Source: an uncultured Anaerolineales bacterium
Lineage (GTDB): Bacteria > Chloroflexota > Anaerolineae > Anaerolineales > UBA11858
Assembly: GCA_964582965.1 (NCBI GenBank)
Contig: CAZOUN010000005.1
Location: 1,376-65,375, forward strand
Reading direction: 5' to 3'
Length of the DNA: 64,000 nucleotides
Shown here: one piece after another, positions 1 through 64,000 of the stretch
Numbering within the stretch: the first letter of the stretch is position 1
Layout: every line of letters begins with the position of its first letter
Notes under the pieces: model-generated
Told to the model about the DNA's origin: nothing
Seen by the model: only the letters and a program-made list of their open reading frames with translations
Databases searched by the model: none
Program-made: the position numbers and the translations under genes

Positions 1-77
1 ACGGTGCAGCCGGTTAATGCATCCATGTCCTGGGCGTGGCCTACTTTGAAACCTGGAATATCAGTAATACTGCCCAT
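1..77 (-). CDS. P1/DmpA-family aminopeptidase (peptidase S58-like), N-terminal fragment running off the window
   Basis: Reverse-strand ATG at 77 preceded by a GGGAG Shine-Dalgarno. Translation MGSITDIPGFKVGHAQDMDALTGCT resembles the ITD-x-PG-x-x-VGH...TG-x-T N-terminus of DmpA/BapA-type peptidases. Only about 25 codons are visible. Confidence 0.5.
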   Translation of the reverse strand, partial: MGSITDIPGFKVGHAQDMDALTGCT

Positions 78-162
78 TTATTCTCCCTCTTGGTATTTCT
101 AAATATTAAGTCAATTATGACAAGGTGACTTGGGGACGGGGGGACTTGGAGAACAGATCACC

Positions 163-226
163 TCGTCTCCCAGTCTCCCCGTCTCCTCATCCCCCAGTCT
201 CCCGCTCTACCCGTCTCCGTGTCTAC
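163..226. repeat. Eight tandem copies of a degenerate octamer (plus strand c[ca]GTCTCC, minus strand GGAGAC-nn)
   Basis: Read directly: tcgtctcc cagtctcc ccgtctcc tcatcccc cagtctcc cgctctac ccgtctcc gtgtctac. It lies between the CapA-like stop (223-225) and the DmpA-like start (77). Confidence 0.75.
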
Positions 227-1884
227 CAACCGCTTGCATTGAAGGTTGTCCGCAAAAGGACATCCCGCTCCCCCGCGGTCATCGGCCTGGCCCGGGCATA
301 ATCAACAAACTTGATCGTCAGCAGCTCAGTGCTGATGTGTTTACCATTATAAAATATATGGCGGTCTATGAATGCAGATGCTGTATGAGGTGGGATCTCG
401 TAAATTTGGTCAAAAAAGAGGTTGCCCAGACCGTGATGGATAAACGCATCATCCCTGATCTCAAACGCCTGGGGTTGATGGGCCTGACTGCCACTGACAA
501 TCACCGCGCCAGCACTGGCCATGGTCCGGGCATCGCGGATCTGGTCCGGCTGTGCCAGGTAGGTATAGTACTCAAAATGCTGGAATGTTACTATCGGCTG
601 ATACCCCTCATCACCTAGATCTTGGATCTGCCCGGTCATTTTGGGAAAATCACAGGCAACCGCACCAGGATAGCCTACATTTGCCGTAGCATACCCTCCT
701 CCCTTGGCATTACATCCCAGGAAGGCTATCTTATTGCCATTATGTTCAAACAGGACCGGTTCCTGGGCATCTGCGCGATCAGCACCACCGCCATAATATG
801 GCCAGTCTCGCTGGTTATACAACTCCAGGGTATATAACATGGCTTCAGGACCTTGGTCCCCAAAATGATCCCCCGTCAGTTCTACTACATCAGTACCAAT
901 CGTATCCATCAGCTCAATATAACGGCTGTCACTGCAAAAACGAAGGCCTTTCTGGCTCGGATCAGGATAGGCGCAGCCCTGTGCAAAAGGAACCTCATTG
1001 CTGATATGCAGGATGTCAGCTTCAGTCAGGTATTGCAGAATATCCCGGGCAGGATAATTAATTCCTTCTAGTTCCATAGTCCAGGCAGTAGCTCTAACCA
1101 GGGCGGTAACGCCAGTCAATACTACACTGGTGAACTTATTTTGGTCCCGATTGCTTGAAATTTCCTGGAAGATGTTTGGGTCGAACCCAACTGCTGAGAT
1201 CGGTATAGAAAGGCCATATGAACCCGGATTAAATTCCTGATCTAGCGGTGAGATTCCACCTACTTCCAGCACTTTCCAATCCGGGGTCAATTGATCAAAA
1301 GGCAAAATCGCCAGAGAGGGCCGGCGAGACCATGCCTCTTTAGAAAGATCATCCGGGTTTATGATCGCAACCGCGCTGGACTCTGGGTCACCCCAGTGAA
1401 TTGCCAGGACATCACGGGTTTCCTGCGATAAGAATATCGGCTGATTAAGCCCAAGAGGATTTTTACCTCCCTGCCAGGCAGATTGGAGGCTTTCCAGGGT
1501 TATTCCATCGGCTACAGTCGGAAAGGGAACAACCGCAGCGAAAACCCAATATATGATCGGGTTTTCGTCACCAAATATGAGGGTCGTGGCAGCATCTTTC
1601 TGTTGATCGGTTATCTGCAAAAAGTCCATGCCCGCTAACTGAGCCAGCAAGGATTCAGGAAGTTCCGGTTCGATCCAAACCAGGTCGGGTTCAAAAGTGG
1701 GTGTTGCTACCGAAGGAGAAAAGAAAGTGGCAGTCGGCTGGACCTCTCCCAAAGGCGGCAGATAGGGAGTGATTTGTTCATCTGCAATCCAGGTAAGCTG
1801 ATCACCTTTTAAGAAAAAGGCAGCAAAAAAAACCACCAAGATCAGGAAGATTATAAGAATGATCCAGAGAGTTTTATTTTTCAT
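223..1884 (-). CDS. CapA/PGA_cap-family membrane-anchored metallophosphatase-like protein (poly-gamma-glutamate capsule synthesis CapA-like)
   Basis: Long ORF with ATG at 1884, one codon inside a TTG at 1887. N-terminal TM helix (LWIILIIFLILVVFFAAFF). C-terminal blocks HISNEVPF, ELTGDHFGD, IAFLGCN, VSGSQAHQPQ and HGLGNLFFDQ are typical of CapA-like proteins. Confidence 0.8.
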   Translation of the reverse strand: MKNKTLWIILIIFLILVVFFAAFFLKGDQLTWIADEQITPYLPPLGEVQPTATFFSPSVATPTFEPDLVWIEPELPESLLAQLAGMDFLQITDQQKDAATTLIFGDENPIIYWVFAAVVPFPTVADGITLESLQSAWQGGKNPLGLNQPIFLSQETRDVLAIHWGDPESSAVAIINPDDLSKEAWSRRPSLAILPFDQLTPDWKVLEVGGISPLDQEFNPGSYGLSIPISAVGFDPNIFQEISSNRDQNKFTSVVLTGVTALVRATAWTMELEGINYPARDILQYLTEADILHISNEVPFAQGCAYPDPSQKGLRFCSDSRYIELMDTIGTDVVELTGDHFGDQGPEAMLYTLELYNQRDWPYYGGGADRADAQEPVLFEHNGNKIAFLGCNAKGGGYATANVGYPGAVACDFPKMTGQIQDLGDEGYQPIVTFQHFEYYTYLAQPDQIRDARTMASAGAVIVSGSQAHQPQAFEIRDDAFIHHGLGNLFFDQIYEIPPHTASAFIDRHIFYNGKHISTELLTIKFVDYARARPMTAGERDVLLRTTFNASGW

Positions 1885-1953
1885 CAAAAACCGGCAATCC
1901 AGACCCGTGCTGATAGTCAGTCCGGGTCAGATTATTACTTAAATGGCCAGGGA

Positions 1954-3468
1954 TCAGGAAAATAATCCACCCCGGTCAGTCAGGATTGTTTTGATCTTAT
2001 CCAGAGAAATCAGTGCGCCTTCTTCAATGTCGCCCAATTCTTCCAGGATCTGTCCTTTTATTTTATCGTTATCCAGATCGGACAGGTTTATGCGAACGTT
2101 ATAAGCAGCGCTGTTTACGGCAGCAATTGCCAGATTCACAGCCGATCCAGCATCCGTGATCGCATTTATATTCCCCAATTGAGCTGCTTCCAAAGCCAAC
2201 TCAGCAATTCTGGAGGATTTTTTGGCAGCCTCCAGAGGAACCTTGGCAGCCAGCAGGGTTGCTTCCTGAATAGCTGCAGCACGCGTAGTATCAGAATTGG
2301 GTTTTCTATAAGCGGCCATGACCTTATCAAAAGCATCCGAATCTTCTGTTACGCCGTTTGTGAGATCACTTCTGAGGAGTTCTGATTCTTCCAGGATCTT
2401 GGACATAGCAGCCTCTGCTTCTGAATATCCTTTCTTACCAATAGTCAATCGGGCCACCATCGAGACCAGGCCCGCTGCCATCGCTCCTGCATAAGCCGCC
2501 GCTGAACCCCCTCCCGGAGTGGGTGTTGAAGCAGCCAAATTATCAATAAAATCAGCTGACCCGCTTTCCCCGATGATTTGAGCCATTTTCCCTTCCAGAA
2601 CCTGGTCCGCAGAAAACAGATCCATTTGTGTATACCAAACAGCAGTATCTACCATGGCCGCCTGGGGAATTAACCCCACCAGTTCGCTGTTGTGAATGCC
2701 TACACCATAACGTTTCGCTTCCCTTCGAATGGTTTCTACAACCAGCGGAAGTGGGGTCTTCTGAAAATTGGTCAAATTCATAGAGACCTGGGCCCGACCT
2801 TCAACTGTCATACCGAGGGCTTTTACGAATCTCAAACCCCCGGAGGAATGGCGAACCGTCCGGGCGATCTTGGTAGCGATCTCTTCATCATCCGTAGTCA
2901 GGTTGACATTATAGGCAACCAGGAATTCCCGCGCTCCGATCACAGTGGCTCCAGCAGATCCGAGTTCAGCGGGACCTTCATCTGGGACACGCTCCGGATT
3001 TGATTTGACATCTGTTTTTAAACCTTCGTATTCACCCCGGCGAATTAGCTCCAATCTTTTTCTTTCAGGACGCATGGCGGCCGCTTCATAAAAATAAACC
3101 GGTATATTTAGTTCCTGGCCTACCCTTTTCCCAACTCTGTGGGCCATATCAACGCATTCATCCATAGTTATATTAGATATCGGCACAAAAGGAACCACAT
3201 CAGTAGCTCCAATACGAGGATGTTCTCCACTGTGCTCCTCCAAATCGATCAGTTGAGATGCTTTTTTGATCATCTGAAAGGCAGCTTCTTCAACAGATTT
3301 GGGATCTCCCACAAAGGTGATCACGCTGCGGTTATGATCGGCATCGGTATGCATATCGAGGACATAGACACCGGGGACGTCTGAAATGGACCCTTTGATA
3401 ATTTCCAGAACATCCTGTCGGCGACCTTCGGAAAAATTCGGTACACATTCAACGAGAGCGTTTGACAT
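1954..3468 (-). CDS. ftcD: Bifunctional glutamate formimidoyltransferase / formimidoyltetrahydrofolate cyclodeaminase
   Basis: N-terminal half (ALVECVPNFSEGRR ... GATDVVPFVP) is the formiminotransferase domain. C-terminal half (TPTPGGGSAAAYAGAMAAGLVSMV) is the cyclodeaminase domain. The open frame extends to 3591, but conserved sequence begins at MSNALVECVPNF, so ATG 3468 (or 3477) is preferred. Confidence 0.85.
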   Translation of the reverse strand: MSNALVECVPNFSEGRRQDVLEIIKGSISDVPGVYVLDMHTDADHNRSVITFVGDPKSVEEAAFQMIKKASQLIDLEEHSGEHPRIGATDVVPFVPISNITMDECVDMAHRVGKRVGQELNIPVYFYEAAAMRPERKRLELIRRGEYEGLKTDVKSNPERVPDEGPAELGSAGATVIGAREFLVAYNVNLTTDDEEIATKIARTVRHSSGGLRFVKALGMTVEGRAQVSMNLTNFQKTPLPLVVETIRREAKRYGVGIHNSELVGLIPQAAMVDTAVWYTQMDLFSADQVLEGKMAQIIGESGSADFIDNLAASTPTPGGGSAAAYAGAMAAGLVSMVARLTIGKKGYSEAEAAMSKILEESELLRSDLTNGVTEDSDAFDKVMAAYRKPNSDTTRAAAIQEATLLAAKVPLEAAKKSSRIAELALEAAQLGNINAITDAGSAVNLAIAAVNSAAYNVRINLSDLDNDKIKGQILEELGDIEEGALISLDKIKTILTDRGGLFS

Positions 3469-3579
3469 AATTACCATCCAGATTCTAAGTTTTCGTGTGG
3501 ATATATTATAACTCTCAGATCTGGAATTATCTTCAGTGAAAAGATTGGAAAATATTGCAAGCATTGGTAAAATCCTGAT

Positions 3580-4359
3580 GTGAAAATCCAAATAATCAAA
3601 GATCGGTCAGCCCTGGAAAAATACTTCCGCCTGGATCCTTCCCTGCATCTCTACAGCCTGGGAGATCTGGACGATTTTTACTGGCCCAGAATAACCTGTT
3701 ATGGGACCCAGGCAGGAAAGGCATTGAAAAATATCACCCCCTTTTACCGGGGGGAAGATCTGCCAGTCTTGCTTGCATTTGGGGAACTAGACCTGGATTA
3801 CCTCCAGCAGCTGCAGTCTCTTCTGCCAAATCAATTTTACGCCCACTTAAGTCCGGGATTGATAAAACATTTTTCTGACACCTATCAGATCGCAGAACAC
3901 GGGGATTATTTCAAAATGGCTCTCGCTAACACCGATCCGATTACCCGAACTAACACCATAAACACATTTCGGTTAGCTGGAACAGATCTGGCCGAGGTTA
4001 ATGAACTTTATGAGGAAAGCTATCCGAACAATGCCTTTGATCCACGCATGCTGGTGTCAGGGCAATATATTGGCATCCGCCACCAGGGCAGGTTGGTCAG
4101 TATTGCCGGTATCCATACCTATTCAGCCACCTATCGGGTGGCCGCCCTGGGAAATATTACTACCCATCCAGAATACCGCGGCCGAGGGTACGGCAAAGCA
4201 GTGACAGCCCGGCTTTGCCAGCTCCTGGAGGGAATAGTTGATTTCATCGGACTGCATGTAAAATGTGATAATATGCCCGCTCTTTCCCTCTATAAATCCC
4301 TTGGATTTCGTATATCTAGCATTTATGGGGAATTTTCGCTTCAAAAAGGGCCTAAATAG
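3580..4359 (+). CDS. GNAT-family N-acetyltransferase
   Basis: GTG start. C-terminal acetyl-CoA binding block HPEYRGRGYGKAVTARL, followed by a beta-strand/helix pattern typical of GNAT folds. Confidence 0.75.
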   Translation: MKIQIIKDRSALEKYFRLDPSLHLYSLGDLDDFYWPRITCYGTQAGKALKNITPFYRGEDLPVLLAFGELDLDYLQQLQSLLPNQFYAHLSPGLIKHFSDTYQIAEHGDYFKMALANTDPITRTNTINTFRLAGTDLAEVNELYEESYPNNAFDPRMLVSGQYIGIRHQGRLVSIAGIHTYSATYRVAALGNITTHPEYRGRGYGKAVTARLCQLLEGIVDFIGLHVKCDNMPALSLYKSLGFRISSIYGEFSLQKGPK

Positions 4360-4568
4360 CTGATTTTCCCTCTAAAAATAACAGAAATATATAACTTTCT
4401 GAGGTTTAGAGGTTACAATAGTGTAAGAAGAACGATCATCCACTTCCTCGATAAAAAATATCTGATACAGGAAATCAAAGCAGATTCACTAAGTTTTAAC
4501 TGAGGTTTACCACCTCATCAAAAAATCTGTTGGGCGGTTTTTAGGAATTAACGAACAAAGGAGATATT

Positions 4569-4766
4569 ATGGCTTACGCACATACAAATGGAAAAGGTGT
4601 CACCTACTACCTGCACGGACGAACTCGTGTACTAAAAAGTGGAAAAGAATCAACCTTGTATTTCTTCGCCAAGGAAGTTAAAGAAGGCGCACTGGATGCA
4701 GTTCCAGCTGCTTACATGGTATCTGAAACCAAAAATGGTCTACCCGTACTGAAGAAAAAACAATAA
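4569..4766 (+). CDS. Small basic hypothetical protein (65 aa)
   Basis: Strong SD (AAGGAGA, 7 nt before the ATG). It is a stand-alone gene with its own downstream hairpin plus T-run. No recognisable domain. Confidence 0.5.
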   Translation: MAYAHTNGKGVTYYLHGRTRVLKSGKESTLYFFAKEVKEGALDAVPAAYMVSETKNGLPVLKKKQ

Positions 4767-4788
4767 TTTAAGTAACCTGTAGTACTAA

Positions 4789-4878
4789 ACCTTGTCAGCC
4801 ATCAGCGATGAAAGTAGCCGCCCAACAACGGTGATCAGTTCTTTCCCGCCGATTTCAAAACTGACAAGGTTTTTTATT
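4789..4878 (+). terminator. Long-loop hairpin followed by a T-run (putative intrinsic terminator)
   Basis: Arms aaccttgtcag (4789-4799) and ctgacaaggtt (4861-4871) are perfectly complementary, followed by ttttttattt. The loop of about 61 nt is unusually long. Confidence 0.45.
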
Positions 4879-4893
4879 TAATCCTCTCAATCT

Positions 4894-5469
4894 TCATTCA
4901 CCCACTGTAAGGTAGATTTTGATCTGTTCAAAAGTTGCCGGGCCTATGCCAGGCACCTTCTGAATCTCTTCAATTTTCGTGAAGAGCTGTTCCTCACGGT
5001 AGCTGATGATCTTTTCAGCTGTCACCGGCCCTATGCCTGGCAAGCCGATCAAGATTTCTAAAGAAGCCTGGTTGATATTTACCAAGGAAATCATTTCTCC
5101 ACTCTCAGATATTCCTACAACACTCCCCATTAGCTCTGGAGAGTTATCCAATGAAGAGCTCCGGGCTGGAATGTATATATGACTCCCATCCTCCAGCTCT
5201 GCGGCCAGATTTACAGATCCAGGGCAGGCATTTTCCGCCAATCCGCCAGCTGCTTCAACAGCATCTACCACCCGGCTCTGGACCGAGAGAGTGTAAACAC
5301 CGGGTGAGACCACGGCCCCATCGATATTGATCACAAGCGGGCGCGGTGTTGGAGCTGGCCGCAGCAAGACTGCTCTGCCAGGTCTGGGCTGGGAAACTAG
5401 CAATATCAAACCGGCACTTAACAAGCCAAATAGAACCCCGAGAAAGAGATCCTTAATTTTTGAGATCAT
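4894..5469 (-). CDS. comEA: ComEA-family DNA-binding competence protein (SLBB + tandem helix-hairpin-helix)
   Basis: N-terminal TM anchor. C-terminal INQASLEILIGLPGIGPVTAEKII ... KVPGIGPATFEQIK forms two HhH motifs. Confidence 0.85.
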   Translation of the reverse strand: MISKIKDLFLGVLFGLLSAGLILLVSQPRPGRAVLLRPAPTPRPLVINIDGAVVSPGVYTLSVQSRVVDAVEAAGGLAENACPGSVNLAAELEDGSHIYIPARSSSLDNSPELMGSVVGISESGEMISLVNINQASLEILIGLPGIGPVTAEKIISYREEQLFTKIEEIQKVPGIGPATFEQIKIYLTVGE

Positions 5470-5488
5470 AATGTTTGGTTAAACCTTT

Positions 5489-6430
5489 TTATTCCCCCTC
5501 GGCCAAACTCAGTCCGAGACGCTGCTCTTTAGGATCCAGATTAATGATCTCGACTGAGACCTTCTGGTTTTCCTCTAACACATCCCAAGGTGATACATCT
5601 TTCCCGTTCTCCCCCAGTTCCGAAACATGGATCAAACCATCCACCCCTTCTTCCAAGCGCACGAACGCCCCATATGAGACGATATTCTTGACCACCGCTT
5701 CAACGATCTGTCCCGGCTTATAACGTTCTGTTATTGTCTCCCAGGGGTTGGGACACATCATTTTTAAGCTAAGGGCAACCTTATTTTCCACACGGTCGAT
5801 ATTCAGGATATAGACATCCATGCACTCGCCCACAGCAACCACATCGGAAGGGTGCTCAACCCTACCCCAAGACAGCTCGGAGATATGGATCAACCCTTCC
5901 ATCCCGCCCAGATCAACGAAAGCACCAAAATCGGTCAAGGTTGTGATAGTGCCGTGGATACAGGTACCTTCTACTAACTCGTCCAGTAATTTGATCCGGG
6001 TGCCAGCTTTTGCCTGAGCAGCCCTTTCAGAAAGTACTACTCGACAGCGATCACGGTCATATTCAATAACTTTAAGCTCTACAGTTTGTTGAAGGTATTC
6101 TTTCTTTTTATGACCAGCTAACAAGTGGGAACAGGGTACAAAACCATTGATCTTTTCTCCCTGGACAAGAAGTCCCCCCTGATTACAGCCAATCACATTC
6201 AAACAGACAATTTCATCCATTTGATACAAACGGTCAACATAATCCCAATCATTTTCCGAGAGAGAATTAGAGATCAAGGAAGAAATCATCTCTGGCTGAT
6301 CGTCATCAACAACCAACCCTGATCCAATAATTAGATCTTCTTCCCCCTCAGACAAGGCTGCTTTCCACCATGAATCCCCCAAATCAGGGGGCTCTTCCGG
6401 AATAATGTGCAACTGATCCTCATGAACCAT
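5489..6430 (-). CDS. S1 RNA-binding domain protein (ribosomal protein S1-like, three S1 repeats, acidic N-terminus)
   Basis: Repeated S1 OB-fold blocks (G-x-V-x-x-I-x-x-F/Y-GAFV-x-L ... GL-IH-SEL), for example TLTDFGAFVDLGGMEGLIHISEL and IVSYGAFVRLEEGVDGLIHVSEL. Confidence 0.8.
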   Translation of the reverse strand: MVHEDQLHIIPEEPPDLGDSWWKAALSEGEEDLIIGSGLVVDDDQPEMISSLISNSLSENDWDYVDRLYQMDEIVCLNVIGCNQGGLLVQGEKINGFVPCSHLLAGHKKKEYLQQTVELKVIEYDRDRCRVVLSERAAQAKAGTRIKLLDELVEGTCIHGTITTLTDFGAFVDLGGMEGLIHISELSWGRVEHPSDVVAVGECMDVYILNIDRVENKVALSLKMMCPNPWETITERYKPGQIVEAVVKNIVSYGAFVRLEEGVDGLIHVSELGENGKDVSPWDVLEENQKVSVEIINLDPKEQRLGLSLAEGE

Positions 6431-6464
6431 TAATATACCTTTATGAAATTAAGGCGTGCACAGT

Positions 6465-8384
6465 TTATTGTAACATTTTTCGGGCAGTTCCAGAAGAATC
6501 TTTCACATCTTCCCGAGCCTGTTTTTCCATTTCCAGGATGGTTTTAGCCACAACTTCTATAGCAACCTTCTGTTTGCGGTAAAGGTTCGCTTCTGACATA
6601 GCCAGACGCTTGGCGACATCTCGTACTTTTTGTCCTTTCAGGAATTTCATTTCCAGAATATTATATAAAACCCAGTCCAAAGTGAATCTTCTCGTACCTT
6701 CCGGTCTGATCTTTTCGATAGCTTCTTTCAATATTGCCCGGACCGCCTTGACGGAAATACCATCGTGTTTGTCAAGAGAATTTTGCACAATCTCTAGCTG
6801 CAGGAGCGGACTTTCTGATAGATCAGGTCCTCCCCAATAGTCCGATAAAGCGTCCTTTACCCATTGGGTCAGAGTTCCCTCATCCAGTGGAATTTCACCG
6901 GGACTCGCTGTTAACACACTTGTACTATCATAGCGAGCTGCAGCTCTCAGGCGCTGAATGCGGTTCATCTGCGGAGTTAGGTCCTCGATTGAGCTAAACA
7001 CCTGCTGTTGGAAGTTCCTGTCCACCAAGGCCTGCTGGGCACGCTGGATCAGGATCTGGAAAGCTTCTCTTTGGTCGCCGTCAAGGATTTCTGACGGCGC
7101 CTCTACACCAACCAAACCAAGCAGTTCATCCGGTTTGTTGGCATTGAATAATGGTATGACCCAAAAATCTCCCCAGGAGAACAAATTGTAATTTCCGATT
7201 TGGTCCTGTTTGGAGGAAATATCCATGATCCGTTCGGACAGCTCATCTTCGTCAAAATCAACCTGGCCTCCAACATTCACCAGGAAATCCATTCCAATCG
7301 GATCCAGTGAGGCTGCAAAAGCTTTCGTTACCTGGAGCCCGTCACACATGGCTGCCAGAACTGATTCCAGGAATTGACTCAGGTCATCCAGAGTGAAAAG
7401 CCGTTCTTCAAGGTTTTGAAGCAAAGTCAGACTGTTCTTGCTTTCCCCAAACAGGAACCATCGTTCCCAAATTGGGGAGAACATGGTGATGAAATATTGC
7501 ATCAACAGAAACGCACCGGCCATGACCACCGGAGCAAAAAACGACACTGGTTCCCCCGCACGACGGGTTAGAGTAGTCAAAGCCAGCACAGAACTTACTG
7601 TAACAGGACCCCGTAGTACCCATTTGATCAGCCGTCGCTTAACTACCCGGTCTGGCCAGGATACACCGAAAAAGGCCACTGCATAAGCCATGATTATGAT
7701 TAGTCCCGAAACCAGGATATTGCTGACAACAGCAGTTAACCAGAAAACATAAGGATTCTGTGAAGCAAAGGTCGAACCAAATAACAAGTAAGGGAATGAG
7801 CCCAGCGCAGGTGCCAAAGCACCTCCGATCAAATATCCAATCCTCCTGCGGCCGGAGCTGGTAATAGTGCGATGATAAGCCCGTTGGAAGTTGACCCAGG
7901 CCCAGATCATGCTTAAAATATAAAAAGCAGTGAATACCCAGGTCAGGCTGGTCCTTTCCAGGTGGGGCGCAACCACTCCTTCTGTTACAAGGGGCCCGAC
8001 CAGGATGTAGAACGGCACCATGATCAGGAATACAAATGAGATCAGGAAGGTAGCTTTAACCAGCTTCGTTCTGCGTCCCCGGGAAGGCCGGCCTGTAGTA
8101 GCCAGAATAGCATCTGACAAAAGAGCGTATGCAGCTGGAAGCATGATGATCCCCACCCATTGGATTTGATACCAGATCTCTATCCAGGTAGGTGAGCTGA
8201 CTACCCCGGCAACTGACTCCCCCACAAAAACTACCACTACACAGCCCATAATAAAAGCAAATGAACGGGCTACCTTATCTTTTAAATTAAAGGATAAAGC
8301 GTATAGGAGCAAAGAAAATGCGGTGATGGAAATACCAGCTGCCAGGAGCTGGTTGATCGTTTGAAGTAAGGATAACAGGTTCAT
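6465..8384 (-). CDS. Polytopic membrane sensor-like protein: N-terminal 7TM-type module, central GAF-like region, C-terminal sigma-70 region-4-like HTH
   Basis: About 8 hydrophobic helices in the first ~300 aa. Central region contains ELLGLVGVEAP. C-terminus reads YNILEMKFLKGQKVRDVAKRLAMSEANLYRKQKVAIEVV. Its start makes an ATGA overlap with the upstream GNAT gene. Confidence 0.7.
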   Translation of the reverse strand: MNLLSLLQTINQLLAAGISITAFSLLLYALSFNLKDKVARSFAFIMGCVVVVFVGESVAGVVSSPTWIEIWYQIQWVGIIMLPAAYALLSDAILATTGRPSRGRRTKLVKATFLISFVFLIMVPFYILVGPLVTEGVVAPHLERTSLTWVFTAFYILSMIWAWVNFQRAYHRTITSSGRRRIGYLIGGALAPALGSFPYLLFGSTFASQNPYVFWLTAVVSNILVSGLIIIMAYAVAFFGVSWPDRVVKRRLIKWVLRGPVTVSSVLALTTLTRRAGEPVSFFAPVVMAGAFLLMQYFITMFSPIWERWFLFGESKNSLTLLQNLEERLFTLDDLSQFLESVLAAMCDGLQVTKAFAASLDPIGMDFLVNVGGQVDFDEDELSERIMDISSKQDQIGNYNLFSWGDFWVIPLFNANKPDELLGLVGVEAPSEILDGDQREAFQILIQRAQQALVDRNFQQQVFSSIEDLTPQMNRIQRLRAAARYDSTSVLTASPGEIPLDEGTLTQWVKDALSDYWGGPDLSESPLLQLEIVQNSLDKHDGISVKAVRAILKEAIEKIRPEGTRRFTLDWVLYNILEMKFLKGQKVRDVAKRLAMSEANLYRKQKVAIEVVAKTILEMEKQAREDVKDSSGTARKMLQ

Positions 8385-8917
8385 ATGTATGAGGAAAAGA
8401 AGATCGCGATTTCCTGATCCCTGTAATATTGATCGTTATAACCGGAAAATTCAAAACCAAGCTTATATGCAAATTGAATAGCAGGATAATTCTTAGGTTG
8501 CATTTCCAGTGTCAGCCGGTGATAGCCCTTTCTTCCACACCAATCCTGGGCAGCCATCACCAAAGCACTGCCGATGGCGTTCCGCCTATGCACCCGATCA
8601 ACTGCCAGATCCTTCACCCAGGCACTGGCAGGAGCTAACCCCATTTGAACGCTGATATATCCCCTGACGTATTCTCCTGCTTCAGCCAGGAGCAGCACAT
8701 CCCGGGTTGTCCAATCATCCAATAGTTTTTGAGAACGGCGAGGATAATTGACATGGACCTCGCGAGGCAAACGAACTTCCCGAAACGAGACCTGGGTTTG
8801 GATATCAGTTAGATCCATGGTCATTTGCCAGACATGGCCAGTGGCATAATTGTGGTCCAGGGCGATCATCTTGGGGATATCAGTCGATATAGCAGGGCGG
8901 ATATTGATCTTTGTCAT
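8381..8917 (-). CDS. GNAT-family N-acetyltransferase
   Basis: Block VDRVHRRNAIGSALVMAAQDW is the R-x-x-G-x-G/A acetyl-CoA motif. Length of 178 aa is typical. Confidence 0.8.
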   Translation of the reverse strand: MTKINIRPAISTDIPKMIALDHNYATGHVWQMTMDLTDIQTQVSFREVRLPREVHVNYPRRSQKLLDDWTTRDVLLLAEAGEYVRGYISVQMGLAPASAWVKDLAVDRVHRRNAIGSALVMAAQDWCGRKGYHRLTLEMQPKNYPAIQFAYKLGFEFSGYNDQYYRDQEIAIFFSSYI

Positions 8918-8931
8918 AAGGGTTTCCCAGC

Positions 8932-9624
8932 CTACTCATTCATAAATTCTACATATAGATCAATCGCGCATGGTTCTTTTTGTACACCCTGATTATCAAT
9001 CACTACCAGGCGCAGGGAATAGTTTCCGGGTTCCAACTGGGTAGTATCCCAGAAACCTAACATATCGTCGCTTTTCGGAGTATCACCTGCCTGGATCGTT
9101 AGCCAGGTATTGGTATTGGGAGATGAGATCTCAAATTTATAAAAACCGAAATTCGGGATATTCACAGTGCCTTCGATTTCTATGATCCCGCTCACAGTGG
9201 TGTTGTTTTCTGGATATGTGATCATCAATTCGTCGGGGACGCATCCTGCCAAGACTATTGCTGTCCCAGGTAATGTCGTTTCCTGAACCACCGGAACATC
9301 GGTTTCATCCACAGGTGCTATGGTCGTGGTTGGTGAAGCCAATAAATCCAGCGTTGCCGTTGGTAAAGGATTAACATTGGGTATAGAGGGGATTATAAAA
9401 GAGACCAATCCAAACTCCGCGGTTCCCAGGAAAAGCAGAACAACCAGAAGTGCAGCGGAGCGATTCAATCGCATCTGGGCGCTCTCCTTTTCCAAACCGA
9501 AGGCCGCTGCCCTCAGCTCTTCCCAAGCCAGGTAGAACTTCCTGATATGCCAGACAGTGAATCCGCCAATGAAAATATAGATCAGGTATTCATATTCTTT
9601 GAGGTACTGTAATAACTCGTTCAT
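8932..9624 (-). CDS. Membrane protein with a C-terminal Ig-like beta-sandwich domain (hypothetical)
   Basis: Two N-terminal hydrophobic helices. The C-terminal ~110 aa (ITYPENNTTVSGIIEIEGTV ... YSLRLVVIDNQG) looks like a bacterial Ig-like/FlgD-Ig-like fold. Confidence 0.55.
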   Translation of the reverse strand: MNELLQYLKEYEYLIYIFIGGFTVWHIRKFYLAWEELRAAAFGLEKESAQMRLNRSAALLVVLLFLGTAEFGLVSFIIPSIPNVNPLPTATLDLLASPTTTIAPVDETDVPVVQETTLPGTAIVLAGCVPDELMITYPENNTTVSGIIEIEGTVNIPNFGFYKFEISSPNTNTWLTIQAGDTPKSDDMLGFWDTTQLEPGNYSLRLVVIDNQGVQKEPCAIDLYVEFMNE

Positions 9625-9697
9625 TGATGTATGGTGTTTTTACAGAGGAGACCAAATTCTCCACAATTGAAAATCATAATTAGGTTTAGAAAGGATA

Positions 9698-10534
9698 TTA
9701 TATAACTCTCAGAACACCCCGGATCAAGTCCATCATCTTGGGGGCTAGGATCAAACCTGTTTCGATCACCTCTTCATGAGTAGTTTCTGCTTCCCCATAA
9801 AGATTGGAACTATTTGTTATGCCAGAAATCCCCAAAACCCGTTGGCCGCCATGAATGGCAACAATTACTTCCGGCACAGTGGACATTCCCACTGCGTCCA
9901 CTCCTGCGCCGGCTAAAAATCGCAAATCGGCCGGTGTTTCAAAGGTAGGGCCAGACAAACATACATAAACACCTTCATAAAGAGTAAGTCCCTGTTCTTT
10001 GGCAACCCCGCGGGTGATTTTGATCAATTCCCGGTCATAAGGTTGGCTCATATCCGGAAATCGAGTGCCGAACTCATCCAGATTAGGTCCCCGAAGAGGA
10101 TTTACACCTGCCATGCCAAGGAAATTCAAGTGATCAGTGATCAGCATCGGGTTCCCGGGAACAAAATCCTGGTTTATCCCCCCGGCCGCATTGGTAACAA
10201 TTAAGGTCTTGATACCCAGTCGCTGCATAACCCGGATAGGCAGAGTCACCTGACTCATTTCATATCCTTCGTAGTAATGGATCCGGCCATTCATCACCAG
10301 CACATCTTGTCCTTCCAGGTTGCCGATAACCAGTTCTCCCGCATGACCTTCTACCGTGGAGATCGGCCAGCCAGTAAGATCGTGATAAGGGATGATAATG
10401 GGGTCCTCAATAGATTCCGATAACGGCCCCAGGCCAGAGCCCAGGATCAGGCCAATTTCTGGCTGAATTGATATCCTGGATCGAATTTCATCCGCAATTC
10501 GGTCCATATCCTCGATTGTATATTTGGTCTTCAT
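9698..10534 (-). CDS. punA: Purine nucleoside phosphorylase (trimeric PNP / PunA type)
   Basis: GLILGSGLG phosphate loop, HAGELVIG, VTNAAGG and VGMSTVPEV blocks are characteristic of PNP family 2. Confidence 0.9.
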   Translation of the reverse strand: MKTKYTIEDMDRIADEIRSRISIQPEIGLILGSGLGPLSESIEDPIIIPYHDLTGWPISTVEGHAGELVIGNLEGQDVLVMNGRIHYYEGYEMSQVTLPIRVMQRLGIKTLIVTNAAGGINQDFVPGNPMLITDHLNFLGMAGVNPLRGPNLDEFGTRFPDMSQPYDRELIKITRGVAKEQGLTLYEGVYVCLSGPTFETPADLRFLAGAGVDAVGMSTVPEVIVAIHGGQRVLGISGITNSSNLYGEAETTHEEVIETGLILAPKMMDLIRGVLRVI

Positions 10535-10627
10535 TATTGTTTATATCCTTGAATAAACTATTCAAAAAGAACGTTTTTATTATAACATCTGGCAATTGAC
10601 GCCTTTCTGATAGCGGTTTTTAATCAT

Positions 10628-11659
10628 TCAGACAAAGATTTCCTTGAATCCAGCGATCACATCTTCTATGTCCTCATCTGTGATCCATAAATGAGTGACC
10701 AGCCTGATCTGCCGTTCTCCCTCAATTCCACCCAATATTCCCTGTTCTTTTAATTTGGCTTTCAATTGGACTGCGTCAAATGGAACCTCGGGTTCCAGAT
10801 TCAAATAAACCATATTAGAGGGTGGAATTTTGTCCATCAAGCTGATACCTTTAACTTCCACCAATCCCCTGGCAAGCAACCGCACGCGTCTTTGGTCTTC
10901 TTTTAGCTGGGATATATTATTCTTCAGAGCATAGAAGCCTGCTGCTGCCACCAGACCAGCCTGGCGCATACCTCCGCCAAGCATCTTGCGAATCCTTCTG
11001 GCTTTTATTATGAATTCTGTATCGCCACATAAGATCGATCCAACCGGCGCGCCCAGGCCTTTGCTAAGGCAGAACATTACCGAATCTGCCGGCTGAACTA
11101 AATCTGCAGGATCCACATCCAGGGCTGCAGCAGCATTAAAAATCCTTGCTCCATCCAGGTGAAGTTTCAGTTGATGGTCCCTGGCGATCCCCCCTACAGC
11201 TTTGGTGTATTCCGCTGTAAGGGCTACCCCACCGCACATGTTGTGGGTATTTTCCAGGCAGATCAAGCGTGTCCTGGGATGATGGATATCATCGTAGCGT
11301 ATAGCGTTTTTAATATCTTCAAAATTCAATGTGCCATCCTTCTGATTAGGGATTGTATGAGAATGAATCCCTCCCAGAGCTGCTGCACCACCGGCTTCAT
11401 TCAGGAAGATATGGGCTTTATTTCCAAGAATGATCTCGCTGCCGCGCTCACAATGGGTCAGAACAGCAGCCAGATTGCCCATCGTTCCAGAAGGGACAAA
11501 AAGGGCAGCTTCCTTACCCAGTAGTTTGGCTGATTCAGCTTCAAGCTGATTAACTGAGGGGTCTTCTCCGTAAACATCATCCCCCACTTCGGCTTTGGCG
11601 ATCACTTCCCGCATTTCTGGTGATGGCAATGTAACTGTGTCAGAACGAAGGTCGATCAT
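10628..11659 (-). CDS. ltaE: Low-specificity L-threonine aldolase (PLP-dependent)
   Basis: N-terminus MIDLRSDTVTLPSPEMREV ... GDDVYGEDPSVNQLE and the FCLSKGLGAPVGS lysine block are typical of LtaE/GLY1. Confidence 0.9.
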   Translation of the reverse strand: MIDLRSDTVTLPSPEMREVIAKAEVGDDVYGEDPSVNQLEAESAKLLGKEAALFVPSGTMGNLAAVLTHCERGSEIILGNKAHIFLNEAGGAAALGGIHSHTIPNQKDGTLNFEDIKNAIRYDDIHHPRTRLICLENTHNMCGGVALTAEYTKAVGGIARDHQLKLHLDGARIFNAAAALDVDPADLVQPADSVMFCLSKGLGAPVGSILCGDTEFIIKARRIRKMLGGGMRQAGLVAAAGFYALKNNISQLKEDQRRVRLLARGLVEVKGISLMDKIPPSNMVYLNLEPEVPFDAVQLKAKLKEQGILGGIEGERQIRLVTHLWITDEDIEDVIAGFKEIFV

Positions 11660-11675
11660 TATTCTATACTCCTGG

Positions 11676-12599
11676 CTAATCTTCTGTAAATTGATTAAGT
11701 ATGCCTTTCAGGTCCGCTGCCAGGGGAGCTTCAAAACAGTGTTTATCTTCTTCTCCCGGGATCACGATAGACAACCGGAAAGCATGCAAAAATTGGCGTT
11801 CAACCGGAATTGAGGGGTTTTTTCTACCGTAAACAGTATCACCTACTACTGGGCAGCCCAGAAAACTTAAATGGACCCGGATCTGGTGCGTTCGCCCAGT
11901 CATGATCTTTACGCTTAGATAAGTATGTTTAGGATATTCCCCCAGGGTGAAATATTCACTGATGGCTTCCCTGCCATCCCTTTCCAGGGCCGGGGCCATC
12001 CGCTGGCGGTATTTTGAATCCCGGCCAATGGCTACTTCTACCCGTCCGTTAGGAGTTGGAGGGCGTCCATCCACCAATGCCAGGTACTCTTTATCAACCT
12101 GCCTCTCCCGAAATTGGTCCTGAAGGAATTGATGGGCCCGATCATTTTTTGCTAATAAGATAACTCCCGAGGTATCCTGGTCCAGGCGGTGCACCAACCC
12201 GGGGCGCTTCACACCTCCGACACCTTCAACTTCCGGGGCGTAACCCAATACTGCTTGCACCAGGGTGCCAGTAGGGTGTCCCAGGGCTGGATGAACCACC
12301 ATGCCAGCCGGTTTGTTCACAGCGATCAGATCATCATTTTCGAAAATGATATCCAGGGGGATATCTTCTCCTTGCATTTCTGTCTCTTCTGCTTCGGGAA
12401 TGATGACTACGATCTCCGTTCCTGGACTGACCCGTTCAGCTTTTTTATATACTGGGAATCCATCAATTGAAACTCCCCCTGCGGTAATGATCTTTTGGAT
12501 GTAGGAACGGGAATGTCCTTCCAGTTCATCGGCCAAAAATTTATCGAGTCGGAGTTCTTTATCAGACAGGTTCTGAAAAATCATCGGATCTTGTTTCAT
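11676..12599 (-). CDS. rluD: RluA/RluD-family 23S rRNA pseudouridine synthase
   Basis: S4 domain (RLDKFLA), catalytic HRLDQDTSGVILLAKN, and the GRTHQIRVHL motif. ATG 12599 is preferred over the ORF maximum at 12650. It overlaps the lspA 3' end by 38 nt. Confidence 0.9.
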   Translation of the reverse strand: MKQDPMIFQNLSDKELRLDKFLADELEGHSRSYIQKIITAGGVSIDGFPVYKKAERVSPGTEIVVIIPEAEETEMQGEDIPLDIIFENDDLIAVNKPAGMVVHPALGHPTGTLVQAVLGYAPEVEGVGGVKRPGLVHRLDQDTSGVILLAKNDRAHQFLQDQFRERQVDKEYLALVDGRPPTPNGRVEVAIGRDSKYRQRMAPALERDGREAISEYFTLGEYPKHTYLSVKIMTGRTHQIRVHLSFLGCPVVGDTVYGRKNPSIPVERQFLHAFRLSIVIPGEEDKHCFEAPLAADLKGILNQFTED

Positions 12600-13074
12600 C
12601 TTGAGATTTTCTCTCCTCGATCCACATCCCCACAAGCAAAACAACCACACCCATGGTAATGCAGGAATCGGCTACATTAAATACAGGAAATCTTCCTACT
12701 GAGATAAAATCTGTCACAAAACCTCGATAAAGGCGGTCGATCAGATTACCAGCCGCACCGGCCATCTGCAGAGATAAAGCGAGGCGGAAGAAGAAATCAC
12801 CTTCCGGGATCATAGGAAAATAGATTACGATTAAAGTGATGATAACAAAAGCCAGGACCACAAAAACGCCGTTCATGCCCTGGAATATGCCAAACGCCGC
12901 ACCGGTATTGTGCCAATTGACCAGCCTGGCATAGGGGGCCAGCCATTCCCATGGCATCCACAGCTCATTTAATGCTAGATTATTCCTGATCCAGGTCTTT
13001 GTCAGCTGGTCGAGAGCAACTAGGAAAATAACAATAGGCAGTAAAAAAGCATAGGCTTTGAGATATTTTTTCAA
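12562..13074 (-). CDS. lspA: Lipoprotein signal peptidase II
   Basis: NTGAAFG and FNVADS catalytic aspartate blocks, four TM segments, TTG start with a GGGAGG SD. Confidence 0.9.
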   Translation of the reverse strand: MKKYLKAYAFLLPIVIFLVALDQLTKTWIRNNLALNELWMPWEWLAPYARLVNWHNTGAAFGIFQGMNGVFVVLAFVIITLIVIYFPMIPEGDFFFRLALSLQMAGAAGNLIDRLYRGFVTDFISVGRFPVFNVADSCITMGVVVLLVGMWIEERKSQDETRSDDFSEPV

Positions 13075-13253
13075 TAGTTCCTCCCCAAAAGGTTAATTAT
13101 CCCATTTTACCGTACAAATCGAGCAGAACTCAATCCCGGCTGAATAAATCTTCTTTTTTTTGCCAAGGCCAGGGTATCAAGTTATTGAATATGCGGATTA
13201 TCCCATGAGATGAGGTTAAAATACATGCTATAATTTTCGAAAGAAATTAAAAA

Positions 13254-13757
13254 ATGAACCAACTAGTGCTTGTTCTCAACGGCAATTACGCACCGATTAA
13301 CGTCTGCTCCACACGCCGGGCGATGTGCTTGATTCTGGTTGGCAAAGCCAATATGATCATGGACGGCCGCGGAGTAGTACGAACCGTGTCCAGGACCTAC
13401 CCAAAACCATCCATTATCCGCCTCCATACCGTTATAAAACGGCCCCGACCCAGTGTAAAACTCTCCAAACAGGAAATTTTCCGGCGAGATCAATTCAAGT
13501 GTCAGTATTGCGGACAAGGTTCCCGAGAATTGACAGTGGATCATATCCTGCCCCAACACCTGGGCGGCGAATCCACCTGGACTAATCTTGTCACAGCTTG
13601 TGCAGCCTGCAATCATAAAAAGGGCGGTCTCACCCTGAAACAGTCCGGATTAAAATTGCGCAAAAAACCGAAACAACCACCGGGGTCCGCGATCTATCTA
13701 TTCAAAAAATACATCAATATTTATCAGGATTGGGAAACTTACGTTGAGGGGTGGTAG
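13254..13757 (+). CDS. HNH endonuclease (stand-alone, McrA-like)
   Basis: CQYCG ... DHILPQHLGG ... NLVTACAACNHKKG is an HNH/Zn-finger nuclease core. Confidence 0.85.
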   Translation: MNQLVLVLNGNYAPINVCSTRRAMCLILVGKANMIMDGRGVVRTVSRTYPKPSIIRLHTVIKRPRPSVKLSKQEIFRRDQFKCQYCGQGSRELTVDHILPQHLGGESTWTNLVTACAACNHKKGGLTLKQSGLKLRKKPKQPPGSAIYLFKKYINIYQDWETYVEGW

Positions 13758-13761
13758 GGTC

Positions 13762-14529
13762 CTACTCCCCCTTAAACTCGATCTCCATAAAATCTTCCGC
13801 CAGGAAAACATCCCCGGGAAAGGTTTTTTTTGCGTCGCCGAGTGTTGATTCAGGACTGATCACCTCTGCAGAAGGATAGTGGATCAAGTAAAGTGCCTTC
13901 ACTCCGGCCTGTGATGCGATCTCTCCTGCCTGCGACGCGGTGGAATGGTGAAAGGTAGTCCCGGCAGCTTCATGGATCAACACATCTGCATCAGCCGCCA
14001 ATCTTACTGTTTCAGGAACCGGAATTGTATCCGCAGAGTAGGCAGCTACAAACTTACCACCCATGTATTCAATCCGTATCCCTAAAGTGGGGATCATATG
14101 TTGAACAGGGGAGCTGAGGATCTTGAATTCCTGGTTGTCGAGCACCACTGTCAGCTCATCCTGCGACAAGGTATGAAAATATACCGGATAGATGCCAGTC
14201 CAATCCTGCCAGCCAAACAGATCCATCATCTTTTTAGCCCGGGTAATGGCATGTTCACAACCATGAATATGGAATTCCTTTTCTCTGCCCAGGATCCACA
14301 TATCCATGATCAAAGTAGCAAGTCCTGATACATGGTCAGGATGAAAATGGGTGATGATCAGGTCACTGAGATCTTTATAGTCAATCCCGGCGTCCTTCAA
14401 GCGCATAACAGGACGGGAACTACAGTCCACCAGGATAGAGGATTCCTCTCCCTTGAGAACCAGGAAGGAATTTTCGTGGTCTTGATAGGCCACTGCGCTT
14501 GCAGTGCCCAGGAATATCAATTTCGCCAT
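13762..14529 (-). CDS. MBL-fold metallo-hydrolase
   Basis: ITHFHPDHVSG (the H-x-H-x-D-H motif), with downstream His/Asp ligands (HEAAG, HST). Confidence 0.8.
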   Translation of the reverse strand: MAKLIFLGTASAVAYQDHENSFLVLKGEESSILVDCSSRPVMRLKDAGIDYKDLSDLIITHFHPDHVSGLATLIMDMWILGREKEFHIHGCEHAITRAKKMMDLFGWQDWTGIYPVYFHTLSQDELTVVLDNQEFKILSSPVQHMIPTLGIRIEYMGGKFVAAYSADTIPVPETVRLAADADVLIHEAAGTTFHHSTASQAGEIASQAGVKALYLIHYPSAEVISPESTLGDAKKTFPGDVFLAEDFMEIEFKGE

Positions 14530-14544
14530 AAAGATATCTCTCCC

Positions 14545-15975
14545 TTACCCGCCAAAGAGCGCCAGGGCAATCCGTGGTGTGATGTATACCTCCAAGAAAG
14601 CTGCCACAACAAGCAATGGAATGACCAGGAACACCATCAACCTAGACCAATCAGCTAATGTCCTGATCCAGGCTTCGCCGATAGTGAAATTCTTATTTGG
14701 AGTCACAAGTGTTAATCCCAAGCGAATGATCAATGCTCCTGTCAAAAGAATAGCGGGGATCTCAAAGATTCCATGAGGTAATATAAAACCCGCCAGGAAT
14801 AAGCCTGGTGACATGCCAGTCTGTCCCACTATGGCTGAAAAATAACCGACGATGCTAAATGGGAGGATCAATGCGATAATGCCCAAAACACCAAAGGAGA
14901 ATATTCCCAACAAACTGTCCAGAGCAATAGCCCTCAAGTTATGTAGAAAGATAAACCCCACTCCCTGAACAGAGAAAAACCGGATCGGGCCAAATTCTTC
15001 GATCCCAGTTACTAATCCATCTTCCAGGTTTCCCCAATCAAGCAGCCCTGCCGGAATAGGAAAGACATCCGCCTGAGAGATACCCACAAATACCGCTCCC
15101 AGGGTTATTAGTAGAACCAGGACCAGGGCCCATTTAAGTTCTTTAAGAATGCCCCAGACATTCACCCGCCACCACTGCCAGGGAGAGCCTTTTTCTCCCC
15201 GGAATGCATCGCGAAAAACCTGCCAGGCCCATTTCAAATTTAAAGAATCCAATTCCTTACCCAATAATTCTTCCCGGTTAAAATGGGCGATACCAGTCCG
15301 AATCAACAGCCAGGCAATAATAGCCTGACCGAAGATCGCCCACCATAAGACCTCATATTTGGCCCAGAACATGATCATGCTTTCCCCAACCAGGAGCAGG
15401 GCCATTGGAATGATAATAAAAGAAGCCAGCAAATTTGCTGCTCTTACTGATGTAGTTTGGGATGAAACCACCACAGCGCCGCTGACCATTACCAGGGATT
15501 GCACGACTGCCAAGCCAATCACCTGGATCAATAATGTGATATCGGGTGCCCAACCAACCTGGCGGTAGACACCGATCAGGTATACAGCAATACCCAGAAA
15601 ACTGCCAATTATAGGCGGGAACATTACTGCCATTAACTTACCGAGATAAAGCTGAACATCTGTCAGCGGGCTGCTGAGCAAGGGTTCAATACTCCGTCTT
15701 TCTTTCTCGCCAACAAAGCTCTCCAGAGCTATCACCAGGGAAACCGAGATCGGGAAAAACCCCACAACCATCAATAAAAAGGGGATCAAGCGGTCGGCGA
15801 TAATGGGAGCGCCATACTTACCCACGAAATCGACTGCCTGCTGGGCTGTGAAATTCATCAAGCCCGGGAAGAAGACCGTCAGGATAATGATCGGGGCAAT
15901 TATGCGCCAATCGCGGAACTGGTCCCGCACTTCTCGGCGGGTGATTATCATGGCTTTCCGTAAATCAGTCCACAT
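14545..15975 (-). CDS. ABC-2-type permease fused to a SpoIIM-like (stage II sporulation protein M family) membrane domain
   Basis: ATG 15975 (MWTDLRKAMIITRREV) overlaps the ATPase stop by 11 nt. The N-terminal half is six ABC-2-like TM helices. The C-terminal half carries ILPHGIFEIPAILLTGA, typical of SpoIIM/PF01944. Confidence 0.75.
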   Translation of the reverse strand: MWTDLRKAMIITRREVRDQFRDWRIIAPIIILTVFFPGLMNFTAQQAVDFVGKYGAPIIADRLIPFLLMVVGFFPISVSLVIALESFVGEKERRSIEPLLSSPLTDVQLYLGKLMAVMFPPIIGSFLGIAVYLIGVYRQVGWAPDITLLIQVIGLAVVQSLVMVSGAVVVSSQTTSVRAANLLASFIIIPMALLLVGESMIMFWAKYEVLWWAIFGQAIIAWLLIRTGIAHFNREELLGKELDSLNLKWAWQVFRDAFRGEKGSPWQWWRVNVWGILKELKWALVLVLLITLGAVFVGISQADVFPIPAGLLDWGNLEDGLVTGIEEFGPIRFFSVQGVGFIFLHNLRAIALDSLLGIFSFGVLGIIALILPFSIVGYFSAIVGQTGMSPGLFLAGFILPHGIFEIPAILLTGALIIRLGLTLVTPNKNFTIGEAWIRTLADWSRLMVFLVIPLLVVAAFLEVYITPRIALALFGG

Positions 15976-16906
15976 CTCCCCCTCCCATTTTTGTGGTCTG
16001 GTTGACTGCCTGCAGGTAAACTGATTCCAGGCTGCGTTGGATTTCTTCCAGTTTGACCACGGCGTAGCCGGTCGCAACCATATTCTGAACTAATAACGGA
16101 TTGGTTTGCTGAGCATTCTCTACTCTGTAAGAAAACCAATCCTTTCCTTTTTTTGTAATCTCCACTTCTGATGGCAAAGGTAATGTTCGGCCATCCAGAT
16201 CTTCTGCCATCTGGATCCGGTATTCACCCGGGCCCAGGAGCTGCTCCTTTAATTCTGAGGCTGTACCATGAGCGATGATCTGACCAGTGCGGATAATTGC
16301 AATAGAATCTGCCAAATCTTCTGCTTCTACCAGATTGTGAGTACAAACAATGATGGCCCGGTCTTCCGAGCGAAGGGTTTTAATCGCATTTCTCACCAAC
16401 CGGGCGCTGGCAGGATCCATGGCTGATGTGGGTTCATCCAATAATAATACGGGGGGGGTGTGTAATAAAGATCTAGCCAGGGATAGTTTTTGGCGCATAC
16501 CTTTAGAAAATTTTCCGATGCGGCGATCTCTAGCATCCAGTAGGTCGAATTTATCCAGCAAATGCAGAATTCGATCCTCTCTCTGTCCATCTGGCATATC
16601 ATAGATCTTGCCAAAAAAATCAAGGTATTCCACCATGTGCATCCGGTCATACAATCCGTGGTCCTCCGTTAACACACCCACAGATCCCCTCACTTTTTCC
16701 GGATCTTCCGACACATCAAAACCTGCCACACGGGCTTTCCCACTGCTGGGCCGTAATACCGTGGTTAACATGCGCACCGTCGTGGTTTTACCCGCGCCAT
16801 TGGGACCCAGCAAAGCCAGGACTTTACCAGCCTCTACGTGCAGACTGACACCATCAACGGCGCAGAAATCCTTGAAATATTTAGTTAGATTTTCGGTTAG
16901 GATCAT
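15965..16906 (-). CDS. ABC transporter ATP-binding protein
   Basis: Walker A GPNGAGKTT, signature FSKGMRQKL, Walker B LLLDEPTSAMD. Its start makes an ATGA overlap with the lgt stop. Confidence 0.9.
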   Translation of the reverse strand: MILTENLTKYFKDFCAVDGVSLHVEAGKVLALLGPNGAGKTTTVRMLTTVLRPSSGKARVAGFDVSEDPEKVRGSVGVLTEDHGLYDRMHMVEYLDFFGKIYDMPDGQREDRILHLLDKFDLLDARDRRIGKFSKGMRQKLSLARSLLHTPPVLLLDEPTSAMDPASARLVRNAIKTLRSEDRAIIVCTHNLVEAEDLADSIAIIRTGQIIAHGTASELKEQLLGPGEYRIQMAEDLDGRTLPLPSEVEITKKGKDWFSYRVENAQQTNPLLVQNMVATGYAVVKLEEIQRSLESVYLQAVNQTTKMGGGDVD

Positions 16907-17715
16907 ACCTGTTCATCTACTCCAGATATCGTTATCTGGCGATTATAAAACAGAATACTGGCGGTGATAACCACTACCAACATTGCAGTTTGGTTAAGAT
17001 TGATCCCTTGCCAGCTGGAAACATCAAGGCGCAGGAATTCAAGTCCAATCCTACCCACACCATAAAAAATTATGTAAATCAGGAAAAGGCTGCCAGATCT
17101 AAGCTGTTCCTTATACTTCCTACCAATCCAGAGGATGAATAACATATTCAGAAAACTCCAGATAGCTTCATATAAAAATAAAGGGTGATAGGTCGCAAAC
17201 TCAGTATAACCGGGCATCCTATGCTGGAGGTCGATGGGTATTGCCCAGGGTAAGTCACTTGGCAAGCCATAAACTTCCTGATTGATGAAGTTACCCCAAC
17301 GGCCAATCGATTGGGCTAACGCTAGTCCCGGGGAAATGATGTCCAGCCAATCATTTAATGGGGCTTCCCTCTTCCTGGCGAAAATCCAGAGAGCCACCCC
17401 CCCTCCTGCCATTGCACCAATGATCCCTATTCCACCTTTCCAGATAGCAATGGCTTCGAGCAAATGGGTCAGATAATAGCGGGTGGTAATGCCATGTTCT
17501 ACCATTGACTGCGGAGGAGAAAGTATATGCCAGATGCGGGCACCCAGAATAGCTCCCACAAAGACCCAGGGCAGAGCATCAATCAGGAAATCCATCGATT
17601 TCCCTCGCTTAACCGCGCGCCTCCAGGTCAAAATCAATCCCAATAACATCCCTAACAGAATCAGTAAGGCGTAATAATGGATGGTAAATGATCCCAGTTT
17701 AAAACCAGTTGTCAT
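16903..17715 (-). CDS. lgt: Prolipoprotein diacylglyceryl transferase
   Basis: GARIWHI, the GRWGNFINQE signature and a polytopic membrane profile. Confidence 0.9.
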   Translation of the reverse strand: MTTGFKLGSFTIHYYALLILLGMLLGLILTWRRAVKRGKSMDFLIDALPWVFVGAILGARIWHILSPPQSMVEHGITTRYYLTHLLEAIAIWKGGIGIIGAMAGGGVALWIFARKREAPLNDWLDIISPGLALAQSIGRWGNFINQEVYGLPSDLPWAIPIDLQHRMPGYTEFATYHPLFLYEAIWSFLNMLFILWIGRKYKEQLRSGSLFLIYIIFYGVGRIGLEFLRLDVSSWQGINLNQTAMLVVVITASILFYNRQITISGVDEQV

Positions 17716-17761
17716 TGTTATACCTCAAAGAAGAGAATGAGTTTAAACAGATATTCACCGA

Positions 17762-19975
17762 CTAGAAATTTCCCCCGAATTCCTCATCGGAAGCAATGAA
17801 CACTTCCCGCTCAATACCACTGCCCTTGGATGGGCCAACATAACCCAGGGCTGATAATTCATCCATCAGGCGGGCGGCCCGGGGGTATCCAATGCGTAAT
17901 TTCCGTTGGATCAAAGACGTAGATGCCCTATGAGAATCTCGTACAATCCGGAAAGCATCCTTTATAAGATCATCATATTCGTCCAATTCAGCTTTCTCAT
18001 CAATTGTCTTTTCCCAGGGTGGGATTATCAACTCTTCTGGTTCAATACCAGATATATCCCTCCAGGATTTGATCACCCGATCCAGTTCTTCCGAGGTCAC
18101 CCAGCAGCCTTGTGTCCGAACAGGACTGGAAGATTCAGGAGAGAGATAAAGCATATCGCCGTTTCCGAGCAAGGATTCAGCCCCGTTCATATCCAGAACA
18201 ACCCGGGAGTCTACTGAAGAAGCCACCGCGAATGACATTCTGGCTGGGAAATTAGCTTTGATTAAACCAGTGACCACATCCGTGCTGGGGCGCTGGGTTG
18301 CAACTACCAGGTGTATGCCAACCGCTCGGGACATCTGAGCCAGGCGCACCAGGGTGAATTCTGTCTGAGATGGGGCCATCATCATCAGATCCGCCAATTC
18401 ATCGATCATCACCACAATGCGGGGCATGATCTTCTCGTCTTTCTTTTTCCGGATCTTGTTATTATAGGTATCAATGTTGCGGGACCTTGTTTCGTCCAAA
18501 ACCTGGTAGCGGCGGTCCATTTCTCCCACAACCCAGTGCAAGACACCCAGTATCCGCTCTAGATCGGTCTCTACCTGCCCGAAGAGGTGCGGCAGTCCAT
18601 TAAATCGAATCAGCTCGACCATTTTGGGATCGATCATAACCAGCTTCAGTTGTTCCGGCGTGTTGTTCATCACCAGGCAAGTTGTTAAGGAAGTAATGCA
18701 TACCGATTTTCCTGATCCTGTAGTACCAGCGATTAACAAGTGGGGCATACTGGCCAGGTCAGCTACAACAGGCTCGCCAGAAACATCGCTACCTAACGCA
18801 ATTGCCAGTGGAGAATCCACTTTATAAAAGGCTTCAGACTCCATTACCGAACGCAATGTGACGAGGAATGATTTTTCATTTGGCACTTCAATGCCAACAT
18901 ATGATCTGCCCGGAACCGGAGCTTCTATTCTTAATTGAGTAGCAGACAAGGCCAGGGCCAGATCGTTCTTAAGGGAGGTGATGCGTGATACTCTCACCCG
19001 TTTCCTTTCCTCGTCAGCTTCGTCATCCGCACCGTTCAAATAGCCAGGTTTTACCGCAAACTGGGTCACGGTCGGCCCTACCTGGAATCCCACCACCTGG
19101 GCTGGAATCCCAAATTCAGCCAGTGTTTTTTCAATCAGCCCCGCCGAAGTATTGATATGTCTTTGATTGGGTTTAAATGATTTCCCAGAAATCAGAAGGT
19201 CCAGGGATGGAAGAGTGTTATCCCTTGGTGGCAACTCTACCGGTTTGTCATTCTTGACATCCACTTTAAATTGTTTCCGGAACTCTGGAGGTACTTTTGG
19301 GGTCCGTTTAATAGAAGTGGGTTTATCTGGTAAAGACCCAATTGAGGGTCCTTCTTTTTCTCCCATCACTCTTTGATCCAACCTGGATGACAGGGATGGT
19401 TCCCTCATCAAGTCCAGCTGTTCTTTTACCCGTTCGGTAAAACCGAATCCGATTACACCGGCAATGAAAGCAAACAGGAAAGCCAAGATCCCGGTTGGAA
19501 TTAAACCAATCAAGCTCGAGACCGCCTCCACCAATCCCCATCCCACCAAACCACCATCCAATCCTTCTCTTGCCCGGGTCAGTGAATGACCTCCGAAAAC
19601 AGTGAACAGGGCGATCAGGGCGAAAATCGCAATTTCCAAAGCAAATATCCTGACCCAGATGACCGAATAAGGTTCACCAGCTTGTTTCTTTAACATCCAG
19701 ATGCCCAGAACGATACCGGAAGCAACCACAAAGATACTCCCCCATCCCAGGCCAAAACGAATGAAATTGGTCCATTTTAATAATGCCGATCCAGCAACAA
19801 GGCTTGGCAGGAGAGTAGCGATCAATACCATCACAGAAAAAGCTATCAGCAGGATGCCAAATATATCCCAGCCATAATTTTTTGCGCGTTTCCAGATACC
19901 TTGAAATGACTTGCTTTGTTCTGAAAGCGAGTCCAAAATATCTTTGATATTGCGGGGGTCCTGATTATTCACCAC
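17762..19975 (-). CDS. ftsK: DNA translocase FtsK/SpoIIIE
   Basis: N-terminal TM helices, motor domain with Walker A GTTGSGKS and Walker B VVMIDELADL, and a C-terminal gamma wHTH (SLIQRKLRIGYPRAARLMDEL). GTG start. Confidence 0.92.
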   Translation of the reverse strand: MVNNQDPRNIKDILDSLSEQSKSFQGIWKRAKNYGWDIFGILLIAFSVMVLIATLLPSLVAGSALLKWTNFIRFGLGWGSIFVVASGIVLGIWMLKKQAGEPYSVIWVRIFALEIAIFALIALFTVFGGHSLTRAREGLDGGLVGWGLVEAVSSLIGLIPTGILAFLFAFIAGVIGFGFTERVKEQLDLMREPSLSSRLDQRVMGEKEGPSIGSLPDKPTSIKRTPKVPPEFRKQFKVDVKNDKPVELPPRDNTLPSLDLLISGKSFKPNQRHINTSAGLIEKTLAEFGIPAQVVGFQVGPTVTQFAVKPGYLNGADDEADEERKRVRVSRITSLKNDLALALSATQLRIEAPVPGRSYVGIEVPNEKSFLVTLRSVMESEAFYKVDSPLAIALGSDVSGEPVVADLASMPHLLIAGTTGSGKSVCITSLTTCLVMNNTPEQLKLVMIDPKMVELIRFNGLPHLFGQVETDLERILGVLHWVVGEMDRRYQVLDETRSRNIDTYNNKIRKKKDEKIMPRIVVMIDELADLMMMAPSQTEFTLVRLAQMSRAVGIHLVVATQRPSTDVVTGLIKANFPARMSFAVASSVDSRVVLDMNGAESLLGNGDMLYLSPESSSPVRTQGCWVTSEELDRVIKSWRDISGIEPEELIIPPWEKTIDEKAELDEYDDLIKDAFRIVRDSHRASTSLIQRKLRIGYPRAARLMDELSALGYVGPSKGSGIEREVFIASDEEFGGNF

Positions 19976-19983
19976 AGAAACTC

Positions 19984-20937
19984 CTAGAATTTTTCCTCAT
20001 TTTTTTGTGATGTTTGCCGGAAAGTTGCCAACCCAATCCCGGCTAAAATAAGTATAGCACCAATTATTTTCACCGCTGGAGGTGTCTCGTTCAGGAAGAA
20101 ATAAGCCAGTATGGAGGATCCTACTGGTTCACCTAGCAAGTTCACAGCAACATAGCCAGTTGGCAGATATTTTAGCGACCAATTGAAGATAGAGTGTCCC
20201 AGCAGTTGTGGTATTAAAGCCAATAAAAGCAGCCAGAGGTATACCTTACCCGGATATACAGGGGGAATTCCATCCATGATCAGCATAGCAATTACAAGGA
20301 AAATCGCAGAGGCGCTGAAAACCAGGAAAATATAGGGTGCCAGAGAGATCTTGCTCCTCAGGTGTTTTCCGATCATCAAGTATGTTGCAGCTGCGACAGC
20401 GCCAAACAGGGCCAGGAAATCACCCAGGAGTGTTTGAGAGCCCAGACTTCCGATTACACCCTGGCAGCTAAGCCCTCCAGGCATCCAAGCACATACATCA
20501 CTAAGAGCAATAACGATTCCACCCAGCAAAGCAATAACCATTCCAATGAAAGCGATCCGGGGTGTCTTTTCTCCCAGAAAGAAGGGTGCCAGCAGTGCGA
20601 CCCAGAGCGGTGTGGTGGTCACGAGGACAACAGAACTCGCCACCGATGTATATTCAAGAGATGTGATCCAGGAGGCAAAATGAACAGCCAGTAAAAAACC
20701 CGCCAGCAAAGCGAATTTCAAGTCATCCCAAGTTAAACTCCTGATTTCGCGATTGTGTTTGATGAGAGTATACGGAAGAAGGATCAGGGCAGCCAATCCC
20801 ATCCGAAAAGCTGCTATGGTGATTGAAGGGACATATTCTTGGGAGAATCGGATCAGCAGAGAAGCTGTGGATACTGCAACAATACCAACTGGGACAAGCA
20901 GGTGTGGTGCTACAGGATGGATAGCGTCCTTTTTCAT
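19984..20937 (-). CDS. DMT-superfamily (EamA-like) transporter
   Basis: Ten predicted TM helices arranged as two EamA repeats. Confidence 0.85.
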   Translation of the reverse strand: MKKDAIHPVAPHLLVPVGIVAVSTASLLIRFSQEYVPSITIAAFRMGLAALILLPYTLIKHNREIRSLTWDDLKFALLAGFLLAVHFASWITSLEYTSVASSVVLVTTTPLWVALLAPFFLGEKTPRIAFIGMVIALLGGIVIALSDVCAWMPGGLSCQGVIGSLGSQTLLGDFLALFGAVAAATYLMIGKHLRSKISLAPYIFLVFSASAIFLVIAMLIMDGIPPVYPGKVYLWLLLLALIPQLLGHSIFNWSLKYLPTGYVAVNLLGEPVGSSILAYFFLNETPPAVKIIGAILILAGIGLATFRQTSQKNEEKF

Positions 20938-20987
20938 GAAGAATGTAACCTCTTTCAGAAAAGAAAGTTTTCAACTGGTCAATTTTC

Positions 20988-21016
20988 TTGACAAAGAAAA
21001 TATCGGGTACTACAAT
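20988..21016 (+). promoter_or_regulatory. Sigma-70-type promoter for the ferredoxin gene
   Basis: TTGACA (20988-20993), 17-nt spacer, TACAAT (21011-21016). Confidence 0.5.
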
Positions 21017-21098
21017 TCGTTTCTAGAGAGTTTATTATACAGTAGCTAGATAGTTATTAAGTTATACTCATTAAAACCAATTAACGTGGAGGATTATT

Positions 21099-21509
21099 AT
21101 GACTCATGTAATCACAAGTTTCTGCTTGCACGACGGCAGCTGTGTGGAAGTTTGTCCAACAGAATGCATTGTGCCCGGGATACCAGTTGAAGAATATCCC
21201 AATTATTATATCGATCCAGAAACCTGCATCGATTGTGGTGCCTGTGCACCCGAATGCCCCTATGATGCCATTTATATGGAAGATGAAGTTCCTTCCGCCT
21301 ACGAAGCCCACGGCGATGAGCGCATGAATATGCCGGTTGGTACTGAAGGTTATACTGAGGAATTTGATTCTGAGGATGTCAATGGTGTCACCTGGGCACT
21401 CAAGGCAACCCGCGTCCTGGATGAGGGTGAAGTTGTAGACCTGACCCCCGCCATTCAGGCCAACGAAGATTACTACACCGCCGGTCCCGGGTACGAAGCT
21501 TTAGATTAA
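21099..21509 (+). CDS. 4Fe-4S ferredoxin with an acidic C-terminal extension
   Basis: Cys clusters CLHDGSCVEVCP and CIDCGACAPECP. Confidence 0.85.
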   Translation: MTHVITSFCLHDGSCVEVCPTECIVPGIPVEEYPNYYIDPETCIDCGACAPECPYDAIYMEDEVPSAYEAHGDERMNMPVGTEGYTEEFDSEDVNGVTWALKATRVLDEGEVVDLTPAIQANEDYYTAGPGYEALD

Positions 21510-21600
21510 CGGTTTGTTTACTGTTATTGCTATAACCAGGACGACCCACCTTCCCAAAGATAAATCGACGATGTGGGTCGCCCTCTTTTCTGTAAATATA

Positions 21601-21632
21601 AAAAGAAGCCAGAACTGGCTTCTTTTTGTTTT
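21601..21632. terminator. Bidirectional intrinsic terminator between the ferredoxin and feoB genes
   Basis: aaaagaagccag-aa-ctggcttctttt is a perfect 12-bp stem flanked by A-runs and T-runs on both sides. A second hairpin (cgacccac/gtgggtcg, 21542-21580) lies upstream. Confidence 0.7.
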
Positions 21633-21653
21633 AAACGAATAAAAACATGGATA

Positions 21654-21768
21654 TCATCCCGAGCGCATGCGAAGGATCTATTCACATCACCACCAAATAA
21701 TCTCTGCTTTTCAAGCCCTGCTTCCATAATCCGATGGCTTATTGGATTCTTCACTTCGGTCAGAATGA
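21654..21768. repeat. Intergenic inverted-repeat element (two ~25-nt related arms about 65 nt apart)
   Basis: Arm A is tcatcccgagcgcatgcgaaggatc (21654-21678). Arm B is ggattcttcacttcggtcagaatga (21744-21768). The reverse complement of B matches A at about 17 of 25 positions, and each arm is itself a mini-palindrome (ATCC..GGAT, ATTC..GAAT). Confidence 0.55.
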
Positions 21769-21782
21769 CAATTTGTATTGCC

Positions 21783-23207
21783 CTACCACCCTGCAATCAG
21801 CCGCCAGATTTGGGCTGTGAAGAACGTGATCACAAAACCCATTACAACTGGCAAAAGGGATGCAATGGTAGTCCATTTGGCGCTGCCGGTTTCTTTGTAA
21901 ATGGTGTAAATAGTAGTGCTGCAGGGATTGTGGATCAGGCTGAAAAGCATTAGATTCACACCAGTCAATAAGGTCCATCCTCCCTGGGTAAGTATGTTCA
22001 GCGTTGCCAATCCGGATTCCAGCTCGAACATAACGCCAGAACCTGCTCCAAATCCGTTCCCGCCTGTTACCAATACGGTTAACATCATAATGGTAGGAAT
22101 GACGATCTCATTGGCCGGTATAGCCACGATATAAGCCACCAAGATCACTCCGTTCAATCCCAAGAGCAATCCAAACGGATTCAGGAAGTTGACCAAATGT
22201 TCCGCCAGGCTCACACCGCTAATCATCAGGTTGGCCGAGATCCACAAGATCATGCCGGCCGGGAGAGCAAAAACGATAGCCCGCCATAACACAACCAGGG
22301 TCCGGTCAATCATAGAGGTGTAAAGAGTTTGCAAGATGCGGGGAGGTCGGTAGGGAGGAAGTTCCAATGTAAAAGTCGATACTTCTCCCTTCAGAATCGT
22401 TCTTGATAAAGCCCAGGAGACACCAAAGGTCAGCAGCACCCCCAGCAAGGCGATTGCAACCACAGAGATAGCGGATATCAATCCCCCCAGGTAAGCGGGG
22501 ACCATCGTTCCGATAAAGATAGTAGCAATCAGGATCTGGGTCGGCCAGCGCCCGTTGCAGAGTGAAAAGTTATTGGTGATGATAGCGATCAGCCGCTCCC
22601 GGGGACTGTCAATGATCCTGGTGGAGATCACTCCGGCAGCGTTGCAGCCAAACCCCATGGTCATGCTCAGGGCTTGTTTGCCATGCGCGCCGGCTTTACG
22701 AAAGATGTGATCCAGGTTAAACGCTACCCGGGGCAGGTAACCAAAGTCTTCCAGTAAGGTGAACAGCGGGAAGAAGATCGCCATAGGAGGCAGCATCACG
22801 CTCACTACCCAGGCAGTTGCCAGATATGCTCCGTCAATCAGAACGCCATCCAGCCACCAGGGCATCCCAATGCTGGCAGCGCCAGCCTTCAATAGAGGAT
22901 GGACCTTATCGATTAGTAAGGAAAACAGCACACTAGATGGATAATTGGCTCCAGTGATCGTTAACCAGAATACAAAGGTTAACATCAAGATCATCAGGGG
23001 AAATCCCCACACTCTACTGGTAACCAGTTTATCAATAGTACGGTCCAGGTCAAAACGCGGTTTTTCTTCTGGATAAGTCACAGCCCGATCCGCGATCCGG
23101 GTGGCATCGGTATAAAGCGCTTCCATGGTCTTCTCATGGAAATCCACCCCGATATCCCAACGGAGATCCTGGGCTGATTTAAGGATTTTTTCGTAGTTTG
23201 GATTCAT
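21783..23207 (-). CDS. feoB: Ferrous iron transporter FeoB, membrane (Gate/nucleoside-recognition) portion encoded as a separate gene
   Basis: Polytopic protein with FeoB core blocks ([19 protein letters not shown]). It has its own AGGTG SD 5 nt before the ATG. Confidence 0.88.
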
Positions 23208-23256
23208 AAATACACCTGCTTAGTAATCAATTATTTTCTGATCAAAAGGCTGCCGA

Positions 23257-24135
23257 TCACTGCGCAAACCCACTTTTATGAGAAACATGACTCGCGCTAG
23301 CACCATCTAGATCATCCCGCGTATATGTGAGGTCTCCCAATTCGCCATCTTCAACGGCCTGGATGATCCTTTCGTCACCATCAAGTAAGCGCAAGGCGAC
23401 CCAACGAGCATTAGGCACCTCCGGAAATACTTCCTCGATTTGAGCAACCAGTTGGGATACTGCCCGGTCCAATTTGGGGTTGTCGTATTTTACGTGATAG
23501 GGTTTGGCAAGCGTTGCACCATCTGCAACCTCATGAATTGCGGCCAGCAGATCTTCCAGACCTTCGTCATAGCGAGCAACTGTTGGCACTACTGGGACAC
23601 CCAGGTCTCGGGCCAGACGGCGGGGATCTACCTTCATTTGATGACGGTCCGCTTCATCCATCAAGTTTAGGCAGATTACAACCCGGTTGGTGATCTCAAG
23701 CACCTGGAGCACCAGGTTCAGATTCCTTTCCAGCCGGGAGGCATCCACCACAACTATGGTGACGTCCGGCTGCCCGAAGAGGATAAAATCCCGGGCGATC
23801 TCTTCATCCAGGCTGGTGGCCAACAGGGAATAGGTTCCGGGCAGGTCAACCAGTTTATAAAGTTTATCCGCATATTCAAAGCCACCTTCGGCCCGGGTTA
23901 CCGTCTTTCCAGGCCAGTTCCCGGTATGCTGCCTTAATCCGGTCAGTGCGTTAAATACCGTGCTTTTGCCGGTATTGGGATTTCCGGCCAGAGCGACCAC
24001 AAAATCCCAGTTATCCATATCCACACCCAGTTTCTTTAGGTTCGCCGCATGATGGACCGGACAGCTGGCGCAATCTGCGTTTACGCCTGCCAGGCCGGAT
24101 CCTTCTTGTGGTTTTTTGTTTTTTTCCTGACCCAT
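23257..24135 (-). CDS. feoB: FeoB N-terminal GTPase (G-domain plus helical domain) encoded as a separate gene, with a Cys/His-containing N-terminal extension
   Basis: G1 GNPNTGKST, G3 DLPG and G4 NLMD motifs. The N-terminal ~45 aa contain CASCPVHH. Confidence 0.88.
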   Translation of the reverse strand: MGQEKNKKPQEGSGLAGVNADCASCPVHHAANLKKLGVDMDNWDFVVALAGNPNTGKSTVFNALTGLRQHTGNWPGKTVTRAEGGFEYADKLYKLVDLPGTYSLLATSLDEEIARDFILFGQPDVTIVVVDASRLERNLNLVLQVLEITNRVVICLNLMDEADRHQMKVDPRRLARDLGVPVVPTVARYDEGLEDLLAAIHEVADGATLAKPYHVKYDNPKLDRAVSQLVAQIEEVFPEVPNARWVALRLLDGDERIIQAVEDGELGDLTYTRDDLDGASASHVSHKSGFAQ

Positions 24136-24184
24136 AGGATTTCTTCCTTTTTTTGAATTCCTACCAGTAATGGTTATCTCTGGT

Positions 24185-25210
24185 TCAATTTACCGTTTTT
24201 ACCCTGATCTGCCGGGCCTGGCTGCTTCTCAAAGCGATCACCGAACCCCTGATCCTGTAAGCAGTGGGGTCTCCGCCGGGACTGACCATCTCAACATCGA
24301 TCTCCGTACCTGGAATAATTCCTAAATCAAATAGCCGCCTACGCTCAACACCCCGGCTGAGAGAAGATATACCCGTGACCACACCGGACTGACCGGGCTG
24401 CAGGGAATCCAGGGGGACTCCCTCGATCTGATGATCATGGTTTTCTTCTGACAGGGGAACTACTGAGATATTAGCAGCCACGATCGGTGCCAGAACATGT
24501 TCCTGGTCAGCCGTCCAGAAGCGGATCCTATTTGCTGTGACCTCATCAACTTCTACAACCATATTAGGGTGCAGATCTTCGGCAATGATCTGCGCATAAA
24601 TCACATCCGGTTCATCTTCAATATGAACGATTCGGGATAGAGTACCCAAGGCCAGGTCGGACAAGGGTACACCCCCATGGGACACCCATTCTCCGCGTCG
24701 GGTTGGAATTGGATCTCCGTGCGGATCGTGAGTGGGATGACCCAAACTGGCAGCCAGGCGGTTCACCTCTTCCTCGGAGAGTTTATGCTCCAACCGCTCT
24801 GCCTGCTGATGCCAATCTCTTTCTTCAAACCCGGTGCTGTCGGCCAAATAGCGTTCCCACATGCGGTGAGCCCGGACGATCTGGGTAGCGGTTCTTTTAC
24901 CTGCGTCCGTTAAACTAAAACTATTTTCACTTAATTTCAATAACCCTCTTGACTGGGTCAACGCCAGGATTTCTGAGGCCTGGGCCAGGCTGGTAGAGAG
25001 TGCTCCAGCCAGGCTTTCTACGGTAGCAGTCTTCTGATTGCGCTCACATTTGAAGATATATTTCAAAGTGTCCTCTATCAGGACCTTCTCGGTTAATTCC
25101 TGCCTTTTCTGCAGCCTCCAAAACAACCCGGCCTGGGGCCAAAAAATCAGTCCTGCAACTCCCATTACACCAATACCGATCAATAAAGCAAATAGGGGGG
25201 TAATCATCAT
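24185..25210 (-). CDS. Membrane-anchored DtxR/MntR-like domain fused to two FeoA (SH3-like) domains
   Basis: N-terminal TM helix (ITPLFALLIGIGVMGVAGLIFW). DtxR-like wHTH plus metal-site/dimerisation block (RAHRMWERYL ... WHQQAERLEHKLS ... GHPTHDPHGDPIP). Then two FeoA-like modules, the second reading LQPGQSGVVTGIS ... LFDLGIIPGTEIDV. Start candidates are GTG 25213, ATG 25210 and ATG 25207, just after a GGAG. Confidence 0.75.
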   Translation of the reverse strand: MMITPLFALLIGIGVMGVAGLIFWPQAGLFWRLQKRQELTEKVLIEDTLKYIFKCERNQKTATVESLAGALSTSLAQASEILALTQSRGLLKLSENSFSLTDAGKRTATQIVRAHRMWERYLADSTGFEERDWHQQAERLEHKLSEEEVNRLAASLGHPTHDPHGDPIPTRRGEWVSHGGVPLSDLALGTLSRIVHIEDEPDVIYAQIIAEDLHPNMVVEVDEVTANRIRFWTADQEHVLAPIVAANISVVPLSEENHDHQIEGVPLDSLQPGQSGVVTGISSLSRGVERRRLFDLGIIPGTEIDVEMVSPGGDPTAYRIRGSVIALRSSQARQIRVKTVN

Positions 25211-25905
25211 CACTCCTTATTCTCACCTGGATCCTGGGGTTCAACCTGGATCTGGGCTGTAACATTCGCTCCAAGAACAACTACCTCACCATCTCCCACT
25301 ACTTTAAGACGGAGGTTATTATCATATGGGGAATAATCAATAATTTCAAATGAAGCTCCCGGAACAAGGCCCAGGGACTCTAAATAACGCAACAAACCTG
25401 GATCATCATCATTCACACTATGGACTTCGCCTGCCTGGCCGGGACGCAGATCTTGCAGAATACAGGTGTCAAGATCCGGCATTTCCAGATTGCGAGACGG
25501 AATTGGTTTTCCATGTAATCCCCGTTCGGGATTTCCAAGAACTGCTGCTACCCGTTCTTCAAATTCTTCTGAGATCACATGTTCCATCCGTTCTGCTTCG
25601 GCATGAACCTCGTCCCAGGAAAATCCCAGGATCTCGTGTAAAAATAGCTCCAATAATCGGTGGTGGCGAATGGTTTCCAGGGCTGCTTTCTTCCCTTCTT
25701 CGGTCAGAGCTACTCCCTGGCGTTTCACATAATCCAGCAGAGGAGGCTCTTCACCGGCTAACCGCTGGAACATATCTGTCACCGATGCTGGACTGACATT
25801 TAACATTTCAGCAATCTGCCCTGTCCCTACCCGCTGATTGCCAGCGGATAAGTCATATATGACTTTCAAGTAATCTTCTACTGTATCTGACAGCTGCCTA
25901 TCCAT
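25210..25905 (-). CDS. DtxR/IdeR/MntR-family metal-dependent transcriptional regulator with a C-terminal FeoA/SH3-like domain
   Basis: wHTH (TGQIAEMLNVSPASVTDMFQRL), metal-site block RHHRLLELFL ... VHAEAERMEHVIS, HGKPIP, and a C-terminal SH3-like domain (LRPGQAGEVHSV). Confidence 0.85.
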   Translation of the reverse strand: MDRQLSDTVEDYLKVIYDLSAGNQRVGTGQIAEMLNVSPASVTDMFQRLAGEEPPLLDYVKRQGVALTEEGKKAALETIRHHRLLELFLHEILGFSWDEVHAEAERMEHVISEEFEERVAAVLGNPERGLHGKPIPSRNLEMPDLDTCILQDLRPGQAGEVHSVNDDDPGLLRYLESLGLVPGASFEIIDYSPYDNNLRLKVVGDGEVVVLGANVTAQIQVEPQDPGENKE

Positions 25906-25933
25906 TCCAACTCCATTTTTGTTATACTAAATC

Positions 25934-25952
25934 TTATTTTAGGCTAATCTAA
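25934..25952. promoter_or_regulatory. Candidate DtxR/IdeR-type operator
   Basis: ttattttaggctaatctaa matches the 19-bp IdeR palindrome consensus TTAGGTTAGGCTAACCTAA at 16 of 19 positions. It lies inside the spacer and -10 region of the predicted feo-operon promoter. Confidence 0.5.
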
Positions 25953-25963
25953 ATTTTTGTCAA
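25936..25963 (-). promoter_or_regulatory. Sigma-70-type promoter of the dtxR-feoA-feoB operon
   Basis: On the minus strand: TTGACA (25963-25958), 16-nt spacer, TAAAAT (25941-25936). A TGGAG SD precedes the ATG at 25905. Confidence 0.5.
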
Positions 25964-26084
25964 GGACTAAAATCCCGGTTTATATAGTCTGAGACGGAAA
26001 ATCCTCTAGCGTATGCATATATAAATATTTTTAATGGAATAATTGATATATTTTAGTTAATTATTGATTTATTCAATATATATG

Positions 26085-26112
26085 TTGACTTTTATAAACT
26101 TAATGCTACAAT
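26085..26112 (+). promoter_or_regulatory. Sigma-70-type promoter (extended -10) for the MFS gene
   Basis: TTGACT (26085-26090), 16-nt spacer ending in TGc, TACAAT (26107-26112). Confidence 0.5.
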
Positions 26113-26145
26113 TGGAAAAAATTACTCAAAATTACAGGAAAACAA

Positions 26146-27426
26146 GTGTCTATGTTGAGCAAAATGAGATCCATCTACCAGGAATATCCAAAAACCTTCT
26201 GGTTGATCATGCTGGGCATGTTCATTGATCAGCTCGGTGGAGCGTTGATCTTTCCCTTCTTTGGGCTTTACATTACCTCCAAATATGGGGTTGGGATGAC
26301 TGAAGTAGGTGTGATGTTTTCGATCCTGGCCGTATCCGGGCTGGTAGGTAGTCTGATGGGTGGTGCCCTAACTGATAAATTTGGCCGCAAGGTAATGATC
26401 CTTTTCGGTCTAGTGGTGAGCGCTGTCAGCACCTTGATGCTGGCTTTCGCACCCTCTTTGGATTTCATTTATCTGGCTGCTGTAATCGTCGGTTTGTTTG
26501 GCAATATGGCTGGCCCTGCCCATCAAGCCATGATCACAGATGTGCTCCCGGAGGACAAACGCATCGATGGATTTGGTATTCTGCGCGTGATTGCCAACCT
26601 GGCAGTGGCCATTGGTCCTGCTATTGGTGGATTCCTTGCAGCCCGCTCCTATACGATGCTCTTCATCATAGATGTCATCCTTAGCTCCATCACAGCTATC
26701 ATTATCCTCCTGTTTGTGCCCGAGACCAAACCTGAAAAAGCACCCAGCGCAGATGGACAACCTCATCAAGAGCAAAGCCTGAGAGAAACCCTGGCAGGCT
26801 ACTTCAAGGTTGCTAAAGACCGGGTCTTTATGGTTTACATACTGGCCTCGATCTTTATGGTGCTGGCTTATATGCAGATGAATATCACCCTGCCCGTTTT
26901 CTTAAGGGATGTACACGGATTGCCTGATTCAGGATACGGGCTGCTGTTGAGCATGAACGCCGCTATGGTGGTAATTTTCCAATTCTGGATTACTCGCCGA
27001 ATTAAGAAATTTGCTCCCATGAAGATCATGGCCTGGGGCATGGTGATCTATGCTGTTGGTTTCTCCATGTACGGTTTTGTGTCAACATTCTGGCTTTTTG
27101 CCGTCGCTATGGTCATTATCACCATCGCGGAGATGCTGGTCTCACCCACCGGGCAGGCTGTTGTCGCCAAGTTGTCCCCCGAAGACATGAGAGGCAGGTA
27201 TATGGCTGTTTTCGGATTCAGTTGGACCATACCCAACACTTTCGGTCCCTTACTGGCAGGCTTGGTGATGGATAACTACAACCCCAACTGGGTCTGGTAT
27301 GGCGCTGGCGTATTTATGCTCATTTCCTCGGCTATTTTTGCCGGCCTGCAAGCGAAATCCGCTAACCGGTTTGTTTTTACCGACAATGCCGAAAACTCCC
27401 CCGCCCTAGAATCAGTCACCCCCTGA
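26146..27426 (+). CDS. MFS transporter
   Basis: Twelve TM helices and an MFS loop 2-3 motif (LTDKFGRKVM). GTG 26146 lies 6 nt after AGGA. ATG 26152 is an alternative start. Confidence 0.85.
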   Translation: MSMLSKMRSIYQEYPKTFWLIMLGMFIDQLGGALIFPFFGLYITSKYGVGMTEVGVMFSILAVSGLVGSLMGGALTDKFGRKVMILFGLVVSAVSTLMLAFAPSLDFIYLAAVIVGLFGNMAGPAHQAMITDVLPEDKRIDGFGILRVIANLAVAIGPAIGGFLAARSYTMLFIIDVILSSITAIIILLFVPETKPEKAPSADGQPHQEQSLRETLAGYFKVAKDRVFMVYILASIFMVLAYMQMNITLPVFLRDVHGLPDSGYGLLLSMNAAMVVIFQFWITRRIKKFAPMKIMAWGMVIYAVGFSMYGFVSTFWLFAVAMVIITIAEMLVSPTGQAVVAKLSPEDMRGRYMAVFGFSWTIPNTFGPLLAGLVMDNYNPNWVWYGAGVFMLISSAIFAGLQAKSANRFVFTDNAENSPALESVTP

Positions 27427-27430
27427 ACCG

Positions 27431-27459
27431 TTGACCTGCCCGTACCTTTATGGCATAAT
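27431..27459 (+). promoter_or_regulatory. Sigma-70-type promoter of the ileS leader
   Basis: TTGACC (27431-27436), 17-nt spacer ending in TGg, CATAAT (27454-27459). Confidence 0.55.
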
Positions 27460-27465
27460 CACCCC

Positions 27466-27772
27466 ATCATATAGACAAAGGCTAGGATGAAAACGAGTAA
27501 GGCTGGAATTTACTGACAGCGAACCCGGAAGTGGTGGAAGCCGGGCCAGAAAACCAGCTTGAAAATCCTTTCGGAGCCGTGACCTGAACGCCGTAGGCTA
27601 ATAAGGGATCCGATTCACCCCCGTTACCAGGGTGCGAGGCTAAACAATGAATGTGTTTAGATAAATTGTGAGCTCTCGCTGAGAGCCCGCTGCTTTAGCG
27701 GGAATCCGGGTGGTACCGCGTGAGTTTTTCACTCTCGTCCCGACAGGGATGGGAGTTTTTTTATTTCTGGAG
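27466..27772 (+). promoter_or_regulatory. T-box riboswitch leader (tRNA-sensing) controlling ileS, with a terminator hairpin
   Basis: Stem I base GAUGAAAACGAGUA (K-turn/AGUA-like), an AGCGA bulge and a GUGGUGGAA distal loop. Stem III is cccgc-tgcttta-gcggg. The canonical T-box sequence AATCCGGGTGGTACCGCG lies at 27703-27720. A 10-bp terminator stem ctctcgtccc/gggatgggag is followed by TTTTTTTATTT (27731-27772). Confidence 0.85.
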
Positions 27773-27777
27773 GCAGG

Positions 27778-30700
27778 ATGGCTATCAAAAAAGCGCCAAA
27801 TGAAGTTGATTTTATAAAACAGGAACATCAAACCCTCAAATTCTGGGAGGATACAAACGCCTTTCAGACCCAACGCGATCTGCACAAAGGCCAACCTCCC
27901 TGGTCGTTTATCGATGGACCCATCACTGCCAATAACCCCATGGGCGTGCATCACGGCTGGGGGCGAACTTATAAAGACCTCTTCAACCGCTTCTGGACCA
28001 TGAAGGGGCGTGAACTTCGCTACCAGAACGGCTTTGACTGCCAGGGATTATGGGTTGAGGTTGAAGTCGAAAAAGAAAAAGGTTTTAAATCTAAAAAAGA
28101 TATTGAAAGCTACGGCCTTGCCAAATTTGTCCGGGAATGTAAAGCCCGAGTGCTGAAATATGCGGCCGTCCAAACCGAACAATCCATCCGCCTTGGATAC
28201 TGGATGGATTGGAACAATCCTGAAACCCTGCGAGAATTGGCTGAAAAACTGGTTGACGATCCCCTACAGGAAATAACAGTGCCCGGTCCAAAAGGACCTG
28301 TGACCGATACCGTGGAACAGATCGTTGGTCGTTTGGGTTTGGAGGAACTGGGCGGTTCGTATTTCACCTTCTCCAACGAAAACAACTACATGATCTGGAA
28401 ATTCCTCAAGAAATGCTGGGAGAATGGCTGGCTTTACCAGGGTGCAGATGTTATGCCCTGGTGCCCCCGCTGTGCCACTGCCATCAGCCAGCACGAAATC
28501 GTGACTGACGGCTATGCTGAACTAACTCACATCTCAGTCACATTACGCTTCCCCCTCCGGGACCACCCGGGGGAATCTCTCTTGATTTGGACCACAACTC
28601 CCTGGACGTTGACCAGCAATGTAGCAGCCGCAGTTGGCCCAGAGCTTACCTACCTCAAGGTTCAAATCTCACTCCCTGCACCCAACCAAGGTCAGGAACA
28701 TATTGTTTACCTGTCCAAGGGTACTATGAGTATGCTGCGCGGAGAGTATAAAGTACTGGGTGAAATCAAAGGTGCAGAGATGGAAGGATGGACCTTTGAT
28801 GGCCCATTTGACGATCTGCCTGCAGCCCAAATGAAAGGCGGCGTGACTGATATCAAGACACTCAGCGAGGGCATCACGCAAAGCGCATTAGAAGCCCACC
28901 AGGTCATCCTCTGGGATGAGGTCGGAGAAGAAGAAGGCACCGGTATAGTGCACATTGCTCCCGGCTGTGGTGCGGAGGATTTTCAGCTCTCCCTCGAAAC
29001 TCCACTGCCCAGACTTGCTCCCCTCACCGAAGAGGGATACTTCATTGAAGGTTTCGATTGGCTGACTGGTCAACACGTTTCCGATGTAGCCGAAGATATC
29101 TTCGCAGACCTGGAAAAGAAAGGGATTTTATATCATATCGAGCCTTATACTCACCGCTACCCCACCTGCTGGCGCTGTAAGACCGAATTGGTCTTCCGCC
29201 TGGTAGATGAATGGTTCATCAGCATGGGTGAAAGCTACGACAAACCCAGAGAAGAACTCACCCAAGAAGAAAAAGACGCCAGCCTACGATATCAGATCAT
29301 GGATGTGGTTGACCAGATCCGCTGGATCCCTGAATTCGGCCATGCCCGTGAGCTGGACTGGCTCAAAAACATGCATGACTGGATGATCTCGAAAAAACGC
29401 TACTGGGGTCTGGCCCTACCAATCTGGGTCTGCGAGGAATGCGACCATTTCCATGTTGTTGGTGACAACGAGGAATTGGAGGAACGTGCCATAGAAGGTT
29501 ATGAAACCCTTAAAGGCCATACTCCTCACCGTCCCTATATTGATGAAGTGGTTCTCGCTTGTGATAAATGCGGCAGCAGGATGACCCGGGTCCCTGATGT
29601 GGGAAATCCTTGGCTGGACGCAGGCATCGTTCCGTTCTCCACCCTGGACTATAGGGTTGACTCCGAGTTCTGGGAAAAATGGTATCCCGCTCACTGGATC
29701 AGTGAATCATTCCCCGGACAATTCCGGAACTGGTTCTACAGCCTTCTTGCCATGGGAACAGTATTGGATGGTTCACCGCCATTCCTGGAAAATTTCAGCT
29801 ACGCCAGCCTACAAGCTGAAGATGGAAGGGAAATGCATAAATCCTGGGGAAATTCTATCGAATTTAATGAAGCCGCAGACAAGATGGGGGTAGATGTTAT
29901 GCGCTGGTTGTACTGCGCTCACAAACCCGAAAATAATCTACTCTTTGGTTATGATCGGGCGGAGGAAACACGGCGTCGATTTATCATCCCCTTCTGGAAC
30001 GTGTATTCTTTCTTTACTACCTATGCCGAAATAGACGGCTGGGTTCCTGACATTAAGGATTTTGACGAGGATACGCCAGAAGGACCCACTCCTAAATCTA
30101 AGAACCCCCTGGATCGCTGGATACTGGGCCGATTGAACCAGACTGTTGAGCAAGTCAACAAGGAATTCGAAAACTCCAACGCCTACAACGCCATCCTTGT
30201 TTTTGAAACTATGTTGGACGACCTTAGCAACTGGTATGTGCGCCGTTCGCGGAGACGCTATTGGAAAACCGAAACCGATCAGGACAAGAGCACGGCTTAT
30301 GCCACACTCTGGCATGTATTGGTTAAAATGATCCGCACCCTGGCGCCAGTTATTCCTTTCCTGACAGAAGACATCTATCAGAATCTGGTCCGGTCTGTTT
30401 TTCCAGAAGCGAGAGATAGCGTCCATCACACTCTCTGGCCCGAAGCAGATACCACTGCCATTGATCAGAAGCTGATCGACCAAATGAAGCTGGCCCGGGA
30501 AACCGCCAGCCAGGGCTTAAGCGCCCGCAGCAATGCCGGCATCAAGGTCAGGCAACCGCTGTCCCAGGTGCTGGTCCATGTAAAGGAAGGCCGGGCAGAA
30601 TTGGATGAGGAATTGATCGAGATCGTCCGGGACGAACTGAATGTCAAAGACCTGGTTTTTGTCCAAGAGGCAGAATCTTTGTTAGGTTACAAGGTTCTTC

Positions 30701-31218
30701 CGAACAATAAGATCCTGGGGCCAAAATATGGTGCTGATTTTCCAAAAGTATCAGCTGCGCTTGCTAAACTGGATCCCAATCAGGTAGCCGCGCTGGCCAA
30801 CGACGGCAGCCCTGTTCCTGTCCAGGTCGGTGATAAAGAGATCTCGCTGGAAGCCAACGAGATCCTGGTGCAAACCGTGGCAGCAGAAGGCCTAGCCACC
30901 GTGGACAGCAAACTACTAACAGTTGCTATTGAAACTGAGATCACCGAAGAACTCCGCGAAGAAGGACTTGCCCGGGAAATGGTACGTCGCATCCAGGATT
31001 TCCGCAAACAGGCCGAATTTGAAATCTCGGACCGGATCAACCTTGTCTATCAGGCAACGACAGCCCTTCAGGTCGCAATCGCAAAACACCGTGATTACAT
31101 CATGCAAGAAACACTGACCCTAGAGATGAAAGAAGGTACTCCCACCAACAGCACCTTCAGCGGGACTGCCAGCTTTGAGGGCGAAGAGGTTACACTCGGA
31201 TTAGAAGTGGCGAAATAG
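27778..31218 (+). CDS. ileS: Isoleucine--tRNA ligase (long, type-2-like form)
   Basis: 1146-aa ORF with class-I aaRS architecture, a CP1 editing domain (TTTPWTL), Zn-binding CWRC/CEEC/CDKC clusters and an anticodon-binding domain. Preceded by GGAGG and the T-box leader. Confidence 0.95.
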   Translation: MAIKKAPNEVDFIKQEHQTLKFWEDTNAFQTQRDLHKGQPPWSFIDGPITANNPMGVHHGWGRTYKDLFNRFWTMKGRELRYQNGFDCQGLWVEVEVEKEKGFKSKKDIESYGLAKFVRECKARVLKYAAVQTEQSIRLGYWMDWNNPETLRELAEKLVDDPLQEITVPGPKGPVTDTVEQIVGRLGLEELGGSYFTFSNENNYMIWKFLKKCWENGWLYQGADVMPWCPRCATAISQHEIVTDGYAELTHISVTLRFPLRDHPGESLLIWTTTPWTLTSNVAAAVGPELTYLKVQISLPAPNQGQEHIVYLSKGTMSMLRGEYKVLGEIKGAEMEGWTFDGPFDDLPAAQMKGGVTDIKTLSEGITQSALEAHQVILWDEVGEEEGTGIVHIAPGCGAEDFQLSLETPLPRLAPLTEEGYFIEGFDWLTGQHVSDVAEDIFADLEKKGILYHIEPYTHRYPTCWRCKTELVFRLVDEWFISMGESYDKPREELTQEEKDASLRYQIMDVVDQIRWIPEFGHARELDWLKNMHDWMISKKRYWGLALPIWVCEECDHFHVVGDNEELEERAIEGYETLKGHTPHRPYIDEVVLACDKCGSRMTRVPDVGNPWLDAGIVPFSTLDYRVDSEFWEKWYPAHWISESFPGQFRNWFYSLLAMGTVLDGSPPFLENFSYASLQAEDGREMHKSWGNSIEFNEAADKMGVDVMRWLYCAHKPENNLLFGYDRAEETRRRFIIPFWNVYSFFTTYAEIDGWVPDIKDFDEDTPEGPTPKSKNPLDRWILGRLNQTVEQVNKEFENSNAYNAILVFETMLDDLSNWYVRRSRRRYWKTETDQDKSTAYATLWHVLVKMIRTLAPVIPFLTEDIYQNLVRSVFPEARDSVHHTLWPEADTTAIDQKLIDQMKLARETASQGLSARSNAGIKVRQPLSQVLVHVKEGRAELDEELIEIVRDELNVKDLVFVQEAESLLGYKVLPNNKILGPKYGADFPKVSAALAKLDPNQVAALANDGSPVPVQVGDKEISLEANEILVQTVAAEGLATVDSKLLTVAIETEITEELREEGLAREMVRRIQDFRKQAEFEISDRINLVYQATTALQVAIAKHRDYIMQETLTLEMKEGTPTNSTFSGTASFEGEEVTLGLEVAK

Positions 31219-31230
31219 CATCAACAACAA

Positions 31231-31267
31231 GGATACGGTTTCCTTCAGGAAATCGTATCCTGTTTTT
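31231..31267 (+). terminator. Intrinsic terminator after ileS
   Basis: ggatacggtttcc-ttca-ggaaatcgtatcc (13-bp stem with one G-U pair), followed by tgttttt. Confidence 0.8.
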
Positions 31268-31433
31268 AAGTTATAATAATCTCATGACCCTGAAAAGCAT
31301 ACTTACTCAGGACCTGTATTATTACCACCATTAGAAGCGCTGACCCGTTCAAACAGATCAGTGCTTCTCCACACGCCCTCCCAATCGGGGGCGTGTAATT
31401 ATGTAACGGCCAGTTAAGATTTGGGAGAAGCAG

Positions 31434-32660
31434 ATGGTTAAGAGAAAAATGTCCATAGACGAACAAGTAGCCTACTTGATGCAGGGAGCCGATTACGGTG
31501 ACGAGCAGGTAAAAAAGGCCATGGCCAACGAACTAAAAGAACGCCTGCTGGAAGCCGAAAAAGAAAACCGACCCTTGAAAGTCTACTGCGGCTATGATCC
31601 CACTGCCCCTGATCTGCACCTGGGGCATACTGTCACGATGCGCAAACTGAGCCAATTCCAGGAACTGGGACATGAAGTAACCTTCCTGATTGGCGATTTC
31701 ACAACACTGGTTGGGGATCCCTCAGATAAGGATAAATTGCGCCCACGGTTGAGTCCAGAAAAGGTGACCGAAAATGCCAATACATATGCGGAACAGGCTT
31801 TTAAGATCCTTGACCGCGACAAAACCATCATCAAACATAACGCTGATTGGCTTTCAAAACTCACATTTGAAGAAGTGGTCCACATTAGCTCCAACTTCAC
31901 GGTTCAGCAATTTCTGACCCGGGATAATTTTGCCAAGCGGTTCAACAATAATGACCCCGTTTACCTTCACGAATTCTTCTATGCCTGGATGCAGGGATAT
32001 GATGCCTATATGCTCGACGCGGATGTCCAGATAGGAGGGACCGACCAGCTCTTTAATATTGTTACCGCTGCCAGGAAACTGATGTCTGCATTGGGTAAAA
32101 AGCCCAATATTGGCATCACTATGTCAATCCTGCCCGGTACGGATGGTGAGGTCCGGATGAGCAAATCTCTGGGAAATGACATCCCCATTGCTGGTGACCC
32201 TAAAGATATGTACGGAAAACTGATGAGTATCCCCGATAAAGCCATGGGTGTATTCTGCCGTCTGGTCACGCGCTGGACGCCGGACGAGATCAATAATTTC
32301 GAAGCCGAATTCAGCAGCGGGAAGATCCATCCCAAAGACGCAAAGATGAAGCTGGCCCTGGAAATAGTCACCATTTACCACGGCCAACACGAAGCAGAAA
32401 AAGCTGAGGCTGAGTTCGTAAGAGTCTTTCAGGAGCAGGGTCAACCAGAAGAGATGGAAGAGTTCAAATTAGAAAGCGGCCAATCAATTCTTGATGTTCT
32501 CGTAGGAACCAAAATGGTTGAAAGCCGCAGCCAGGCCAGGCGTATGATCCAACAGGGTGCAGTAAAGCTGGATGATCAAAAATTGGAAGACCCCCACGCC
32601 GAATTCCCCAACGCTGGCGTACTGCAGGTCGGAAAAAGGCGCTTTATCAGAATTATCTAA
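31434..32660 (+). CDS. tyrS: Tyrosine--tRNA ligase (with C-terminal S4-like domain)
   Basis: HIGH-type motif PDLHLGH, KMSKS-type motif RMSKSLGN, C-terminal S4 fold (SRSQARRMIQQGAVKLD). A GGGAG SD lies 6 nt before the ATG. Confidence 0.92.
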   Translation: MVKRKMSIDEQVAYLMQGADYGDEQVKKAMANELKERLLEAEKENRPLKVYCGYDPTAPDLHLGHTVTMRKLSQFQELGHEVTFLIGDFTTLVGDPSDKDKLRPRLSPEKVTENANTYAEQAFKILDRDKTIIKHNADWLSKLTFEEVVHISSNFTVQQFLTRDNFAKRFNNNDPVYLHEFFYAWMQGYDAYMLDADVQIGGTDQLFNIVTAARKLMSALGKKPNIGITMSILPGTDGEVRMSKSLGNDIPIAGDPKDMYGKLMSIPDKAMGVFCRLVTRWTPDEINNFEAEFSSGKIHPKDAKMKLALEIVTIYHGQHEAEKAEAEFVRVFQEQGQPEEMEEFKLESGQSILDVLVGTKMVESRSQARRMIQQGAVKLDDQKLEDPHAEFPNAGVLQVGKRRFIRII

Positions 32661-32676
32661 TACACCGGCACACGCT

Positions 32677-33330
32677 ATGATGGCTTCCAAATCTTTTCGG
32701 ATGCTCGCCCTGGGTGACTCTTATACCATTGGTAGCAGCCTGCCGAAGGAAGATAGTTGGCCTTATCAATTAACCAGCCAACTCTGCCAGATCGGCATCA
32801 AGATCGCAAATCCTTTCATAATCGCCCAAAGTGGCTGGACCAGCCTGAATTTGATCGAAGCGCTAAACGCTAACCCACCCCAGGGTTCATTCGATCTTGT
32901 CTGTCTTCAGATCGGGGTCAATGATCAATACGAGAGAATTGAAGCGTCATTCTATGATGAGAATTTCAGGGATTTACTGGACCAGAGCATCGGCTTAGCT
33001 CGGAGAGGTCCGGATGGCGTCCTGGTGCTGTCCATCCCGGATTGGAGTGTCACACCCCATGCTGGAGAGTTTGATCGCAGTCAGGTCCGGGAAGAGCTAG
33101 GTCAATATAATGCTATCAACCTGGCAGCTGCCCTCTCCCGAGGGGTGAAATATGTAGACCTGACCTCGAATTCACGTTTCGCAAAACAGCACCCCGAGTT
33201 ATTAGCTGACGACGGCCTGCATCCCACCTGGGAAATGTATTGGAACTGGACCGGACTCATACAACCCACAGCCCTATCCATATTACGTTCTACCACGGAA
33301 AACTCGGATCATAACCCATCCGCAGACTAA
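32677..33330 (+). CDS. SGNH/GDSL-family hydrolase
   Basis: Block I LALGDSYT, block III GVND, block V DDGLHP. ATG 32677 is preferred because the longer frame overlaps the tyrS 3' end. Confidence 0.8.
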   Translation: MMASKSFRMLALGDSYTIGSSLPKEDSWPYQLTSQLCQIGIKIANPFIIAQSGWTSLNLIEALNANPPQGSFDLVCLQIGVNDQYERIEASFYDENFRDLLDQSIGLARRGPDGVLVLSIPDWSVTPHAGEFDRSQVREELGQYNAINLAAALSRGVKYVDLTSNSRFAKQHPELLADDGLHPTWEMYWNWTGLIQPTALSILRSTTENSDHNPSAD

Positions 33331-33403
33331 CTACCTGAGTGTTACGATGTATAATCGGACTGCTCAAAACCAGATATTCATTTTAAGAAAAAGGTAATCG
33401 GTT

Positions 33404-34117
33404 ATGCCCTTACATTTTGCTTACCTAGTATTAGAAGAACATCCATATGGCCGGGAGATGCTGCGAATCCTCCTCGAAAATGACCTGATCCCCAGCATGA
33501 TCATCCAGGAAGTGTCAGCTGTAGGTGATGAAGAGCGGGAAAAATTCCTGACCCGTATGGCTGGTCAGCCTTTGCCGCCTCGTTTGGCACAAATAATCTC
33601 TGGCAAGAAGATCCCGGTATATAGTGTATCGAACCATAACAACGATACTTGCAGGGATTTACTCAAGGTCGATAAACCTGACGTCCTTGTCTTGGGTGGA
33701 ACGCGCATTATCAAACCTAATATTCTTGAAATACCTTGTCAATCCACAGTCAATGCCCATCCAGGGTTACTTCCTTGGCTGCGCGGATCGGCGTCGGTAG
33801 GCTGGGCTTTATATAAGGACTTGGCTCAAGGTGCGACCGCTCACTTTGTAAATCCAGGGATCGATCTCGGAGACATTATTGTCTCTAGAGAACTCCCAGT
33901 TTTTCGCCATGATTCCTATGAAAGCATTAACTTTCGCATTGCCACACTAGCGGGTGAATTAATGGCAGAGGCTGTTACTTCCCTGCAAAACGGAAATGCG
34001 CCCCGCACACCTCAAGATCCAAATGTGGGTGAGACTTTTAAAGTCATCCCCGAAGATTTATTAGAGGAAGGAAAACAGCGGCTGGCGCAGGGTCAATATT
34101 CACATTTCGCCGATTGA
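33404..34117 (+). CDS. Formyltransferase-family protein (Formyl_trans_N fold)
   Basis: VLVLGGTRIIK ... VNAHPGLLPWLRGSAS ... IDLGDII reproduces the N/H/D catalytic arrangement of Fmt/PurN-like formyltransferases. Confidence 0.7.
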   Translation: MPLHFAYLVLEEHPYGREMLRILLENDLIPSMIIQEVSAVGDEEREKFLTRMAGQPLPPRLAQIISGKKIPVYSVSNHNNDTCRDLLKVDKPDVLVLGGTRIIKPNILEIPCQSTVNAHPGLLPWLRGSASVGWALYKDLAQGATAHFVNPGIDLGDIIVSRELPVFRHDSYESINFRIATLAGELMAEAVTSLQNGNAPRTPQDPNVGETFKVIPEDLLEEGKQRLAQGQYSHFAD

Positions 34118-34150
34118 TCAACACCATAACTTTTACTAGAGGGTATTCTT

Positions 34151-35437
34151 ATGAAAAAAACTACTGAAGGTATCTATGCCTCCCAACTCGACAATCAAGA
34201 TCCCCTGGCCAGTTTCCGGGAACGGTTCATAATTGATGATCCCGATCTGATCTATTTGGACGGTAATTCACTGGGAAGATTGCCTAAGGATACGATTCCT
34301 CATTTACAAGATCTGGTTGAAGAACAATGGGGCAAAGGTCTGATCGAGGGATGGAACAAAGGCTGGTTCGAAATGCCAACCAAATTAGGGGCCAAGATCG
34401 CTCAACTGATCGGGGCCAGGGATGACGAAGTAGTAGTATGTGACACAACCTCCGTCAACCTTTTTAAACTGGCTGCTGCTGCTCTACGGTACCAGGCTGG
34501 AAAAAAGGTGCTGGTCAGTGATGAATTCAACTTCCCCACCGACCTGTACATTTACCAGGGAGTGATCGACTTCTTAAACGGGGAACATCAACTGGAATTG
34601 ATCCGCTCGGAAGACTCCATTTCCATCACTGAAGAAAATATCAAAAATGCTATAACTGATGATACCGCATTGGTGGCTCTTACTCAGGTTGCATTTAAAA
34701 GCGCCTTCATGTATAACATCCAACAAGTTACAGAAATGGCTCACAAAAGAGGGGCTCTGGCTATGTGGGATCTTAGCCATTCTGTTGGCGCTGTTCCACT
34801 AAAACTGAATGAATGGAATGTAGATCTGGCCGTTGGCTGCACCTATAAATACCTCAACGGTGGTCCCGGATCTCCTGCTTTTTTGTACGTACGGAAAGAC
34901 CTGCAAAAAGAATTATTACCTCCCATTTGGGGTTGGTTTGCCGATAAAGCTCCTTTTGCCTTTAATCTTGACTTCACTCCATCTGATAGCATCACCCGCT
35001 TCCAGATCAGTACACCCCATATTCTCTCCATGGCCGGTATTGAACCCGCACTGGAAATTTTGATGGAGGCAGGTATTGACCGACTCAGGGAAAAGAGCAT
35101 TAAACAAACCGATTATTTGATCTATCTGGTGCTGGAATTATTAGGTCCGCTGGGATTTGAAGTAGGATCTCCTCTGGATTCCTCCCAGCGGGGTTCTCAT
35201 GTTTCACTCAGGCACCCGGAAGCGTATCGGATCTGTCGGGCGTTAATTGACCCCAAACCCGAAGACACCAGCCTGAAGGTCATTCCTGATTTTCGCGCTC
35301 CCAATAACATCCGCCTGGGCATTGCCCCTTTGTATACCAGTTTTACGGATATTCACCGAGCCCTTGAGCGTCTAAAAACCATCGCGGAGGATGGGATCTA
35401 TCAAAATTACTCCAAGGAACAACTGAAAGTCACCTAA
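34151..35437 (+). CDS. kynU: Kynureninase (PLP-dependent, aminotransferase class V fold)
   Basis: N-terminal FRERF ... IYLDGNSLGRLPK, WDLSHSVGAVP and the CTYKYLNGGPGSPA lysine block are typical of kynureninase. Confidence 0.85.
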   Translation: MKKTTEGIYASQLDNQDPLASFRERFIIDDPDLIYLDGNSLGRLPKDTIPHLQDLVEEQWGKGLIEGWNKGWFEMPTKLGAKIAQLIGARDDEVVVCDTTSVNLFKLAAAALRYQAGKKVLVSDEFNFPTDLYIYQGVIDFLNGEHQLELIRSEDSISITEENIKNAITDDTALVALTQVAFKSAFMYNIQQVTEMAHKRGALAMWDLSHSVGAVPLKLNEWNVDLAVGCTYKYLNGGPGSPAFLYVRKDLQKELLPPIWGWFADKAPFAFNLDFTPSDSITRFQISTPHILSMAGIEPALEILMEAGIDRLREKSIKQTDYLIYLVLELLGPLGFEVGSPLDSSQRGSHVSLRHPEAYRICRALIDPKPEDTSLKVIPDFRAPNNIRLGIAPLYTSFTDIHRALERLKTIAEDGIYQNYSKEQLKVT

Positions 35438-35445
35438 AGGATAAT

Positions 35446-36807
35446 CTAGGCAGACACTGATTCTTCACCTTGCTCTCTGGCTTTCTTTTCATTGACTCCC
35501 AGAAGCAAACCCGTACCCACAATCAGGAACAGGATAACGGGTAGGATCGCCACTCGCTGCCCGAGCTGTTCTGCAAATGGGGCTCCTCCTTCCAGCAGTT
35601 TAAACCACAGGAATGAAGCCCCATCACCCTGAGCTTCAAAGAATATTGCTGCTTCTGCAGCTACAAATCCATAGATCGTGGGCCCAATAAAGGAAGATGT
35701 CCTGCCTGCAACCGCAAAAAATCCGAAAAATTCTGCGCTGCGCCCGGGAGGCGCCAGGGCGCCTACCATGGCTCGGCTGACAGCCTGAACTGATGACAAG
35801 GCTAGCCCGGCGATTCCGCCAATCACATAAAATCCAGCCACAGATTCAACAACAAATAAACCCACAACAGAACCGATCATCATCACTAAAAATATGATCA
35901 GGGCGGCCTTTCCGCTTCTCTTATCCGCGATCCAGCCTGAAATATAGGCCCCGATTACGCTGGTGAACTGGATCAGGATCATAAACAGGATGATCTGCTG
36001 TTGATCAAGTCCGAACATCACTGCCCCGAATATTGCGGCGAAGTTGATCGCCATCAGTATCCCATCGTTATAGATCAGGAAGGCGATGATATATTTTACA
36101 AATTCCCGGTGGTACTTTACGCTCTGAAAGGACTTTCGAAGCCTATGGATTGCGACTGAGAAGATATTCTCTCCTGTCAACAACTTCCTATTCTCACTTT
36201 TTTCACGGAACCAGATGAATAATGGCGCTGCGAAAACAGCAAAATAGACAGCTGTTATTACCAGGGAGAAACGCACGATCCAGGTGCCCTCGTATACTGT
36301 CACCAGAGCCAGAACTATCAGCAAACAGACTATTCCACCCATCAGTCCAATTGCCCAACCATTACCAGACACTCGTCCTATTTCCTCTTGATCAGCCACT
36401 TCTGGAAGCAAGGAATTATAAAACACCTGTCCACCTCGGTAGCCAATTTCTGCCAGGATAAATAGCACCATCCCCAGCAATATATCTCCTTTCTGCACAA
36501 AATATAAGAGGGCCGTCGAGGTCACAGACAAGATCGTAAAATATGTCAGTAAGCGTTTCTTTTGTCCAGTATGATCTGCGATCACTCCCAGGACAGGTGA
36601 GATCAAGGCGACAACCAACATGGCGATGCCTACTGAGATTCCCCACAACCGTGAGCCCTCAGCACCACCAACAACATGTCCCTTAAAGTAAGCCGCGTAG
36701 ATTGCCAGGATCACTACCGCCGCATAAGCCGAGTTCCCCACATCGTATAGATACCAAAGCCAGCGCTTGCGAGACTGAGTTAATTCTTGACCGGAGGAAC
36801 TAGACAT
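35446..36807 (-). CDS. MFS transporter (UMF1/Atg22-like subfamily)
   Basis: Twelve TM helices. The N-terminal RKRWLWYLYDVGNSAY block is typical of UMF1-type MFS proteins. Confidence 0.8.
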   Translation of the reverse strand: MSSSSGQELTQSRKRWLWYLYDVGNSAYAAVVILAIYAAYFKGHVVGGAEGSRLWGISVGIAMLVVALISPVLGVIADHTGQKKRLLTYFTILSVTSTALLYFVQKGDILLGMVLFILAEIGYRGGQVFYNSLLPEVADQEEIGRVSGNGWAIGLMGGIVCLLIVLALVTVYEGTWIVRFSLVITAVYFAVFAAPLFIWFREKSENRKLLTGENIFSVAIHRLRKSFQSVKYHREFVKYIIAFLIYNDGILMAINFAAIFGAVMFGLDQQQIILFMILIQFTSVIGAYISGWIADKRSGKAALIIFLVMMIGSVVGLFVVESVAGFYVIGGIAGLALSSVQAVSRAMVGALAPPGRSAEFFGFFAVAGRTSSFIGPTIYGFVAAEAAIFFEAQGDGASFLWFKLLEGGAPFAEQLGQRVAILPVILFLIVGTGLLLGVNEKKAREQGEESVSA

Positions 36808-36939
36808 TTGGATCTCCTTGAAAAGTGATAATTATTTTATATCAAGAATTAACCCCCCTGCTTATTTGCGGATACGGTACGACCACCCGTTACAATGATG
36901 GACGAACCCGCTCTAAGGGACTTAGTCCATCGTTTAAAT

Positions 36940-36975
36940 AAAAAGGGCGACTCAACGAGTCGCCCATACATGAAT
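36940..36975 (-). terminator. Intrinsic terminator after the fumarate hydratase alpha gene
   Basis: gggcgact-caacg-agtcgccc stem, followed on the minus strand by tttttatttaaa. Confidence 0.7.
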
Positions 36976-37032
36976 ATGTTAGTACAGATAAAGGTCAGGT
37001 ATCTGATCAGAATCTAAACCAATTATCTTTTC

Positions 37033-37908
37033 TTATTGATAAGTGGTGCCCCCGTTATCAAAAATCATTTTCCTGCGCCTGTAAGCCCAGCACATGTACG
37101 ATATCGATACAAAATAACTTGCCGGGAGCCGGTGCAGGTTCTTAATCTTGGTGCCTAACACAGTGGTCTTACCGTGGAACCCCATCGGACCGATGTCCAG
37201 CTGGTTAGCCTGGTCTGTGATTTTCTCTTCCATTTCAGCAAGGGCAGGATCCGTATTGGTATCATCCAACTGCCTCTTGAGAACTTCCTTGGAGGCAACA
37301 TAGGATGAACCGCGATCACCACCGATAGCTATACCCAATGTTCCGGGAGCGCAGCCTTTCCCCTGCGCTTTTGCCACCGCATCCAGGCTGACTCTTCGCA
37401 CACCATCCAGATCCCTACCAGCAGCAAGGGAAGAATCTGGAAGTTTATATTGCGTGCTGACATTTTCGCAACCCCCACCCTTTAGGATGAGATCGATCTC
37501 TAGCAGTTCGCCTTCTATTTCCTCAAAGTGGATCGAAGGGTAATATTCATCACCGCTATTATCTCCTGTATTTTTTCCTGTCAGGGTATTGACAGAATTG
37601 GGTCTCAGGTAAGATTTCTTTGTGGCGACGATCACTGCTTCTTGGATCTGCCGGGTTATTTTCCTGGTACTCCAACCTTCTGGATAACTTACATAGAACA
37701 AAGGGGTTCCCGTGTCCTGGCAGATAGGAGTAGAATTTTCCCGAGCCATTTTAACATTTTCCAGGATCGTATCCAGAGCGCCTTGAGCGGCCGAGCCATC
37801 TTCTTCCCGCTCCCGTGATTCGCGGAGGTTTTTTTCTACATCCGGCGGCAGATCTGTAGCTGTTAAACGCACCAATTCCAGGATCTGTTCAGTTATATCT
37901 GGCTGCAT
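37033..37908 (-). CDS. Class I (Fe-S) fumarate hydratase / tartrate dehydratase alpha subunit
   Basis: PICQDTGTP and GGGCEN blocks of the Fe-S hydro-lyase alpha domain. ATG 37908 follows a GGGAGG SD; a TTG at 37929 gives the ORF maximum. Confidence 0.85.
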   Translation of the reverse strand: MQPDITEQILELVRLTATDLPPDVEKNLRESREREEDGSAAQGALDTILENVKMARENSTPICQDTGTPLFYVSYPEGWSTRKITRQIQEAVIVATKKSYLRPNSVNTLTGKNTGDNSGDEYYPSIHFEEIEGELLEIDLILKGGGCENVSTQYKLPDSSLAAGRDLDGVRRVSLDAVAKAQGKGCAPGTLGIAIGGDRGSSYVASKEVLKRQLDDTNTDPALAEMEEKITDQANQLDIGPMGFHGKTTVLGTKIKNLHRLPASYFVSISYMCWAYRRRKMIFDNGGTTYQ

Positions 37909-38076
37909 AATACCTCCCACACCTGACAAGAATACACACTCCTATATATAGATTATGCCATTTTATCAACTAAGTACAGTATGAGAAATAATCCTCTTTG
38001 GATATCATTAGTCATGTCCTGCGGAATAAGGGCTACCCGCTTGAATAATGAAACTATGCTATACTAATTCTGAGTT

Positions 38077-38331
38077 ATGAAAACACAAGAAAATAGGGAA
38101 AAATGGATTGAATCACTGTATAAATTACGGCTCCAGAACCTCACCGCGACCTTCTTGGAAGCTCTGGGTCCAATGAATCTGCTTGGCGCCCAGCTGGTCT
38201 ATCTAAGCCAACCAGTTTTGTCCTCTTTCGTCCCTAAAGAACAATCCCAGGACTTCGCAAAGATTTTAGAAGATCCATCCGAAACGGTGTTATTTATCGA
38301 GGCACTCAGAAATTACGAACCAACAACCTAG
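38077..38331 (+). CDS. Hypothetical small protein (84 aa), first gene of the 38-47 kb operon
   Basis: ORF starts about 12 nt after an extended -10 element (TGcTATACT, 38057-38065) with no SD, so the mRNA may be near-leaderless. One hydrophobic segment (LLGAQLVYLSQPVL). Its stop abuts the next gene. Confidence 0.45.
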   Translation: MKTQENREKWIESLYKLRLQNLTATFLEALGPMNLLGAQLVYLSQPVLSSFVPKEQSQDFAKILEDPSETVLFIEALRNYEPTT

Positions 38332-38346
38332 TTGGAGGAATTATCT

Positions 38347-39129
38347 GTGTCTGCTACTGGCTTCACGGGAATAGTGGTTATTGTACTTTTTGTTGGTTTG
38401 ATGGTCTTTTTTTCGTTCATTAATAAAGACCGGAAAATCCATAATATTCGCCCAATACCCGCCTATGACAAAATCATCCAGGAGATCAATGTTGCCGTCG
38501 AAGATGGTACTCAGCTGCATATCTCCCTGGGCAGAGGGGGTATTACAGGTCCCGAATCAGCTGCCGCACTGGCCGGATTGGGAATCCTAAAACAGATCAT
38601 TGAAAAATCATCGGTTTGCGATCTTCCCCCAGTTGCCTCCACTGGCAGTCCGGTAATCTCTATTCTGGCGCAGGACACGATCAAAGGAAGTTCAAAAGCC
38701 CTCAGCGCATCTGATCACATCAGAAATCCATCAGGTGAGCTGATCGGCGTCACTCCTTTTTCTTATGCTGCTGGAACTTTAAGCACTATCCGGGACGATA
38801 ATGTCTCTGCAAACATCCATACCGGATGGTTTGGAAACGAAATCACCTGGATCACAACTGCCGGGGAACGGCAAAGCAGCCCTACTATCGCCGGAACTTC
38901 CCAGCTTGCCGCTCAAGCAGTCATCTATGCCAGCGCTTCTGACCCCCTGATCGGTGAAGAATTATTCGCTGGCGGAGCTTACCTCGGTGCAGGAAAAATG
39001 CACCAGGCCAGCATATCAGCCCAGGATGTCGTTCGCTGGATCATCGTTTTTATCATCCTGGCCAGCGTTTTTCTGAATATCTTTGGAATTGACACCTTTA
39101 TTGAAAATATCCTGGCAGGTTCAAAGTGA
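38347..39129 (+). CDS. Hypothetical bitopic membrane protein (TM, ~210-aa domain, TM)
   Basis: GTG 38347 lies 8 nt after GGAGG (38334-38338); an in-frame TTG at 38332 is the ORF maximum. N-terminal helix GIVVIVLFVGLMVFFSF and C-terminal helix WIIVFIILASVFLNIFG. Confidence 0.6.
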   Translation: MSATGFTGIVVIVLFVGLMVFFSFINKDRKIHNIRPIPAYDKIIQEINVAVEDGTQLHISLGRGGITGPESAAALAGLGILKQIIEKSSVCDLPPVASTGSPVISILAQDTIKGSSKALSASDHIRNPSGELIGVTPFSYAAGTLSTIRDDNVSANIHTGWFGNEITWITTAGERQSSPTIAGTSQLAAQAVIYASASDPLIGEELFAGGAYLGAGKMHQASISAQDVVRWIIVFIILASVFLNIFGIDTFIENILAGSK

Positions 39130-39770
39130 AGATCGATCTAAAATCTCCTATTTCAACGGCTGTTGCTATCGGAGTCGGCATAATCGTCCTGGCTGGATAT
39201 TTCATTCCATCATTTATTAATATCCGTTTCATCCTTCTGAGAACCGGTTTGGTCCTTTCAGCTGTTGCACTTCTGGTCGGCATTATTAATCTGATCACAG
39301 TCCACCTCAGAAAATTGGGGGCTGACAGCGAAAATTCCGGTTACAGCCTGATCCTTGTCATTGCTCTGCTGACAACTCTGGTTATTGGAATCATTGACAT
39401 GGTTCAGACCTATCTGGTTGGCAAACCCAACTTTCAGATGACCAGTTGGATCTTCACTAATATTCAGCTACCAATTGAAACCAGTTTGCTTGCTGTAACG
39501 GCTGTCAGCCTTACTTATGCGGCCGCCAGCATCCTGCGCAAGCGGATGGACTTATTCTCTATCATCTTCTTTTTTGTAATTTTATTAGTCCTGCTGGGGT
39601 CTTTTTCTATTCCCCCGGCTACACTTCCATTCCTTCATGTGATTCGCGATTGGATCCTGCGAGTCCCGGCCCTGGGAGGAGCCCGCGGTCTACTGCTGGG
39701 TATTGCCCTCGGCACAATTACAACAGGTATCCGGATCCTGATGGGAACAGATCGACCTTACGGTGAATAA
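39126..39770 (+). CDS. Hypothetical polytopic membrane protein (214 aa)
   Basis: GTGA start/stop overlap with the upstream gene. Five to six hydrophobic helices. Confidence 0.6.
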   Translation: MKIDLKSPISTAVAIGVGIIVLAGYFIPSFINIRFILLRTGLVLSAVALLVGIINLITVHLRKLGADSENSGYSLILVIALLTTLVIGIIDMVQTYLVGKPNFQMTSWIFTNIQLPIETSLLAVTAVSLTYAAASILRKRMDLFSIIFFFVILLVLLGSFSIPPATLPFLHVIRDWILRVPALGGARGLLLGIALGTITTGIRILMGTDRPYGE

Positions 39771-39772
39771 TC

Positions 39773-42700
39773 ATGAATGAGATCCTCTGCCCAACCTGCG
39801 GAAAACCCAATACAGATGATCATAATTTTTGTGATCATTGTGGTGCTCCCCTGTTCAGCGTGGATCCACTTCCGCCCGACAGCCCCTCCCTGAGAGATGA
39901 TCTCTTTGATGATAACGAAGATAAAACCCCAGTTCAATCCCTGTATCCACAGGATGAAGGCTCGCGGTTAGACAGTTTGTTATCAGATGAAGATCCCCTT
40001 CAAGATCCGCCCCATCTATCGGATTCCCTGGATGATTCAGCCAGGCTGGACGATCTGATTCCCGCCCCGGAACCTTCAGCTGAATTCCCAGTGGAGGATG
40101 ATATTCAACCAATTGGCGAGTCTGATGCTTCCTCCAGATTGGACGATTTCTTCACTACAGATGATCCGTTTATAAGCTCCGAAGAAGAAAAGGAACCGGA
40201 TCCTCCAGCTTTCGATCCTTTTCTTGAACCTTCTGCACGTGATGAGCTATTGGGAGAAGAAACTCCAGCAGAAAAGAACGGTGGAGCGTGGGAATACCTG
40301 ACAGAGCCATCCACTGAAAACAGCTTAACAGAAAAAAACCTACCGATTGAAAAACCTGCGGACAACCTGGATTTTCTTAGCTCGCTTGCCGATGACAACA
40401 ACCTCGCAGAGGAACGCCTTACCCAAAAGTCCAGCGAGGAGGAGGACATCCTTACTACGCCATCTGCTGAAGAAGCACCTCTTATAAAAGAAGACCCCGT
40501 ACAAGACCCTGTTGATGGATGGGATTTCTTAACCACTCCTGGAGCGGAAGAAGAACCCAAAAGACCAAAGGAATCTGACCGGGATACAGCCGGAGAACTG
40601 GAATTTTTAGCAGCACTGAATCGTGAGGATGGCGCAGCTGGAGCAGAACAACCCACAAAACCAGAACAATCCAACCAGGATACAGCTGGGGAATGGGATT
40701 CCCTGACTTCATCATCTGCTGAAGAATCACCCATTAAAAAAGAAAAACCCGTACAAGACCCTGTTGATGGCTCGAATTTATTCACCACTCCTGGATCGGA
40801 AGAAGAACCCATAATAACAGAACAAACCGACCAGGACTCAACTGGGGAATTGGACTTTTTAGCGGCCTTGGATGGAGAGGAAAATGTTTCCGGGACAGAC
40901 CACCCTGCAGGCGGTCAAGCAGGGGAATTGGATTTCTTAACACCAGATCCAGAAATTGAACCAGCGCCAATAGGTTTTCGCCCTGACCTTTATGATGAAG
41001 ATGAAGATCCTCTCCCGGAATTTGGCACTCCTGGTTTCAGTGAGGATTCCGGTTGGTTAGACATGCTCCAAGACCCGGATTCCAGGGAACCGGCCGTAGA
41101 CGCCCCGCCAGAGCCCACTAAACCTCAAACTGATTGGTTGGATAAGATCAAGAGGTTGAATAAAAGCAGCGATCTGGTAGATGAAGACTCATCCTTCCCG
41201 GATTGGCTTTCTGTGTCAGAAAAACCAGCAGAAGAAATTCCTGAGGAAGTAAAGCCAGTGGAAGATCATGAGCCAGTTTCTGATAATGAAGAGGCAGCTC
41301 CCGCCAGCGATTTGCCCGCCTGGCTCAAAATTGATGGGGATGATGAATCCCTGAACGCTTTCTTGCGAAAAAAAGACCGCACAAACGAGGAATATAAACC
41401 CTCCATTATAAGAGGTATTACTGATAAGCTCCCTCAAGAAGGTAAGGAGGATGAACCAGCCTCTGGGTTAAGCGATTCCCAACAAATCAAGTTCCCATCC
41501 TGGGCAGAAGAAAAAAAGAAAGCTGCTGAGAAAGTCTCTCAAGATCCGGAATTCTTAGCCGGGCAAGAAGAAGGATCTGACCCGATCGTTGACCCATTCC
41601 AGGTTGAGGAAGAAGAATTTTTTGACGATCTCTTCAGCGATGAGCTTCCTGGCTGGCTAACATCTGCATCTTCTGATTCTGCGTTTGAAGATTTTGAAGA
41701 GGAATTATCCCAAGGTGAATTGCCAGGTTGGGTCGAAGCCATGCGCCCCGTCGTTGAATCGAATGATGCCACTGGACTCTCCGAGGATGAAGATTATATA
41801 GAAAATTATGGACCGCTGGCCGGAATCCCCAGTGTGCTGCCAGCTGAAGCTGACGTTGCATTTGATCCTGAAAAAGCCGCCAAGAAACCACTGGATCTAT
41901 TTGCTTCAAAATCCCACCAGGATTATGTCAACGTACTAAAGAAACTCATCACGGATGAGAATAAAACAAAAACCATCCTAAAGCCCGCCCCGGTTGCTAC
42001 CCAAAGGGTTCTGCGCTGGTTGATTGCCCTCATCATGCTGGTAACAACAGCGGGAACGGTCATCTTTGGTGGAGTTATCGAGACAGACCCTCCCACCTCA
42101 GCCCAGATTGTGAACTCGGGGTACGGGGCTTTATATGAACAGATCGAAAGTCTATACGATGGCCAGTCTGTATTGATTGCTTTTGATTACCAGCCTGCCT
42201 CTGCCGGAGAGCTGCACATCGCAGCTGCTGGTGTTGTCGACCACTTGATGAAACAAGGCACTTATCTGTCTTTTATTTCAACTCAGCCCACCGGGCCTGC
42301 TCTGGCAGATCATTTCCTGGCCACAACCCAGGAAAAACATGGATACATTCATACCCAGCAATATATCAACCTGGGATATTTACCCGGTGAATCAGCCGGA
42401 TTATTAAGTTTCGTTATAGCACCGAAGAAGATCATCCCCCTTGCATTTGACGGCAGCAACGCCTGGGGATCTCCCCCTTTATTGAATGTAAACTCAATTA
42501 ATGATTTTGCTATGGTTCTGGTTATCACAGACGATCCAGAAACAGCAAAAATATGGATCGAACAAGTTGGCACGATCCTGGAAGATACTCCTTTGAATAT
42601 GGTAGTCAGCGCTCAGGCTGAGCCCTTGATCCAGCCTTATTTTCGCTCATCACCTCAACTTCTCAAAGGATATGTTTCTGGGATTATTGACAGCGTGAAT

Positions 42701-42865
42701 TATGAACAACTGCTAGACCGGCCAAATCTGGCCACTGCAGCTTGGCTTCCATTCAATTTGGGTATCATTATCACGGTTGGAACAATATTTATCGGCGGGT
42801 TGGCAAATGGCGTTTTATCTCTGTTTTCCCGCCATAGATCCAGGACTGCAGGAGATGTTAAGTGA
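39773..42865 (+). CDS. Zn-ribbon protein with a ~700-aa acidic repeat-rich linker and a C-terminal TM-domain-TM module
   Basis: N-terminus CPTCGKPNTDDHNFCDHCGAPL (a 4-Cys ribbon). A long D/E/P/S-rich region carries recurring aromatic motifs. TM at LRWLIALIMLVTTAGTVIFGG, then a ~270-aa domain, then TM at LGIIITVGTIFIGGLANGVLSLF. Confidence 0.8.
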   Translation: MNEILCPTCGKPNTDDHNFCDHCGAPLFSVDPLPPDSPSLRDDLFDDNEDKTPVQSLYPQDEGSRLDSLLSDEDPLQDPPHLSDSLDDSARLDDLIPAPEPSAEFPVEDDIQPIGESDASSRLDDFFTTDDPFISSEEEKEPDPPAFDPFLEPSARDELLGEETPAEKNGGAWEYLTEPSTENSLTEKNLPIEKPADNLDFLSSLADDNNLAEERLTQKSSEEEDILTTPSAEEAPLIKEDPVQDPVDGWDFLTTPGAEEEPKRPKESDRDTAGELEFLAALNREDGAAGAEQPTKPEQSNQDTAGEWDSLTSSSAEESPIKKEKPVQDPVDGSNLFTTPGSEEEPIITEQTDQDSTGELDFLAALDGEENVSGTDHPAGGQAGELDFLTPDPEIEPAPIGFRPDLYDEDEDPLPEFGTPGFSEDSGWLDMLQDPDSREPAVDAPPEPTKPQTDWLDKIKRLNKSSDLVDEDSSFPDWLSVSEKPAEEIPEEVKPVEDHEPVSDNEEAAPASDLPAWLKIDGDDESLNAFLRKKDRTNEEYKPSIIRGITDKLPQEGKEDEPASGLSDSQQIKFPSWAEEKKKAAEKVSQDPEFLAGQEEGSDPIVDPFQVEEEEFFDDLFSDELPGWLTSASSDSAFEDFEEELSQGELPGWVEAMRPVVESNDATGLSEDEDYIENYGPLAGIPSVLPAEADVAFDPEKAAKKPLDLFASKSHQDYVNVLKKLITDENKTKTILKPAPVATQRVLRWLIALIMLVTTAGTVIFGGVIETDPPTSAQIVNSGYGALYEQIESLYDGQSVLIAFDYQPASAGELHIAAAGVVDHLMKQGTYLSFISTQPTGPALADHFLATTQEKHGYIHTQQYINLGYLPGESAGLLSFVIAPKKIIPLAFDGSNAWGSPPLLNVNSINDFAMVLVITDDPETAKIWIEQVGTILEDTPLNMVVSAQAEPLIQPYFRSSPQLLKGYVSGIIDSVNYEQLLDRPNLATAAWLPFNLGIIITVGTIFIGGLANGVLSLFSRHRSRTAGDVK
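40464..40950 (+). repeat. In-frame tandem duplication (2 x 252 bp, i.e. 2 x 84 aa) inside the Zn-ribbon protein gene
   Basis: ctgctgaagaa...cccgtacaagaccctgttgatgg...accactcctgga.cggaagaagaaccc occurs at 40464 and again at 40716. The protein copies are SAEEAPLIKEDPVQDPVDGWDFLTTPGAEEEP... and SAEESPIKKEKPVQDPVDGSNLFTTPGSEEEP... Confidence 0.8.
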
Positions 42866-43566
42866 CCATAGCTAGTATGATGGACTTCATTGGGTTATCC
42901 CTGGGATTTTTACTGACGATCCTGATCTTTAGCTATTTATTAGGAGATAATCCGTTTTTCCGATTGGCGATCCATATTTTTATTGGTGTCTCTGCTGGAT
43001 ATGTTGCCATTGTCACAGTCAATAATGTACTGATCCCGCGTTTGATCATCCCCCTCATCCAGGGATCACGAGGTGAGCGGTTATTATCAATCTTGCTTTT
43101 CATACCCAGTGTGTTCTTGTTTTTCAAAGTAACGCCTCTCCGCAAGTTTGGGAATTGGGCAGTTGCCATTCTGGTTGGAATCGGAGCCGCGGCAGCCATC
43201 GGCGGTGCGATCACCGGCACACTCTTCCCCCAGATTCTGGGTACAATCAACAGTGTGGATCCATCGGCCTATACCATCACCACCAGCCGCTGGGACCAAG
43301 CAATTAATGGGATCATCGTTGTTCTGGGAACAGTGACAACCCTGATATATTTCCATTTCGGAACTCAAGACACGCCTGGACAATCCGATAAAAGGCTGCC
43401 AATCATCGAATATACCAGTCTGGTTGGGAAGGTCTTTTTGGCAATCACTTTTGGTGCCTTGTATGCCGGTGTATTTTTGACCTCCCTGGCCGCCCTGGTA
43501 GAGAGATTGTCTTCATTCTGGGCTTTCCTGAATACTATTGGTTTTCAATTAATCTCTTCATTTTAG
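42862..43566 (+). CDS. Hypothetical polytopic membrane protein (234 aa)
   Basis: GTGA start/stop overlap with the upstream gene. About six hydrophobic helices. Confidence 0.65.
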   Translation: MTIASMMDFIGLSLGFLLTILIFSYLLGDNPFFRLAIHIFIGVSAGYVAIVTVNNVLIPRLIIPLIQGSRGERLLSILLFIPSVFLFFKVTPLRKFGNWAVAILVGIGAAAAIGGAITGTLFPQILGTINSVDPSAYTITTSRWDQAINGIIVVLGTVTTLIYFHFGTQDTPGQSDKRLPIIEYTSLVGKVFLAITFGALYAGVFLTSLAALVERLSSFWAFLNTIGFQLISSF

Positions 43567-43571
43567 GTATC

Positions 43572-45329
43572 ATGGATAAAACAACAATTGCATCAAAATC
43601 AGTTATAGCAGTTGATATCGGAAGTACCATCACCCGATCATTGTTTTTTGATGTGGTGAGTGGTAAATACCGCTTTGTGGCCGTGGGGAGTGCACCAACA
43701 ACAGCAGGGGTACCTCACTTTGATGTAACAGAGGGGATTTGGCGGTCATTGGAAGAACTCCAATTTATAACCGGCCGGAAATTATTAAGCGGAAAAGATG
43801 GCGTGATCATCCCCAGCACCCCTGATAACCAGGGAGTTGATATCATGGTTGCGACCATGTCTGTCGGCAAACCAATTTCTGTTGTCACTGTAGGGCTGCT
43901 GGATACCGTCTCACTGCAAAACGCCCGGCATCTAGCCCAAACAACATATGCGGATATCATCGCCGAGATATCACTGAACGATCGCCGGACGTCATCTGAC
44001 AGGATAAACCTGCTAACCAGAAAACGACCCGAATTGATCATTATTACCGGGGGCACAAATAACGGTGCCTCAGAGTCTCTTCTCAGCATCCTTGAGAGCA
44101 TTGGTCTGTCCAGTTATATGCTGGATGAAAGTCAGCGCCCCCATATCCTATTCACGGGTAACGAACAGCTCCAAGACGAGGTCAAATCCGGGCTGGCCAA
44201 GATCAGCAAATTAAGAGTTGCTGCCAATATCCAGCCTGTACTCGGGAAAGAAAATATCCACCCCGCCCAGAAAGAGATTAACGAAGTATATAAAGAAATA
44301 CGAAAAAAACAGACCGGTGGGCTCCGGGAAGTCATCTCTTGGACTGAGGGAACATTCACATCAACAGCATCTGCTTTTGGTCGGGTAATCCGATTCCTGA
44401 GTGAAAAATATGAGCCAGAAAAAGGCGTTCTGGGAGTTGATATTGGATCCGATGCAACTATTATGGCGGCAGCATTTAACGGGGAAGAAACGCTTCGAGT
44501 ATTTCCCGGTTTAGGCGTTGGATCTGGTTCTGGTGGTGTGATCGAAAAAAATTCCCTGGATTTGATTAAACGCTGGATGCCAATTGAGCTGTCCGACCAG
44601 GAGATCCAGGATTATATATATAATAAATCGATATATCCTCGTTCACTTCCTCTAAATACAGAACACCTTGAGGTCGAGCTGGCTGTAGCCAAACAGGCTA
44701 TAAGATATGCGGCAGAACAAACTATCCCTGGACTGCCAAAACAGCTGGGAGCCGGGGGTACTTTACTGCCTTATATGGAGCCGATCATTGGGTCTGGACG
44801 GATCTTGACCCTGGCACCTAAACGCTATCACCCGCTGTCTGTTCTACTTGACGGCCTGCAACCAACCGGTGTAACAACCCTGGCCCTGGACCAAAACGGC
44901 TTGTTACCAGGATTAGGGGCTGTGGCCGAGGCCAACCCCTTGTTAACCGTTCAGGTGATAGAATCGAGCACTTTTCTGAATCTGGGCACGATTATTGCAC
45001 CTTTAGGAATTGCCAGACCTGGAACCACCATTCTCAGGATTCGGGTCAACCGGGAAGATGGAAGGTCATTTACTCGAGAAATAAAATATGGGTCCCTCAC
45101 AATTCTTCCAGTGGATCTTGGTGAAAAAGTCTCACTGCACCTTCGCCCTCTCAATCGTTTTGATGTTGGCATGGGAGGTCCTGGAAAATCTGGCAAGGTG
45201 AATGCCGTTGGAGGCGTCTTTGGTATTGTGATCGATGCCCGGGGACGTCCACTTCAGTTTTCGCTTGACCAGGAGAAAAACAGGAAACGGAATGAGGTCT
45301 GGAGAAAAACATTCAATAAGTATGAATAG
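43572..45329 (+). CDS. GlmL/MutL-like two-lobed ASKHA (actin/Hsp70-fold) ATPase-like protein
   Basis: Phosphate-1-like VIAVDIGSTITRS, ELIIITGGTNNGA, a second-lobe GVLGVDIGSDATIM and PIIGSGRIL. The duplicated D-I-G-S-x-x-T pattern matches what I recall for the glutamate-mutase-associated MutL/GlmL family. Confidence 0.65.
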   Translation: MDKTTIASKSVIAVDIGSTITRSLFFDVVSGKYRFVAVGSAPTTAGVPHFDVTEGIWRSLEELQFITGRKLLSGKDGVIIPSTPDNQGVDIMVATMSVGKPISVVTVGLLDTVSLQNARHLAQTTYADIIAEISLNDRRTSSDRINLLTRKRPELIIITGGTNNGASESLLSILESIGLSSYMLDESQRPHILFTGNEQLQDEVKSGLAKISKLRVAANIQPVLGKENIHPAQKEINEVYKEIRKKQTGGLREVISWTEGTFTSTASAFGRVIRFLSEKYEPEKGVLGVDIGSDATIMAAAFNGEETLRVFPGLGVGSGSGGVIEKNSLDLIKRWMPIELSDQEIQDYIYNKSIYPRSLPLNTEHLEVELAVAKQAIRYAAEQTIPGLPKQLGAGGTLLPYMEPIIGSGRILTLAPKRYHPLSVLLDGLQPTGVTTLALDQNGLLPGLGAVAEANPLLTVQVIESSTFLNLGTIIAPLGIARPGTTILRIRVNREDGRSFTREIKYGSLTILPVDLGEKVSLHLRPLNRFDVGMGGPGKSGKVNAVGGVFGIVIDARGRPLQFSLDQEKNRKRNEVWRKTFNKYE

Positions 45330-45356
45330 GGTACAGGTATAAAACCTGACAGAAAA

Positions 45357-46415
45357 ATGATCAGTAAAGTAAAACATATTCATTCACTCACAAGCATAAA
45401 ACGGGAACGGGTCTTACCCGTCGCCGGTCATGTCCTTGTTCGCCGGATGCAAAAAGTGTCCCCCACAGATGTGATCGTGGTTGCTCCTCTCGCCCCCCAA
45501 TTCATTCTGATGAATATTTCCCAGGGCCTAAATGTTAATGCAGCTCGGGCAGATGAGCTCCTTCAACGTCAGGCTGGTGAAGATCTGGTACAGGGAGATG
45601 TCATTGCAGGACCAGTGGGGATGTTCCAGCGCGTTGTTAGGGCACCCCAGGCTGGAGTCGTGAGGATAGCGGGTGAAGGAAAAGTATTATACGAGATCAC
45701 TTCTCCCGACTTCGAATTACAGGCGGGCATGGAAGGTACAATCACCAATATCATCCCGGAACGTGGCGCTATCATAGAGACAAAAGGAGCTCTCATCCAA
45801 GGTGTTTGGGGAAACGGGAAGATAACCTACGGCGTAGTACAGCCTATCAGCAATGATATGCTCCAGGAACTGGTTGTAGAACAGCTCAATATTGGATTTC
45901 GGGGAGCAATCATCACTGCTGGATTCTGCAGAAAACCAGAAGTGCTGGAAGCTGCTGGTATCGTGCCAATCAAGGGATTGATCCTGGGAAGCATGTCCTC
46001 AGTACTAATACCACTGGCTAAAAAGATGGATTACCCCATCATGGTCATTGATGGTTTCCGTGAAACACCTATGAACAAAGCCGCGGAAGCAATTTTGATC
46101 AATAACAAAGATAAAAATATCGCCTTGAACGCCCAGGAACTTGACACCAATCAGGGGAACTACCCTGAGGGTATTATTTCACAATCATCGACTTCTGAAC
46201 CAGAGTTACCTTCAGAAGCTGAAACCCTCAAAGTGGGTAAAAAGGTTATCATTATAAATGGACCGCAAGCCCCACAAATCGGAGAAATTGATAGAATAAT
46301 ATCTGGAAAACAGGTTCTGGCCAATGGAGTTGAAACCAAGCTTGCAGAAATCAAGCTTGCCAATGATAAAAGTACAGTTTTACCGATGACGAATTTGGAA
46401 ATTCTTAAGGATTGA
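45357..46415 (+). CDS. Hypothetical soluble protein (352 aa) with barrel-like N-terminal region and KOW-like C-terminus
   Basis: No TM segments. The N-terminal segment GDVIAGPVGMFQRVVRAPQAGVVRI resembles a barrel-sandwich hybrid. The C-terminus KVGKKVIIINGPQAPQIGEIDRI resembles a KOW motif. Confidence 0.55.
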   Translation: MISKVKHIHSLTSIKRERVLPVAGHVLVRRMQKVSPTDVIVVAPLAPQFILMNISQGLNVNAARADELLQRQAGEDLVQGDVIAGPVGMFQRVVRAPQAGVVRIAGEGKVLYEITSPDFELQAGMEGTITNIIPERGAIIETKGALIQGVWGNGKITYGVVQPISNDMLQELVVEQLNIGFRGAIITAGFCRKPEVLEAAGIVPIKGLILGSMSSVLIPLAKKMDYPIMVIDGFRETPMNKAAEAILINNKDKNIALNAQELDTNQGNYPEGIISQSSTSEPELPSEAETLKVGKKVIIINGPQAPQIGEIDRIISGKQVLANGVETKLAEIKLANDKSTVLPMTNLEILKD

Positions 46416-46467
46416 ATACAAACCAATTTACTAAAGATCTGACAGGGTAAATTGAGGAGAGAGACTT

Positions 46468-47064
46468 ATGGGAATGAATGATTTTGAAGATATGGATTTC
46501 GAAGAAATTGGGAGTGAAGAAACTATCTCAACCAGCAGAGGTTCAAATCGAACCTTCCTGATCGTTGCAGGTATTCTTGGAGGTATTCTCCTGATTGCTT
46601 TGCTGGCGATTGCTGCCTATGCTATCCTGTACCTGCCTGGCCGCGATACTGGCCAACAGACCCAGGTTGCTGAGATCAATGCGACCAATACAGCAGTAGC
46701 AGAGGAAGCCCAGCTGACGGCGATAGCCAAACAGGTGACAATGACCCCCACCTTTACGGCAACACTACCGCCTACGAATACTCCTACCATGACCCCCAGC
46801 AGCACATCAACTCCCGTTCTGGCGCCCACCAACACACCGGTGCCGATCGATGGTACACCTGATCCGGCCGCCACAGAAACGGTTGCCGCTCTGCTGACTC
46901 AACAAGCAGGAGGTGGAGGTGGTGCTACGCCTATTCCGACAGCAACCGCACTCCCGGATACGGGTTTCGCGGACGATTTCGGTGTTCCGGGGCTGGTCCT
47001 GGTCGCAGGGATATTAATGGTAATCATTATCCTCAGCCGCCGCTTAAGAACATCAACCAACTGA
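46468..47064 (+). CDS. Pro/Thr-rich cell-wall protein with an N-terminal signal anchor and a C-terminal LPXTG sorting signal
   Basis: The C-terminus ALPDTGFADDFGVPGLVLVAGILMVIIILSRRLRTSTN is an LPXTG motif followed by a hydrophobic helix and a basic tail. The mid-region is PT-rich (TLPPTNTPTMTPSSTSTPVLAPTNTPVP). A GAGGAGAGAG SD precedes the start. Confidence 0.7.
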   Translation: MGMNDFEDMDFEEIGSEETISTSRGSNRTFLIVAGILGGILLIALLAIAAYAILYLPGRDTGQQTQVAEINATNTAVAEEAQLTAIAKQVTMTPTFTATLPPTNTPTMTPSSTSTPVLAPTNTPVPIDGTPDPAATETVAALLTQQAGGGGGATPIPTATALPDTGFADDFGVPGLVLVAGILMVIIILSRRLRTSTN

Positions 47065-47099
47065 CATAGATGGTTTGATACCCTGCCATCCTGATTAAA

Positions 47100-47147
47100 T
47101 AAAAACAACCACAGTGCTTTCTCTTCTCATTGTGGTTGTTTGATTTA
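47100..47147. terminator. Bidirectional terminator between the 38-47 kb operon and the convergent mutase gene
   Basis: aaacaaccaca (47103-47113) pairs with tgtggttgttt (47131-47141), with a 17-nt loop and A/T-rich flanks. Confidence 0.65.
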
Positions 47148-47165
47148 ACAAGTTTGTGATCTGGT

Positions 47166-48626
47166 TCAGGTGATACTTTCGGCGACTTCCTCTCCATATC
47201 CCAGTAAAGACTGAACCATTTCCTTTGTTCTCCCTTCAGCGTAAACTCGCAAGACTGGTTCTGTGCCTGACGGCCTGATCAGAAGCCAGGAATCATCATC
47301 CATAATATATTTCACGCCATCGATGGTCAGAAGTTCTGTAACGTTCACTCCTCCGATCTCTACCGGTTTGTTATCCAGCAAATATTGAACCATCTCTTTT
47401 TTCTGAATCGGGTATTTCAATCGTTGGTCCTTTCTCTCGTAGAAAGCCGGTCCCACTTCTTCCAGCAGCTCATTCACCAGCGTGTGAAGGGATTTCCCAT
47501 AAACAGAAACCATTTCAATTAATAGCAATCCCATCAATACCCCATCTCCTTCCGGGATATTACCCTGGATCGAGATACCGCCCGATTCCTCGCCACCAAT
47601 TAACACGTTCTCAGATATCATGTAATCCGCAATATGATTAAAACCTACCGGGGTTTCATAAACGGGAAGGCCGTATTTGGCTGCCAGGCGGTCAATCATG
47701 CGGGTTGTTGAAACAGTCCGCACCACTGGTCCGGTTAGGCCCCGATGATCCACCAGGTATTTTAGAGAAAGGGCCATGATTTTATGGGGGTCAACAAAAT
47801 TTCCCCTTTCGTCCATGGCTCCAATTCTGTCCGCATCACCGTCTAATGCCAATCCTAAATTACCCATTCCCGTGCTCATCGCACCAGCCAAGGCCCCGAG
47901 CTGTGCGCCAATTGGTTCGGGATGAGCACCGCCAAATCCAGGATTCATTTCTCCACGGATCTCGCTTACTTCGCAGCCAGTTCCCGAGAGGATGCTCTTG
48001 ATCATACCTCTGCCTGAACCGTGCATTGAATCAACTACTACTCTGGGAGGATCAACAGCAATAGCATCGAAGTCGATTAGCGTTCTCAAATGCTGGTAAT
48101 AATCCGGGACGGGATTGAAACTGATGATCTGCCCCGTATCAACAGCCAGATCCCATTCCATTAAGTTCGGACCCCGTCCTCTTTCCTGGTTATCATTGAG
48201 ATAGACTTCCACTTTACGAGACTGTTCTGGAGACGCGGAACATCCATTAGCCGCTTTTAATTTCACACCGCTATACCGGGGAGCATTATGAGAAGCAGTG
48301 ATCACAATGCCGGCAATGGCATTAAGGTTTTTCACTGCATAAGAAATTGAAGGAGTGGAAGAATCTGCCTGGGCAATATATACGGTATACCCATTAGCTG
48401 CCATCACCCGGGCAACATCTCTGGCGTATCGGTCAGAAAGAAAACGAGTATCAAAGCCAACTATTATTTTATTCGGGTCTGGTTTGATATTTTCCGCGTC
48501 CCCATTATGCCAATGTCCAGAACGAATTGCATCGGCGATAGCTTGGGTTACCATGCGAAGATTATGAAAAGTAAATGTGTCGGAGATAACTGCTCGCCAG
48601 CCATCTGTGCCAAAATTTATAGGCAT
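47166..48626 (-). CDS. Phosphoglucomutase/phosphomannomutase-family (alpha-D-phosphohexomutase) enzyme
   Basis: N-terminal FGTDGWRA, active-site serine loop TASHNAPRYSGVK, metal loop DGDADR, sugar loop GGEESGG. ATG 48626 follows a GGAG SD; a TTG at 48746 is the ORF maximum. Confidence 0.9.
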   Translation of the reverse strand: MPINFGTDGWRAVISDTFTFHNLRMVTQAIADAIRSGHWHNGDAENIKPDPNKIIVGFDTRFLSDRYARDVARVMAANGYTVYIAQADSSTPSISYAVKNLNAIAGIVITASHNAPRYSGVKLKAANGCSASPEQSRKVEVYLNDNQERGRGPNLMEWDLAVDTGQIISFNPVPDYYQHLRTLIDFDAIAVDPPRVVVDSMHGSGRGMIKSILSGTGCEVSEIRGEMNPGFGGAHPEPIGAQLGALAGAMSTGMGNLGLALDGDADRIGAMDERGNFVDPHKIMALSLKYLVDHRGLTGPVVRTVSTTRMIDRLAAKYGLPVYETPVGFNHIADYMISENVLIGGEESGGISIQGNIPEGDGVLMGLLLIEMVSVYGKSLHTLVNELLEEVGPAFYERKDQRLKYPIQKKEMVQYLLDNKPVEIGGVNVTELLTIDGVKYIMDDDSWLLIRPSGTEPVLRVYAEGRTKEMVQSLLGYGEEVAESIT

Positions 48627-48795
48627 GCTTCTTGCTCCTAAATCTACTAGATAAATGTACCTTATTCTATCACCGTTGCTTCTGACAGGCAGGTCCTGGA
48701 CTTTTATAAAATCCTGATCCAGGACTTGGTTCCGACTCCTTGACAATAGAGGTCAGTGAAGCCTTTGTTGTGTTAAAATTAACTTGATAAAAATT

Positions 48796-50433
48796 ATGGA
48801 TTCAAAAACGATCTTTTCCTTCCTGCATGACCATTTTCTCTTTAAATTCCTGAGCGATGATGAGCTGGGGCAATTATTACCACTCTTTAATCCAATATCT
48901 CTGGATGAAGGGGAAGTCCTCTATCGAGCCGGTTTCCCTGGCAGGAATTTTTTCCTGGTCGTATCTGGCAAAGTGCTGGTAGAAGATGAGAACCAAAACG
49001 GGATCATTATCAATTCCAGGGGGCATTTTGGGGATAAGGAATTACACCGGGAAGTTTTGCGGAAAGAGACTGCCACAGCCCTGGAAGATACCACCTTACT
49101 AGCGGTAAATAAACGGGGGTTTATCGCCATCCTCTCGGCATATCCATCCACAAGAACCAAGTTATCTGCTTTGAAATTAAGCGCAAACATTTTGCAGACA
49201 AATGAATTTCCCTGGATCGGTCCCGAAGAGGTCATCCGCTTCATAGATCGCAAACATATAAATATCCTCTACGGACAAATGCTGCTGCCAGTCCTATTCT
49301 TGATCTTGACGGGGATTGGTGCAATCTTGCTCCATTTGAATCTGGGTGTATTCATGGTCATCACTATCCTAATCTCCATAGTCTGGGGAGTTTGGCTCTG
49401 GATGGATTGGCGGAATGATTTTTACCTGGTCACCAGCGACAGAGCAGCCTGGGTAGAAAAAGTGATCTGGCTTCATGACCAGCGCCGTGAGGTACCGCTC
49501 CAATCCATCTTGTCTGTAAATATTTCCACAAATCAGCTGCAACGATTGTTTGGATATGGAGATGTGATCATTCGCACCTATACCGGAAACATCCCCATGC
49601 GCAATACCGCCCATCCGGAAGTGCTGCTGGATCTAATTTCTGAAGCACAGGAAATAGCCAAAGCCCGCGCCCAGCAAACCGATAAGGATAATATAAACCA
49701 GGCCATCCGCAGCCGATTGGGACTATCCGGTGAAACCGGACCAATGGACCAGGAAGAAGAATTCACTGATCTAAATATGGAAGGTGGGCCTCAACTGACA
49801 GAAACGATCACTCCCCTACAGGAATTTCTCAACCTCTTTAGGGCTCGATATGAGCTGAATGGGGTCATCACTTACCGGAAACATATATTCATTCTGTTCA
49901 AGAACTCCTGGTGGCTGTGGCTGATGTTTGTGCTGCTGCTTGTATCCTTCTTTGCACGCCTGGTCCAGCTGATCTCTATCCCTTCTATTTCTCTCCTGGG
50001 TGTCCTCCTAACGATTAACGTTCTTGCCCTGGCTTATGCCTTTGCAGATTGGGCCAATGACCGTTTTCAAATCACGGCTAAACAGGTGATTGATCTGGAT
50101 CGAAAACCCTTTGGTCGAGAAACCAAGCGTTCTGCTCTGTTAGAAAACATCCTCAGCCTGGATTACCGAAGGGAGAATATCATCCAAAGGATATTCGATT
50201 TCGGTACAGTAGCCATCAACGTCGGTGATATCCAGTTGGACTTTGAACACGTCGCTCAGCCTATCTCTGTGCAAAATGAGGTCTTCGAGCGTTATAATGC
50301 CGTGATAAAAGGAAACGAGCTCGCCGAGTCCAGGCGCCGCCGAGATGATATGGTAGAATTTCTAGCGGCTTATCATGAAGAAAACAACGATGTTGATGAT
50401 CCGTTTGATGGTGACGAAACAATACAGCTGTAA
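48796..50433 (+). CDS. Cyclic-nucleotide-binding domain protein fused to membrane-embedded bacterial PH (YdbT/bPH_2-like) modules
   Basis: N-terminal cNMP-binding beta-barrel (FLVVSGKVLVEDE ... GHFGDKEL). Then two TM-pair plus PH-like repeats (NDFYLVTSDRAAWVEK, NDRFQITAKQVIDLDRK). Start is ATG 48796 or TTG 48784. Confidence 0.7.
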   Translation: MDSKTIFSFLHDHFLFKFLSDDELGQLLPLFNPISLDEGEVLYRAGFPGRNFFLVVSGKVLVEDENQNGIIINSRGHFGDKELHREVLRKETATALEDTTLLAVNKRGFIAILSAYPSTRTKLSALKLSANILQTNEFPWIGPEEVIRFIDRKHINILYGQMLLPVLFLILTGIGAILLHLNLGVFMVITILISIVWGVWLWMDWRNDFYLVTSDRAAWVEKVIWLHDQRREVPLQSILSVNISTNQLQRLFGYGDVIIRTYTGNIPMRNTAHPEVLLDLISEAQEIAKARAQQTDKDNINQAIRSRLGLSGETGPMDQEEEFTDLNMEGGPQLTETITPLQEFLNLFRARYELNGVITYRKHIFILFKNSWWLWLMFVLLLVSFFARLVQLISIPSISLLGVLLTINVLALAYAFADWANDRFQITAKQVIDLDRKPFGRETKRSALLENILSLDYRRENIIQRIFDFGTVAINVGDIQLDFEHVAQPISVQNEVFERYNAVIKGNELAESRRRRDDMVEFLAAYHEENNDVDDPFDGDETIQL

Positions 50434-50453
50434 GGATTTGGAGCAACAATCGT

Positions 50454-50954
50454 ATGCCTGCTAGAGAAATTATCCTTGTACCCCACCCAACCCTGAGGAA
50501 AAAAGCTGCCAAAGTCTCTGATTTTGGACCCGAGCTTCAGGAATTAGTTGATGATATGATTATCACCCTGCGTGAAGCATCAGGAGCAGGTTTAGCAGCT
50601 CCGCAGGTAAATGTATCTCAACAAGTCATCCTGGTCGAATACGGCAGCGATGAAGATGAGGATATTCCACCTGTTCTATACGTGACAGTAAATCCAAAAA
50701 TTTCCCGATTTTCCCAGGAAATAGTAACTGGCGCAGAAGGATGCTTATCTATTCCGCGGTTTATGGGTGAAGTGGACCGGGCTCAGGATATTCTAGTTGA
50801 AGGCCAGGATCGGTACGGCAAACCACTCAAGATGAAATTCCAAGGCTGGCTCGCCCGGATATTTCAACACGAAATTGATCATATTAACGGCATTTTATAT
50901 ACGGATCGAACTACCCGCGTCTGGGAAACAGACGAGGATTTTAATCCCGTCTAA
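50454..50954 (+). CDS. def: Peptide deformylase
   Basis: GAGLAAPQV, EGCLSIP and QHEIDHINGILY motifs. Confidence 0.92.
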   Translation: MPAREIILVPHPTLRKKAAKVSDFGPELQELVDDMIITLREASGAGLAAPQVNVSQQVILVEYGSDEDEDIPPVLYVTVNPKISRFSQEIVTGAEGCLSIPRFMGEVDRAQDILVEGQDRYGKPLKMKFQGWLARIFQHEIDHINGILYTDRTTRVWETDEDFNPV

Positions 50955-50959
50955 GCTAG

Positions 50960-52159
50960 ATGTTCCTCACTCACCTATCCCTCACAGATTTTCGAATATT
51001 TTCCCGCTTCGACCAGGAGGTTCCCCTTAACTCGGTCATTTTGGTCGGTGATAACGCTCAGGGCAAAACCAGTATTCTGGAAGCAGTCTATTATCTATCT
51101 ACTCTGGATTCTTTCCAGGCATCCAATTCACTCGATCTTATAAATTTTTCAGCCTTGCAGAACAACCTGGCTGTTTGCAGGATCGTGGCCGACTTCAAAA
51201 AGAAGGATACAGACCACCACCTTGAGATCCGCATCATCAAAGATACCTCCTCCAATGGGAATCAGACAGTACGTAAAGAAGTCTTATTGGATGGGTCACA
51301 GCAGAAGATCAACACGGTTATCGGCACATTCAATGCGGTTCTATTCCTTCCCCACATGCTCCAGATCGTCACCGGTTCACCGAAATTGCGTCGTCATTAC
51401 CTGAATCTGACACTGGCACAAGTCGATCCTGTATATACAGAATCACTCTCTCAATATAATAAAGCACTGGCTCAGCGCAATGCACTCCTTAAACAGCTTA
51501 ACGAGCGCTCCGGTGATGTTGACCAACTTTCCTACTGGGATGAAAAAATCACCCAGGCAGGCTCCTATATCATCCATGCCCGGATCCAGGCCATTCGGGA
51601 TCTAGGTTATCTCGCTGCCTCAATTCATCAGGAATTGACCAGGGGAGAAGAAATCTTGCGGCTCAATTATCAGCCATCATTTGATCCGGTAGCTACCCCT
51701 CCCGGACAAATCGAACTCCCGCTTGAGAATGCGCTCGATCGATCCGGAGTCGAACTTAAAGATATCCGTGATGGGTATCGTGAAAAACTATTATCCACCC
51801 GAACCGAAGATATCTACCGGGGAGTAACATCCCATGGTCCGCACCGTGATGAAATGCGCTACCTCAGCAATGGTATTGATTTGGGAAACTTCGGATCCAG
51901 GGGCCAGCTGCGGACAGCGATGCTTGCCAGCAAACTGGCAGAAGTGAATTGGCTTAACGAAAAGAACGGAGATTGGCCTGTGCTTCTGCTGGATGAAGTC
52001 CTGGCTGAATTGGATGATACCCGCCGCCAGGATCTGCTGGATCGTTTGGCAAAAACCGAACAATCATTATTAACAACAACAGATCTGAACTTGTTTTCGG
52101 ACAAGTTCAAACAATCAGCAACTCATTGGCAGATCAAGAACGGGGGATTGGCAGATTGA
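50960..52159 (+). CDS. recF: DNA replication and repair protein RecF
   Basis: Walker A GDNAQGKTSILEA, the SGGQ-like GSRGQLRT signature and Walker B LLLDEVLAELD. Confidence 0.92.
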   Translation: MFLTHLSLTDFRIFSRFDQEVPLNSVILVGDNAQGKTSILEAVYYLSTLDSFQASNSLDLINFSALQNNLAVCRIVADFKKKDTDHHLEIRIIKDTSSNGNQTVRKEVLLDGSQQKINTVIGTFNAVLFLPHMLQIVTGSPKLRRHYLNLTLAQVDPVYTESLSQYNKALAQRNALLKQLNERSGDVDQLSYWDEKITQAGSYIIHARIQAIRDLGYLAASIHQELTRGEEILRLNYQPSFDPVATPPGQIELPLENALDRSGVELKDIRDGYREKLLSTRTEDIYRGVTSHGPHRDEMRYLSNGIDLGNFGSRGQLRTAMLASKLAEVNWLNEKNGDWPVLLLDEVLAELDDTRRQDLLDRLAKTEQSLLTTTDLNLFSDKFKQSATHWQIKNGGLAD

Positions 52160-52870
52160 TCAGAGGGGTTTTTTGCTGGGCACACCTGTCCGGCGGGGAT
52201 ATTTCTCGGGTGTGGTTGCTTTTTTCTCAATTGTTATCAAAAATCGATCTTGTGTAACTCCCGGCAGGGTGAGCCGTTTAACTTGCTGAAGCTCTCCCCC
52301 AAGTAAACCAATTGCCGGCGCTGCCTTCTGGGTTTCAAATGGACCCTGATCCCCCTTCATGGCCAGCATCCTGCCGCCAATCTTAACAAAGGGAAGCATA
52401 TATTCACTAAGCGTTGCCAGCTGGGCCACTGCCCTGGCAACAGCCCAATCGAATTTCTCCCGAAACTCATTTTTCCTGGCCAGGTTTTCCACACGATCGT
52501 GAATTGCAGATATACCCTGCAGCTTCAGATGATCGATGATGTGTTTACAAAAATCGGTCTTTTTGTTCACCGAATCAACCAGGACTACTTCAGTTTCCGG
52601 CAACAGGATCTTTAGGGGTATGCCGGGAAATCCCGCCCCAGTGCCGATATCAATAATCTTCTTTACAGACGTATTCTTCATTACCAGCATTGGGCTGAAA
52701 GAATCCAGAAAGTGTTTTATACGAACTTTTTCTGGTTCATGGATCGCGGTCAAGCTATAGCGTTCATTCCATATGTCCAACTCCTGTTCATATTCCTCCA
52801 GGAGAGACAGCTGGTAAGAAGTTAATGTGATCCCGATCAGATCTTTTGTATCCTGCTTGAGGTTTTCCAT
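52160..52870 (-). CDS. rsmG: 16S rRNA (guanine527-N7)-methyltransferase RsmG (GidB)
   Basis: SAM-binding IIDIGTGAGFPGIPLKI and the GidB-type N-terminal helix (WNERYSLTAI). ATG at 52870, one codon inside a TTG at 52873. Confidence 0.9.
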   Translation of the reverse strand: MENLKQDTKDLIGITLTSYQLSLLEEYEQELDIWNERYSLTAIHEPEKVRIKHFLDSFSPMLVMKNTSVKKIIDIGTGAGFPGIPLKILLPETEVVLVDSVNKKTDFCKHIIDHLKLQGISAIHDRVENLARKNEFREKFDWAVARAVAQLATLSEYMLPFVKIGGRMLAMKGDQGPFETQKAAPAIGLLGGELQQVKRLTLPGVTQDRFLITIEKKATTPEKYPRRTGVPSKKPL

Positions 52871-52958
52871 CAATATTCTTTTTCCAAAGTCTACTAAAGA
52901 ATTTTACCAAAGTTAGTAGTATGAAGACAACCGAAGTATTGCTGTGATTCAGAAATAA

Positions 52959-53018
52959 AACTTCCGAAATCAGGAACCCTCAGATCATGAAAGAGGCCGC
53001 CTTAAGACTTCGGAAGTT
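52959..53018 (-). terminator. Long-loop hairpin plus T-run downstream of the DUF4349 gene
   Basis: aacttccgaa (52959-52968) pairs with ttcggaagtt (53009-53018), with a 40-nt loop. On the minus strand it is followed by ttttatttct. Confidence 0.4.
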
Positions 53019-53050
53019 GATTATTATCTAAATCTTCTAAAGTAAGTGTT

Positions 53051-53989
53051 TTACTTAGTCTCTTTCAAAGCTTTTTTCTGATCTTTTCTGTCTTTCCTTT
53101 TCGCCTTGCCTTTTTTGAGCCAACGCCACAGCCAGCGAACCGGGAAGAAAAGGATCAGGGCTACCGGCAGGATATAAAGTACGATCCAGATCAGCATATC
53201 GGCCAGGAATTTCAGCGTATTGATCAAAGCCTGGAGTGCCCTCTTGGCAACTCCAACCGGCTGCCAGTTGCCGATCTTCAACGGCTGGACAGCTTCATTG
53301 GCCTGAATATTGATTGAGATCGCAGATAACGCAGCAGATTGTTCAAAATACTTCATCTGCCCTTTGATCAATTCGATTTGTTCTTGAACTTCTACCAATC
53401 TGTTATATACAACCAGAACATCTTCCGTTTCCCAGGCTTGTTCCATGATCTCGGTCAGCTGTTCTTCGGCCCGTTCCAAATTTCTGAGTCGGGACCCCAG
53501 ATCGGTATATTCCTGGGTGATATCCTGTCCAGATATGTTTTCGTTGAGGATTTGTCCTGCACCAGACTTGATTTCCACCAGAGCCTGGTCTAATGTGTCA
53601 GCCGGGACCCGGATAGTGATGTTGGCCTGGGGGACTTCCAGCCCATTGGCTGTTTGCGTCCGATACAGATTAGAAGAAACCACAAACCCGCCCAAATCCG
53701 CGGCCAATTTACTGATAACTTCAATCGAGACGCCCGGTTCCTCTACTACGATCGATAGTGAGGCGTTTTTGATCACCATACGCACCTGGGATTCCTGGAC
53801 TTGCAGCCCATCTTCTGAATAAACAGAATTGTCTGCCTCTCCAGCATAGGAATCGGCCACTCCCCGTGACGTAGGCGCGCTGCTTTCCATCATGGCTTCT
53901 GGCGCAAAACCAATGGTACTTTTACCCGCACAGGATGCCATCAGGATGACAACAAGGGAGAGTATAATCAACTGTTTTCTCAACATCAT
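53051..53989 (-). CDS. DUF4349-family lipoprotein (coiled coil, C-terminal TM)
   Basis: Lipobox ILMASC. The blocks VIKNASLSIVVEE ... GGFVVSS ... ITIRVPADTLDQAL ... DITQEYTDLGSRLRNLERAEEQL and the C-terminal TM match the DUF4349 pattern. Confidence 0.8.
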   Translation of the reverse strand: MMLRKQLIILSLVVILMASCAGKSTIGFAPEAMMESSAPTSRGVADSYAGEADNSVYSEDGLQVQESQVRMVIKNASLSIVVEEPGVSIEVISKLAADLGGFVVSSNLYRTQTANGLEVPQANITIRVPADTLDQALVEIKSGAGQILNENISGQDITQEYTDLGSRLRNLERAEEQLTEIMEQAWETEDVLVVYNRLVEVQEQIELIKGQMKYFEQSAALSAISINIQANEAVQPLKIGNWQPVGVAKRALQALINTLKFLADMLIWIVLYILPVALILFFPVRWLWRWLKKGKAKRKDRKDQKKALKETK

Positions 53990-54048
53990 TTCTCCTTAAT
54001 ATATGCTATTTACATCCTATTGACGTCAGGAGATGCAGAAAAGTTCCC

Positions 54049-54777
54049 CTACCAGCCAAGGTCCAAGCGTTGGATGTATTCGATCGGTAAACCGGCCTGG
54101 GTCATCCGGGCCTGTACCTCTGAAATATCATACGGTACCCGGTGCTGGGTCCAGGTATTTTCTTCAGTATCAAAAATTGTAAACGCCGCCCGGGGGTCGT
54201 GATCCCGTGGTTGTCCAACTGAGCCCGGGTTCACAATTGTGTTTTCTGGAAGTTTTGCAGTATTGCCTGGATAAACAAAAGTCACGTTAGCCAAGCCTTT
54301 TCCTTCTTTCAGATAATACAAAACAGGGAGATGTGAATGTCCAATAAAACAATAGGGCGTATCAAAGTAATCAAAATTGGCGGTTGCCGTATAGACATCC
54401 ATAATATATTCCCATACGGGGTCCCGGGGGCTGCCGTGTGCCAGCGTGACCTGGTCAACCTTCGCCCTGGGTGACAAAGTCTGTAAATATTGACGGTTAA
54501 TTGGATTTAGCTGCTCCTCGGTCCATTCAATCACTTTCTGAGCCGCAATATTAAATTTCCCTTTCTCAGTTAAGCCGATCACTGCGCTGTCATGATTACC
54601 GCGCAGGCAGACCAGGTTAGGTAAATCTCTGATAATAGAGACACAATCGTTTGGATCTGGTCCATAACCGATAATATCCCCTAGACACCAAACAGCATCG
54701 ACCTTACCGGCAGCTTCCAAAACAGCTTCCAGGGCAGTGCGATTGCCATGAATATCTGACATAATCAATGCTTTCAT
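54049..54777 (-). CDS. Metallophosphoesterase (calcineurin-like, YfcE/MJ0936-type)
   Basis: MSDIHGN, LGDIIGYGP, GNHD and GHSH motifs. ATG 54777 (MKALIMSDIHGN) is preferred over 54804. Confidence 0.85.
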   Translation of the reverse strand: MKALIMSDIHGNRTALEAVLEAAGKVDAVWCLGDIIGYGPDPNDCVSIIRDLPNLVCLRGNHDSAVIGLTEKGKFNIAAQKVIEWTEEQLNPINRQYLQTLSPRAKVDQVTLAHGSPRDPVWEYIMDVYTATANFDYFDTPYCFIGHSHLPVLYYLKEGKGLANVTFVYPGNTAKLPENTIVNPGSVGQPRDHDPRAAFTIFDTEENTWTQHRVPYDISEVQARMTQAGLPIEYIQRLDLGW

Positions 54778-55059
54778 TAATCCTCGGGACCTCCCATCAT
54801 TCATTTGCCTTCGAACAGGCAGAGGTAATCTTCATAATCATACTGGAAACATCCTCATCAGTAAAGCATAATATTCCTTATTTTGCCCGATATTTGCCAA
54901 CTTCAAAAGGATATTCTTAATATTGAGCCAAAATCCACCCCAATCGGTACATCTGAGACTGTTTTTGAGGTCAAAACGGCATTATTCTTGCAATAATGAC
55001 AATGAAGGATTATTCAGGGGTTATCTTCCCCTACTTAAAGGTAAAATGTACCCTGTAAT

Positions 55060-56565
55060 ATGAAAACTATACGACTATTCCCGTTGGTTTTATTGAGCTT
55101 GCTGATTGGTGCCTGCACCCGGCAGGCGCATACCGCTCCCTATATTAACTTCTCCAATGTAGGCCTTGCGGGGGAACCCGTAGCCACTTCAGATCCATAC
55201 ATTCCACCCACCAGGGTTCCAGATCTAGCAGTTATCACACCAACCCCCAGCCCCCCAAAACCACTGCCAACATTGCGTACTGAGGATGTATATTATTCAG
55301 TCCAATGGGGAGACACGGTTAAATCAATAGCCTACCAGTATAATTTGCTCCCTGAATTGATCATTGAAGTCAACGAGATTACCAACCCAAGTTTGATCTA
55401 TACTGGTCAGCAGCTGTGGCTGCCTGCGCCAGATGTCAGCGAGACCGGTCCTGGATATAAAATCATCCCCGATTCCGAGTTGGTCCGCAGTCCATATACA
55501 GTGCGTTTCCAGATCGAGGCTTTTATAAATAATCAACCAGGCTATCTTAAGAACCACGAGGAAGATATAGATGGTGAGGTCCAGACTGCCGCAGAGATCA
55601 TAACCCGAATTTCCCAGGACTATTCAGTTAATCCCCGCCTGCTTCTGGCTATCATCGAATACCAAACCGGGTGGCTGACCGGTTCAAATAATACAAACAA
55701 CCCATTTCCTCTGGGGTATCAGGAGTCCGGATACGAAGGACTATATCATCAGCTCGCCTGGACTGCTGATGAGCTCAACCGGGGTTATTACCTTTGGAAG
55801 GTTCGTGGTGTGGGCGCCTGGGCTTGCTTAGACGGCATGAATGTCCCGATAAATTCCACCATCAATGCCGGGACGGCCGGTGTTCAGAATTATTTTGCCC
55901 GGGTTCTGCCATACCGCAAGTGGGTTGATACTGTTTCAGAAACTGGTTTTATCACTACATATATAACACTCTTTGGATATCCGTTTGATTATAACTACAC
56001 CCCCATGATCCCTTATAACTTGACTCAGCCTGATCTTCAGCTCCCATTTGAAGACGGAGCTGCCTGGTTATTCACGGGAGGTCCCCATGGTGGATGGGAT
56101 GACGGATCCGCCTGGGCAGCGCTCGATTTTGCTCCGGCTGATATGGACCTTGGCTGCAGTTTCAGCGATGACTGGGTAGTCGCAGTAGCCGATGGCCCTA
56201 TTACTCGATCGGATCACGGTGCAGTAGTACAGAGCATCAATGGAGACACCTATGATCAAACTGGTTGGGCAATCCTATATATGCATATTGAAACCAGGGG
56301 GCGGGTTGAACTAGGAGAAAGATTAAAAGCAGGAGATCGGATCGGGCATCCTTCCTGTGAAGGCGGCGTTTCCACCGGATCTCATCTGCATATTGCCCGG
56401 CGGTATAATGGGGAATGGATTCCCGCTGATCAGAATATTCCATTTAACTTGGATGGCTGGATATCACAGGGTCTGGGATATGCATACCAGGGATTTATGG
56501 TTCGTGGCGAACAAACCATCCAGGCGGAAGACTCTAACACTGATGTTAATCAGATACACCGGTAA
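55060..56565 (+). CDS. LysM-domain M23-family metallopeptidase lipoprotein, paralogue 1
   Basis: Lipobox LLIGAC, LysM (YSVQWGDTVKSIAYQYN), conserved middle domain (NPRLLLAIIEYQTGWL), and a C-terminal M23-like core GGPHGGWD ... ALDFAP ... GHPSCEGGVSTGSHLHIARRYNGEWI. Confidence 0.8.
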   Translation: MKTIRLFPLVLLSLLIGACTRQAHTAPYINFSNVGLAGEPVATSDPYIPPTRVPDLAVITPTPSPPKPLPTLRTEDVYYSVQWGDTVKSIAYQYNLLPELIIEVNEITNPSLIYTGQQLWLPAPDVSETGPGYKIIPDSELVRSPYTVRFQIEAFINNQPGYLKNHEEDIDGEVQTAAEIITRISQDYSVNPRLLLAIIEYQTGWLTGSNNTNNPFPLGYQESGYEGLYHQLAWTADELNRGYYLWKVRGVGAWACLDGMNVPINSTINAGTAGVQNYFARVLPYRKWVDTVSETGFITTYITLFGYPFDYNYTPMIPYNLTQPDLQLPFEDGAAWLFTGGPHGGWDDGSAWAALDFAPADMDLGCSFSDDWVVAVADGPITRSDHGAVVQSINGDTYDQTGWAILYMHIETRGRVELGERLKAGDRIGHPSCEGGVSTGSHLHIARRYNGEWIPADQNIPFNLDGWISQGLGYAYQGFMVRGEQTIQAEDSNTDVNQIHR

Positions 56566-56571
56566 AATTCT

Positions 56572-58143
56572 GTGAAACGATTTATATTAGTATTACTGGC
56601 ACTATCTCTTGCGGGGTGTAGTTTTTACCAAAAAACGCCGCCTATTTTCGTGCCTCCTATCGGGTTCACACCCACAACAGAAATCATCCTTCCCGAAGCA
56701 ACTGAAATTCCAACCCAGGATCCTACGCCTACCTCTGAACCGGCAGACAATCCCACCCCAACAGCTTATCTACCTCCGACTGAGACCTTGGTCCCAACAC
56801 CTGTAGCTCAACAGGAACCGATCGTCTATCATGCCCAGGCAGGGGACACTTTGGCAGTGGTAGCCACCCATTTTGGCGTTGGCAAAGATCAGATCCAATC
56901 CAATGTAGAATTGCCGGAAAGCTCCTTTATTAACCCGGGCACACTGCTGGTGATTCCCCAGGTTTTGATCAACACCACTTCCAACTCTCACCTGCTGCCG
57001 GATAGCGAGTTTGTGTTTTCAAGAGCTATCACTGATTCTGATTTCCCAGAAGACGTGGTCCAATTTGTGAAGGATGCGGGAGGATATCTCAGCGAAGAGC
57101 GCGAATATGAACACTCCAATCTGACGAACGGCGGAGAGATCGTTAGAAATATTGCTCAGAATAATTCTATCAATCCTTATTTACTGCTCGCATTACTGGA
57201 ATATCAAAGCAATTGGGTCTTTGGGCAGCCCCAGAACCTAGCTCAGCTGAAATACCCATTGGGGTACATAAATTACGATGATGACGGTTTAGTGCGTCAA
57301 TTACGTTGGGCAGTGAATCAGCTTTCGATCGGTTATTACGGCTGGCGAGAAGGCCGATTAACTGAAGTTATACTCAAAAACGCCCAAAGTCCTACCCAGA
57401 ATGTGACGGCCAGGATCGAACCCAGCCTTAACGCCGGTACAGTTGCCCTGCAGTTTTTTTACTCCCAGATCTATGACAGCGATGAATGGATACAGGCACT
57501 GGATGATGACACGGGTTTTATAACAACTTATGATGAGATGTTTGGATCTCCTGAAAACAGAACACAATATGAGCCCCTATTTTCCCATAATCTAGTCCAG
57601 CCTGACCTGGAATTACCCTTTAGACCCGGCGTGGTTTGGAACTATACAGGCGGTCCTCATGGTGCCTGGGAACGGGAAGGTTCCTGGTCCGCAGTAGATT
57701 TCGCTCCCTCTGGATTCCGGGGTGGGTGCTCAAATTCTTATGCGTATGTCACAGCTTCCGCTCCAGGCCTGGTCGTTCGGGCAGAAGATGGTGTAGTAAT
57801 CATCAATCTGGATTACAACGATAACGAACATTCCGGTTGGGTCCTGCTATATCTCCACATTGCCACAGAGGGAAGGGTGGTCAACGCTGGTGATGAAGTG
57901 AACACTGGAGATAGATTAGGACATCCATCCTGCGAGGGTGGTATCTCAACTGGAACCCATGTCCATATGGCCCGAAAGTATAACGGGGAATGGATGACTG
58001 CAGACGGCCCAACACCTTTTACACTAAGTGGTTGGACGGCCCATAACGGGTCAGCTGTTTATAAAGGAACCCTTACCAAACCCGGGGAAGCCCTGGTAAC
58101 AGCGAGTTCCTACAGTGCTCCGGGAAGCCAGATTAAGCGGTAA
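56572..58143 (+). CDS. LysM-domain M23-family metallopeptidase lipoprotein, paralogue 2
   Basis: GTG start. Lipobox LSLAGC, LysM (YHAQAGDTLAVVATHFG), NPYLLLALLEYQSNWV, GGPHGAWE ... VDFAP ... GHPSCEGGISTGTHVHMARKYNGEWM. Confidence 0.8.
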   Translation: MKRFILVLLALSLAGCSFYQKTPPIFVPPIGFTPTTEIILPEATEIPTQDPTPTSEPADNPTPTAYLPPTETLVPTPVAQQEPIVYHAQAGDTLAVVATHFGVGKDQIQSNVELPESSFINPGTLLVIPQVLINTTSNSHLLPDSEFVFSRAITDSDFPEDVVQFVKDAGGYLSEEREYEHSNLTNGGEIVRNIAQNNSINPYLLLALLEYQSNWVFGQPQNLAQLKYPLGYINYDDDGLVRQLRWAVNQLSIGYYGWREGRLTEVILKNAQSPTQNVTARIEPSLNAGTVALQFFYSQIYDSDEWIQALDDDTGFITTYDEMFGSPENRTQYEPLFSHNLVQPDLELPFRPGVVWNYTGGPHGAWEREGSWSAVDFAPSGFRGGCSNSYAYVTASAPGLVVRAEDGVVIINLDYNDNEHSGWVLLYLHIATEGRVVNAGDEVNTGDRLGHPSCEGGISTGTHVHMARKYNGEWMTADGPTPFTLSGWTAHNGSAVYKGTLTKPGEALVTASSYSAPGSQIKR

Positions 58144-58155
58144 AATTGGTATCCT

Positions 58156-59655
58156 ATGTCCCTCCAGCTGGAACAGAAGAGAAAGAAAAATAATCCCCTA
58201 CTGCAGGCTTGCCTGATCCTGATCCTGGTATTATCCGCCTGCCTGCCTGACAATCCCGATCGGGATACCACACCCGTTCCAATCAATGCAGTTCCAGCTA
58301 CCAGTACGTCAATACCTAAAACTGAAAGACCTGTTTATTCACCAGGCGAATTGGTGGAATATACAGCTCAGTCGGGAGATACCCTGGTCAATTTGGCCAC
58401 TCGGTTCAACACTACGATTGAAGAGATCCTTAATGAAAATCCGGTCATCCCTGCCGATGCCACCACGCTCCCTCCCGGACTGCCAATGCAGATTCCGATC
58501 TATTATGAGGCCTTGTGGGGTTCCCAATTCCAAATCATGCCCAACTGCGCCTTCGTAAATGGACCCGCTCAAATCGATTTCGATATTGAGAGTTTTGTCC
58601 AGTCTCAACCAGGCTGGTTTAAATATTTTGAGCAGTTTGCCGCAGAGGAACAACGTTCCGGAGCAGAGATCATCACTTATATCTCAACAAGTTTCAGCAT
58701 CAGCCCAAAATTACTACTGTCTCTTCTGGAATATCAGCTAAATGCACTCAGCGATCCAATTCAGCCAGATAACTTGCTCGATGGATATCCTCTGGGATAC
58801 CGATCTTCTGGGTACCATGGCTTGTATATCCAGCTGGTCTGGGCAGCGAATATCCTGAACCAGGGCTATTACGGTTGGCAGGGATCTCATTTGGATACAC
58901 TGGAATTCATGGATCGGACAATCGAACATCCGGATCCCTGGCAAAATTCTGCCACAGTTGCCATACAATATTATTTCTCTCACCTGGAACCAAAAGCGGT
59001 ATACAGCCGCACCATACACACAGATGGATTCCAAAAGATATATCAGGATCTATTCGGGGATCCATGGACCTGTCAGCCACATATTCCAGGAAGCCTGCGC
59101 CAACCACAGATGACACTACCGTTTAAAGGTGGCGAAACCTGGGCTTTCACGGGCGGCCCTCATACCGGATGGGGCCAGGGTGATCCCTGGGCTGCTCTGG
59201 ATTTTGCCCCACCTAGTGCCGAAACCGGTTGTGAGATAACCACAGCCTGGGCGGCAGCGGTTGCCCCCGGAATTATCGCCCGCAGCGAAACCGGCCTGAT
59301 TGAACTGGACCTGGATGGAGATGGTGATTACCGCACCGGTTGGGTTCTGCTGTACCTCCACCTGGGCACTCAAAATAAGATCACAGTTAACACCTTGGTA
59401 GAAACAGGTGATAATCTGGGACACCCTTCCTGTGAAGGTGGTGAAAGTACCGGGTCCCATATCCATATCGCCCGCAAATATAATGGCGAATGGATTCCCG
59501 CGGCCGATGTGATTCCCTTTAATCTGGGAGGATGGATCGCCCACGCTGGCACCAGGGAATACCAGGGTACACTGGAGCTCTTTAGTGATACAGTCATCGC
59601 CAGCACAGATGCTGAAGAAAAAAGCCTGATCAGTTATCCCCGTCCCGCTCCCTGA
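58156..59655 (+). CDS. LysM-domain M23-family metallopeptidase lipoprotein, paralogue 3
   Basis: Lipobox LVLSAC, LysM (YTAQSGDTLVNLATRFN), SPKLLLSLLEYQLNAL, GGPHTGWG ... ALDFAP ... GHPSCEGGESTGSHIHIARKYNGEWI. Confidence 0.8.
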   Translation: MSLQLEQKRKKNNPLLQACLILILVLSACLPDNPDRDTTPVPINAVPATSTSIPKTERPVYSPGELVEYTAQSGDTLVNLATRFNTTIEEILNENPVIPADATTLPPGLPMQIPIYYEALWGSQFQIMPNCAFVNGPAQIDFDIESFVQSQPGWFKYFEQFAAEEQRSGAEIITYISTSFSISPKLLLSLLEYQLNALSDPIQPDNLLDGYPLGYRSSGYHGLYIQLVWAANILNQGYYGWQGSHLDTLEFMDRTIEHPDPWQNSATVAIQYYFSHLEPKAVYSRTIHTDGFQKIYQDLFGDPWTCQPHIPGSLRQPQMTLPFKGGETWAFTGGPHTGWGQGDPWAALDFAPPSAETGCEITTAWAAAVAPGIIARSETGLIELDLDGDGDYRTGWVLLYLHLGTQNKITVNTLVETGDNLGHPSCEGGESTGSHIHIARKYNGEWIPAADVIPFNLGGWIAHAGTREYQGTLELFSDTVIASTDAEEKSLISYPRPAP

Positions 59656-59820
59656 TCTCTCAAACACTTTTCAATCAATTTTCGACCCGATTCCCCAGCC
59701 TTTTTCTTACTGGTGGAGTATTTTTGGGTTAAAAATCACTTCAATTGGCCAAAAAACAGAGACAAAACAAGGAAAACTAAATAATATTAATATATATATT
59801 GATATTTCTTATTTTTCCCC

Positions 59821-59848
59821 TTGACAAACTAAATAATTTTGATATACT
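59821..59848 (+). promoter_or_regulatory. Strong sigma-70-type promoter (extended -10) ahead of the mini-protein / DUF2089 gene set
   Basis: TTGACA (59821-59826), 16-nt spacer ending in TGa, TATACT (59843-59848). An AGGAG SD precedes the ATG at 59883. Confidence 0.6.
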
Positions 59849-59882
59849 GTGAGCATTGTTCAGGAAAAACTAGGAGAAAGCG

Positions 59883-60092
59883 ATGTTTCCGACAAATTTA
59901 GACGCTTTGAAATTTCATCAAAAAGAAATTCTTAAGCAAGCTGAAAATTACCGTTTGGCGAAATCCCTGGAGCAGACCGATCGCTGGGCAAACAGATTAT
60001 ATGCAACAGTTGGCCGCGTGTTGATCATAGCTGGACAGAACCTGGTAAAACGCACACTGACAGCTCACTATAACCGAAACCTATATATATAA
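59883..60092 (+). CDS. Small hypothetical protein (69 aa), paralogue A
   Basis: AGGAG SD. 26 of 63 positions are identical, without gaps, to the next ORF (shared QA..YRLA.SLEQ and GR.LI..G..L blocks). Confidence 0.55.
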   Translation: MFPTNLDALKFHQKEILKQAENYRLAKSLEQTDRWANRLYATVGRVLIIAGQNLVKRTLTAHYNRNLYI

Positions 60093-60118
60093 ATTTATAA
60101 TCCCATTGGGAGCAAAAA

Positions 60119-60310
60119 ATGTTTATAGCCACCTTAGAAACATTCAAAAGCCAGGAAAAAGAACTACATCAGCAGGCAGCTCAGTATCGCCTCGCGAGGT
60201 CCCTGGAACAGAATAATTTTCTCGTCAACTGGTTTTACGAATCCCTGGGCAGGATCTTGATCCTTTCTGGAGAACAACTGATCAATAACACCCGCGCAGC
60301 GGCCCACTAA
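60119..60310 (+). CDS. Small hypothetical protein (63 aa), paralogue B
   Basis: GGGAG SD. Gapless paralogue of 59883-60092. Confidence 0.55.
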   Translation: MFIATLETFKSQEKELHQQAAQYRLARSLEQNNFLVNWFYESLGRILILSGEQLINNTRAAAH

Positions 60311-60337
60311 GATAGCCTTACAAACAAGGAGATAACC

Positions 60338-60721
60338 ATGCATCCACAACCCTCACATTGTCCTATCTGCGGCGGAGAAGTTATAGTAACCCAAATCAAC
60401 TGCCGGGAATGCAACACGACCATCGAAGGACGTTTTTCTTCCAGGACATTTTCACAGCTGACCGAAAAACAAATGGATTTTGTTGAGACTTTTGTCCGTC
60501 TGGAAGGAAAGATCACCCACATGGAAAAGGAACTCGGCTTTTCCTATCCAACCATCCGCAAACTGCTTCACGATGTAATCAGGGCTCTCGGTTACGAACC
60601 GGGTGGCGATGAACTTTCCGAGCTTTCTGAAGAAAAACGACAGAAGATCCTGAATGACCTGGATCAAGGCGAAATCAGTTATGATGACGCTCTTAAGAAG
60701 CTCAAGGATGAGGAGAAATAA
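60338..60721 (+). CDS. DUF2089-family protein (N-terminal Zn ribbon plus HTH)
   Basis: CPICGGEVIVTQINCRECNTTIEGRF followed by LTEKQMDFVETFVRLEGKITHMEKELGFSYPTIRKLL, the characteristic DUF2089 layout. Confidence 0.85.
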   Translation: MHPQPSHCPICGGEVIVTQINCRECNTTIEGRFSSRTFSQLTEKQMDFVETFVRLEGKITHMEKELGFSYPTIRKLLHDVIRALGYEPGGDELSELSEEKRQKILNDLDQGEISYDDALKKLKDEEK

Positions 60722-60723
60722 CA

Positions 60724-61947
60724 ATGGCGAAACACAGCATACCCATTGAAAACATATCCAAGCTTGTGATTGTCAGCGTCGGCGGCAGTCTTTATCTTTC
60801 TGGCTGGAATAACGACGAGATACGCATCAATGAACTGACTGACGAGAACTCACTCATAACCAAGAAAAATCAGACCGAGATCCAGTTCCCGGGCGACGGT
60901 TTTCTTCATGTTCCCCACTATCTGGAAGTTGAAATTCAGTCAGTTGGCGGCTCAGCCGTGATCAAAAGGATAAATAACGACTTGAAAGTAGCTTCCGTTT
61001 CCGGCGATCTGACTTTGACTGATGTCGGCAAGATCAGCGTTGGATCAGTGGGACGCGACGTGATCGCCAAACGCGTCCAGGGAGATATCAAAATTGAAAA
61101 TATTGGAGGAGATGCACTTCTCAATAATATTCAGGGGCTGATAGGACTCACGCAAGTTGGTGGAGATATAGTTATTTCAGAAGTCAGCGGTGGAATTGAG
61201 GCGTCAGCAGGCGGAGAGGGCACCGTGGATTTTCATCCCGTTCCCTGGCAAGCTTACCAAATCAAAGTCGGCGGCAACCTTTCGGCCACTATGCCTGAGG
61301 AAAGCAATGCTGACCTGATCATTAAAAGCGGAACAAAAGATATCAGCCTGACTATTGGCGAGCTGGAAATCAAATCCAGCGACAAAGAATTATCCCAGCA
61401 ACTAGGAGAAGGCGGCCCTCCTGTGATGTTAACCGCGGGCGGAAAGATATTTATCTCCGGTGATGATTTCAGTGTATTTACAGGTCTGAAAATGAATATG
61501 GATGATTTTGGTTCGTTTGCTGCTGATTTTTCATTTCAGACCGCCGATCAGATCAAGAACAGTTTAGGAAGCCTGGAAGAAGATCTCCGGGTATCACTGT
61601 CCGGACTGTCCGAATCTCTGGCAGACATTGGAATTTCAGAAGAGAATCTAAAAAAGTTCGGCATCCAGATCGAAGAAAGCAGCCGTATGGCAGCCGGAAA
61701 AGCAGAAATTGCTGCCATTAAAGCCCAGGCAAAGGTTGAAAAGAAAATTGCCCAAACCCGCCGCAAGGCACTGAAAGCCCAGGCCAAAGTGAAAGAATTT
61801 GACCTAGGGGATTTCCTAGAGACGCAGAAAGGGAACCGGGCTGTACACGAATCAGAACGGTTGCTTATCCTGGAAATGCTCCAAGAAAAGAAAATTTCCC
61901 TTGACGAAGCTGACCAATTGCTCAAAGCGCTGGAGGGAAAGAAATGA
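60724..61947 (+). CDS. DUF4097-like beta-helical repeat protein with a coiled coil and a C-terminal SHOCT-like motif
   Basis: Repeated V/I-GG-D/S-hydrophobic strands (VGGSAVIKRI, VSGDLTLTDV, VGRDVIAKRV, IGGDALLNNI, VGGDIVISEV). A Lys/Ala-rich coiled coil. C-terminal ERLLILEMLQEKKISLDEADQLLKALEG. Confidence 0.7.
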   Translation: MAKHSIPIENISKLVIVSVGGSLYLSGWNNDEIRINELTDENSLITKKNQTEIQFPGDGFLHVPHYLEVEIQSVGGSAVIKRINNDLKVASVSGDLTLTDVGKISVGSVGRDVIAKRVQGDIKIENIGGDALLNNIQGLIGLTQVGGDIVISEVSGGIEASAGGEGTVDFHPVPWQAYQIKVGGNLSATMPEESNADLIIKSGTKDISLTIGELEIKSSDKELSQQLGEGGPPVMLTAGGKIFISGDDFSVFTGLKMNMDDFGSFAADFSFQTADQIKNSLGSLEEDLRVSLSGLSESLADIGISEENLKKFGIQIEESSRMAAGKAEIAAIKAQAKVEKKIAQTRRKALKAQAKVKEFDLGDFLETQKGNRAVHESERLLILEMLQEKKISLDEADQLLKALEGKK

Positions 61948-62591
61948 TGGCTGCCGAAAACGAACGCTTAGAGATCCTGGAAATGATCCAAAAGGGGACC
62001 ATCAGCCCCGAAGAAGGCATGAAGTTAATTGAAGCTATCGGAGAAAGCAGGGAAAATTCTGAAATCGAATACGCCATTGCAAAATCCGAGCTGGAAAGAA
62101 ACTTCGAGCCAGCCGAGAGTGACGTTCACCCCGGGGAAGCCAATCAAGAAGATTTCAACAAATTAAAAAGCTGGTGGATCATCCCATTCTGGATTGGAGT
62201 TGCCGGAACTGTTATGGGTGGTTCTTTAATGTACGGGTCCTGGTCTTCCCGAGGTATTGGTTTTGGCTTCATCGCATCCTGGATACCATTTTTGATCGGG
62301 ATTGGATTGTTAATCCTGGGTTGGAACAGCCGTACCGGCCCCTGGCTGCACATCAGGGTTCAACAGAAACCGGGAGAGAAACCGGAAAGGATCGCTATCA
62401 GTTTTCCGATCCCAAATCGTTTTTTTGCCTGGAGTCTCAAAACTTTTGGTAGTTTTATCCCTAAGATGAACCTCTCGAGTGCGGATGAGATCCTGCTCTC
62501 GTTGGGAAATTATTCCCAGGGGGATACACCGTTGACAATAGATGTAAATGACAGTGACGACGGCGAAAAAGTAAAGATATATATTGGTTAG
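61944..62591 (+). CDS. Membrane protein with an N-terminal SHOCT-like motif
   Basis: ATGA overlap with the upstream gene. N-terminal ERLEILEMIQKGTISPEEGMKLIEAIG, then two TM helices (WWIIPFWIGVAGTVMGG, IASWIPFLIGIGLLILGW). Confidence 0.6.
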   Translation: MMAAENERLEILEMIQKGTISPEEGMKLIEAIGESRENSEIEYAIAKSELERNFEPAESDVHPGEANQEDFNKLKSWWIIPFWIGVAGTVMGGSLMYGSWSSRGIGFGFIASWIPFLIGIGLLILGWNSRTGPWLHIRVQQKPGEKPERIAISFPIPNRFFAWSLKTFGSFIPKMNLSSADEILLSLGNYSQGDTPLTIDVNDSDDGEKVKIYIG

Positions 62592-62618
62592 GATAAATTC
62601 CTACGAAGGAGCAGGAAT

Positions 62619-62999
62619 ATGGTTACCAGCGAAGAACGGATGAAAATCCTCAAAATGATCAGTGACGGAAAAATCACAGCAGAGGAAGGTTCAAGGTTGA
62701 TTTCAGCCCTATCTCAACGGAGTGAAAAAGCTGCAAAATCCGCCAATCGATCCCTTTCGAATCAGATGCTGAGGGTCCGGGTTACAGATATGTCTACCGG
62801 AAAGGCCAAGGTGAATGTCAATCTGCCCATGAAACTAGTTGATGCCGGATTGAATATCGCCGCCCAGTTCACTCCAGAAATGGAAAACGCCCAAATGATG
62901 GAAGCAGTGAAAGAAGCCCTGGCCGAGAATATGCGCGGCAAGATCGTCGATGTGATCGATGAAGAGGATCGAGAACATGTAGAGATATTTATCGAATAA
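62619..62999 (+). CDS. Small soluble protein with an N-terminal SHOCT-like motif
   Basis: AGGAG SD. N-terminal EERMKILKMISDGKITAEEGSRLISALS. Confidence 0.6.
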   Translation: MVTSEERMKILKMISDGKITAEEGSRLISALSQRSEKAAKSANRSLSNQMLRVRVTDMSTGKAKVNVNLPMKLVDAGLNIAAQFTPEMENAQMMEAVKEALAENMRGKIVDVIDEEDREHVEIFIE

Positions 63000-63023
63000 C
63001 CCCACTTTTATCAGGTGGATAAA

Positions 63024-63056
63024 AGAAAAAAGCCCGAAATCCGGGCTTTTTTCTTT
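63024..63056. terminator. Bidirectional intrinsic terminator
   Basis: aaaaaagcccg-aaatc-cgggctttttt. It sits between the convergent 62619-62999 (+) and pspC-like (-) genes. Confidence 0.8.
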
Positions 63057-63076
63057 GTTAGGGAAGATCGTCTTAT

Positions 63077-63325
63077 TTATTTTTCTGGAATATCTTCAAC
63101 ATCAGCCGTGACAATATCTTCTCCCGCCGGGACATATTCAGGTACAACAACCATCATAATAAGGTAAGCCCAGAACAATCCGCTGACGGAGGCAAAGAAA
63201 CCCAGCACAAATACCAGCCGGACAATAGTTGGGTCGATGTCAAAGAAATCCGCGATACCGGCACATACGCCTCCGACCATTCGGTCTTCAACTGAACGAT
63301 GAAGTCTTTTATATTCATTAGCCAT
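63077..63325 (-). CDS. pspC: PspC-domain membrane protein
   Basis: RLHRSVEDRMVGGVCAGIADFFDIDPTIVRLVFVL is the canonical PspC domain, followed by one TM helix. Confidence 0.85.
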   Translation of the reverse strand: MANEYKRLHRSVEDRMVGGVCAGIADFFDIDPTIVRLVFVLGFFASVSGLFWAYLIMMVVVPEYVPAGEDIVTADVEDIPEK

Positions 63326-63476
63326 TTCTAATTCTCCTGATCACTAGTCATTTTTATCTATAAGAATATACGGCAATATCTATTTAAAGTTGTATCAATA
63401 CAGAAGAATATGTCTTTCTTCTATAACCTGCCCATCTTTTGATATAATCAGAGAAATATAAAAAAACCGAGGAACT

Positions 63477-64000
63477 ATGGATATATATGATCAGGAAGCT
63501 CCATCAGTAAATATTAGTGTCCGCTTAAAGCAGCTTCGGGAAGAGAGAGAACTTTCGATCCGGGGGCTGGGCCGCCTAAGCGGATTATCCGCAAATGCGC
63601 TAAGTGTCATTGAAAGAGGACTGTCTTCACCATCTGTGAGCACGCTTTATAAGATTGCCACTGCGTTAGAAATACCGGTCACAGCCTTTTTTGAAGAGAC
63701 CCCCCCCAAACAAGACGTTGTGAACATCAAATCGTCGGAACGCAACCGCATCCCTCTCTACCGGGGATTGTGGGAAGGACTGGGCGGCTCCCATTACGAG
63801 GGTTCCGTTGAGCCATTCATGGTCACGCTGGAAGCCGGCAGCAGCAGCGGCCGTTTCCCGATGACCCATTCCGGCCATGAATTTGTTTTTTGCCTGCGGG
63901 GTGAATTTGTCTACGAGGTAGGCGAAGATACCTACAACCTTGAAGCCGGTGATGCCTTGTTATTCACCGCTGACCTGGAGCACAAATGGCACAATCCCGG
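63477..64000 (+). CDS. XRE-family HTH plus cupin-domain transcriptional regulator (3' end beyond the window)
   Basis: My own translation from ATG 63477: MDIYDQEAPSVNISVRLKQLREERELSIRGLGRLSGLSANALSVIERG ... HSGHEFVFCLRGEFVYEVGEDTYNLEAGDALLF. This is an XRE HTH followed by cupin motifs. It is absent from the ORF track because no stop codon falls in the window. An extended -10 element TGaTATAAT lies at 63440-63448. Confidence 0.8.
   Translation, partial: MDIYDQEAPSVNISVRLKQLREERELSIRGLGRLSGLSANALSVIERGLSSPSVSTLYKIATALEIPVTAFFEETPPKQDVVNIKSSERNRIPLYRGLWEGLGGSHYEGSVEPFMVTLEAGSSSGRFPMTHSGHEFVFCLRGEFVYEVGEDTYNLEAGDALLFTADLEHKWHNP

Follow-up and report, generated by a model that had tools for sequence, protein, structure and literature searches.

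An eight-gene cluster in an Anaerolineales contig

The window analysed is a 64,000-nucleotide stretch of DNA from an uncultured Anaerolineales bacterium. On its plus strand it encodes eight ORFs (g1 to g8) between positions 38077 and 47064, all found in the ORF list at the coordinates first assigned to them. The genes are as tightly packed as initially described: the gaps and overlaps from g1 to g8 are 15, -4, 2, -4, 5, 27 and 52 nt, and the two GTGA start/stop overlaps are those of g2/g3 (39126-39129) and g4/g5 (42862-42865). For g2, the mechanical ORF list gives a TTG start at 38332, but a GGAGG Shine-Dalgarno sequence at 38335-38339 favours the GTG at 38347, in agreement with the initial annotation. 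An extended -10-like element, TGcTATACT (38057-38065, + strand), was read from the sequence upstream of g1 and may be the promoter of the eight-gene unit. Only 11 nt separate it from the g1 ATG (38077), which would leave the mRNA with almost no leader. The element had been proposed earlier and is indeed present, but a generic sigma-70 consensus scan gave it no statistical backing: the scan returned 17 sites against 13.4 in shuffles (i.e. no excess) and does not list the element, because it has no -35 hexamer. A 14-bp hairpin (47103-47141, no strand assigned), a candidate bidirectional terminator, separates g8 from the convergent PGM/PMM gene. Its fold (-27.8 kcal/mol, z = -4.95; none of 200 shuffles as good) backs the earlier proposal of a hairpin terminator common to g8 and the mutase gene.

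The initial descriptions of the eight products hold overall, with corrections to g1, to the size of the g4 ectodomain and to the probable side of the DUF6754 domain of g2. Searches with Pfam, NCBIfam, PADLOC, PDB sequences and Foldseek assigned none of the components to a pathway, or to a transporter, secretion, division or defence family, that has been characterised.

The small protein g1 and the soluble pair g6-g7

The first gene, g1 (38077-38331, + strand), encodes an 84-aa small subunit that was found in 48 Anaerolineae loci; in other phyla, too, g1 opens the cluster. It has the conserved motifs LE..P...Q......P and LE. Its hydrophobicity is weak and no segment reaches the TM-like hydropathy threshold, so the single hydrophobic segment noted initially does not stand.

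The g6 gene (43572-45329, + strand) encodes a GlmL/MutL-family ASKHA-fold NTPase, whose residues 11-465 cover the Pfam MutL profile over its full length (PF13941, E = 1e-58). The phosphate and adenosine motifs of the ASKHA fold (D15-x-G17...T21, GG160-161, D290/G292 and G409) are intact across 137 g6 representatives, 28-43% identical; the nucleotide-binding residues of the protein initially called ATPase-like are thus conserved. Relatives of g6 number 2613, and of the best 150 clusters nearly all match almost the full profile. A conserved, beta-rich C-terminal domain of about 120 aa (G547, G551, D555-x-RGRP, W577) lies beyond the ~450-aa GlmL models. GlmL/MutL (PF13941; NF040745, TIGR01319) has been described as the reactivating chaperone of glutamate mutase (PMC4682846). 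With this family and related ASKHA reactivases, whose described role is the ATP-dependent remodelling of a partner protein, g6 shares its conserved motifs.

One could therefore regard g6 as a plain GlmL that reactivates the coenzyme-B12 enzyme glutamate mutase, with unrelated neighbours kept by synteny. The Pfam MutL match and the database names ("glutamate mutase L", "methylaspartate mutase") point that way, as does a class I fumarase-like gene adjoining the cluster, an adjacency also seen in methylaspartate-pathway clusters. However, this identification is contradicted by several observations and we give it next to no credence. The scores of g6 fall far below all curated GlmL-family cut-offs in NCBIfam (85.6 vs 475 bits for GlmL and 62.5 vs 600 bits for Or-4), and g6 is never found beside glutamate-mutase genes. 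No glmS, glmE or mal was detected in the cluster or among the scanned ORFs of the window, a set that leaves out about 22 ORFs of at least 150 aa. The fumarase adjacency is limited to close relatives. Unlike GlmL, g6 carries the extra C-terminal domain, is paired and at times fused with g7 (g6 stands alone in locus L159) and is usually accompanied by four membrane proteins, which recur beside it in unrelated phyla in a changed order.

The g7 gene (45357-46415, + strand) encodes a soluble protein predicted to be the partner of g6. In a moderate AF2 model (pLDDT 67, pTM 0.36), a barrel-sandwich-hybrid-like beta domain and a small alpha/beta domain are followed by a disordered linker (residues 232-288) and a KOW/SH3-like barrel. 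Foldseek and HMM searches matched NusG/Spt5 KOW and biotinyl/lipoyl-type barrels. The initial reading of g7 as a 352-aa soluble protein with a KOW-like C-terminus thus holds, the KOW match at residues 293-318 being weak (E = 1.7e-3, under the Pfam cut-off). Natural g6::g7 fusions occur in a cluster of 12 members (P0373, 995 aa) and in loci L084, L086 and L087. The soluble pair g6-g7, usually with g1 alongside, forms one of two separable core modules. In another locus (L080), a single TM helix connects g6 with a 620-aa ectodomain, and the fusion adjoins an M1-peptidase-like membrane protein. This arrangement fits trans-membrane coupling rather than a pore.

The membrane proteins g2 to g5

The g2 product (38347-39129, + strand) consists of a TM helix, a DUF6754 domain (Pfam PF20539, E = 4e-25) and a second TM helix, and has no relative in the PDB. 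Residues R40, E57 and G59, LIGEE (206-210), AYL and a QD right before TM2 are conserved across phyla. In diderms, g2 has an additional N-terminal FN3-like domain ahead of TM1. The DUF6754 domain is probably cytoplasmic by the positive-inside rule, because a positive patch (KDRK) comes after TM1. A Q[DR]xxRW motif is common to g2 and g4, in each case ahead of the outward TM helix.

The g3 (39126-39770, + strand) and g5 (42862-43566, + strand) genes encode polytopic membrane proteins, each with about six TM helices. A C-terminal motif, G.R..L.G..LG....R...G..R.Y, is conserved in g3, for which no Pfam or PDB family was found above threshold; its similarity to ABC2_membrane is sub-threshold (E = 0.014; best member 9e-5, in one orthologue). 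Invariant residues of g5, which matched no Pfam or PDB family, are D29-N30, Q124 and R215.

The largest product, g4 (39773-42865, + strand; 1030 aa), combines a Zn ribbon, an acidic disordered tail, a TM helix, an alpha/beta ectodomain and a second TM helix. The initial annotation had described this layout correctly but estimated the ectodomain at about 270 aa; we measured about 220 aa. The Zn ribbon (CPTC...CDHC, residues 4-27; 39782-39853, + strand; Pfam Zn_Ribbon_1, E = 3.8e-7) occurs in one or two copies in most Anaerolineae orthologues. The tail (39878-41962, + strand) is 27% D+E by composition and has repeated segments, including a 180-nt duplication (40450-40629 and 40702-40881). Across species, its length is very variable and g4 ranges from 408 to 2661 aa. 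Within the tail, four P-x-W-[LV] copies (41198-41734, + strand) of an E-E-[LIM]-P-D-W-L-type short linear motif were found: FPDWL at 41198, LPAWL at 41315, LPGWL at 41648 and the conserved last copy, ELPGWVEAMRPV, at 41723. Orthologues of g4 contain 586 instances of P.W[LVIMF]. The strict LPDWL motif occurs 2.4 times per 1000 aa in g4 and 0.0014 times in the other ORFs of the loci, an enrichment of more than 1000-fold.

Outside Chloroflexota, conservation of g4 is restricted to the C-terminal ~300 aa, which form a separate gene of 287-293 aa in other phyla. This core module, g4C (42008-42826, + strand), comprises TM1 (42008-42085, residues 746-771), the ectodomain (42086-42736) and TM2 (42737-42826, residues 989-1018). 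The ectodomain is modelled as a Rossmann-like alpha/beta fold (AF2 pLDDT 89.5, pTM 0.84). Against PDB structures it gave generic Rossmann matches alone (TM-score <= 0.34), with no specific relative, and no active or binding site was recognisable.

The architecture of g4 is compatible with outside-in signalling, in which its ectodomain would sense an envelope or environmental cue and g6-g7 would be the cytoplasmic output, through either a nucleotide switch or a KOW domain touching the transcription or translation machinery. The Zn ribbon and long tail resemble anti-sigma-like architectures, g7 ends in a KOW/NusG-like domain, and the L080 fusion spans the membrane once. We nevertheless find such a role decidedly improbable: Pfam and NCBIfam detect no DNA-binding, sigma, kinase or cyclase domain in the core proteins, a sensor should not need as many as four membrane proteins and about 16 TM helices, and the KOW match itself is weak.

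Conserved modules and a candidate trans-membrane machine

All eight genes are present in the same order in 38 of the 43 Anaerolineae genome loci with enough flanking sequence. The order persists where g6 identity drops to about 31%, and the flanking genes are not conserved. This shared order of eight families exceeds chance, and the eight genes are one conserved unit, a real operon of Anaerolineae. Outside Chloroflexota, seven families are ordered g1-g6-g7-g2-g3-g4C-g5. This set was found at loci L076-L078 (HMM E-values of 3e-12 to 1e-151) and among 80 metagenome loci. Carriers, named through identical NCBI proteins, include Planctomycetota (Gimesia maris and other Gimesia), Nitrospirota (Nitrospira), Zixibacteria, Latescibacterota and Eisenbacteria; one further carrier is a marine bacterium with T9SS-type neighbours. 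The seven families are thus linked in no fewer than seven further bacterial phyla, cultured Gimesia and Nitrospira included. The gene-neighbourhood analysis suggested initially therefore found linkage conserved within Anaerolineae and, in rearranged form, elsewhere. Of 19 metagenome loci with flanking sequence, 15 have the whole tetrad g2-g3-g4C-g5, which is never partial; the other four have no tetrad nearby (g6-g7 in L112, L117 and L152; g6 alone in L159). The second separable core module is thus an all-or-none membrane tetrad. In five loci it occurs twice or more beside a single g6-g7 pair; two or three tetrads for one pair were seen in Zixibacteria, Eisenbacteria and other loci.

This multiplicity resembles ECF transporters, with their several S components, and TonB-ExbBD; no component is homologous, and the likeness lies in the predicted shared-energiser layout. 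The locus might accordingly encode a new transporter or group translocator, with g3 and g5 as the pathway, the g4 ectodomain as a tethered substrate-binding domain, g2 as a coupling subunit and g6-g7 as an energising or phosphorylating module shared by several specificity tetrads. Two ~6-TM proteins in each unit and two or three tetrads for each g6-g7 pair fit such a system as well as they fit the remodelling machine proposed below. The membrane-anchored alpha/beta ectodomain and the weak resemblance of g3 to ABC-2 permeases are also in keeping with it, and the ASKHA fold takes in sugar and acid kinases. Still, we regard transport as somewhat unlikely. Pfam, NCBIfam and PDB profiles reveal no such family, g3 and g5 share no homology, and the loci have no linked substrate-related genes or riboswitches. 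Moreover, L080 ties g6 to a single-TM ectodomain protein in place of a polytopic partner, and we know of no transporter energised by an ASKHA protein.

Taken together, the cluster probably encodes a membrane-bound machine that is widespread and centred on an ATPase of the actin/Hsp70 fold, for which we found no description in the literature and profile libraries searched. We put the chances at about even that this machine is modular and spans the membrane, with a GlmL-type ATPase remodelling a unit of four membrane proteins. Synteny suggests that g2, g3, g4C and g5 would assemble into a single membrane complex. The g6-g7 pair would dock on its cytoplasmic face, most likely at the DUF6754 domain of g2, and one pair could serve several paralogous tetrads. 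Like its reactivase and chaperone relatives, g6 would remodel its partner by nucleotide binding and putative hydrolysis rather than by polymerising. The resulting conformational change may cross the membrane to the alpha/beta domain of g4, the sole sizeable external part, and it is in this sense that we infer a coupling of ATP turnover to the envelope. The logic would be that of FtsEX- or MacB-type mechanotransmission, where a cytoplasmic ATPase controls an external effector by way of a membrane subunit with a large external domain. The cluster likewise combines a cytoplasmic NTPase and membrane subunits with a single conserved external domain, and the L080 lineage has g6 TM-fused to an ectodomain beside a peptidase-like protein. 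Unlike those systems, the cluster contains neither an ABC ATPase nor an FtsX or MacB permease domain, its NTPase has the ASKHA fold, and its four membrane proteins are distinct.

The initial one-machine interpretation is thus supported overall. Of the roles it offered, the cytoskeletal one is the least supported, because g6 is most closely related to chaperones of the reactivase type and not to filament formers. In such a system, g6 would form polymers at the membrane, in the manner of MreB, FtsA, PilM or MamK, and organise envelope growth, division or filament architecture, with g4 as a RodZ/ZipA-like linker and the LPDWL motifs acting like the FtsZ C-terminal peptide. MreB-MreC-MreD-RodZ, FtsA-FtsZ/FtsN and PilM-PilN-PilO indeed also combine a cytoplasmic ASKHA protein with bitopic or polytopic membrane partners, a linker protein (g4, with its cytoplasmic domain, linker, TM and ectodomain, is RodZ-like) and short peptide motifs that probably serve for docking. 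The E-[LI]-P-D-W-L motif of g4 may be comparable with the FtsZ tail, D-[IV]-P-x-F-L; g6-x-g7 lies immediately upstream of tolQRAB-pal in five loci; and g8 provides a wall anchor. We nonetheless consider a cytoskeletal role improbable. The g6 protein falls in the GlmL/hydantoinase branch, in which the member described so far acts as a chaperone, and it has no match to MreB, FtsA or actin families in Pfam and NCBIfam HMMs; nor was any HMM relation to PilM, MreC, MreD, RodZ, PilN or PilO found. Anaerolineae are filamentous and Gimesia bud, and no morphology common to these and other hosts such as Nitrospira is evident. Finally, since the acidic tail and g8 are missing outside Chloroflexota-type clusters, the core mechanism must lie elsewhere.

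Three parts are Chloroflexota-type add-ons outside the core, namely g8 and, in g4, the Zn ribbon and the acidic tail with its LPDWL repeats. Within the remodelling machine proposed above, Anaerolineae g4 would have acquired the Zn ribbon on its cytoplasmic side together with a long acidic tail of a few to dozens of LPDWL motifs, and this tail may be a multivalent docking array for a basic/hydrophobic pocket of g6, g7, g2 or another partner. The g8 gene (46468-47064, + strand), which was not detected at loci from other phyla, encodes an acidic/aromatic N-tail, a TM helix, a Pro/Thr-rich spacer and LPDTG (46951-46965, + strand), followed by a hydrophobic stretch and RRLR. The LPDTG tail described initially is present and predicts wall anchoring of the last product, but g8 is lineage-specific and not part of the core machine. 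It differs from LPXTG sortase substrates in that it matches no LPXTG-anchor HMM in Pfam or NCBIfam, a long acidic tail and TM helix replace the typical signal peptide, the mature protein would be just the Pro/Thr-rich spacer, and the commonest flank families of the loci include no sortase gene. Its N-tails are acidic and aromatic across orthologues, like the g4 tail, and g8 may use a sortase-type anchor to attach the assembly to the wall. As in sortase substrates, the [LVI]PxTG tail is kept, in 60 of 62 g8 orthologues.

Genomic organization and conservation of the cluster

The cluster consists of eight consecutive ORFs on the forward strand, g1 (38077-38331; 84 aa), g2 (38347-39129; 260 aa), g3 (39126-39770; 214 aa), g4 (39773-42865; 1030 aa), g5 (42862-43566; 234 aa), g6 (43572-45329; 585 aa), g7 (45357-46415; 352 aa) and g8 (46468-47064; 198 aa). 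The length of g2 is counted from a GTG start that is preceded by GGAGG; the mechanical ORF list starts this gene at TTG 38332. The intergenic spacings are 15, -4, 2, -4, 5, 27 and 52 nt in order, which bears out the tight packing described in the initial annotation. That annotation also placed a -10-like element before g1. The sequence TGcTATACT is indeed readable at 38057-38065 (+), 11 nt upstream of the g1 ATG, but a generic sigma-70 scan (17 sites against 13.4 expected) added no statistical support for it. No riboswitch or leader was found 5′ of the cluster, either in the window or in six loci. At the other end, the hairpin proposed to be common to g8 and the convergent phosphomutase (PGM/PMM) gene (47166-48746, -) is present at 47103-47141 between the two genes, with a 14-bp stem, a folding energy of -27.8 kcal/mol and z = -4.95.

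The GC content of the cluster is like that of the remainder of the window, and its flanks are housekeeping genes: IleRS with a T-box leader, TyrRS, a kynureninase-like gene, MFS transporters, class I fumarase, PGM/PMM, def, recF and rsmG. The class I fumarase alpha-like gene (37033-37929, -) is divergent and directly adjoins the cluster. The T-box leader (Rfam RF00230, 94.2 bits; 27475-27745, +) lies directly 5′ of the IleRS gene (27778-31218), which is an ordinary arrangement. Beyond the PGM/PMM gene lies a gene for a membrane protein with cNMP-binding and bPH domains (48784-50433, +); these two genes adjoin the cluster in many Anaerolineae loci, including some with only ~38% g6 identity, and are non-adjacent in Caldilineaceae-type loci and in other phyla. 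The genes def, rsmG (gidB) and one for a recF-like SMC_N ATPase are grouped at 50454-52873. recF and rsmG are often close to the replication origin; the cumulative GC skew over the window had no turning point. About 8 kb 3′ of the cluster, three successive paralogues of ~500 aa (55060-56565, 56572-58143 and 58156-59655, +), each with an M23 peptidase domain and at least two also with LysM, form an array of putative wall hydrolases or activators. Elsewhere in the window, a 510-aa protein (14545-16077, -) contains both a SpoIIM domain and a permease region of the ABC-2 type, and a gene for an FtsK/SpoIIIE translocase (17762-19975, -) is situated upstream.

In a first homologue search, the homologues of g6 were annotated as Anaerolineales or Chloroflexota. 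A scan using one genome per species gave 75 loci, all labelled Anaerolineales, Anaerolineae, Caldilineaceae, Thermanaerothrix or unclassified Chloroflexota except for one contig labelled Nitrosomonadaceae. By iterated HMMs on six-frame ORFs, 38 of the 43 loci whose flanks are long enough have g1-g8 in the same order and on the same strand, even at ~31% g6 identity, and the eight-gene order is repeated in three further Chloroflexota-type clusters (L079, L081 and L083). Together with the linkage of seven of the families in other phyla, this agrees with the proposal of a single multi-protein system in the initial annotation, as the homologues are not scattered. Genes beyond the eight are not conserved in divergent Anaerolineae loci. 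The commonest neighbours among ~24 loci were PGM/PMM (7), the cNMP-binding protein (5), SH3_3 (5) and PIG-L (4). As functional hints, the neighbours amount to minority recurrences, which outside Anaerolineae are Memo, Tol-Pal and scattered phospholipid-synthesis genes. Three loci (L005, L001 and L014) labelled ‘Nitrosomonadaceae’ or ‘Chloroflexia’ are 74-93% identical to Anaerolineales loci across g6 and have the same gene order; their taxon labels are probably binning or labelling errors.

Predicted properties of the encoded proteins

The g6 product belongs to the Pfam MutL family (PF13941; E = 1e-58, 199.4 bits against a gathering score of 27), with residues 11-465 covering model positions 1-448 of 450. 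In a set of 137 representatives with 28-43% identity to the window protein, D15, G17, T21, G160, G161, G165, G196, N197, N219, P222, G409, L426, D427, G433 and D440 are conserved in at least 90%, and P431, D290 and G292 in at least 70%. The ASKHA phosphate-1, phosphate-2 and adenosine motifs are therefore kept, and the nucleotide-binding residues supposed in the initial annotation are intact. From these motifs, g6 can be assigned to the ASKHA superfamily as a putative NTPase. Its C-terminal domain is also conserved in at least 90% of the representatives at G547, G551, D555, RGRP 557-560 and W577, and a comparison of this domain with g7 rejected their homology. With a threshold of E ≤ 1e-3, an exhaustive profile search retrieved 2613 representatives of 50%-identity clusters; 782 of them had E-values below 1e-30. 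Nearly all of the best 150 of the 2613 were matched to the profile end and so include the C-terminal domain, the few exceptions being truncated sequences. A profile search against the PDB gave no significant match (best E = 0.24), no TM helix was found by hydropathy, and MreB_Mbl, FtsA, actin and ParM gave no Pfam or NCBIfam match to g6 at E ≤ 1.

The sole described relative of g6 is GlmL, a chaperone reactivating glutamate mutase (PMC4682846), and almost all retrieved database entries are named ‘glutamate mutase L’ or ‘methylaspartate mutase’. These names are misleading. The scores of g6 are below the cut-offs of the NCBIfam GlmL equivalog NF040745 (85.6 against 475 bits), the TIGR01319 subfamily (60.1 against 204) and Or-4 (62.5 against 600). 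No glmS, glmE or mal was found in the cluster, in the scanned ORFs of the window or among the neighbour families of 24 and ~60 related loci, and the architecture is different. We therefore reject a B12-dependent glutamate-mutase reactivase; GlmL/MutL is the nearest known family, with the likeness limited to g6. Pairing with a fumarase-like gene also occurs in methylaspartate clusters (PMC4682846). Neither a glutamate mutase nor a methylaspartase gene was detected, and the fumarase-like gene adjoins the cluster only in close relatives, so its adjacency to the ‘MutL’ gene is probably a coincidence.

The g7 product gave a weak HMM match to KOW. In its AlphaFold2 model, which is of moderate confidence (pLDDT 67), an N-terminal beta domain is followed by a small alpha/beta domain, and a disordered linker leads from there to a barrel at the C-terminus. 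Profile and fold searches concur on a KOW/SH3-like barrel, with a hint of a biotinyl/lipoyl-type barrel-sandwich: apart from a spurious lysozyme repeat, all that sequence and profile searches of the PDB matched were fragments of the KOW and biotinyl-carrier types, and Foldseek gave only KOW, Tudor or SH3-like barrels and NusG of T. maritima. Hydropathy predicted no TM helix, the one borderline hydrophobic stretch (residues 200-221) lying inside the alpha/beta domain of the model, and the protein has one Cys. No HMM of Pfam or NCBIfam matched g1, g3, g5 or g8. The single hydrophobic segment ascribed to g1 in the initial annotation did not hold, because no TM helix was found in this protein by hydropathy.

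The membrane partners are as that annotation described them, with hydropathy giving two TM helices in g2, ~6 in g3, ~6 in g5 and two in g4 (746-771 and 989-1018). The g2 product matched DUF6754 (PF20539) with E = 4e-25 and 88.8 bits against a gathering score of 27, and the same domain was precomputed on its homologues in L076, L079, L081 and L083. In g4, the N-terminal Zn ribbon is the sole HMM-recognisable part. The last 303 residues (g4C) were modelled confidently by AlphaFold2 (pLDDT 89.5, pTM 0.84) as a Rossmann-like alpha/beta sandwich preceded by one TM helix and followed by a second, long one; for this model Foldseek against the PDB returned only generic Rossmann folds with TM-scores of 0.34 or less. 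Sequence and profile searches of the PDB found no solved-structure relatives of g2, g3, g4C or g5. Homology between the DUF6754 domain and the g4 ectodomain was rejected, only a juxtamembrane motif of ~20 residues being in common. This motif, Q[DR]xxRW, stands immediately before the outward-going TM helix in both proteins and, together with a KDRK patch after the first TM helix of g2, suggests that the DUF6754 domain is cytoplasmic. The alpha/beta domain of g4 would then be the sole sizeable external part.

Neither of the known membrane-complex types considered for g3 and g5 fits. For an ABC transporter of the ABC-2 type, g3 scored 15.4 bits against a cut-off of 26.9, only one of 23 orthologues reached E = 9e-5, and no ABC_tran domain was found within the cluster. 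An Rnf/Nqr complex was rejected too: neither g3 nor g5 gave an Rnf-Nqr Pfam match, and there were only faint RnfC_N/BSH marks on homologues of g7 and a Foldseek match of low probability (0.21). Between themselves, g3 and g5 share no homology (hhalign probability 0.1%), unlike what would be expected of a duplicated pair such as RnfA/RnfE or the halves of an ABC permease.

Between its Zn ribbon and g4C, g4 has an acidic linker (27% Asp+Glu) containing a duplicated 180-nt segment. A tandem repeat finder found nothing there, the repeats being dispersed and not head-to-tail. In Anaerolineae orthologues one or two Zn ribbons are kept at the N-terminus, as is the C-terminal module, and the acidic tail is so variable that g4 ranges from 408 to 2661 aa. 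In L083, g4 gave no Zn-ribbon Pfam match, and the N-terminal part read has acidic DWF/DWL repeats without Cys pairs. The tail carries a short motif with the consensus E-E-[LIM]-P-D-W-L-x-[ED]-L (the LPDWL motif) in 0 to 61 copies per protein and 586 instances in total, the strict form having a frequency per 1000 residues of 2.4 in g4 and of 0.0014 in the remaining ORFs of these loci taken together. Four P-x-W-[LV] copies are present in the g4 of the window; the final one, ELPGWVEAMRPV, is conserved and adjoins the TM helix. The motif may resemble the C-terminal peptide of FtsZ. Caldilineaceae-type genomes (L053 1069-9051; L054, L055, L051, L061 and L049) encode g4 proteins of 1600-2661 aa with 37-61 copies of P-x-W-[LVIM], an extreme expansion of the acidic tail.

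The reading of g8 as an LPDTG protein was confirmed. LPDTG occupies residues 162-166 and is followed by a TM helix and RRLR, and the arrangement of [LVI]PxTG, hydrophobic stretch and RRLR is kept in 60 of 62 orthologues. The N-terminus has ~28 acidic residues before another TM helix (two by hydropathy), and this acidic, aromatic tail is also kept in orthologues. No LPXTG-anchor HMM of Pfam or NCBIfam matched g8, and no sortase was among the common flank families. Both the LPDWL array with its Zn ribbon and g8 look like Anaerolineae-specific accessories, the former a putative multivalent docking platform and the latter a putative membrane-to-wall tether.

Related loci in other phyla

The core of the system extends beyond Chloroflexota. 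In one cluster of g6 proteins, P0373 (995 aa), g6 and g7 are naturally fused; its 12 members come from several contigs. On its marine metagenome contigs (L076-L078) the gene order is g1, g6::g7, g2, g3, g4C, g5, with family assignments at HMM E-values of 3e-12 to 1e-151. In these loci g2 has an extra FN3-like N-terminal domain, g4C is a stand-alone protein of 293 aa without Zn ribbon or acidic tail, and a neighbouring gene carries a T9SS-type Por_Secre_tail. A metagenome scan seeded with the non-Chloroflexota type matched more than 543 stretches, and the dominant order in the 80 loci kept was g1-g6-g7-g2-g3-g4C-g5. Exact-sequence look-ups of g6 identified the hosts as Gimesia maris, G. fumaroli, G. 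aquarii and G. panareensis of the Planctomycetota (L088), Nitrospira and Nitrospirota (L128, L149), Zixibacteria with multiplied tetrads (L121, L123, L132), Latescibacterota (L150), Eisenbacteria (L122) and Poribacteria (L159).

Two modules co-occur across these phyla, a soluble one (g6 and g7, usually with g1) and a membrane one (the tetrad g2, g3, g4C and g5). The tetrad is all-or-none: among the 19 loci flanked on each side by 6.5 kb or more, it was complete in 15, partial in none and absent nearby in four (L112, L117, L152 and L159). It can also be multiplied relative to the soluble module, two or more tetrads standing beside a single g6-g7 pair in 5 of the 19 loci. Tandem duplications or triplications of this kind were observed in the Zixibacteria and Eisenbacteria loci and in L118 and L139, the copies in Zixibacteria being transcribed divergently from the g6-g7 pair. 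The genes very probably encode one physical system.

A Firmicute-like contig (L080 1100-9430) with SpoIIT, SpoIID and MurA as neighbours lacks g2-g5. It encodes g7, then a 1304-aa protein composed of a signal peptide, TSP3 repeats, an ectodomain of ~620 aa, one TM helix and g6, and, 3′ of this fusion, a 1020-aa M1-peptidase-like membrane protein. In two other loci (L126 698-9703 and L127 2051-11032), g6, a gene for an uncharacterised 266-279-aa protein and g7 lie directly 5′ of tolQ-tolR-tolA-tolB-pal on the same strand; in all, five metagenome loci have genes of the MotA/ExbB type flanking the cluster. A gene for a YegS/DAGK-type lipid kinase adjoins the cluster in two unrelated lineages (L076 7905-9971 and L079 3163-4080), with a CdsA gene between it and g1 in L076, and PlsX, PlsY and CDP-alcohol phosphatidyltransferase genes occur singly in other flanks. 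The association of the cluster with phospholipid synthesis is weak.

Possible mechanism and relation to known systems

By analogy with its reactivase relative GlmL, g6 may be a nucleotide-driven remodelling ATPase and not a filament. Together with g7 it would attach to the tetrad from the cytoplasmic side, most obviously at the DUF6754 domain, and its conformational change would be relayed to the external domain of g4. Such ‘mechanotransmission’, as in FtsEX, is the reading that we prefer, though with rather low confidence; it is favoured over a pore because g6 is fused to a single TM helix in the Firmicute-like variant. A transporter, to which the two 6-TM proteins of the tetrad and its multiplied copies would be suited, is only slightly less probable. 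More generally, we tentatively suggest a hitherto unrecognised, phylum-spanning class of membrane machines, of which this cluster would be the first example and in which a GlmL-type ASKHA ATPase and its dedicated barrel-sandwich/KOW adaptor power or gate a four-protein unit that in Anaerolineae is tied covalently to the wall and bears a multivalent LPDWL docking array. With the same tentativeness, the ASKHA ATPase might fill the role of ABC/AAA+ ATPases or of proton-motive force, one pair serving several paralogous units.

The initial annotation recognised no known pathway, transporter, secretion or division system, and HMM, PDB, Foldseek and PADLOC searches likewise assigned none. In particular, no HMM places g1-g8 in ABC, Rnf/Nqr, Tol, Mre, Fts or Pil systems. 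FtsEX/MacB mechanotransmission, ASKHA-organised envelope machines (MreBCD-RodZ, FtsA and PilMNO) and modular systems with a shared energiser (ECF and TonB-ExbBD) are near in logic, but the g1-g8 system has the defining features of none of them. A defence system or mobile island was also rejected, given the housekeeping flanks and normal GC content, the lack of a PADLOC match for any of the eight proteins and a tblastn search with g6 that came back empty for 72,556 plasmids and 50,697 phages. We found no paper describing this system in the literature on DUF6754, PF20539, PF13941, TIGR01319 or GlmL with Planctomycetes, and nothing relevant in that on actin-like proteins in Anaerolineae or on the divisome or FtsA in Chloroflexota.

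Of the seven core families, five lack a described relative and, one DUF number apart, any annotation, and the combination of families is undescribed. In Chloroflexota, Planctomycetota, Nitrospirota, Zixibacteria, Latescibacterota, Eisenbacteria and uncultured bacteria from marine sources, all seven behave genetically as a single unit, and an undescribed, conserved and self-contained multi-subunit membrane system of such spread is rare. If the ASKHA protein energises the system, this would be a new energy-coupling principle for envelope machines, and much of Pfam MutL, as well as DUF6754, would thereby gain a function. This is directly testable since the system is present in cultured bacteria such as Thermanaerothrix solaris and also Gimesia maris and its relatives, for which it may be possible to adapt the genetic tools of planctomycetes. 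The system is also found in environmentally important nitrifiers, a single 90%-identity cluster of the Nitrospira ATPase having 883 members.

Follow-up and report, generated by a model that had tools for sequence, protein, structure and literature searches.

The 1030-aa membrane protein encoded at positions 39773-42865 (+ strand) of the window, the whole analyzed stretch of 64,000 nucleotides, has a long acidic tether that probably acts as a multivalent docking scaffold built of short linear motifs. The architecture of the protein, the predicted disorder of its tether, the conservation of its motifs, their recurrence in other proteins and the synteny of the operon are established by the analysis; from these we infer that the boxes bind a protein.

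The 1030-aa protein and its operon

The open reading frame begins 2 nt past the upstream gene and runs without interruption to its stop codon (42865); it shares 4 nt with the next gene downstream. The local gene order is DUF6754 / 214-aa / 1030-aa ORF / 234-aa / PF13941 ASKHA. These genes belong to an eight-gene operon that keeps its synteny in each of the 14 further families fetched from the order, and the membrane genes and the ASKHA gene of this operon recur across Chloroflexota. The products of the operon include two polytopic membrane proteins and an LPDTG-sorted surface protein, and the annotation of each product reads hypothetical, DUF6754 or 'glutamate mutase L'. The host is a filamentous, uncultured Chloroflexota bacterium. 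A search for literature on the family of the 1030-aa protein found none. Apart from the linker motifs, the protein comprises the following features:

39788..39853, + strand: zinc ribbon CPTC...CDHC, residues 6-27, predicted cytoplasmic (PF13240, 30.1 bits, cut-off 25)
41750..41992, + strand: conserved juxtamembrane module VVES...EDEDYIENYGPLAGIPSVLPAE..., following the last W box, then an amphipathic helix (residues 713-729)
42008..42085, + strand: transmembrane helix 1, residues 746-771 (Kyte-Doolittle 19-residue window, peak 2.27)
42086..42736, + strand: predicted extracytoplasmic alpha/beta (Rossmann-like) domain of about 217 aa (AlphaFold2 pLDDT 75-95, alternating beta-alpha elements)
42737..42826, + strand: transmembrane helix 2, residues 989-1018 (hydropathy 1.91), then a short basic cytoplasmic tail

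The N-terminal ribbon announced by the original prediction is confirmed by the PF13240 match. Its model has pLDDT values of 76-84 (AlphaFold2), the cysteines C6, C9, C20 and C23 each reach at least 90% conservation among 69 homologues, and relatives start with the same CPxCG...CxxCG ribbon. The Pfam search of the 1030-aa protein found no other domain, and the NCBIfam search of the same protein (P0001) gave no match. As first proposed, two transmembrane helices bracket a domain, the first of which is modelled as a helix at residues 741-765 (AlphaFold2). The position of the hydrophobic helices at 746-771 and 989-1018 gives this domain about 217 aa, and not the 270 aa of the initial estimate. The charge of the flanks of helix 1, +5 before and -2 after, suggests that the N-terminus is cytoplasmic. 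The tail after helix 2 is SLFSRHRSRTAGDVK (charge +3). No other part of the protein is as well conserved as the alpha/beta domain, which is conserved across Chloroflexota and was found in 36 of the 121 genomes sampled in the phylum (BLAST or HMMER). Compared with the PDB (Foldseek), it has only generic Rossmann-like matches (best E 4e-4, target-normalized TM at most 0.41).

Between the ribbon and the membrane, the linker (residues 30-740) has a net charge of -134, and most of residues 30-700 are predicted to be disordered (AlphaFold2 pLDDT <50), with short islands interrupting the disorder. In the juxtamembrane module, Y675, E677, G680-I685 and P690-E692 are invariant in the 69 homologues, and the form GPLAG[LM]RGVLPAEP is common to Anaerolineales homologues. 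A terminal box PxW[LV]xAMRP combined with the GPLAG...LPAE module, an Anaerolineales trait, is present here (LPGWVEAMRP, 650-659, and YGPLAGIPSVLPAE, 679-692). We propose that the protein would be a bitopic hairpin with both ends in the cytoplasm, running from the zinc ribbon through a disordered acidic tether of about 700 residues to the first transmembrane helix, the alpha/beta domain and the second transmembrane helix.

The GltJ protein of Myxococcus has cytoplasmic zinc-ribbon and GYF domains, a linker and a transmembrane segment. The resemblance lies in an N-terminal zinc ribbon and a low-complexity cytoplasmic linker placed before a membrane anchor, in a multi-protein envelope machine; however, Pfam finds no GYF domain in the 1030-aa protein. 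The sole GltJ match in the operon, in its 198-aa LPDTG protein, is weak and of low complexity (E 3.4e-4, 19.8 bits vs a cut-off of 450).

Three motif classes in the acidic linker

The original prediction listed 13 short acidic-aromatic strings and read them as copies of a single motif. All 13 are present (starts at residues 171, 198, 248, 274, 306, 358, 384, 426, 453, 476, 515, 626 and 651), but they fall into two classes, W boxes and GEWDFL-type motifs. The list lacked a W box, FPSWAE (574), and three SRLD[DS][LF]x motifs (64, 90 and 121), so that the linker holds three classes: seven PxWL boxes, seven GEWDFL-type motifs and three SRLD[DS][LF]x motifs.

39962..40153, + strand: three SRLD[DS][LF]x motifs, SRLDSLL (64), ARLDDLI (90) and SRLDDFF (121), a genus-level class
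40283..40945, + strand: seven GEWDFL-type motifs (GAWEYL, NLDFL, DGWDFL, GELEFL, GEWDSL and GELDFL twice), residues 171-391, a lineage-specific, fast-evolving insert
40450..40881, + strand: in-frame tandem duplication of 252 nt (84 codons), copies 40450-40629 and 40702-40881, 79% identical, spacing 252 (repeat search)
41048..41749, + strand: core array of seven W boxes, SGWLDML (426), TDWLDKIKRL (453), FPDWL (475), LPAWL (514), FPSWA (574), LPGWL (625) and LPGWVEAMRP (650), with invariant W

The W boxes carry the argument. W428, 455, 478, 517, 577, 628 and 653 are invariant in the 69 homologues, down to 43% identity, and so are most of the prolines at -2 (P476, 515, 575, 626 and 651). Mean column identity is 0.51 over residues 421-660 and 0-0.2 in the stretches between islands. 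Acidic-aromatic islands, ESLNAFLRKKD (525-535) and DPFQxEEEEFFDDLF (607-621), are also conserved between the boxes. AlphaFold2 models helices at 455-464 and 525-535, and islands with pLDDT 52-63 emerge in the otherwise disordered tail. The suggestion that the aromatic motifs would be conserved islands in the linker thus holds for the six listed W motifs (426-657) and for FPSWAE. Because the motifs are fixed while their surroundings change, they look like repeated landing pads for a partner protein. That the tether is a mere entropic spacer or bristle, whose aromatic motifs are compositional accidents, is scarcely credible: region 160-420 does align poorly (mean identity 0.15), as would be expected of such a spacer, but the seven tryptophans are invariant, the same motif occurs in three protein contexts and shuffle tests reject chance, PxW[LMIV] being found four times in the linker, whereas 2000 shuffles gave 0.17 on average and never more than 2.

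The other two classes appear younger. The positions of the GEWDFL-type motifs are little conserved (occupancy 0.11-0.72, identity 0.02-0.36). In long-form relatives these motifs occur in 5-8 copies with the consensus G-E-W-D-F-L-[TD]-[SP], P0044 having five near-identical repeats, and the array is missing from short-form homologues (640-880 aa) of the same genus. The array derives partly from the 252-nt tandem duplication, each copy of which holds one W-type and one GEL[DE]FL motif; Tandem Repeats Finder, at its thresholds, reported no repeat. The SRLD[DS][LF]x motifs have an occupancy of 0.63-0.66 and an identity of 0.40-0.49, against a regional background of 0.24. They are found in 3-7 copies each in the relatives P0044 and P0066, and every other protein of the genome has at most one of them. 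A function of the GEWDFL and SRLD classes is less secure, since both are genus-restricted and poorly aligned. The genus has probably remodelled its array by reducing the ancestral boxes to seven positionally fixed sites and by adding younger SRLDD[YLF]x and GEWDFL motifs on the N-terminal side, the latter via tandem duplication.

The PxWL box across Chloroflexota

Across the phylum, relatives have 5-45 copies of [DE][DE]-[LIV]-P-D-W-L in the same linker, for instance 7 in Thermogemmatispora, 30 in OSCT_2791 of Oscillochloris trichoides and 45 in Herpetosiphon. Fourteen relatives that belong to other families of the order have PxW[LMIV] 1-18 times per protein, 12 of them at least five times (shuffle means at most 0.70). 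The logo of their 207 W sites has P at -2 (71%), D at -1 (67%) and L at +1 (82%), with acidic residues at -5/-4 and [LIV] at -3; an example of a box peptide is EEELPDWLKSLR. By its ribbon, linker boxes, terminal module, TM-bracketed domain and operon position, the 1030-aa protein is a member of a family with the architecture zinc ribbon / PxWL-box tether / TM-alpha/beta-TM (e.g., OSCT_2791), and its array of seven W boxes, of which four are strict PxW[LMIV], is reduced compared with those of most relatives. Since the W islands are conserved and the P-D-W-L box recurs 5-45 times, a membrane-tethered multivalent scaffold, as first proposed, is a fair reading.

The same boxes are found on other proteins. 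An unrelated soluble family of the form TPR-(EE[ILV]PDWL[QK]E)n-HhH-TPR has a median of 12 boxes and a member in the host genome (contig C53:7640-10933), and ASKHA proteins of the Herpetosiphon clade have two conserved boxes in their C-terminal tail. The motif is thus seen in three protein contexts and in three classes of the phylum. These occurrences bear on the idea that P-D-W-L-x-x-L mini-helices would dip their Trp and Leu into the cytoplasmic leaflet and pin the tether to the membrane. Trp and Leu are classic interfacial residues, positions +2 to +5 are often K/R in Anaerolineales boxes, and the ASKHA tails of Chloroflexales and Herpetosiphon end in a basic-aromatic sequence of the KRGFFRRK type that resembles a membrane-targeting sequence. 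Nevertheless, an anionic bacterial membrane would repel acidic flanks and a tether of such negative charge, and the TPR/HhH protein, which has no membrane segment, carries the same boxes with even more acidic flanks. Membrane anchoring is therefore highly improbable.

The number of boxes varies from 0 to 45 among relatives and the motif itself is fixed. Variable copy number, growth by tandem duplication, the presence of one motif on three different proteins and the lack of an in-cis docking site in AlphaFold2 models would also be expected if the W-L boxes were weak homo- or heterotypic stickers separated by acidic spacers, giving self-association or a condensate with the TPR/HhH family and the ASKHA tails as co-scaffolds rather than 1:1 docking. 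This reading is rather unlikely, because the conservation of residues -3 to +1 and of the acidic flanks outlines a defined peptide with fixed P and D, typical of pocket recognition, because every box of the genus has its own fixed position and flanks, and because the net charge of the tether opposes homotypic association without a basic partner.

For docking, the closest parallels are eukaryotic. The endocytic adaptors epsin, Eps15 and AP180 carry arrays of DPW, DPF, FxDxF and WxxF motifs that are read by the AP-2 appendage domains. The PxWL system shares with them many acidic-aromatic motifs of 3-5 residues, a long disordered membrane-associated tail, variable copy number and the use of several unrelated scaffolds. 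It differs in being bacterial, in the order P-D-W-L instead of D-P-W, in having no homology to them and in having candidate receptors only. The TPR domain of kinesin light chain reads tryptophan-acidic cargo motifs, [LM]-x-W-[DE], which are likewise centered on Trp with acidic flanks in a disordered region, and a TPR family co-occurs with the arrays in the phylum. However, in the box the W is preceded by P-D and followed by Leu (82%), rarely by an acidic residue (about 2%). The GEWDFL class does have W-D, as in the kinesin-type motif.

A bacterial parallel is the conserved peptide at the FtsZ C-terminus, a ligand of FtsA, ZipA and SepF. Like the box, this peptide presents an acidic residue, [ILV], P, x, an aromatic residue and [LM] on a disordered linker. 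FtsA is an ASKHA protein and the box operon encodes one too, albeit GlmL/hydantoinase-like. The boxes might accordingly imitate the FtsZ peptide D-[IV]-P-x-F-[LM]-R, bind FtsA or another tail receptor, and tie the complex to the divisome or titrate FtsA. The genome encodes FtsA and two FtsZ with the tails NLDIPTFLRNR and PLDVPAFMRRR, and the 1030-aa protein has DLPAWLK, then NAFLRKKDR. More broadly, the FtsZ peptide can be written D-[IV]-P-x-[FY]-[LM]-[RK]. The regular expression [DE][LIVMF]P.[WF][LM] has 19 matches in open frames of at least 100 codons, among them both FtsZ tails, two sites of the 1030-aa protein (DLPAWL and ELPGWL) and five of the C53 protein, an overlap that is partly circular because the expression was designed after both had been seen. 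SepF was not found in the 82%-complete host genome. Such mimicry is very unlikely, since neither FtsZ tail is scored by a profile built from 126 boxes, with E allowed up to 1000, the invariant residue is W in the boxes and F in the tails, the boxes are internal and repeated when the FtsZ peptide is a single copy at the extreme C-terminus, and acidic rather than basic residues follow the boxes of the TPR family.

Candidate receptors and significance

We favor docking to a protein, in which the functional units would be the seven PxWL boxes, with the ancestral consensus [DE][DE]-[LIV]-P-D-W-L-x-x-[LM]. Each box would probably form a helix of one to three turns, with its Trp and Leu fitting into a pocket on a partner in the cytoplasm. 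The tether may then concentrate several copies of this partner at the membrane complex of the operon (DUF6754, the two polytopic proteins, the ASKHA ATPase, the 352-aa protein and the LPDTG-sorted surface protein). This raises the question of the receptor, for which two operon products are candidates.

43572..45329, + strand: GlmL/MutL-type ASKHA protein, 585 aa, candidate receptor (Pfam PF13941, 1.2e-58)
45357..46415, + strand: 352-aa soluble protein with a KOW/SH3-like C-terminus, second candidate receptor (weak KOW match, residues 293-318, Pfam)

The original prediction suggested that the ligand could be another product of the operon, such as one of these two. That suggestion found no clear support: the same boxes are carried by the unrelated soluble TPR/HhH family, and AlphaFold2 gave no confident docking of the boxes in P0265, a natural ASKHA protein with two boxes in its own tail, where their pLDDT is 45-66, as for the undocked boxes of the 1030-aa protein (these are confidence values, not contacts). 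The ASKHA protein is nonetheless a tentative, rather doubtful candidate. Among the soluble products of the operon it alone is basic (pI 8.86), and its gene is kept in synteny at every examined locus that reaches that far. PilM, an ASKHA ATPase, clamps a short cytoplasmic N-terminal peptide of the bitopic PilN, and here too a membrane protein offers short cytoplasmic peptides in an operon that encodes an ASKHA protein; PilN, however, has one peptide and no array, and the sequences are unrelated. The PilM-PilN structure (PDB 5eou) is among the Foldseek matches of the ASKHA protein, as a generic match (target-normalized TM about 0.4). The 352-aa protein is an unlikely receptor. Its gene follows the ASKHA gene in Anaerolineales and Thermogemmatispora, whereas in Chloroflexales and Herpetosiphon it lies apart from the operon. 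In Thermogemmatispora, a soluble seven-box zinc-ribbon protein is encoded immediately upstream of the ASKHA gene and of the 352-aa relative, with no membrane genes.

The TPR domain of the second PDWL-bearing family is possible as the receptor, with some doubt. In the phylum sample, genomes with arrays of at least six profile matches mostly also have the N-terminal TPR of this family (Anaerolineales 8/8, Chloroflexales 8/8, Herpetosiphon-like 4/4, Thermogemmatispora-like 5/5, and G054). The operon-bearing lineages f28 (0/9) and f31 (0/2) have neither arrays nor the TPR family, and the host genome (G000) has three profile matches only, yet both families are present. Lineages f38 and f41, which have the operon as well as a TPR-N homologue yet lack arrays, count against the link. 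Shared ancestry confounds the co-occurrence, and arrays are also present on the TPR family itself. Its N-terminal TPR domain is mildly acidic (pI 5.8). The polar hubs HubP/FimV combine LysM, a transmembrane segment, a long acidic repeat region and a C-terminal TPR-like FimV domain. They resemble the present system by a very acidic, repeat-rich cytoplasmic region used as a recruitment hub and by TPR-like modules, here in the companion family. They differ in repeats, topology and operon, and Pfam finds no LysM or FimV domain in the 1030-aa protein. JGI labels two homologues of the TPR/HhH family 'FimV'. It is quite possible that the receptor is something other than these three proteins.

More speculatively, and with a chance that we place below even, the PxWL box may be what is recognized in an undescribed bacterial docking code that spans the phylum. 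A single receptor (the TPR of the second family or the GlmL-type ASKHA protein) would read up to 45 boxes on at least three proteins and build a large hub in the cytoplasm, on an envelope machine that is peculiar to filamentous Chloroflexota. Motif classes would turn over within genera like eukaryotic SLiMs, the GEWDFL and SRLDDYL classes being the example here.

To our knowledge, multivalent short-linear-motif scaffolds are central in eukaryotic cells and few are documented in bacteria. The PxWL case offers a sharply defined, easily synthesized peptide, arrays of 7-45 copies, three independent protein contexts and cultivable carriers (Oscillochloris, Herpetosiphon and Thermogemmatispora), so that a simple peptide pull-down could reveal the receptor. 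The window shows motif evolution in progress, with ancestral boxes frozen at seven positions and new classes expanding by tandem duplication. The identity of the receptor would offer a first way into the function of this conserved operon of eight genes, in a phylum whose envelope is poorly understood.

Gene, operon and predicted topology of the tether protein

The open reading frame of the tether protein, at 39773-42865 (+), was confirmed to comprise 1030 codons without a stop, and all 13 motif strings quoted in the original prediction are found in its translation. It starts 2 nt past the stop of a gene for a 214-aa membrane protein, and at its other end the stop codon and the GTG initiation codon of a gene for a 234-aa membrane protein overlap. 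Because of this 2-nt gap and this overlap, it lies inside a closely spaced operon, the order of which is kept in all 14 genomes fetched from other families.

Genes of the operon, in order
38077-38331: 84-aa protein
38332-39129, +: DUF6754 protein
214-aa membrane protein
39773-42865, +: tether protein, 1030 aa
234-aa membrane protein
43572-45329, +: ASKHA protein, GlmL/MutL-type, 585 aa
45357-46415: 352-aa protein
46468-47064, +: LPDTG protein, 198 aa

Database entries for these families read 'hypothetical protein', 'zinc-ribbon domain-containing protein' or 'glutamate mutase L'. In the 198-aa product of the last gene, an acidic N-terminus and one hydrophobic helix precede a stalk rich in Thr and Pro; GGGGG and ALPDTG come next, then another hydrophobic helix followed by RRLR. 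This is a sortase-type sorting signal. Its sole library match, to GltJ, is weak and of low complexity. In Herpetosiphon, the product of the gene following ASKHA (L083:13879-16659) is an LPDTS-sorted surface protein in which two segments are repeated; the gene occupies the position of the LPDTG gene, and a gene for a Wzz/BY-kinase-like protein comes next.

The one Pfam match in the tether protein is a Zn ribbon at the N-terminus (PF13240, residues 6-27), and NCBIfam gives no match. The linker that extends from the ribbon to the first hydrophobic helix carries a net charge of -134 across 711 residues and is predicted by AlphaFold2 (69-sequence alignment) to be disordered, with pLDDT below 50 save in short islands. 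Hydropathy together with the positive-inside rule puts helices at 746-771 and 989-1018 and leaves the N- and C-terminus on the cytoplasmic side. The domain that these helices bracket, previously put at ~270 aa, measures about 217 aa and is confidently predicted by AlphaFold2 as an alpha/beta fold (pLDDT 75-95). Since a Foldseek comparison with the PDB returned only generic Rossmann-like matches, no function can be assigned to this C-terminal domain. The DUF6754 protein (38332-39129, +) and the C-terminal domain of the tether protein (42086-42736, +) share a layout in which a TM helix is followed by a domain of ~200 aa and a second TM helix, and both domains open with a Y...E.I....DG....I.F-like beta-alpha unit. 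A homology suggested by this common layout was rejected, BLASTP showing no significant similarity.

Motif classes in the linker

The recurring strings had been regarded as copies of one motif. Alignments of 120, then 69 homologues, from which motif conservation was read, instead divide them into three classes.

Motif classes in the tether protein
Class A: S-R-L-D-[DES]-[YLF]-x; three copies, residues 64, 90, 121
Class B: seven motifs, residues 171-391; consensus in relatives G-E-W-D-F-L-[TD]-[SP]
Class C: residues 426-657; SGWLDML, TDWLDKI, FPDWL, LPAWL, FPSWA, LPGWL, LPGWVEAMRP

Class A, present in 3-7 copies in relatives, and the FPSWA box of class C were both absent from the earlier list. 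The expectation that the aromatic motifs form conserved islands holds for class C, where all seven tryptophans (428, 455, 478, 517, 577, 628, 653) are invariant, as are prolines P476, 515, 575, 626 and 651, while identity between boxes falls to 0-20%. The corresponding box peptides include SSFPDWLSVSE, SDLPAWLKIDG, DELPGWLTSAS and GELPGWVEAMRPV, and the consensus box peptide is EEELPDWLKSLR. The same expectation fails for class B, which is patchy (alignment occupancy 0.11-0.72), often reads GELDFL in the tether protein itself, and sits in an insert missing from short-form congeneric homologues (640-880 aa). Tandem Repeats Finder reported no repeats in the open reading frame; a separate repeat search detected an in-frame 252-nt duplication in class B (40450-40629 and 40702-40881, 79% identical), and five nearly identical class B units are found in the relative P0044. 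Class B grows by tandem duplication. No other protein of the own genome carries class A or class B. The array of the tether protein is a remodelled one, in which seven boxes are frozen and two of the motif classes are young.

The PxWL box across Chloroflexota and on other proteins

The ancestral motif was sought in fourteen homologues taken from the order but outside the family of the tether protein. These have only the C-terminal 400 residues in common with the tether protein, at 26-37% identity, and 12 of the 14 start with a Zn ribbon. Their linkers (177-986 residues) are highly divergent in sequence, and nearly all linker tryptophans fall in the same box, for which 207 W sites give the logo [DE][DE]-[LIV]-P(71%)-D(67%)-W-L(82%)-x-x-[LM]-R. 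PxW[LMIV] occurs 1-18 times per homologue and at least five times in 12/14, against shuffle means of at most 0.7. In Anaerolineales, the last box is a specialised PxWLxAMRP, with GPLAG[LM]RGVLPAEP about 20 residues later; the tether protein has both a last box of this type and the GPLAG...LPAEP module.

A box profile of 19 positions, built from 126 boxes, was searched against 121 Chloroflexota genomes, and the same sample was searched for the tether C-terminal domain before the loci were fetched. A related-locus search of genome contigs led to same-genus MAGs only.

PxWL boxes by lineage (f numbers are sampled Chloroflexota lineages)
Oscillochloris trichoides DG-6 (OSCT_2791): 1221 aa, 30 boxes, with operon
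Herpetosiphon: 1508-1523 aa, 45 boxes, with operon
Thermogemmatispora carboxidivorans: 495 aa, soluble, Zn ribbon, 7 boxes, no membrane genes
f28: 306 aa, without ribbon or linker, 0 boxes, with operon
f31, f38, f41: ribbon and short linker, 0-1 boxes, with operon

Oscillochloris, Herpetosiphon and Thermogemmatispora are cultivable carriers of the boxes. By this distribution, the box array is an add-on to an older machine that certain clades acquired or enlarged, f28, f31, f38 and f41 being operon lineages with 0-1 boxes. In a genome of the same class (G070, L093:8243-13972, -), a tether homologue of 1909 aa has just 3 PxWL boxes and a large insertion upstream of the C-terminal domain.

A six-frame scan of the own genome revealed one other protein with at least 3 boxes. 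Its gene lies outside the window on contig C53, in a pair spanning C53:6769-10933 (locus L042:1770-5931).

C53:6769-7560: 263-aa TPR protein, separate gene immediately upstream of the array gene
C53:7640-10933: 1097-aa second array protein, 13 boxes, with a ComEA-like helix-hairpin-helix (HHH_3) and TPR at the C-terminus

Among the 120 homologues listed for the C53 protein, the median is 12 boxes and the consensus EE-[ILV]-P-D-W-L-[QK]-E; fusion of the N-terminal TPR domain (TPR-N) with the array protein into a single protein of 1300-1900 aa is seen in many relatives. Elsewhere in the own genome, also outside the window, C11:18567-48980 (+) is one uninterrupted reading frame 10,138 codons long. 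Boxes are also found on ASKHA of the Herpetosiphon clade (L083:11440-13620; P0265-P0274), where a disordered C-terminal tail of 140 aa bears two conserved PxWL boxes and a DFSALRAEL helix and ends with the basic-aromatic KPKRGFFRRK. ASKHA of Chloroflexales end with KRRGWFGKKK and have no boxes. Both endings look like membrane-targeting sequences.

A likeness to the C-terminal tail of FtsZ has to be weighed at this point. The own genome encodes two FtsZ paralogues, with tails NLDIPTFLRNR and PLDVPAFMRRR; no SepF turned up in the genome, which is 82% complete.

Contig C96 (L035:841-1959): FtsZ paralogue 1, adjoining FtsA, C-terminal peptide NLDIPTFLRNRNRNR
Contig C15 (L036:1297-2505): FtsZ paralogue 2, C-terminal peptide PLDVPAFMRRRAYADISFGD, differing from that of paralogue 1

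That the boxes mimic this tail is improbable. A joint regular expression does bring FtsZ tails and boxes together among only 19 sites in own-genome open frames 100 or more codons long, but the box profile gives the FtsZ tails no score at all, the boxes are internal and repeated, and they carry W where FtsZ has F. The regular-expression overlap being without backing from the profile search, the FtsZ tail is kept as an analogy to the box.

Candidate receptors and the scaffold reading

The gene arrangement in Thermogemmatispora carboxidivorans, where the box-protein gene is directly upstream of the genes for ASKHA ('glutamate mutase L') and a relative of the 352-aa protein, links the ribbon-box protein to both. 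Neither the ASKHA profile nor the 352-aa protein retrieved relatives in PDB sequence searches. By Foldseek, the nearest structural neighbours of ASKHA are acetone-carboxylase and hydantoinase-type double ASKHA ATPases, followed by PilM, FtsA and DnaK at low TM scores. With a pI of 8.86, ASKHA is the only basic soluble product of the operon, and TPR-N has a pI of 5.8; such charge complementarity is too weak to decide on the receptor. Herpetosiphon P0265 offers ASKHA and boxes in cis as a natural fusion. In its AlphaFold2 model, the ASKHA body exceeds pLDDT 90 and the tail boxes W647 and W675 reach 45-66, to be compared with 52-63 for unbound boxes of the tether protein. Judged on confidence values from a 30-sequence alignment, this model lends no support to ASKHA as receptor and is not a strong refutation.

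TPR-N is found in most sampled genomes with arrays of at least 6 profile matches and is absent from the operon-bearing, array-less f28 (0/9) and f31 (0/2). The likewise array-less f38 and f41 do have it, and shared ancestry confounds the association, as does the presence of boxes on the TPR/helix-hairpin-helix family itself. The 352-aa protein had seemed excluded as receptor by its absence from the operon surroundings in Chloroflexales and Herpetosiphon; since unlinked homologues exist in those genomes, it stays a candidate, and homologues, operon-linked or unlinked, are found in all array-bearing lineages tested.

A full-text literature search on the PDWL motif, DUF6754/PF20539 and PF13941/'glutamate mutase L'/GlmL yielded nothing relevant. 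The idea of a multivalent docking scaffold stands in part: the conserved class C boxes speak for it, and the single motif it assumed gives way to three classes. Found on three unrelated proteins, the box has the hallmark of a genuine recognition element whose reader is common to all three. The tether protein may be viewed, with partial support from these comparisons, as a bacterial multivalent SLiM scaffold with a previously undescribed motif and a putative reader.
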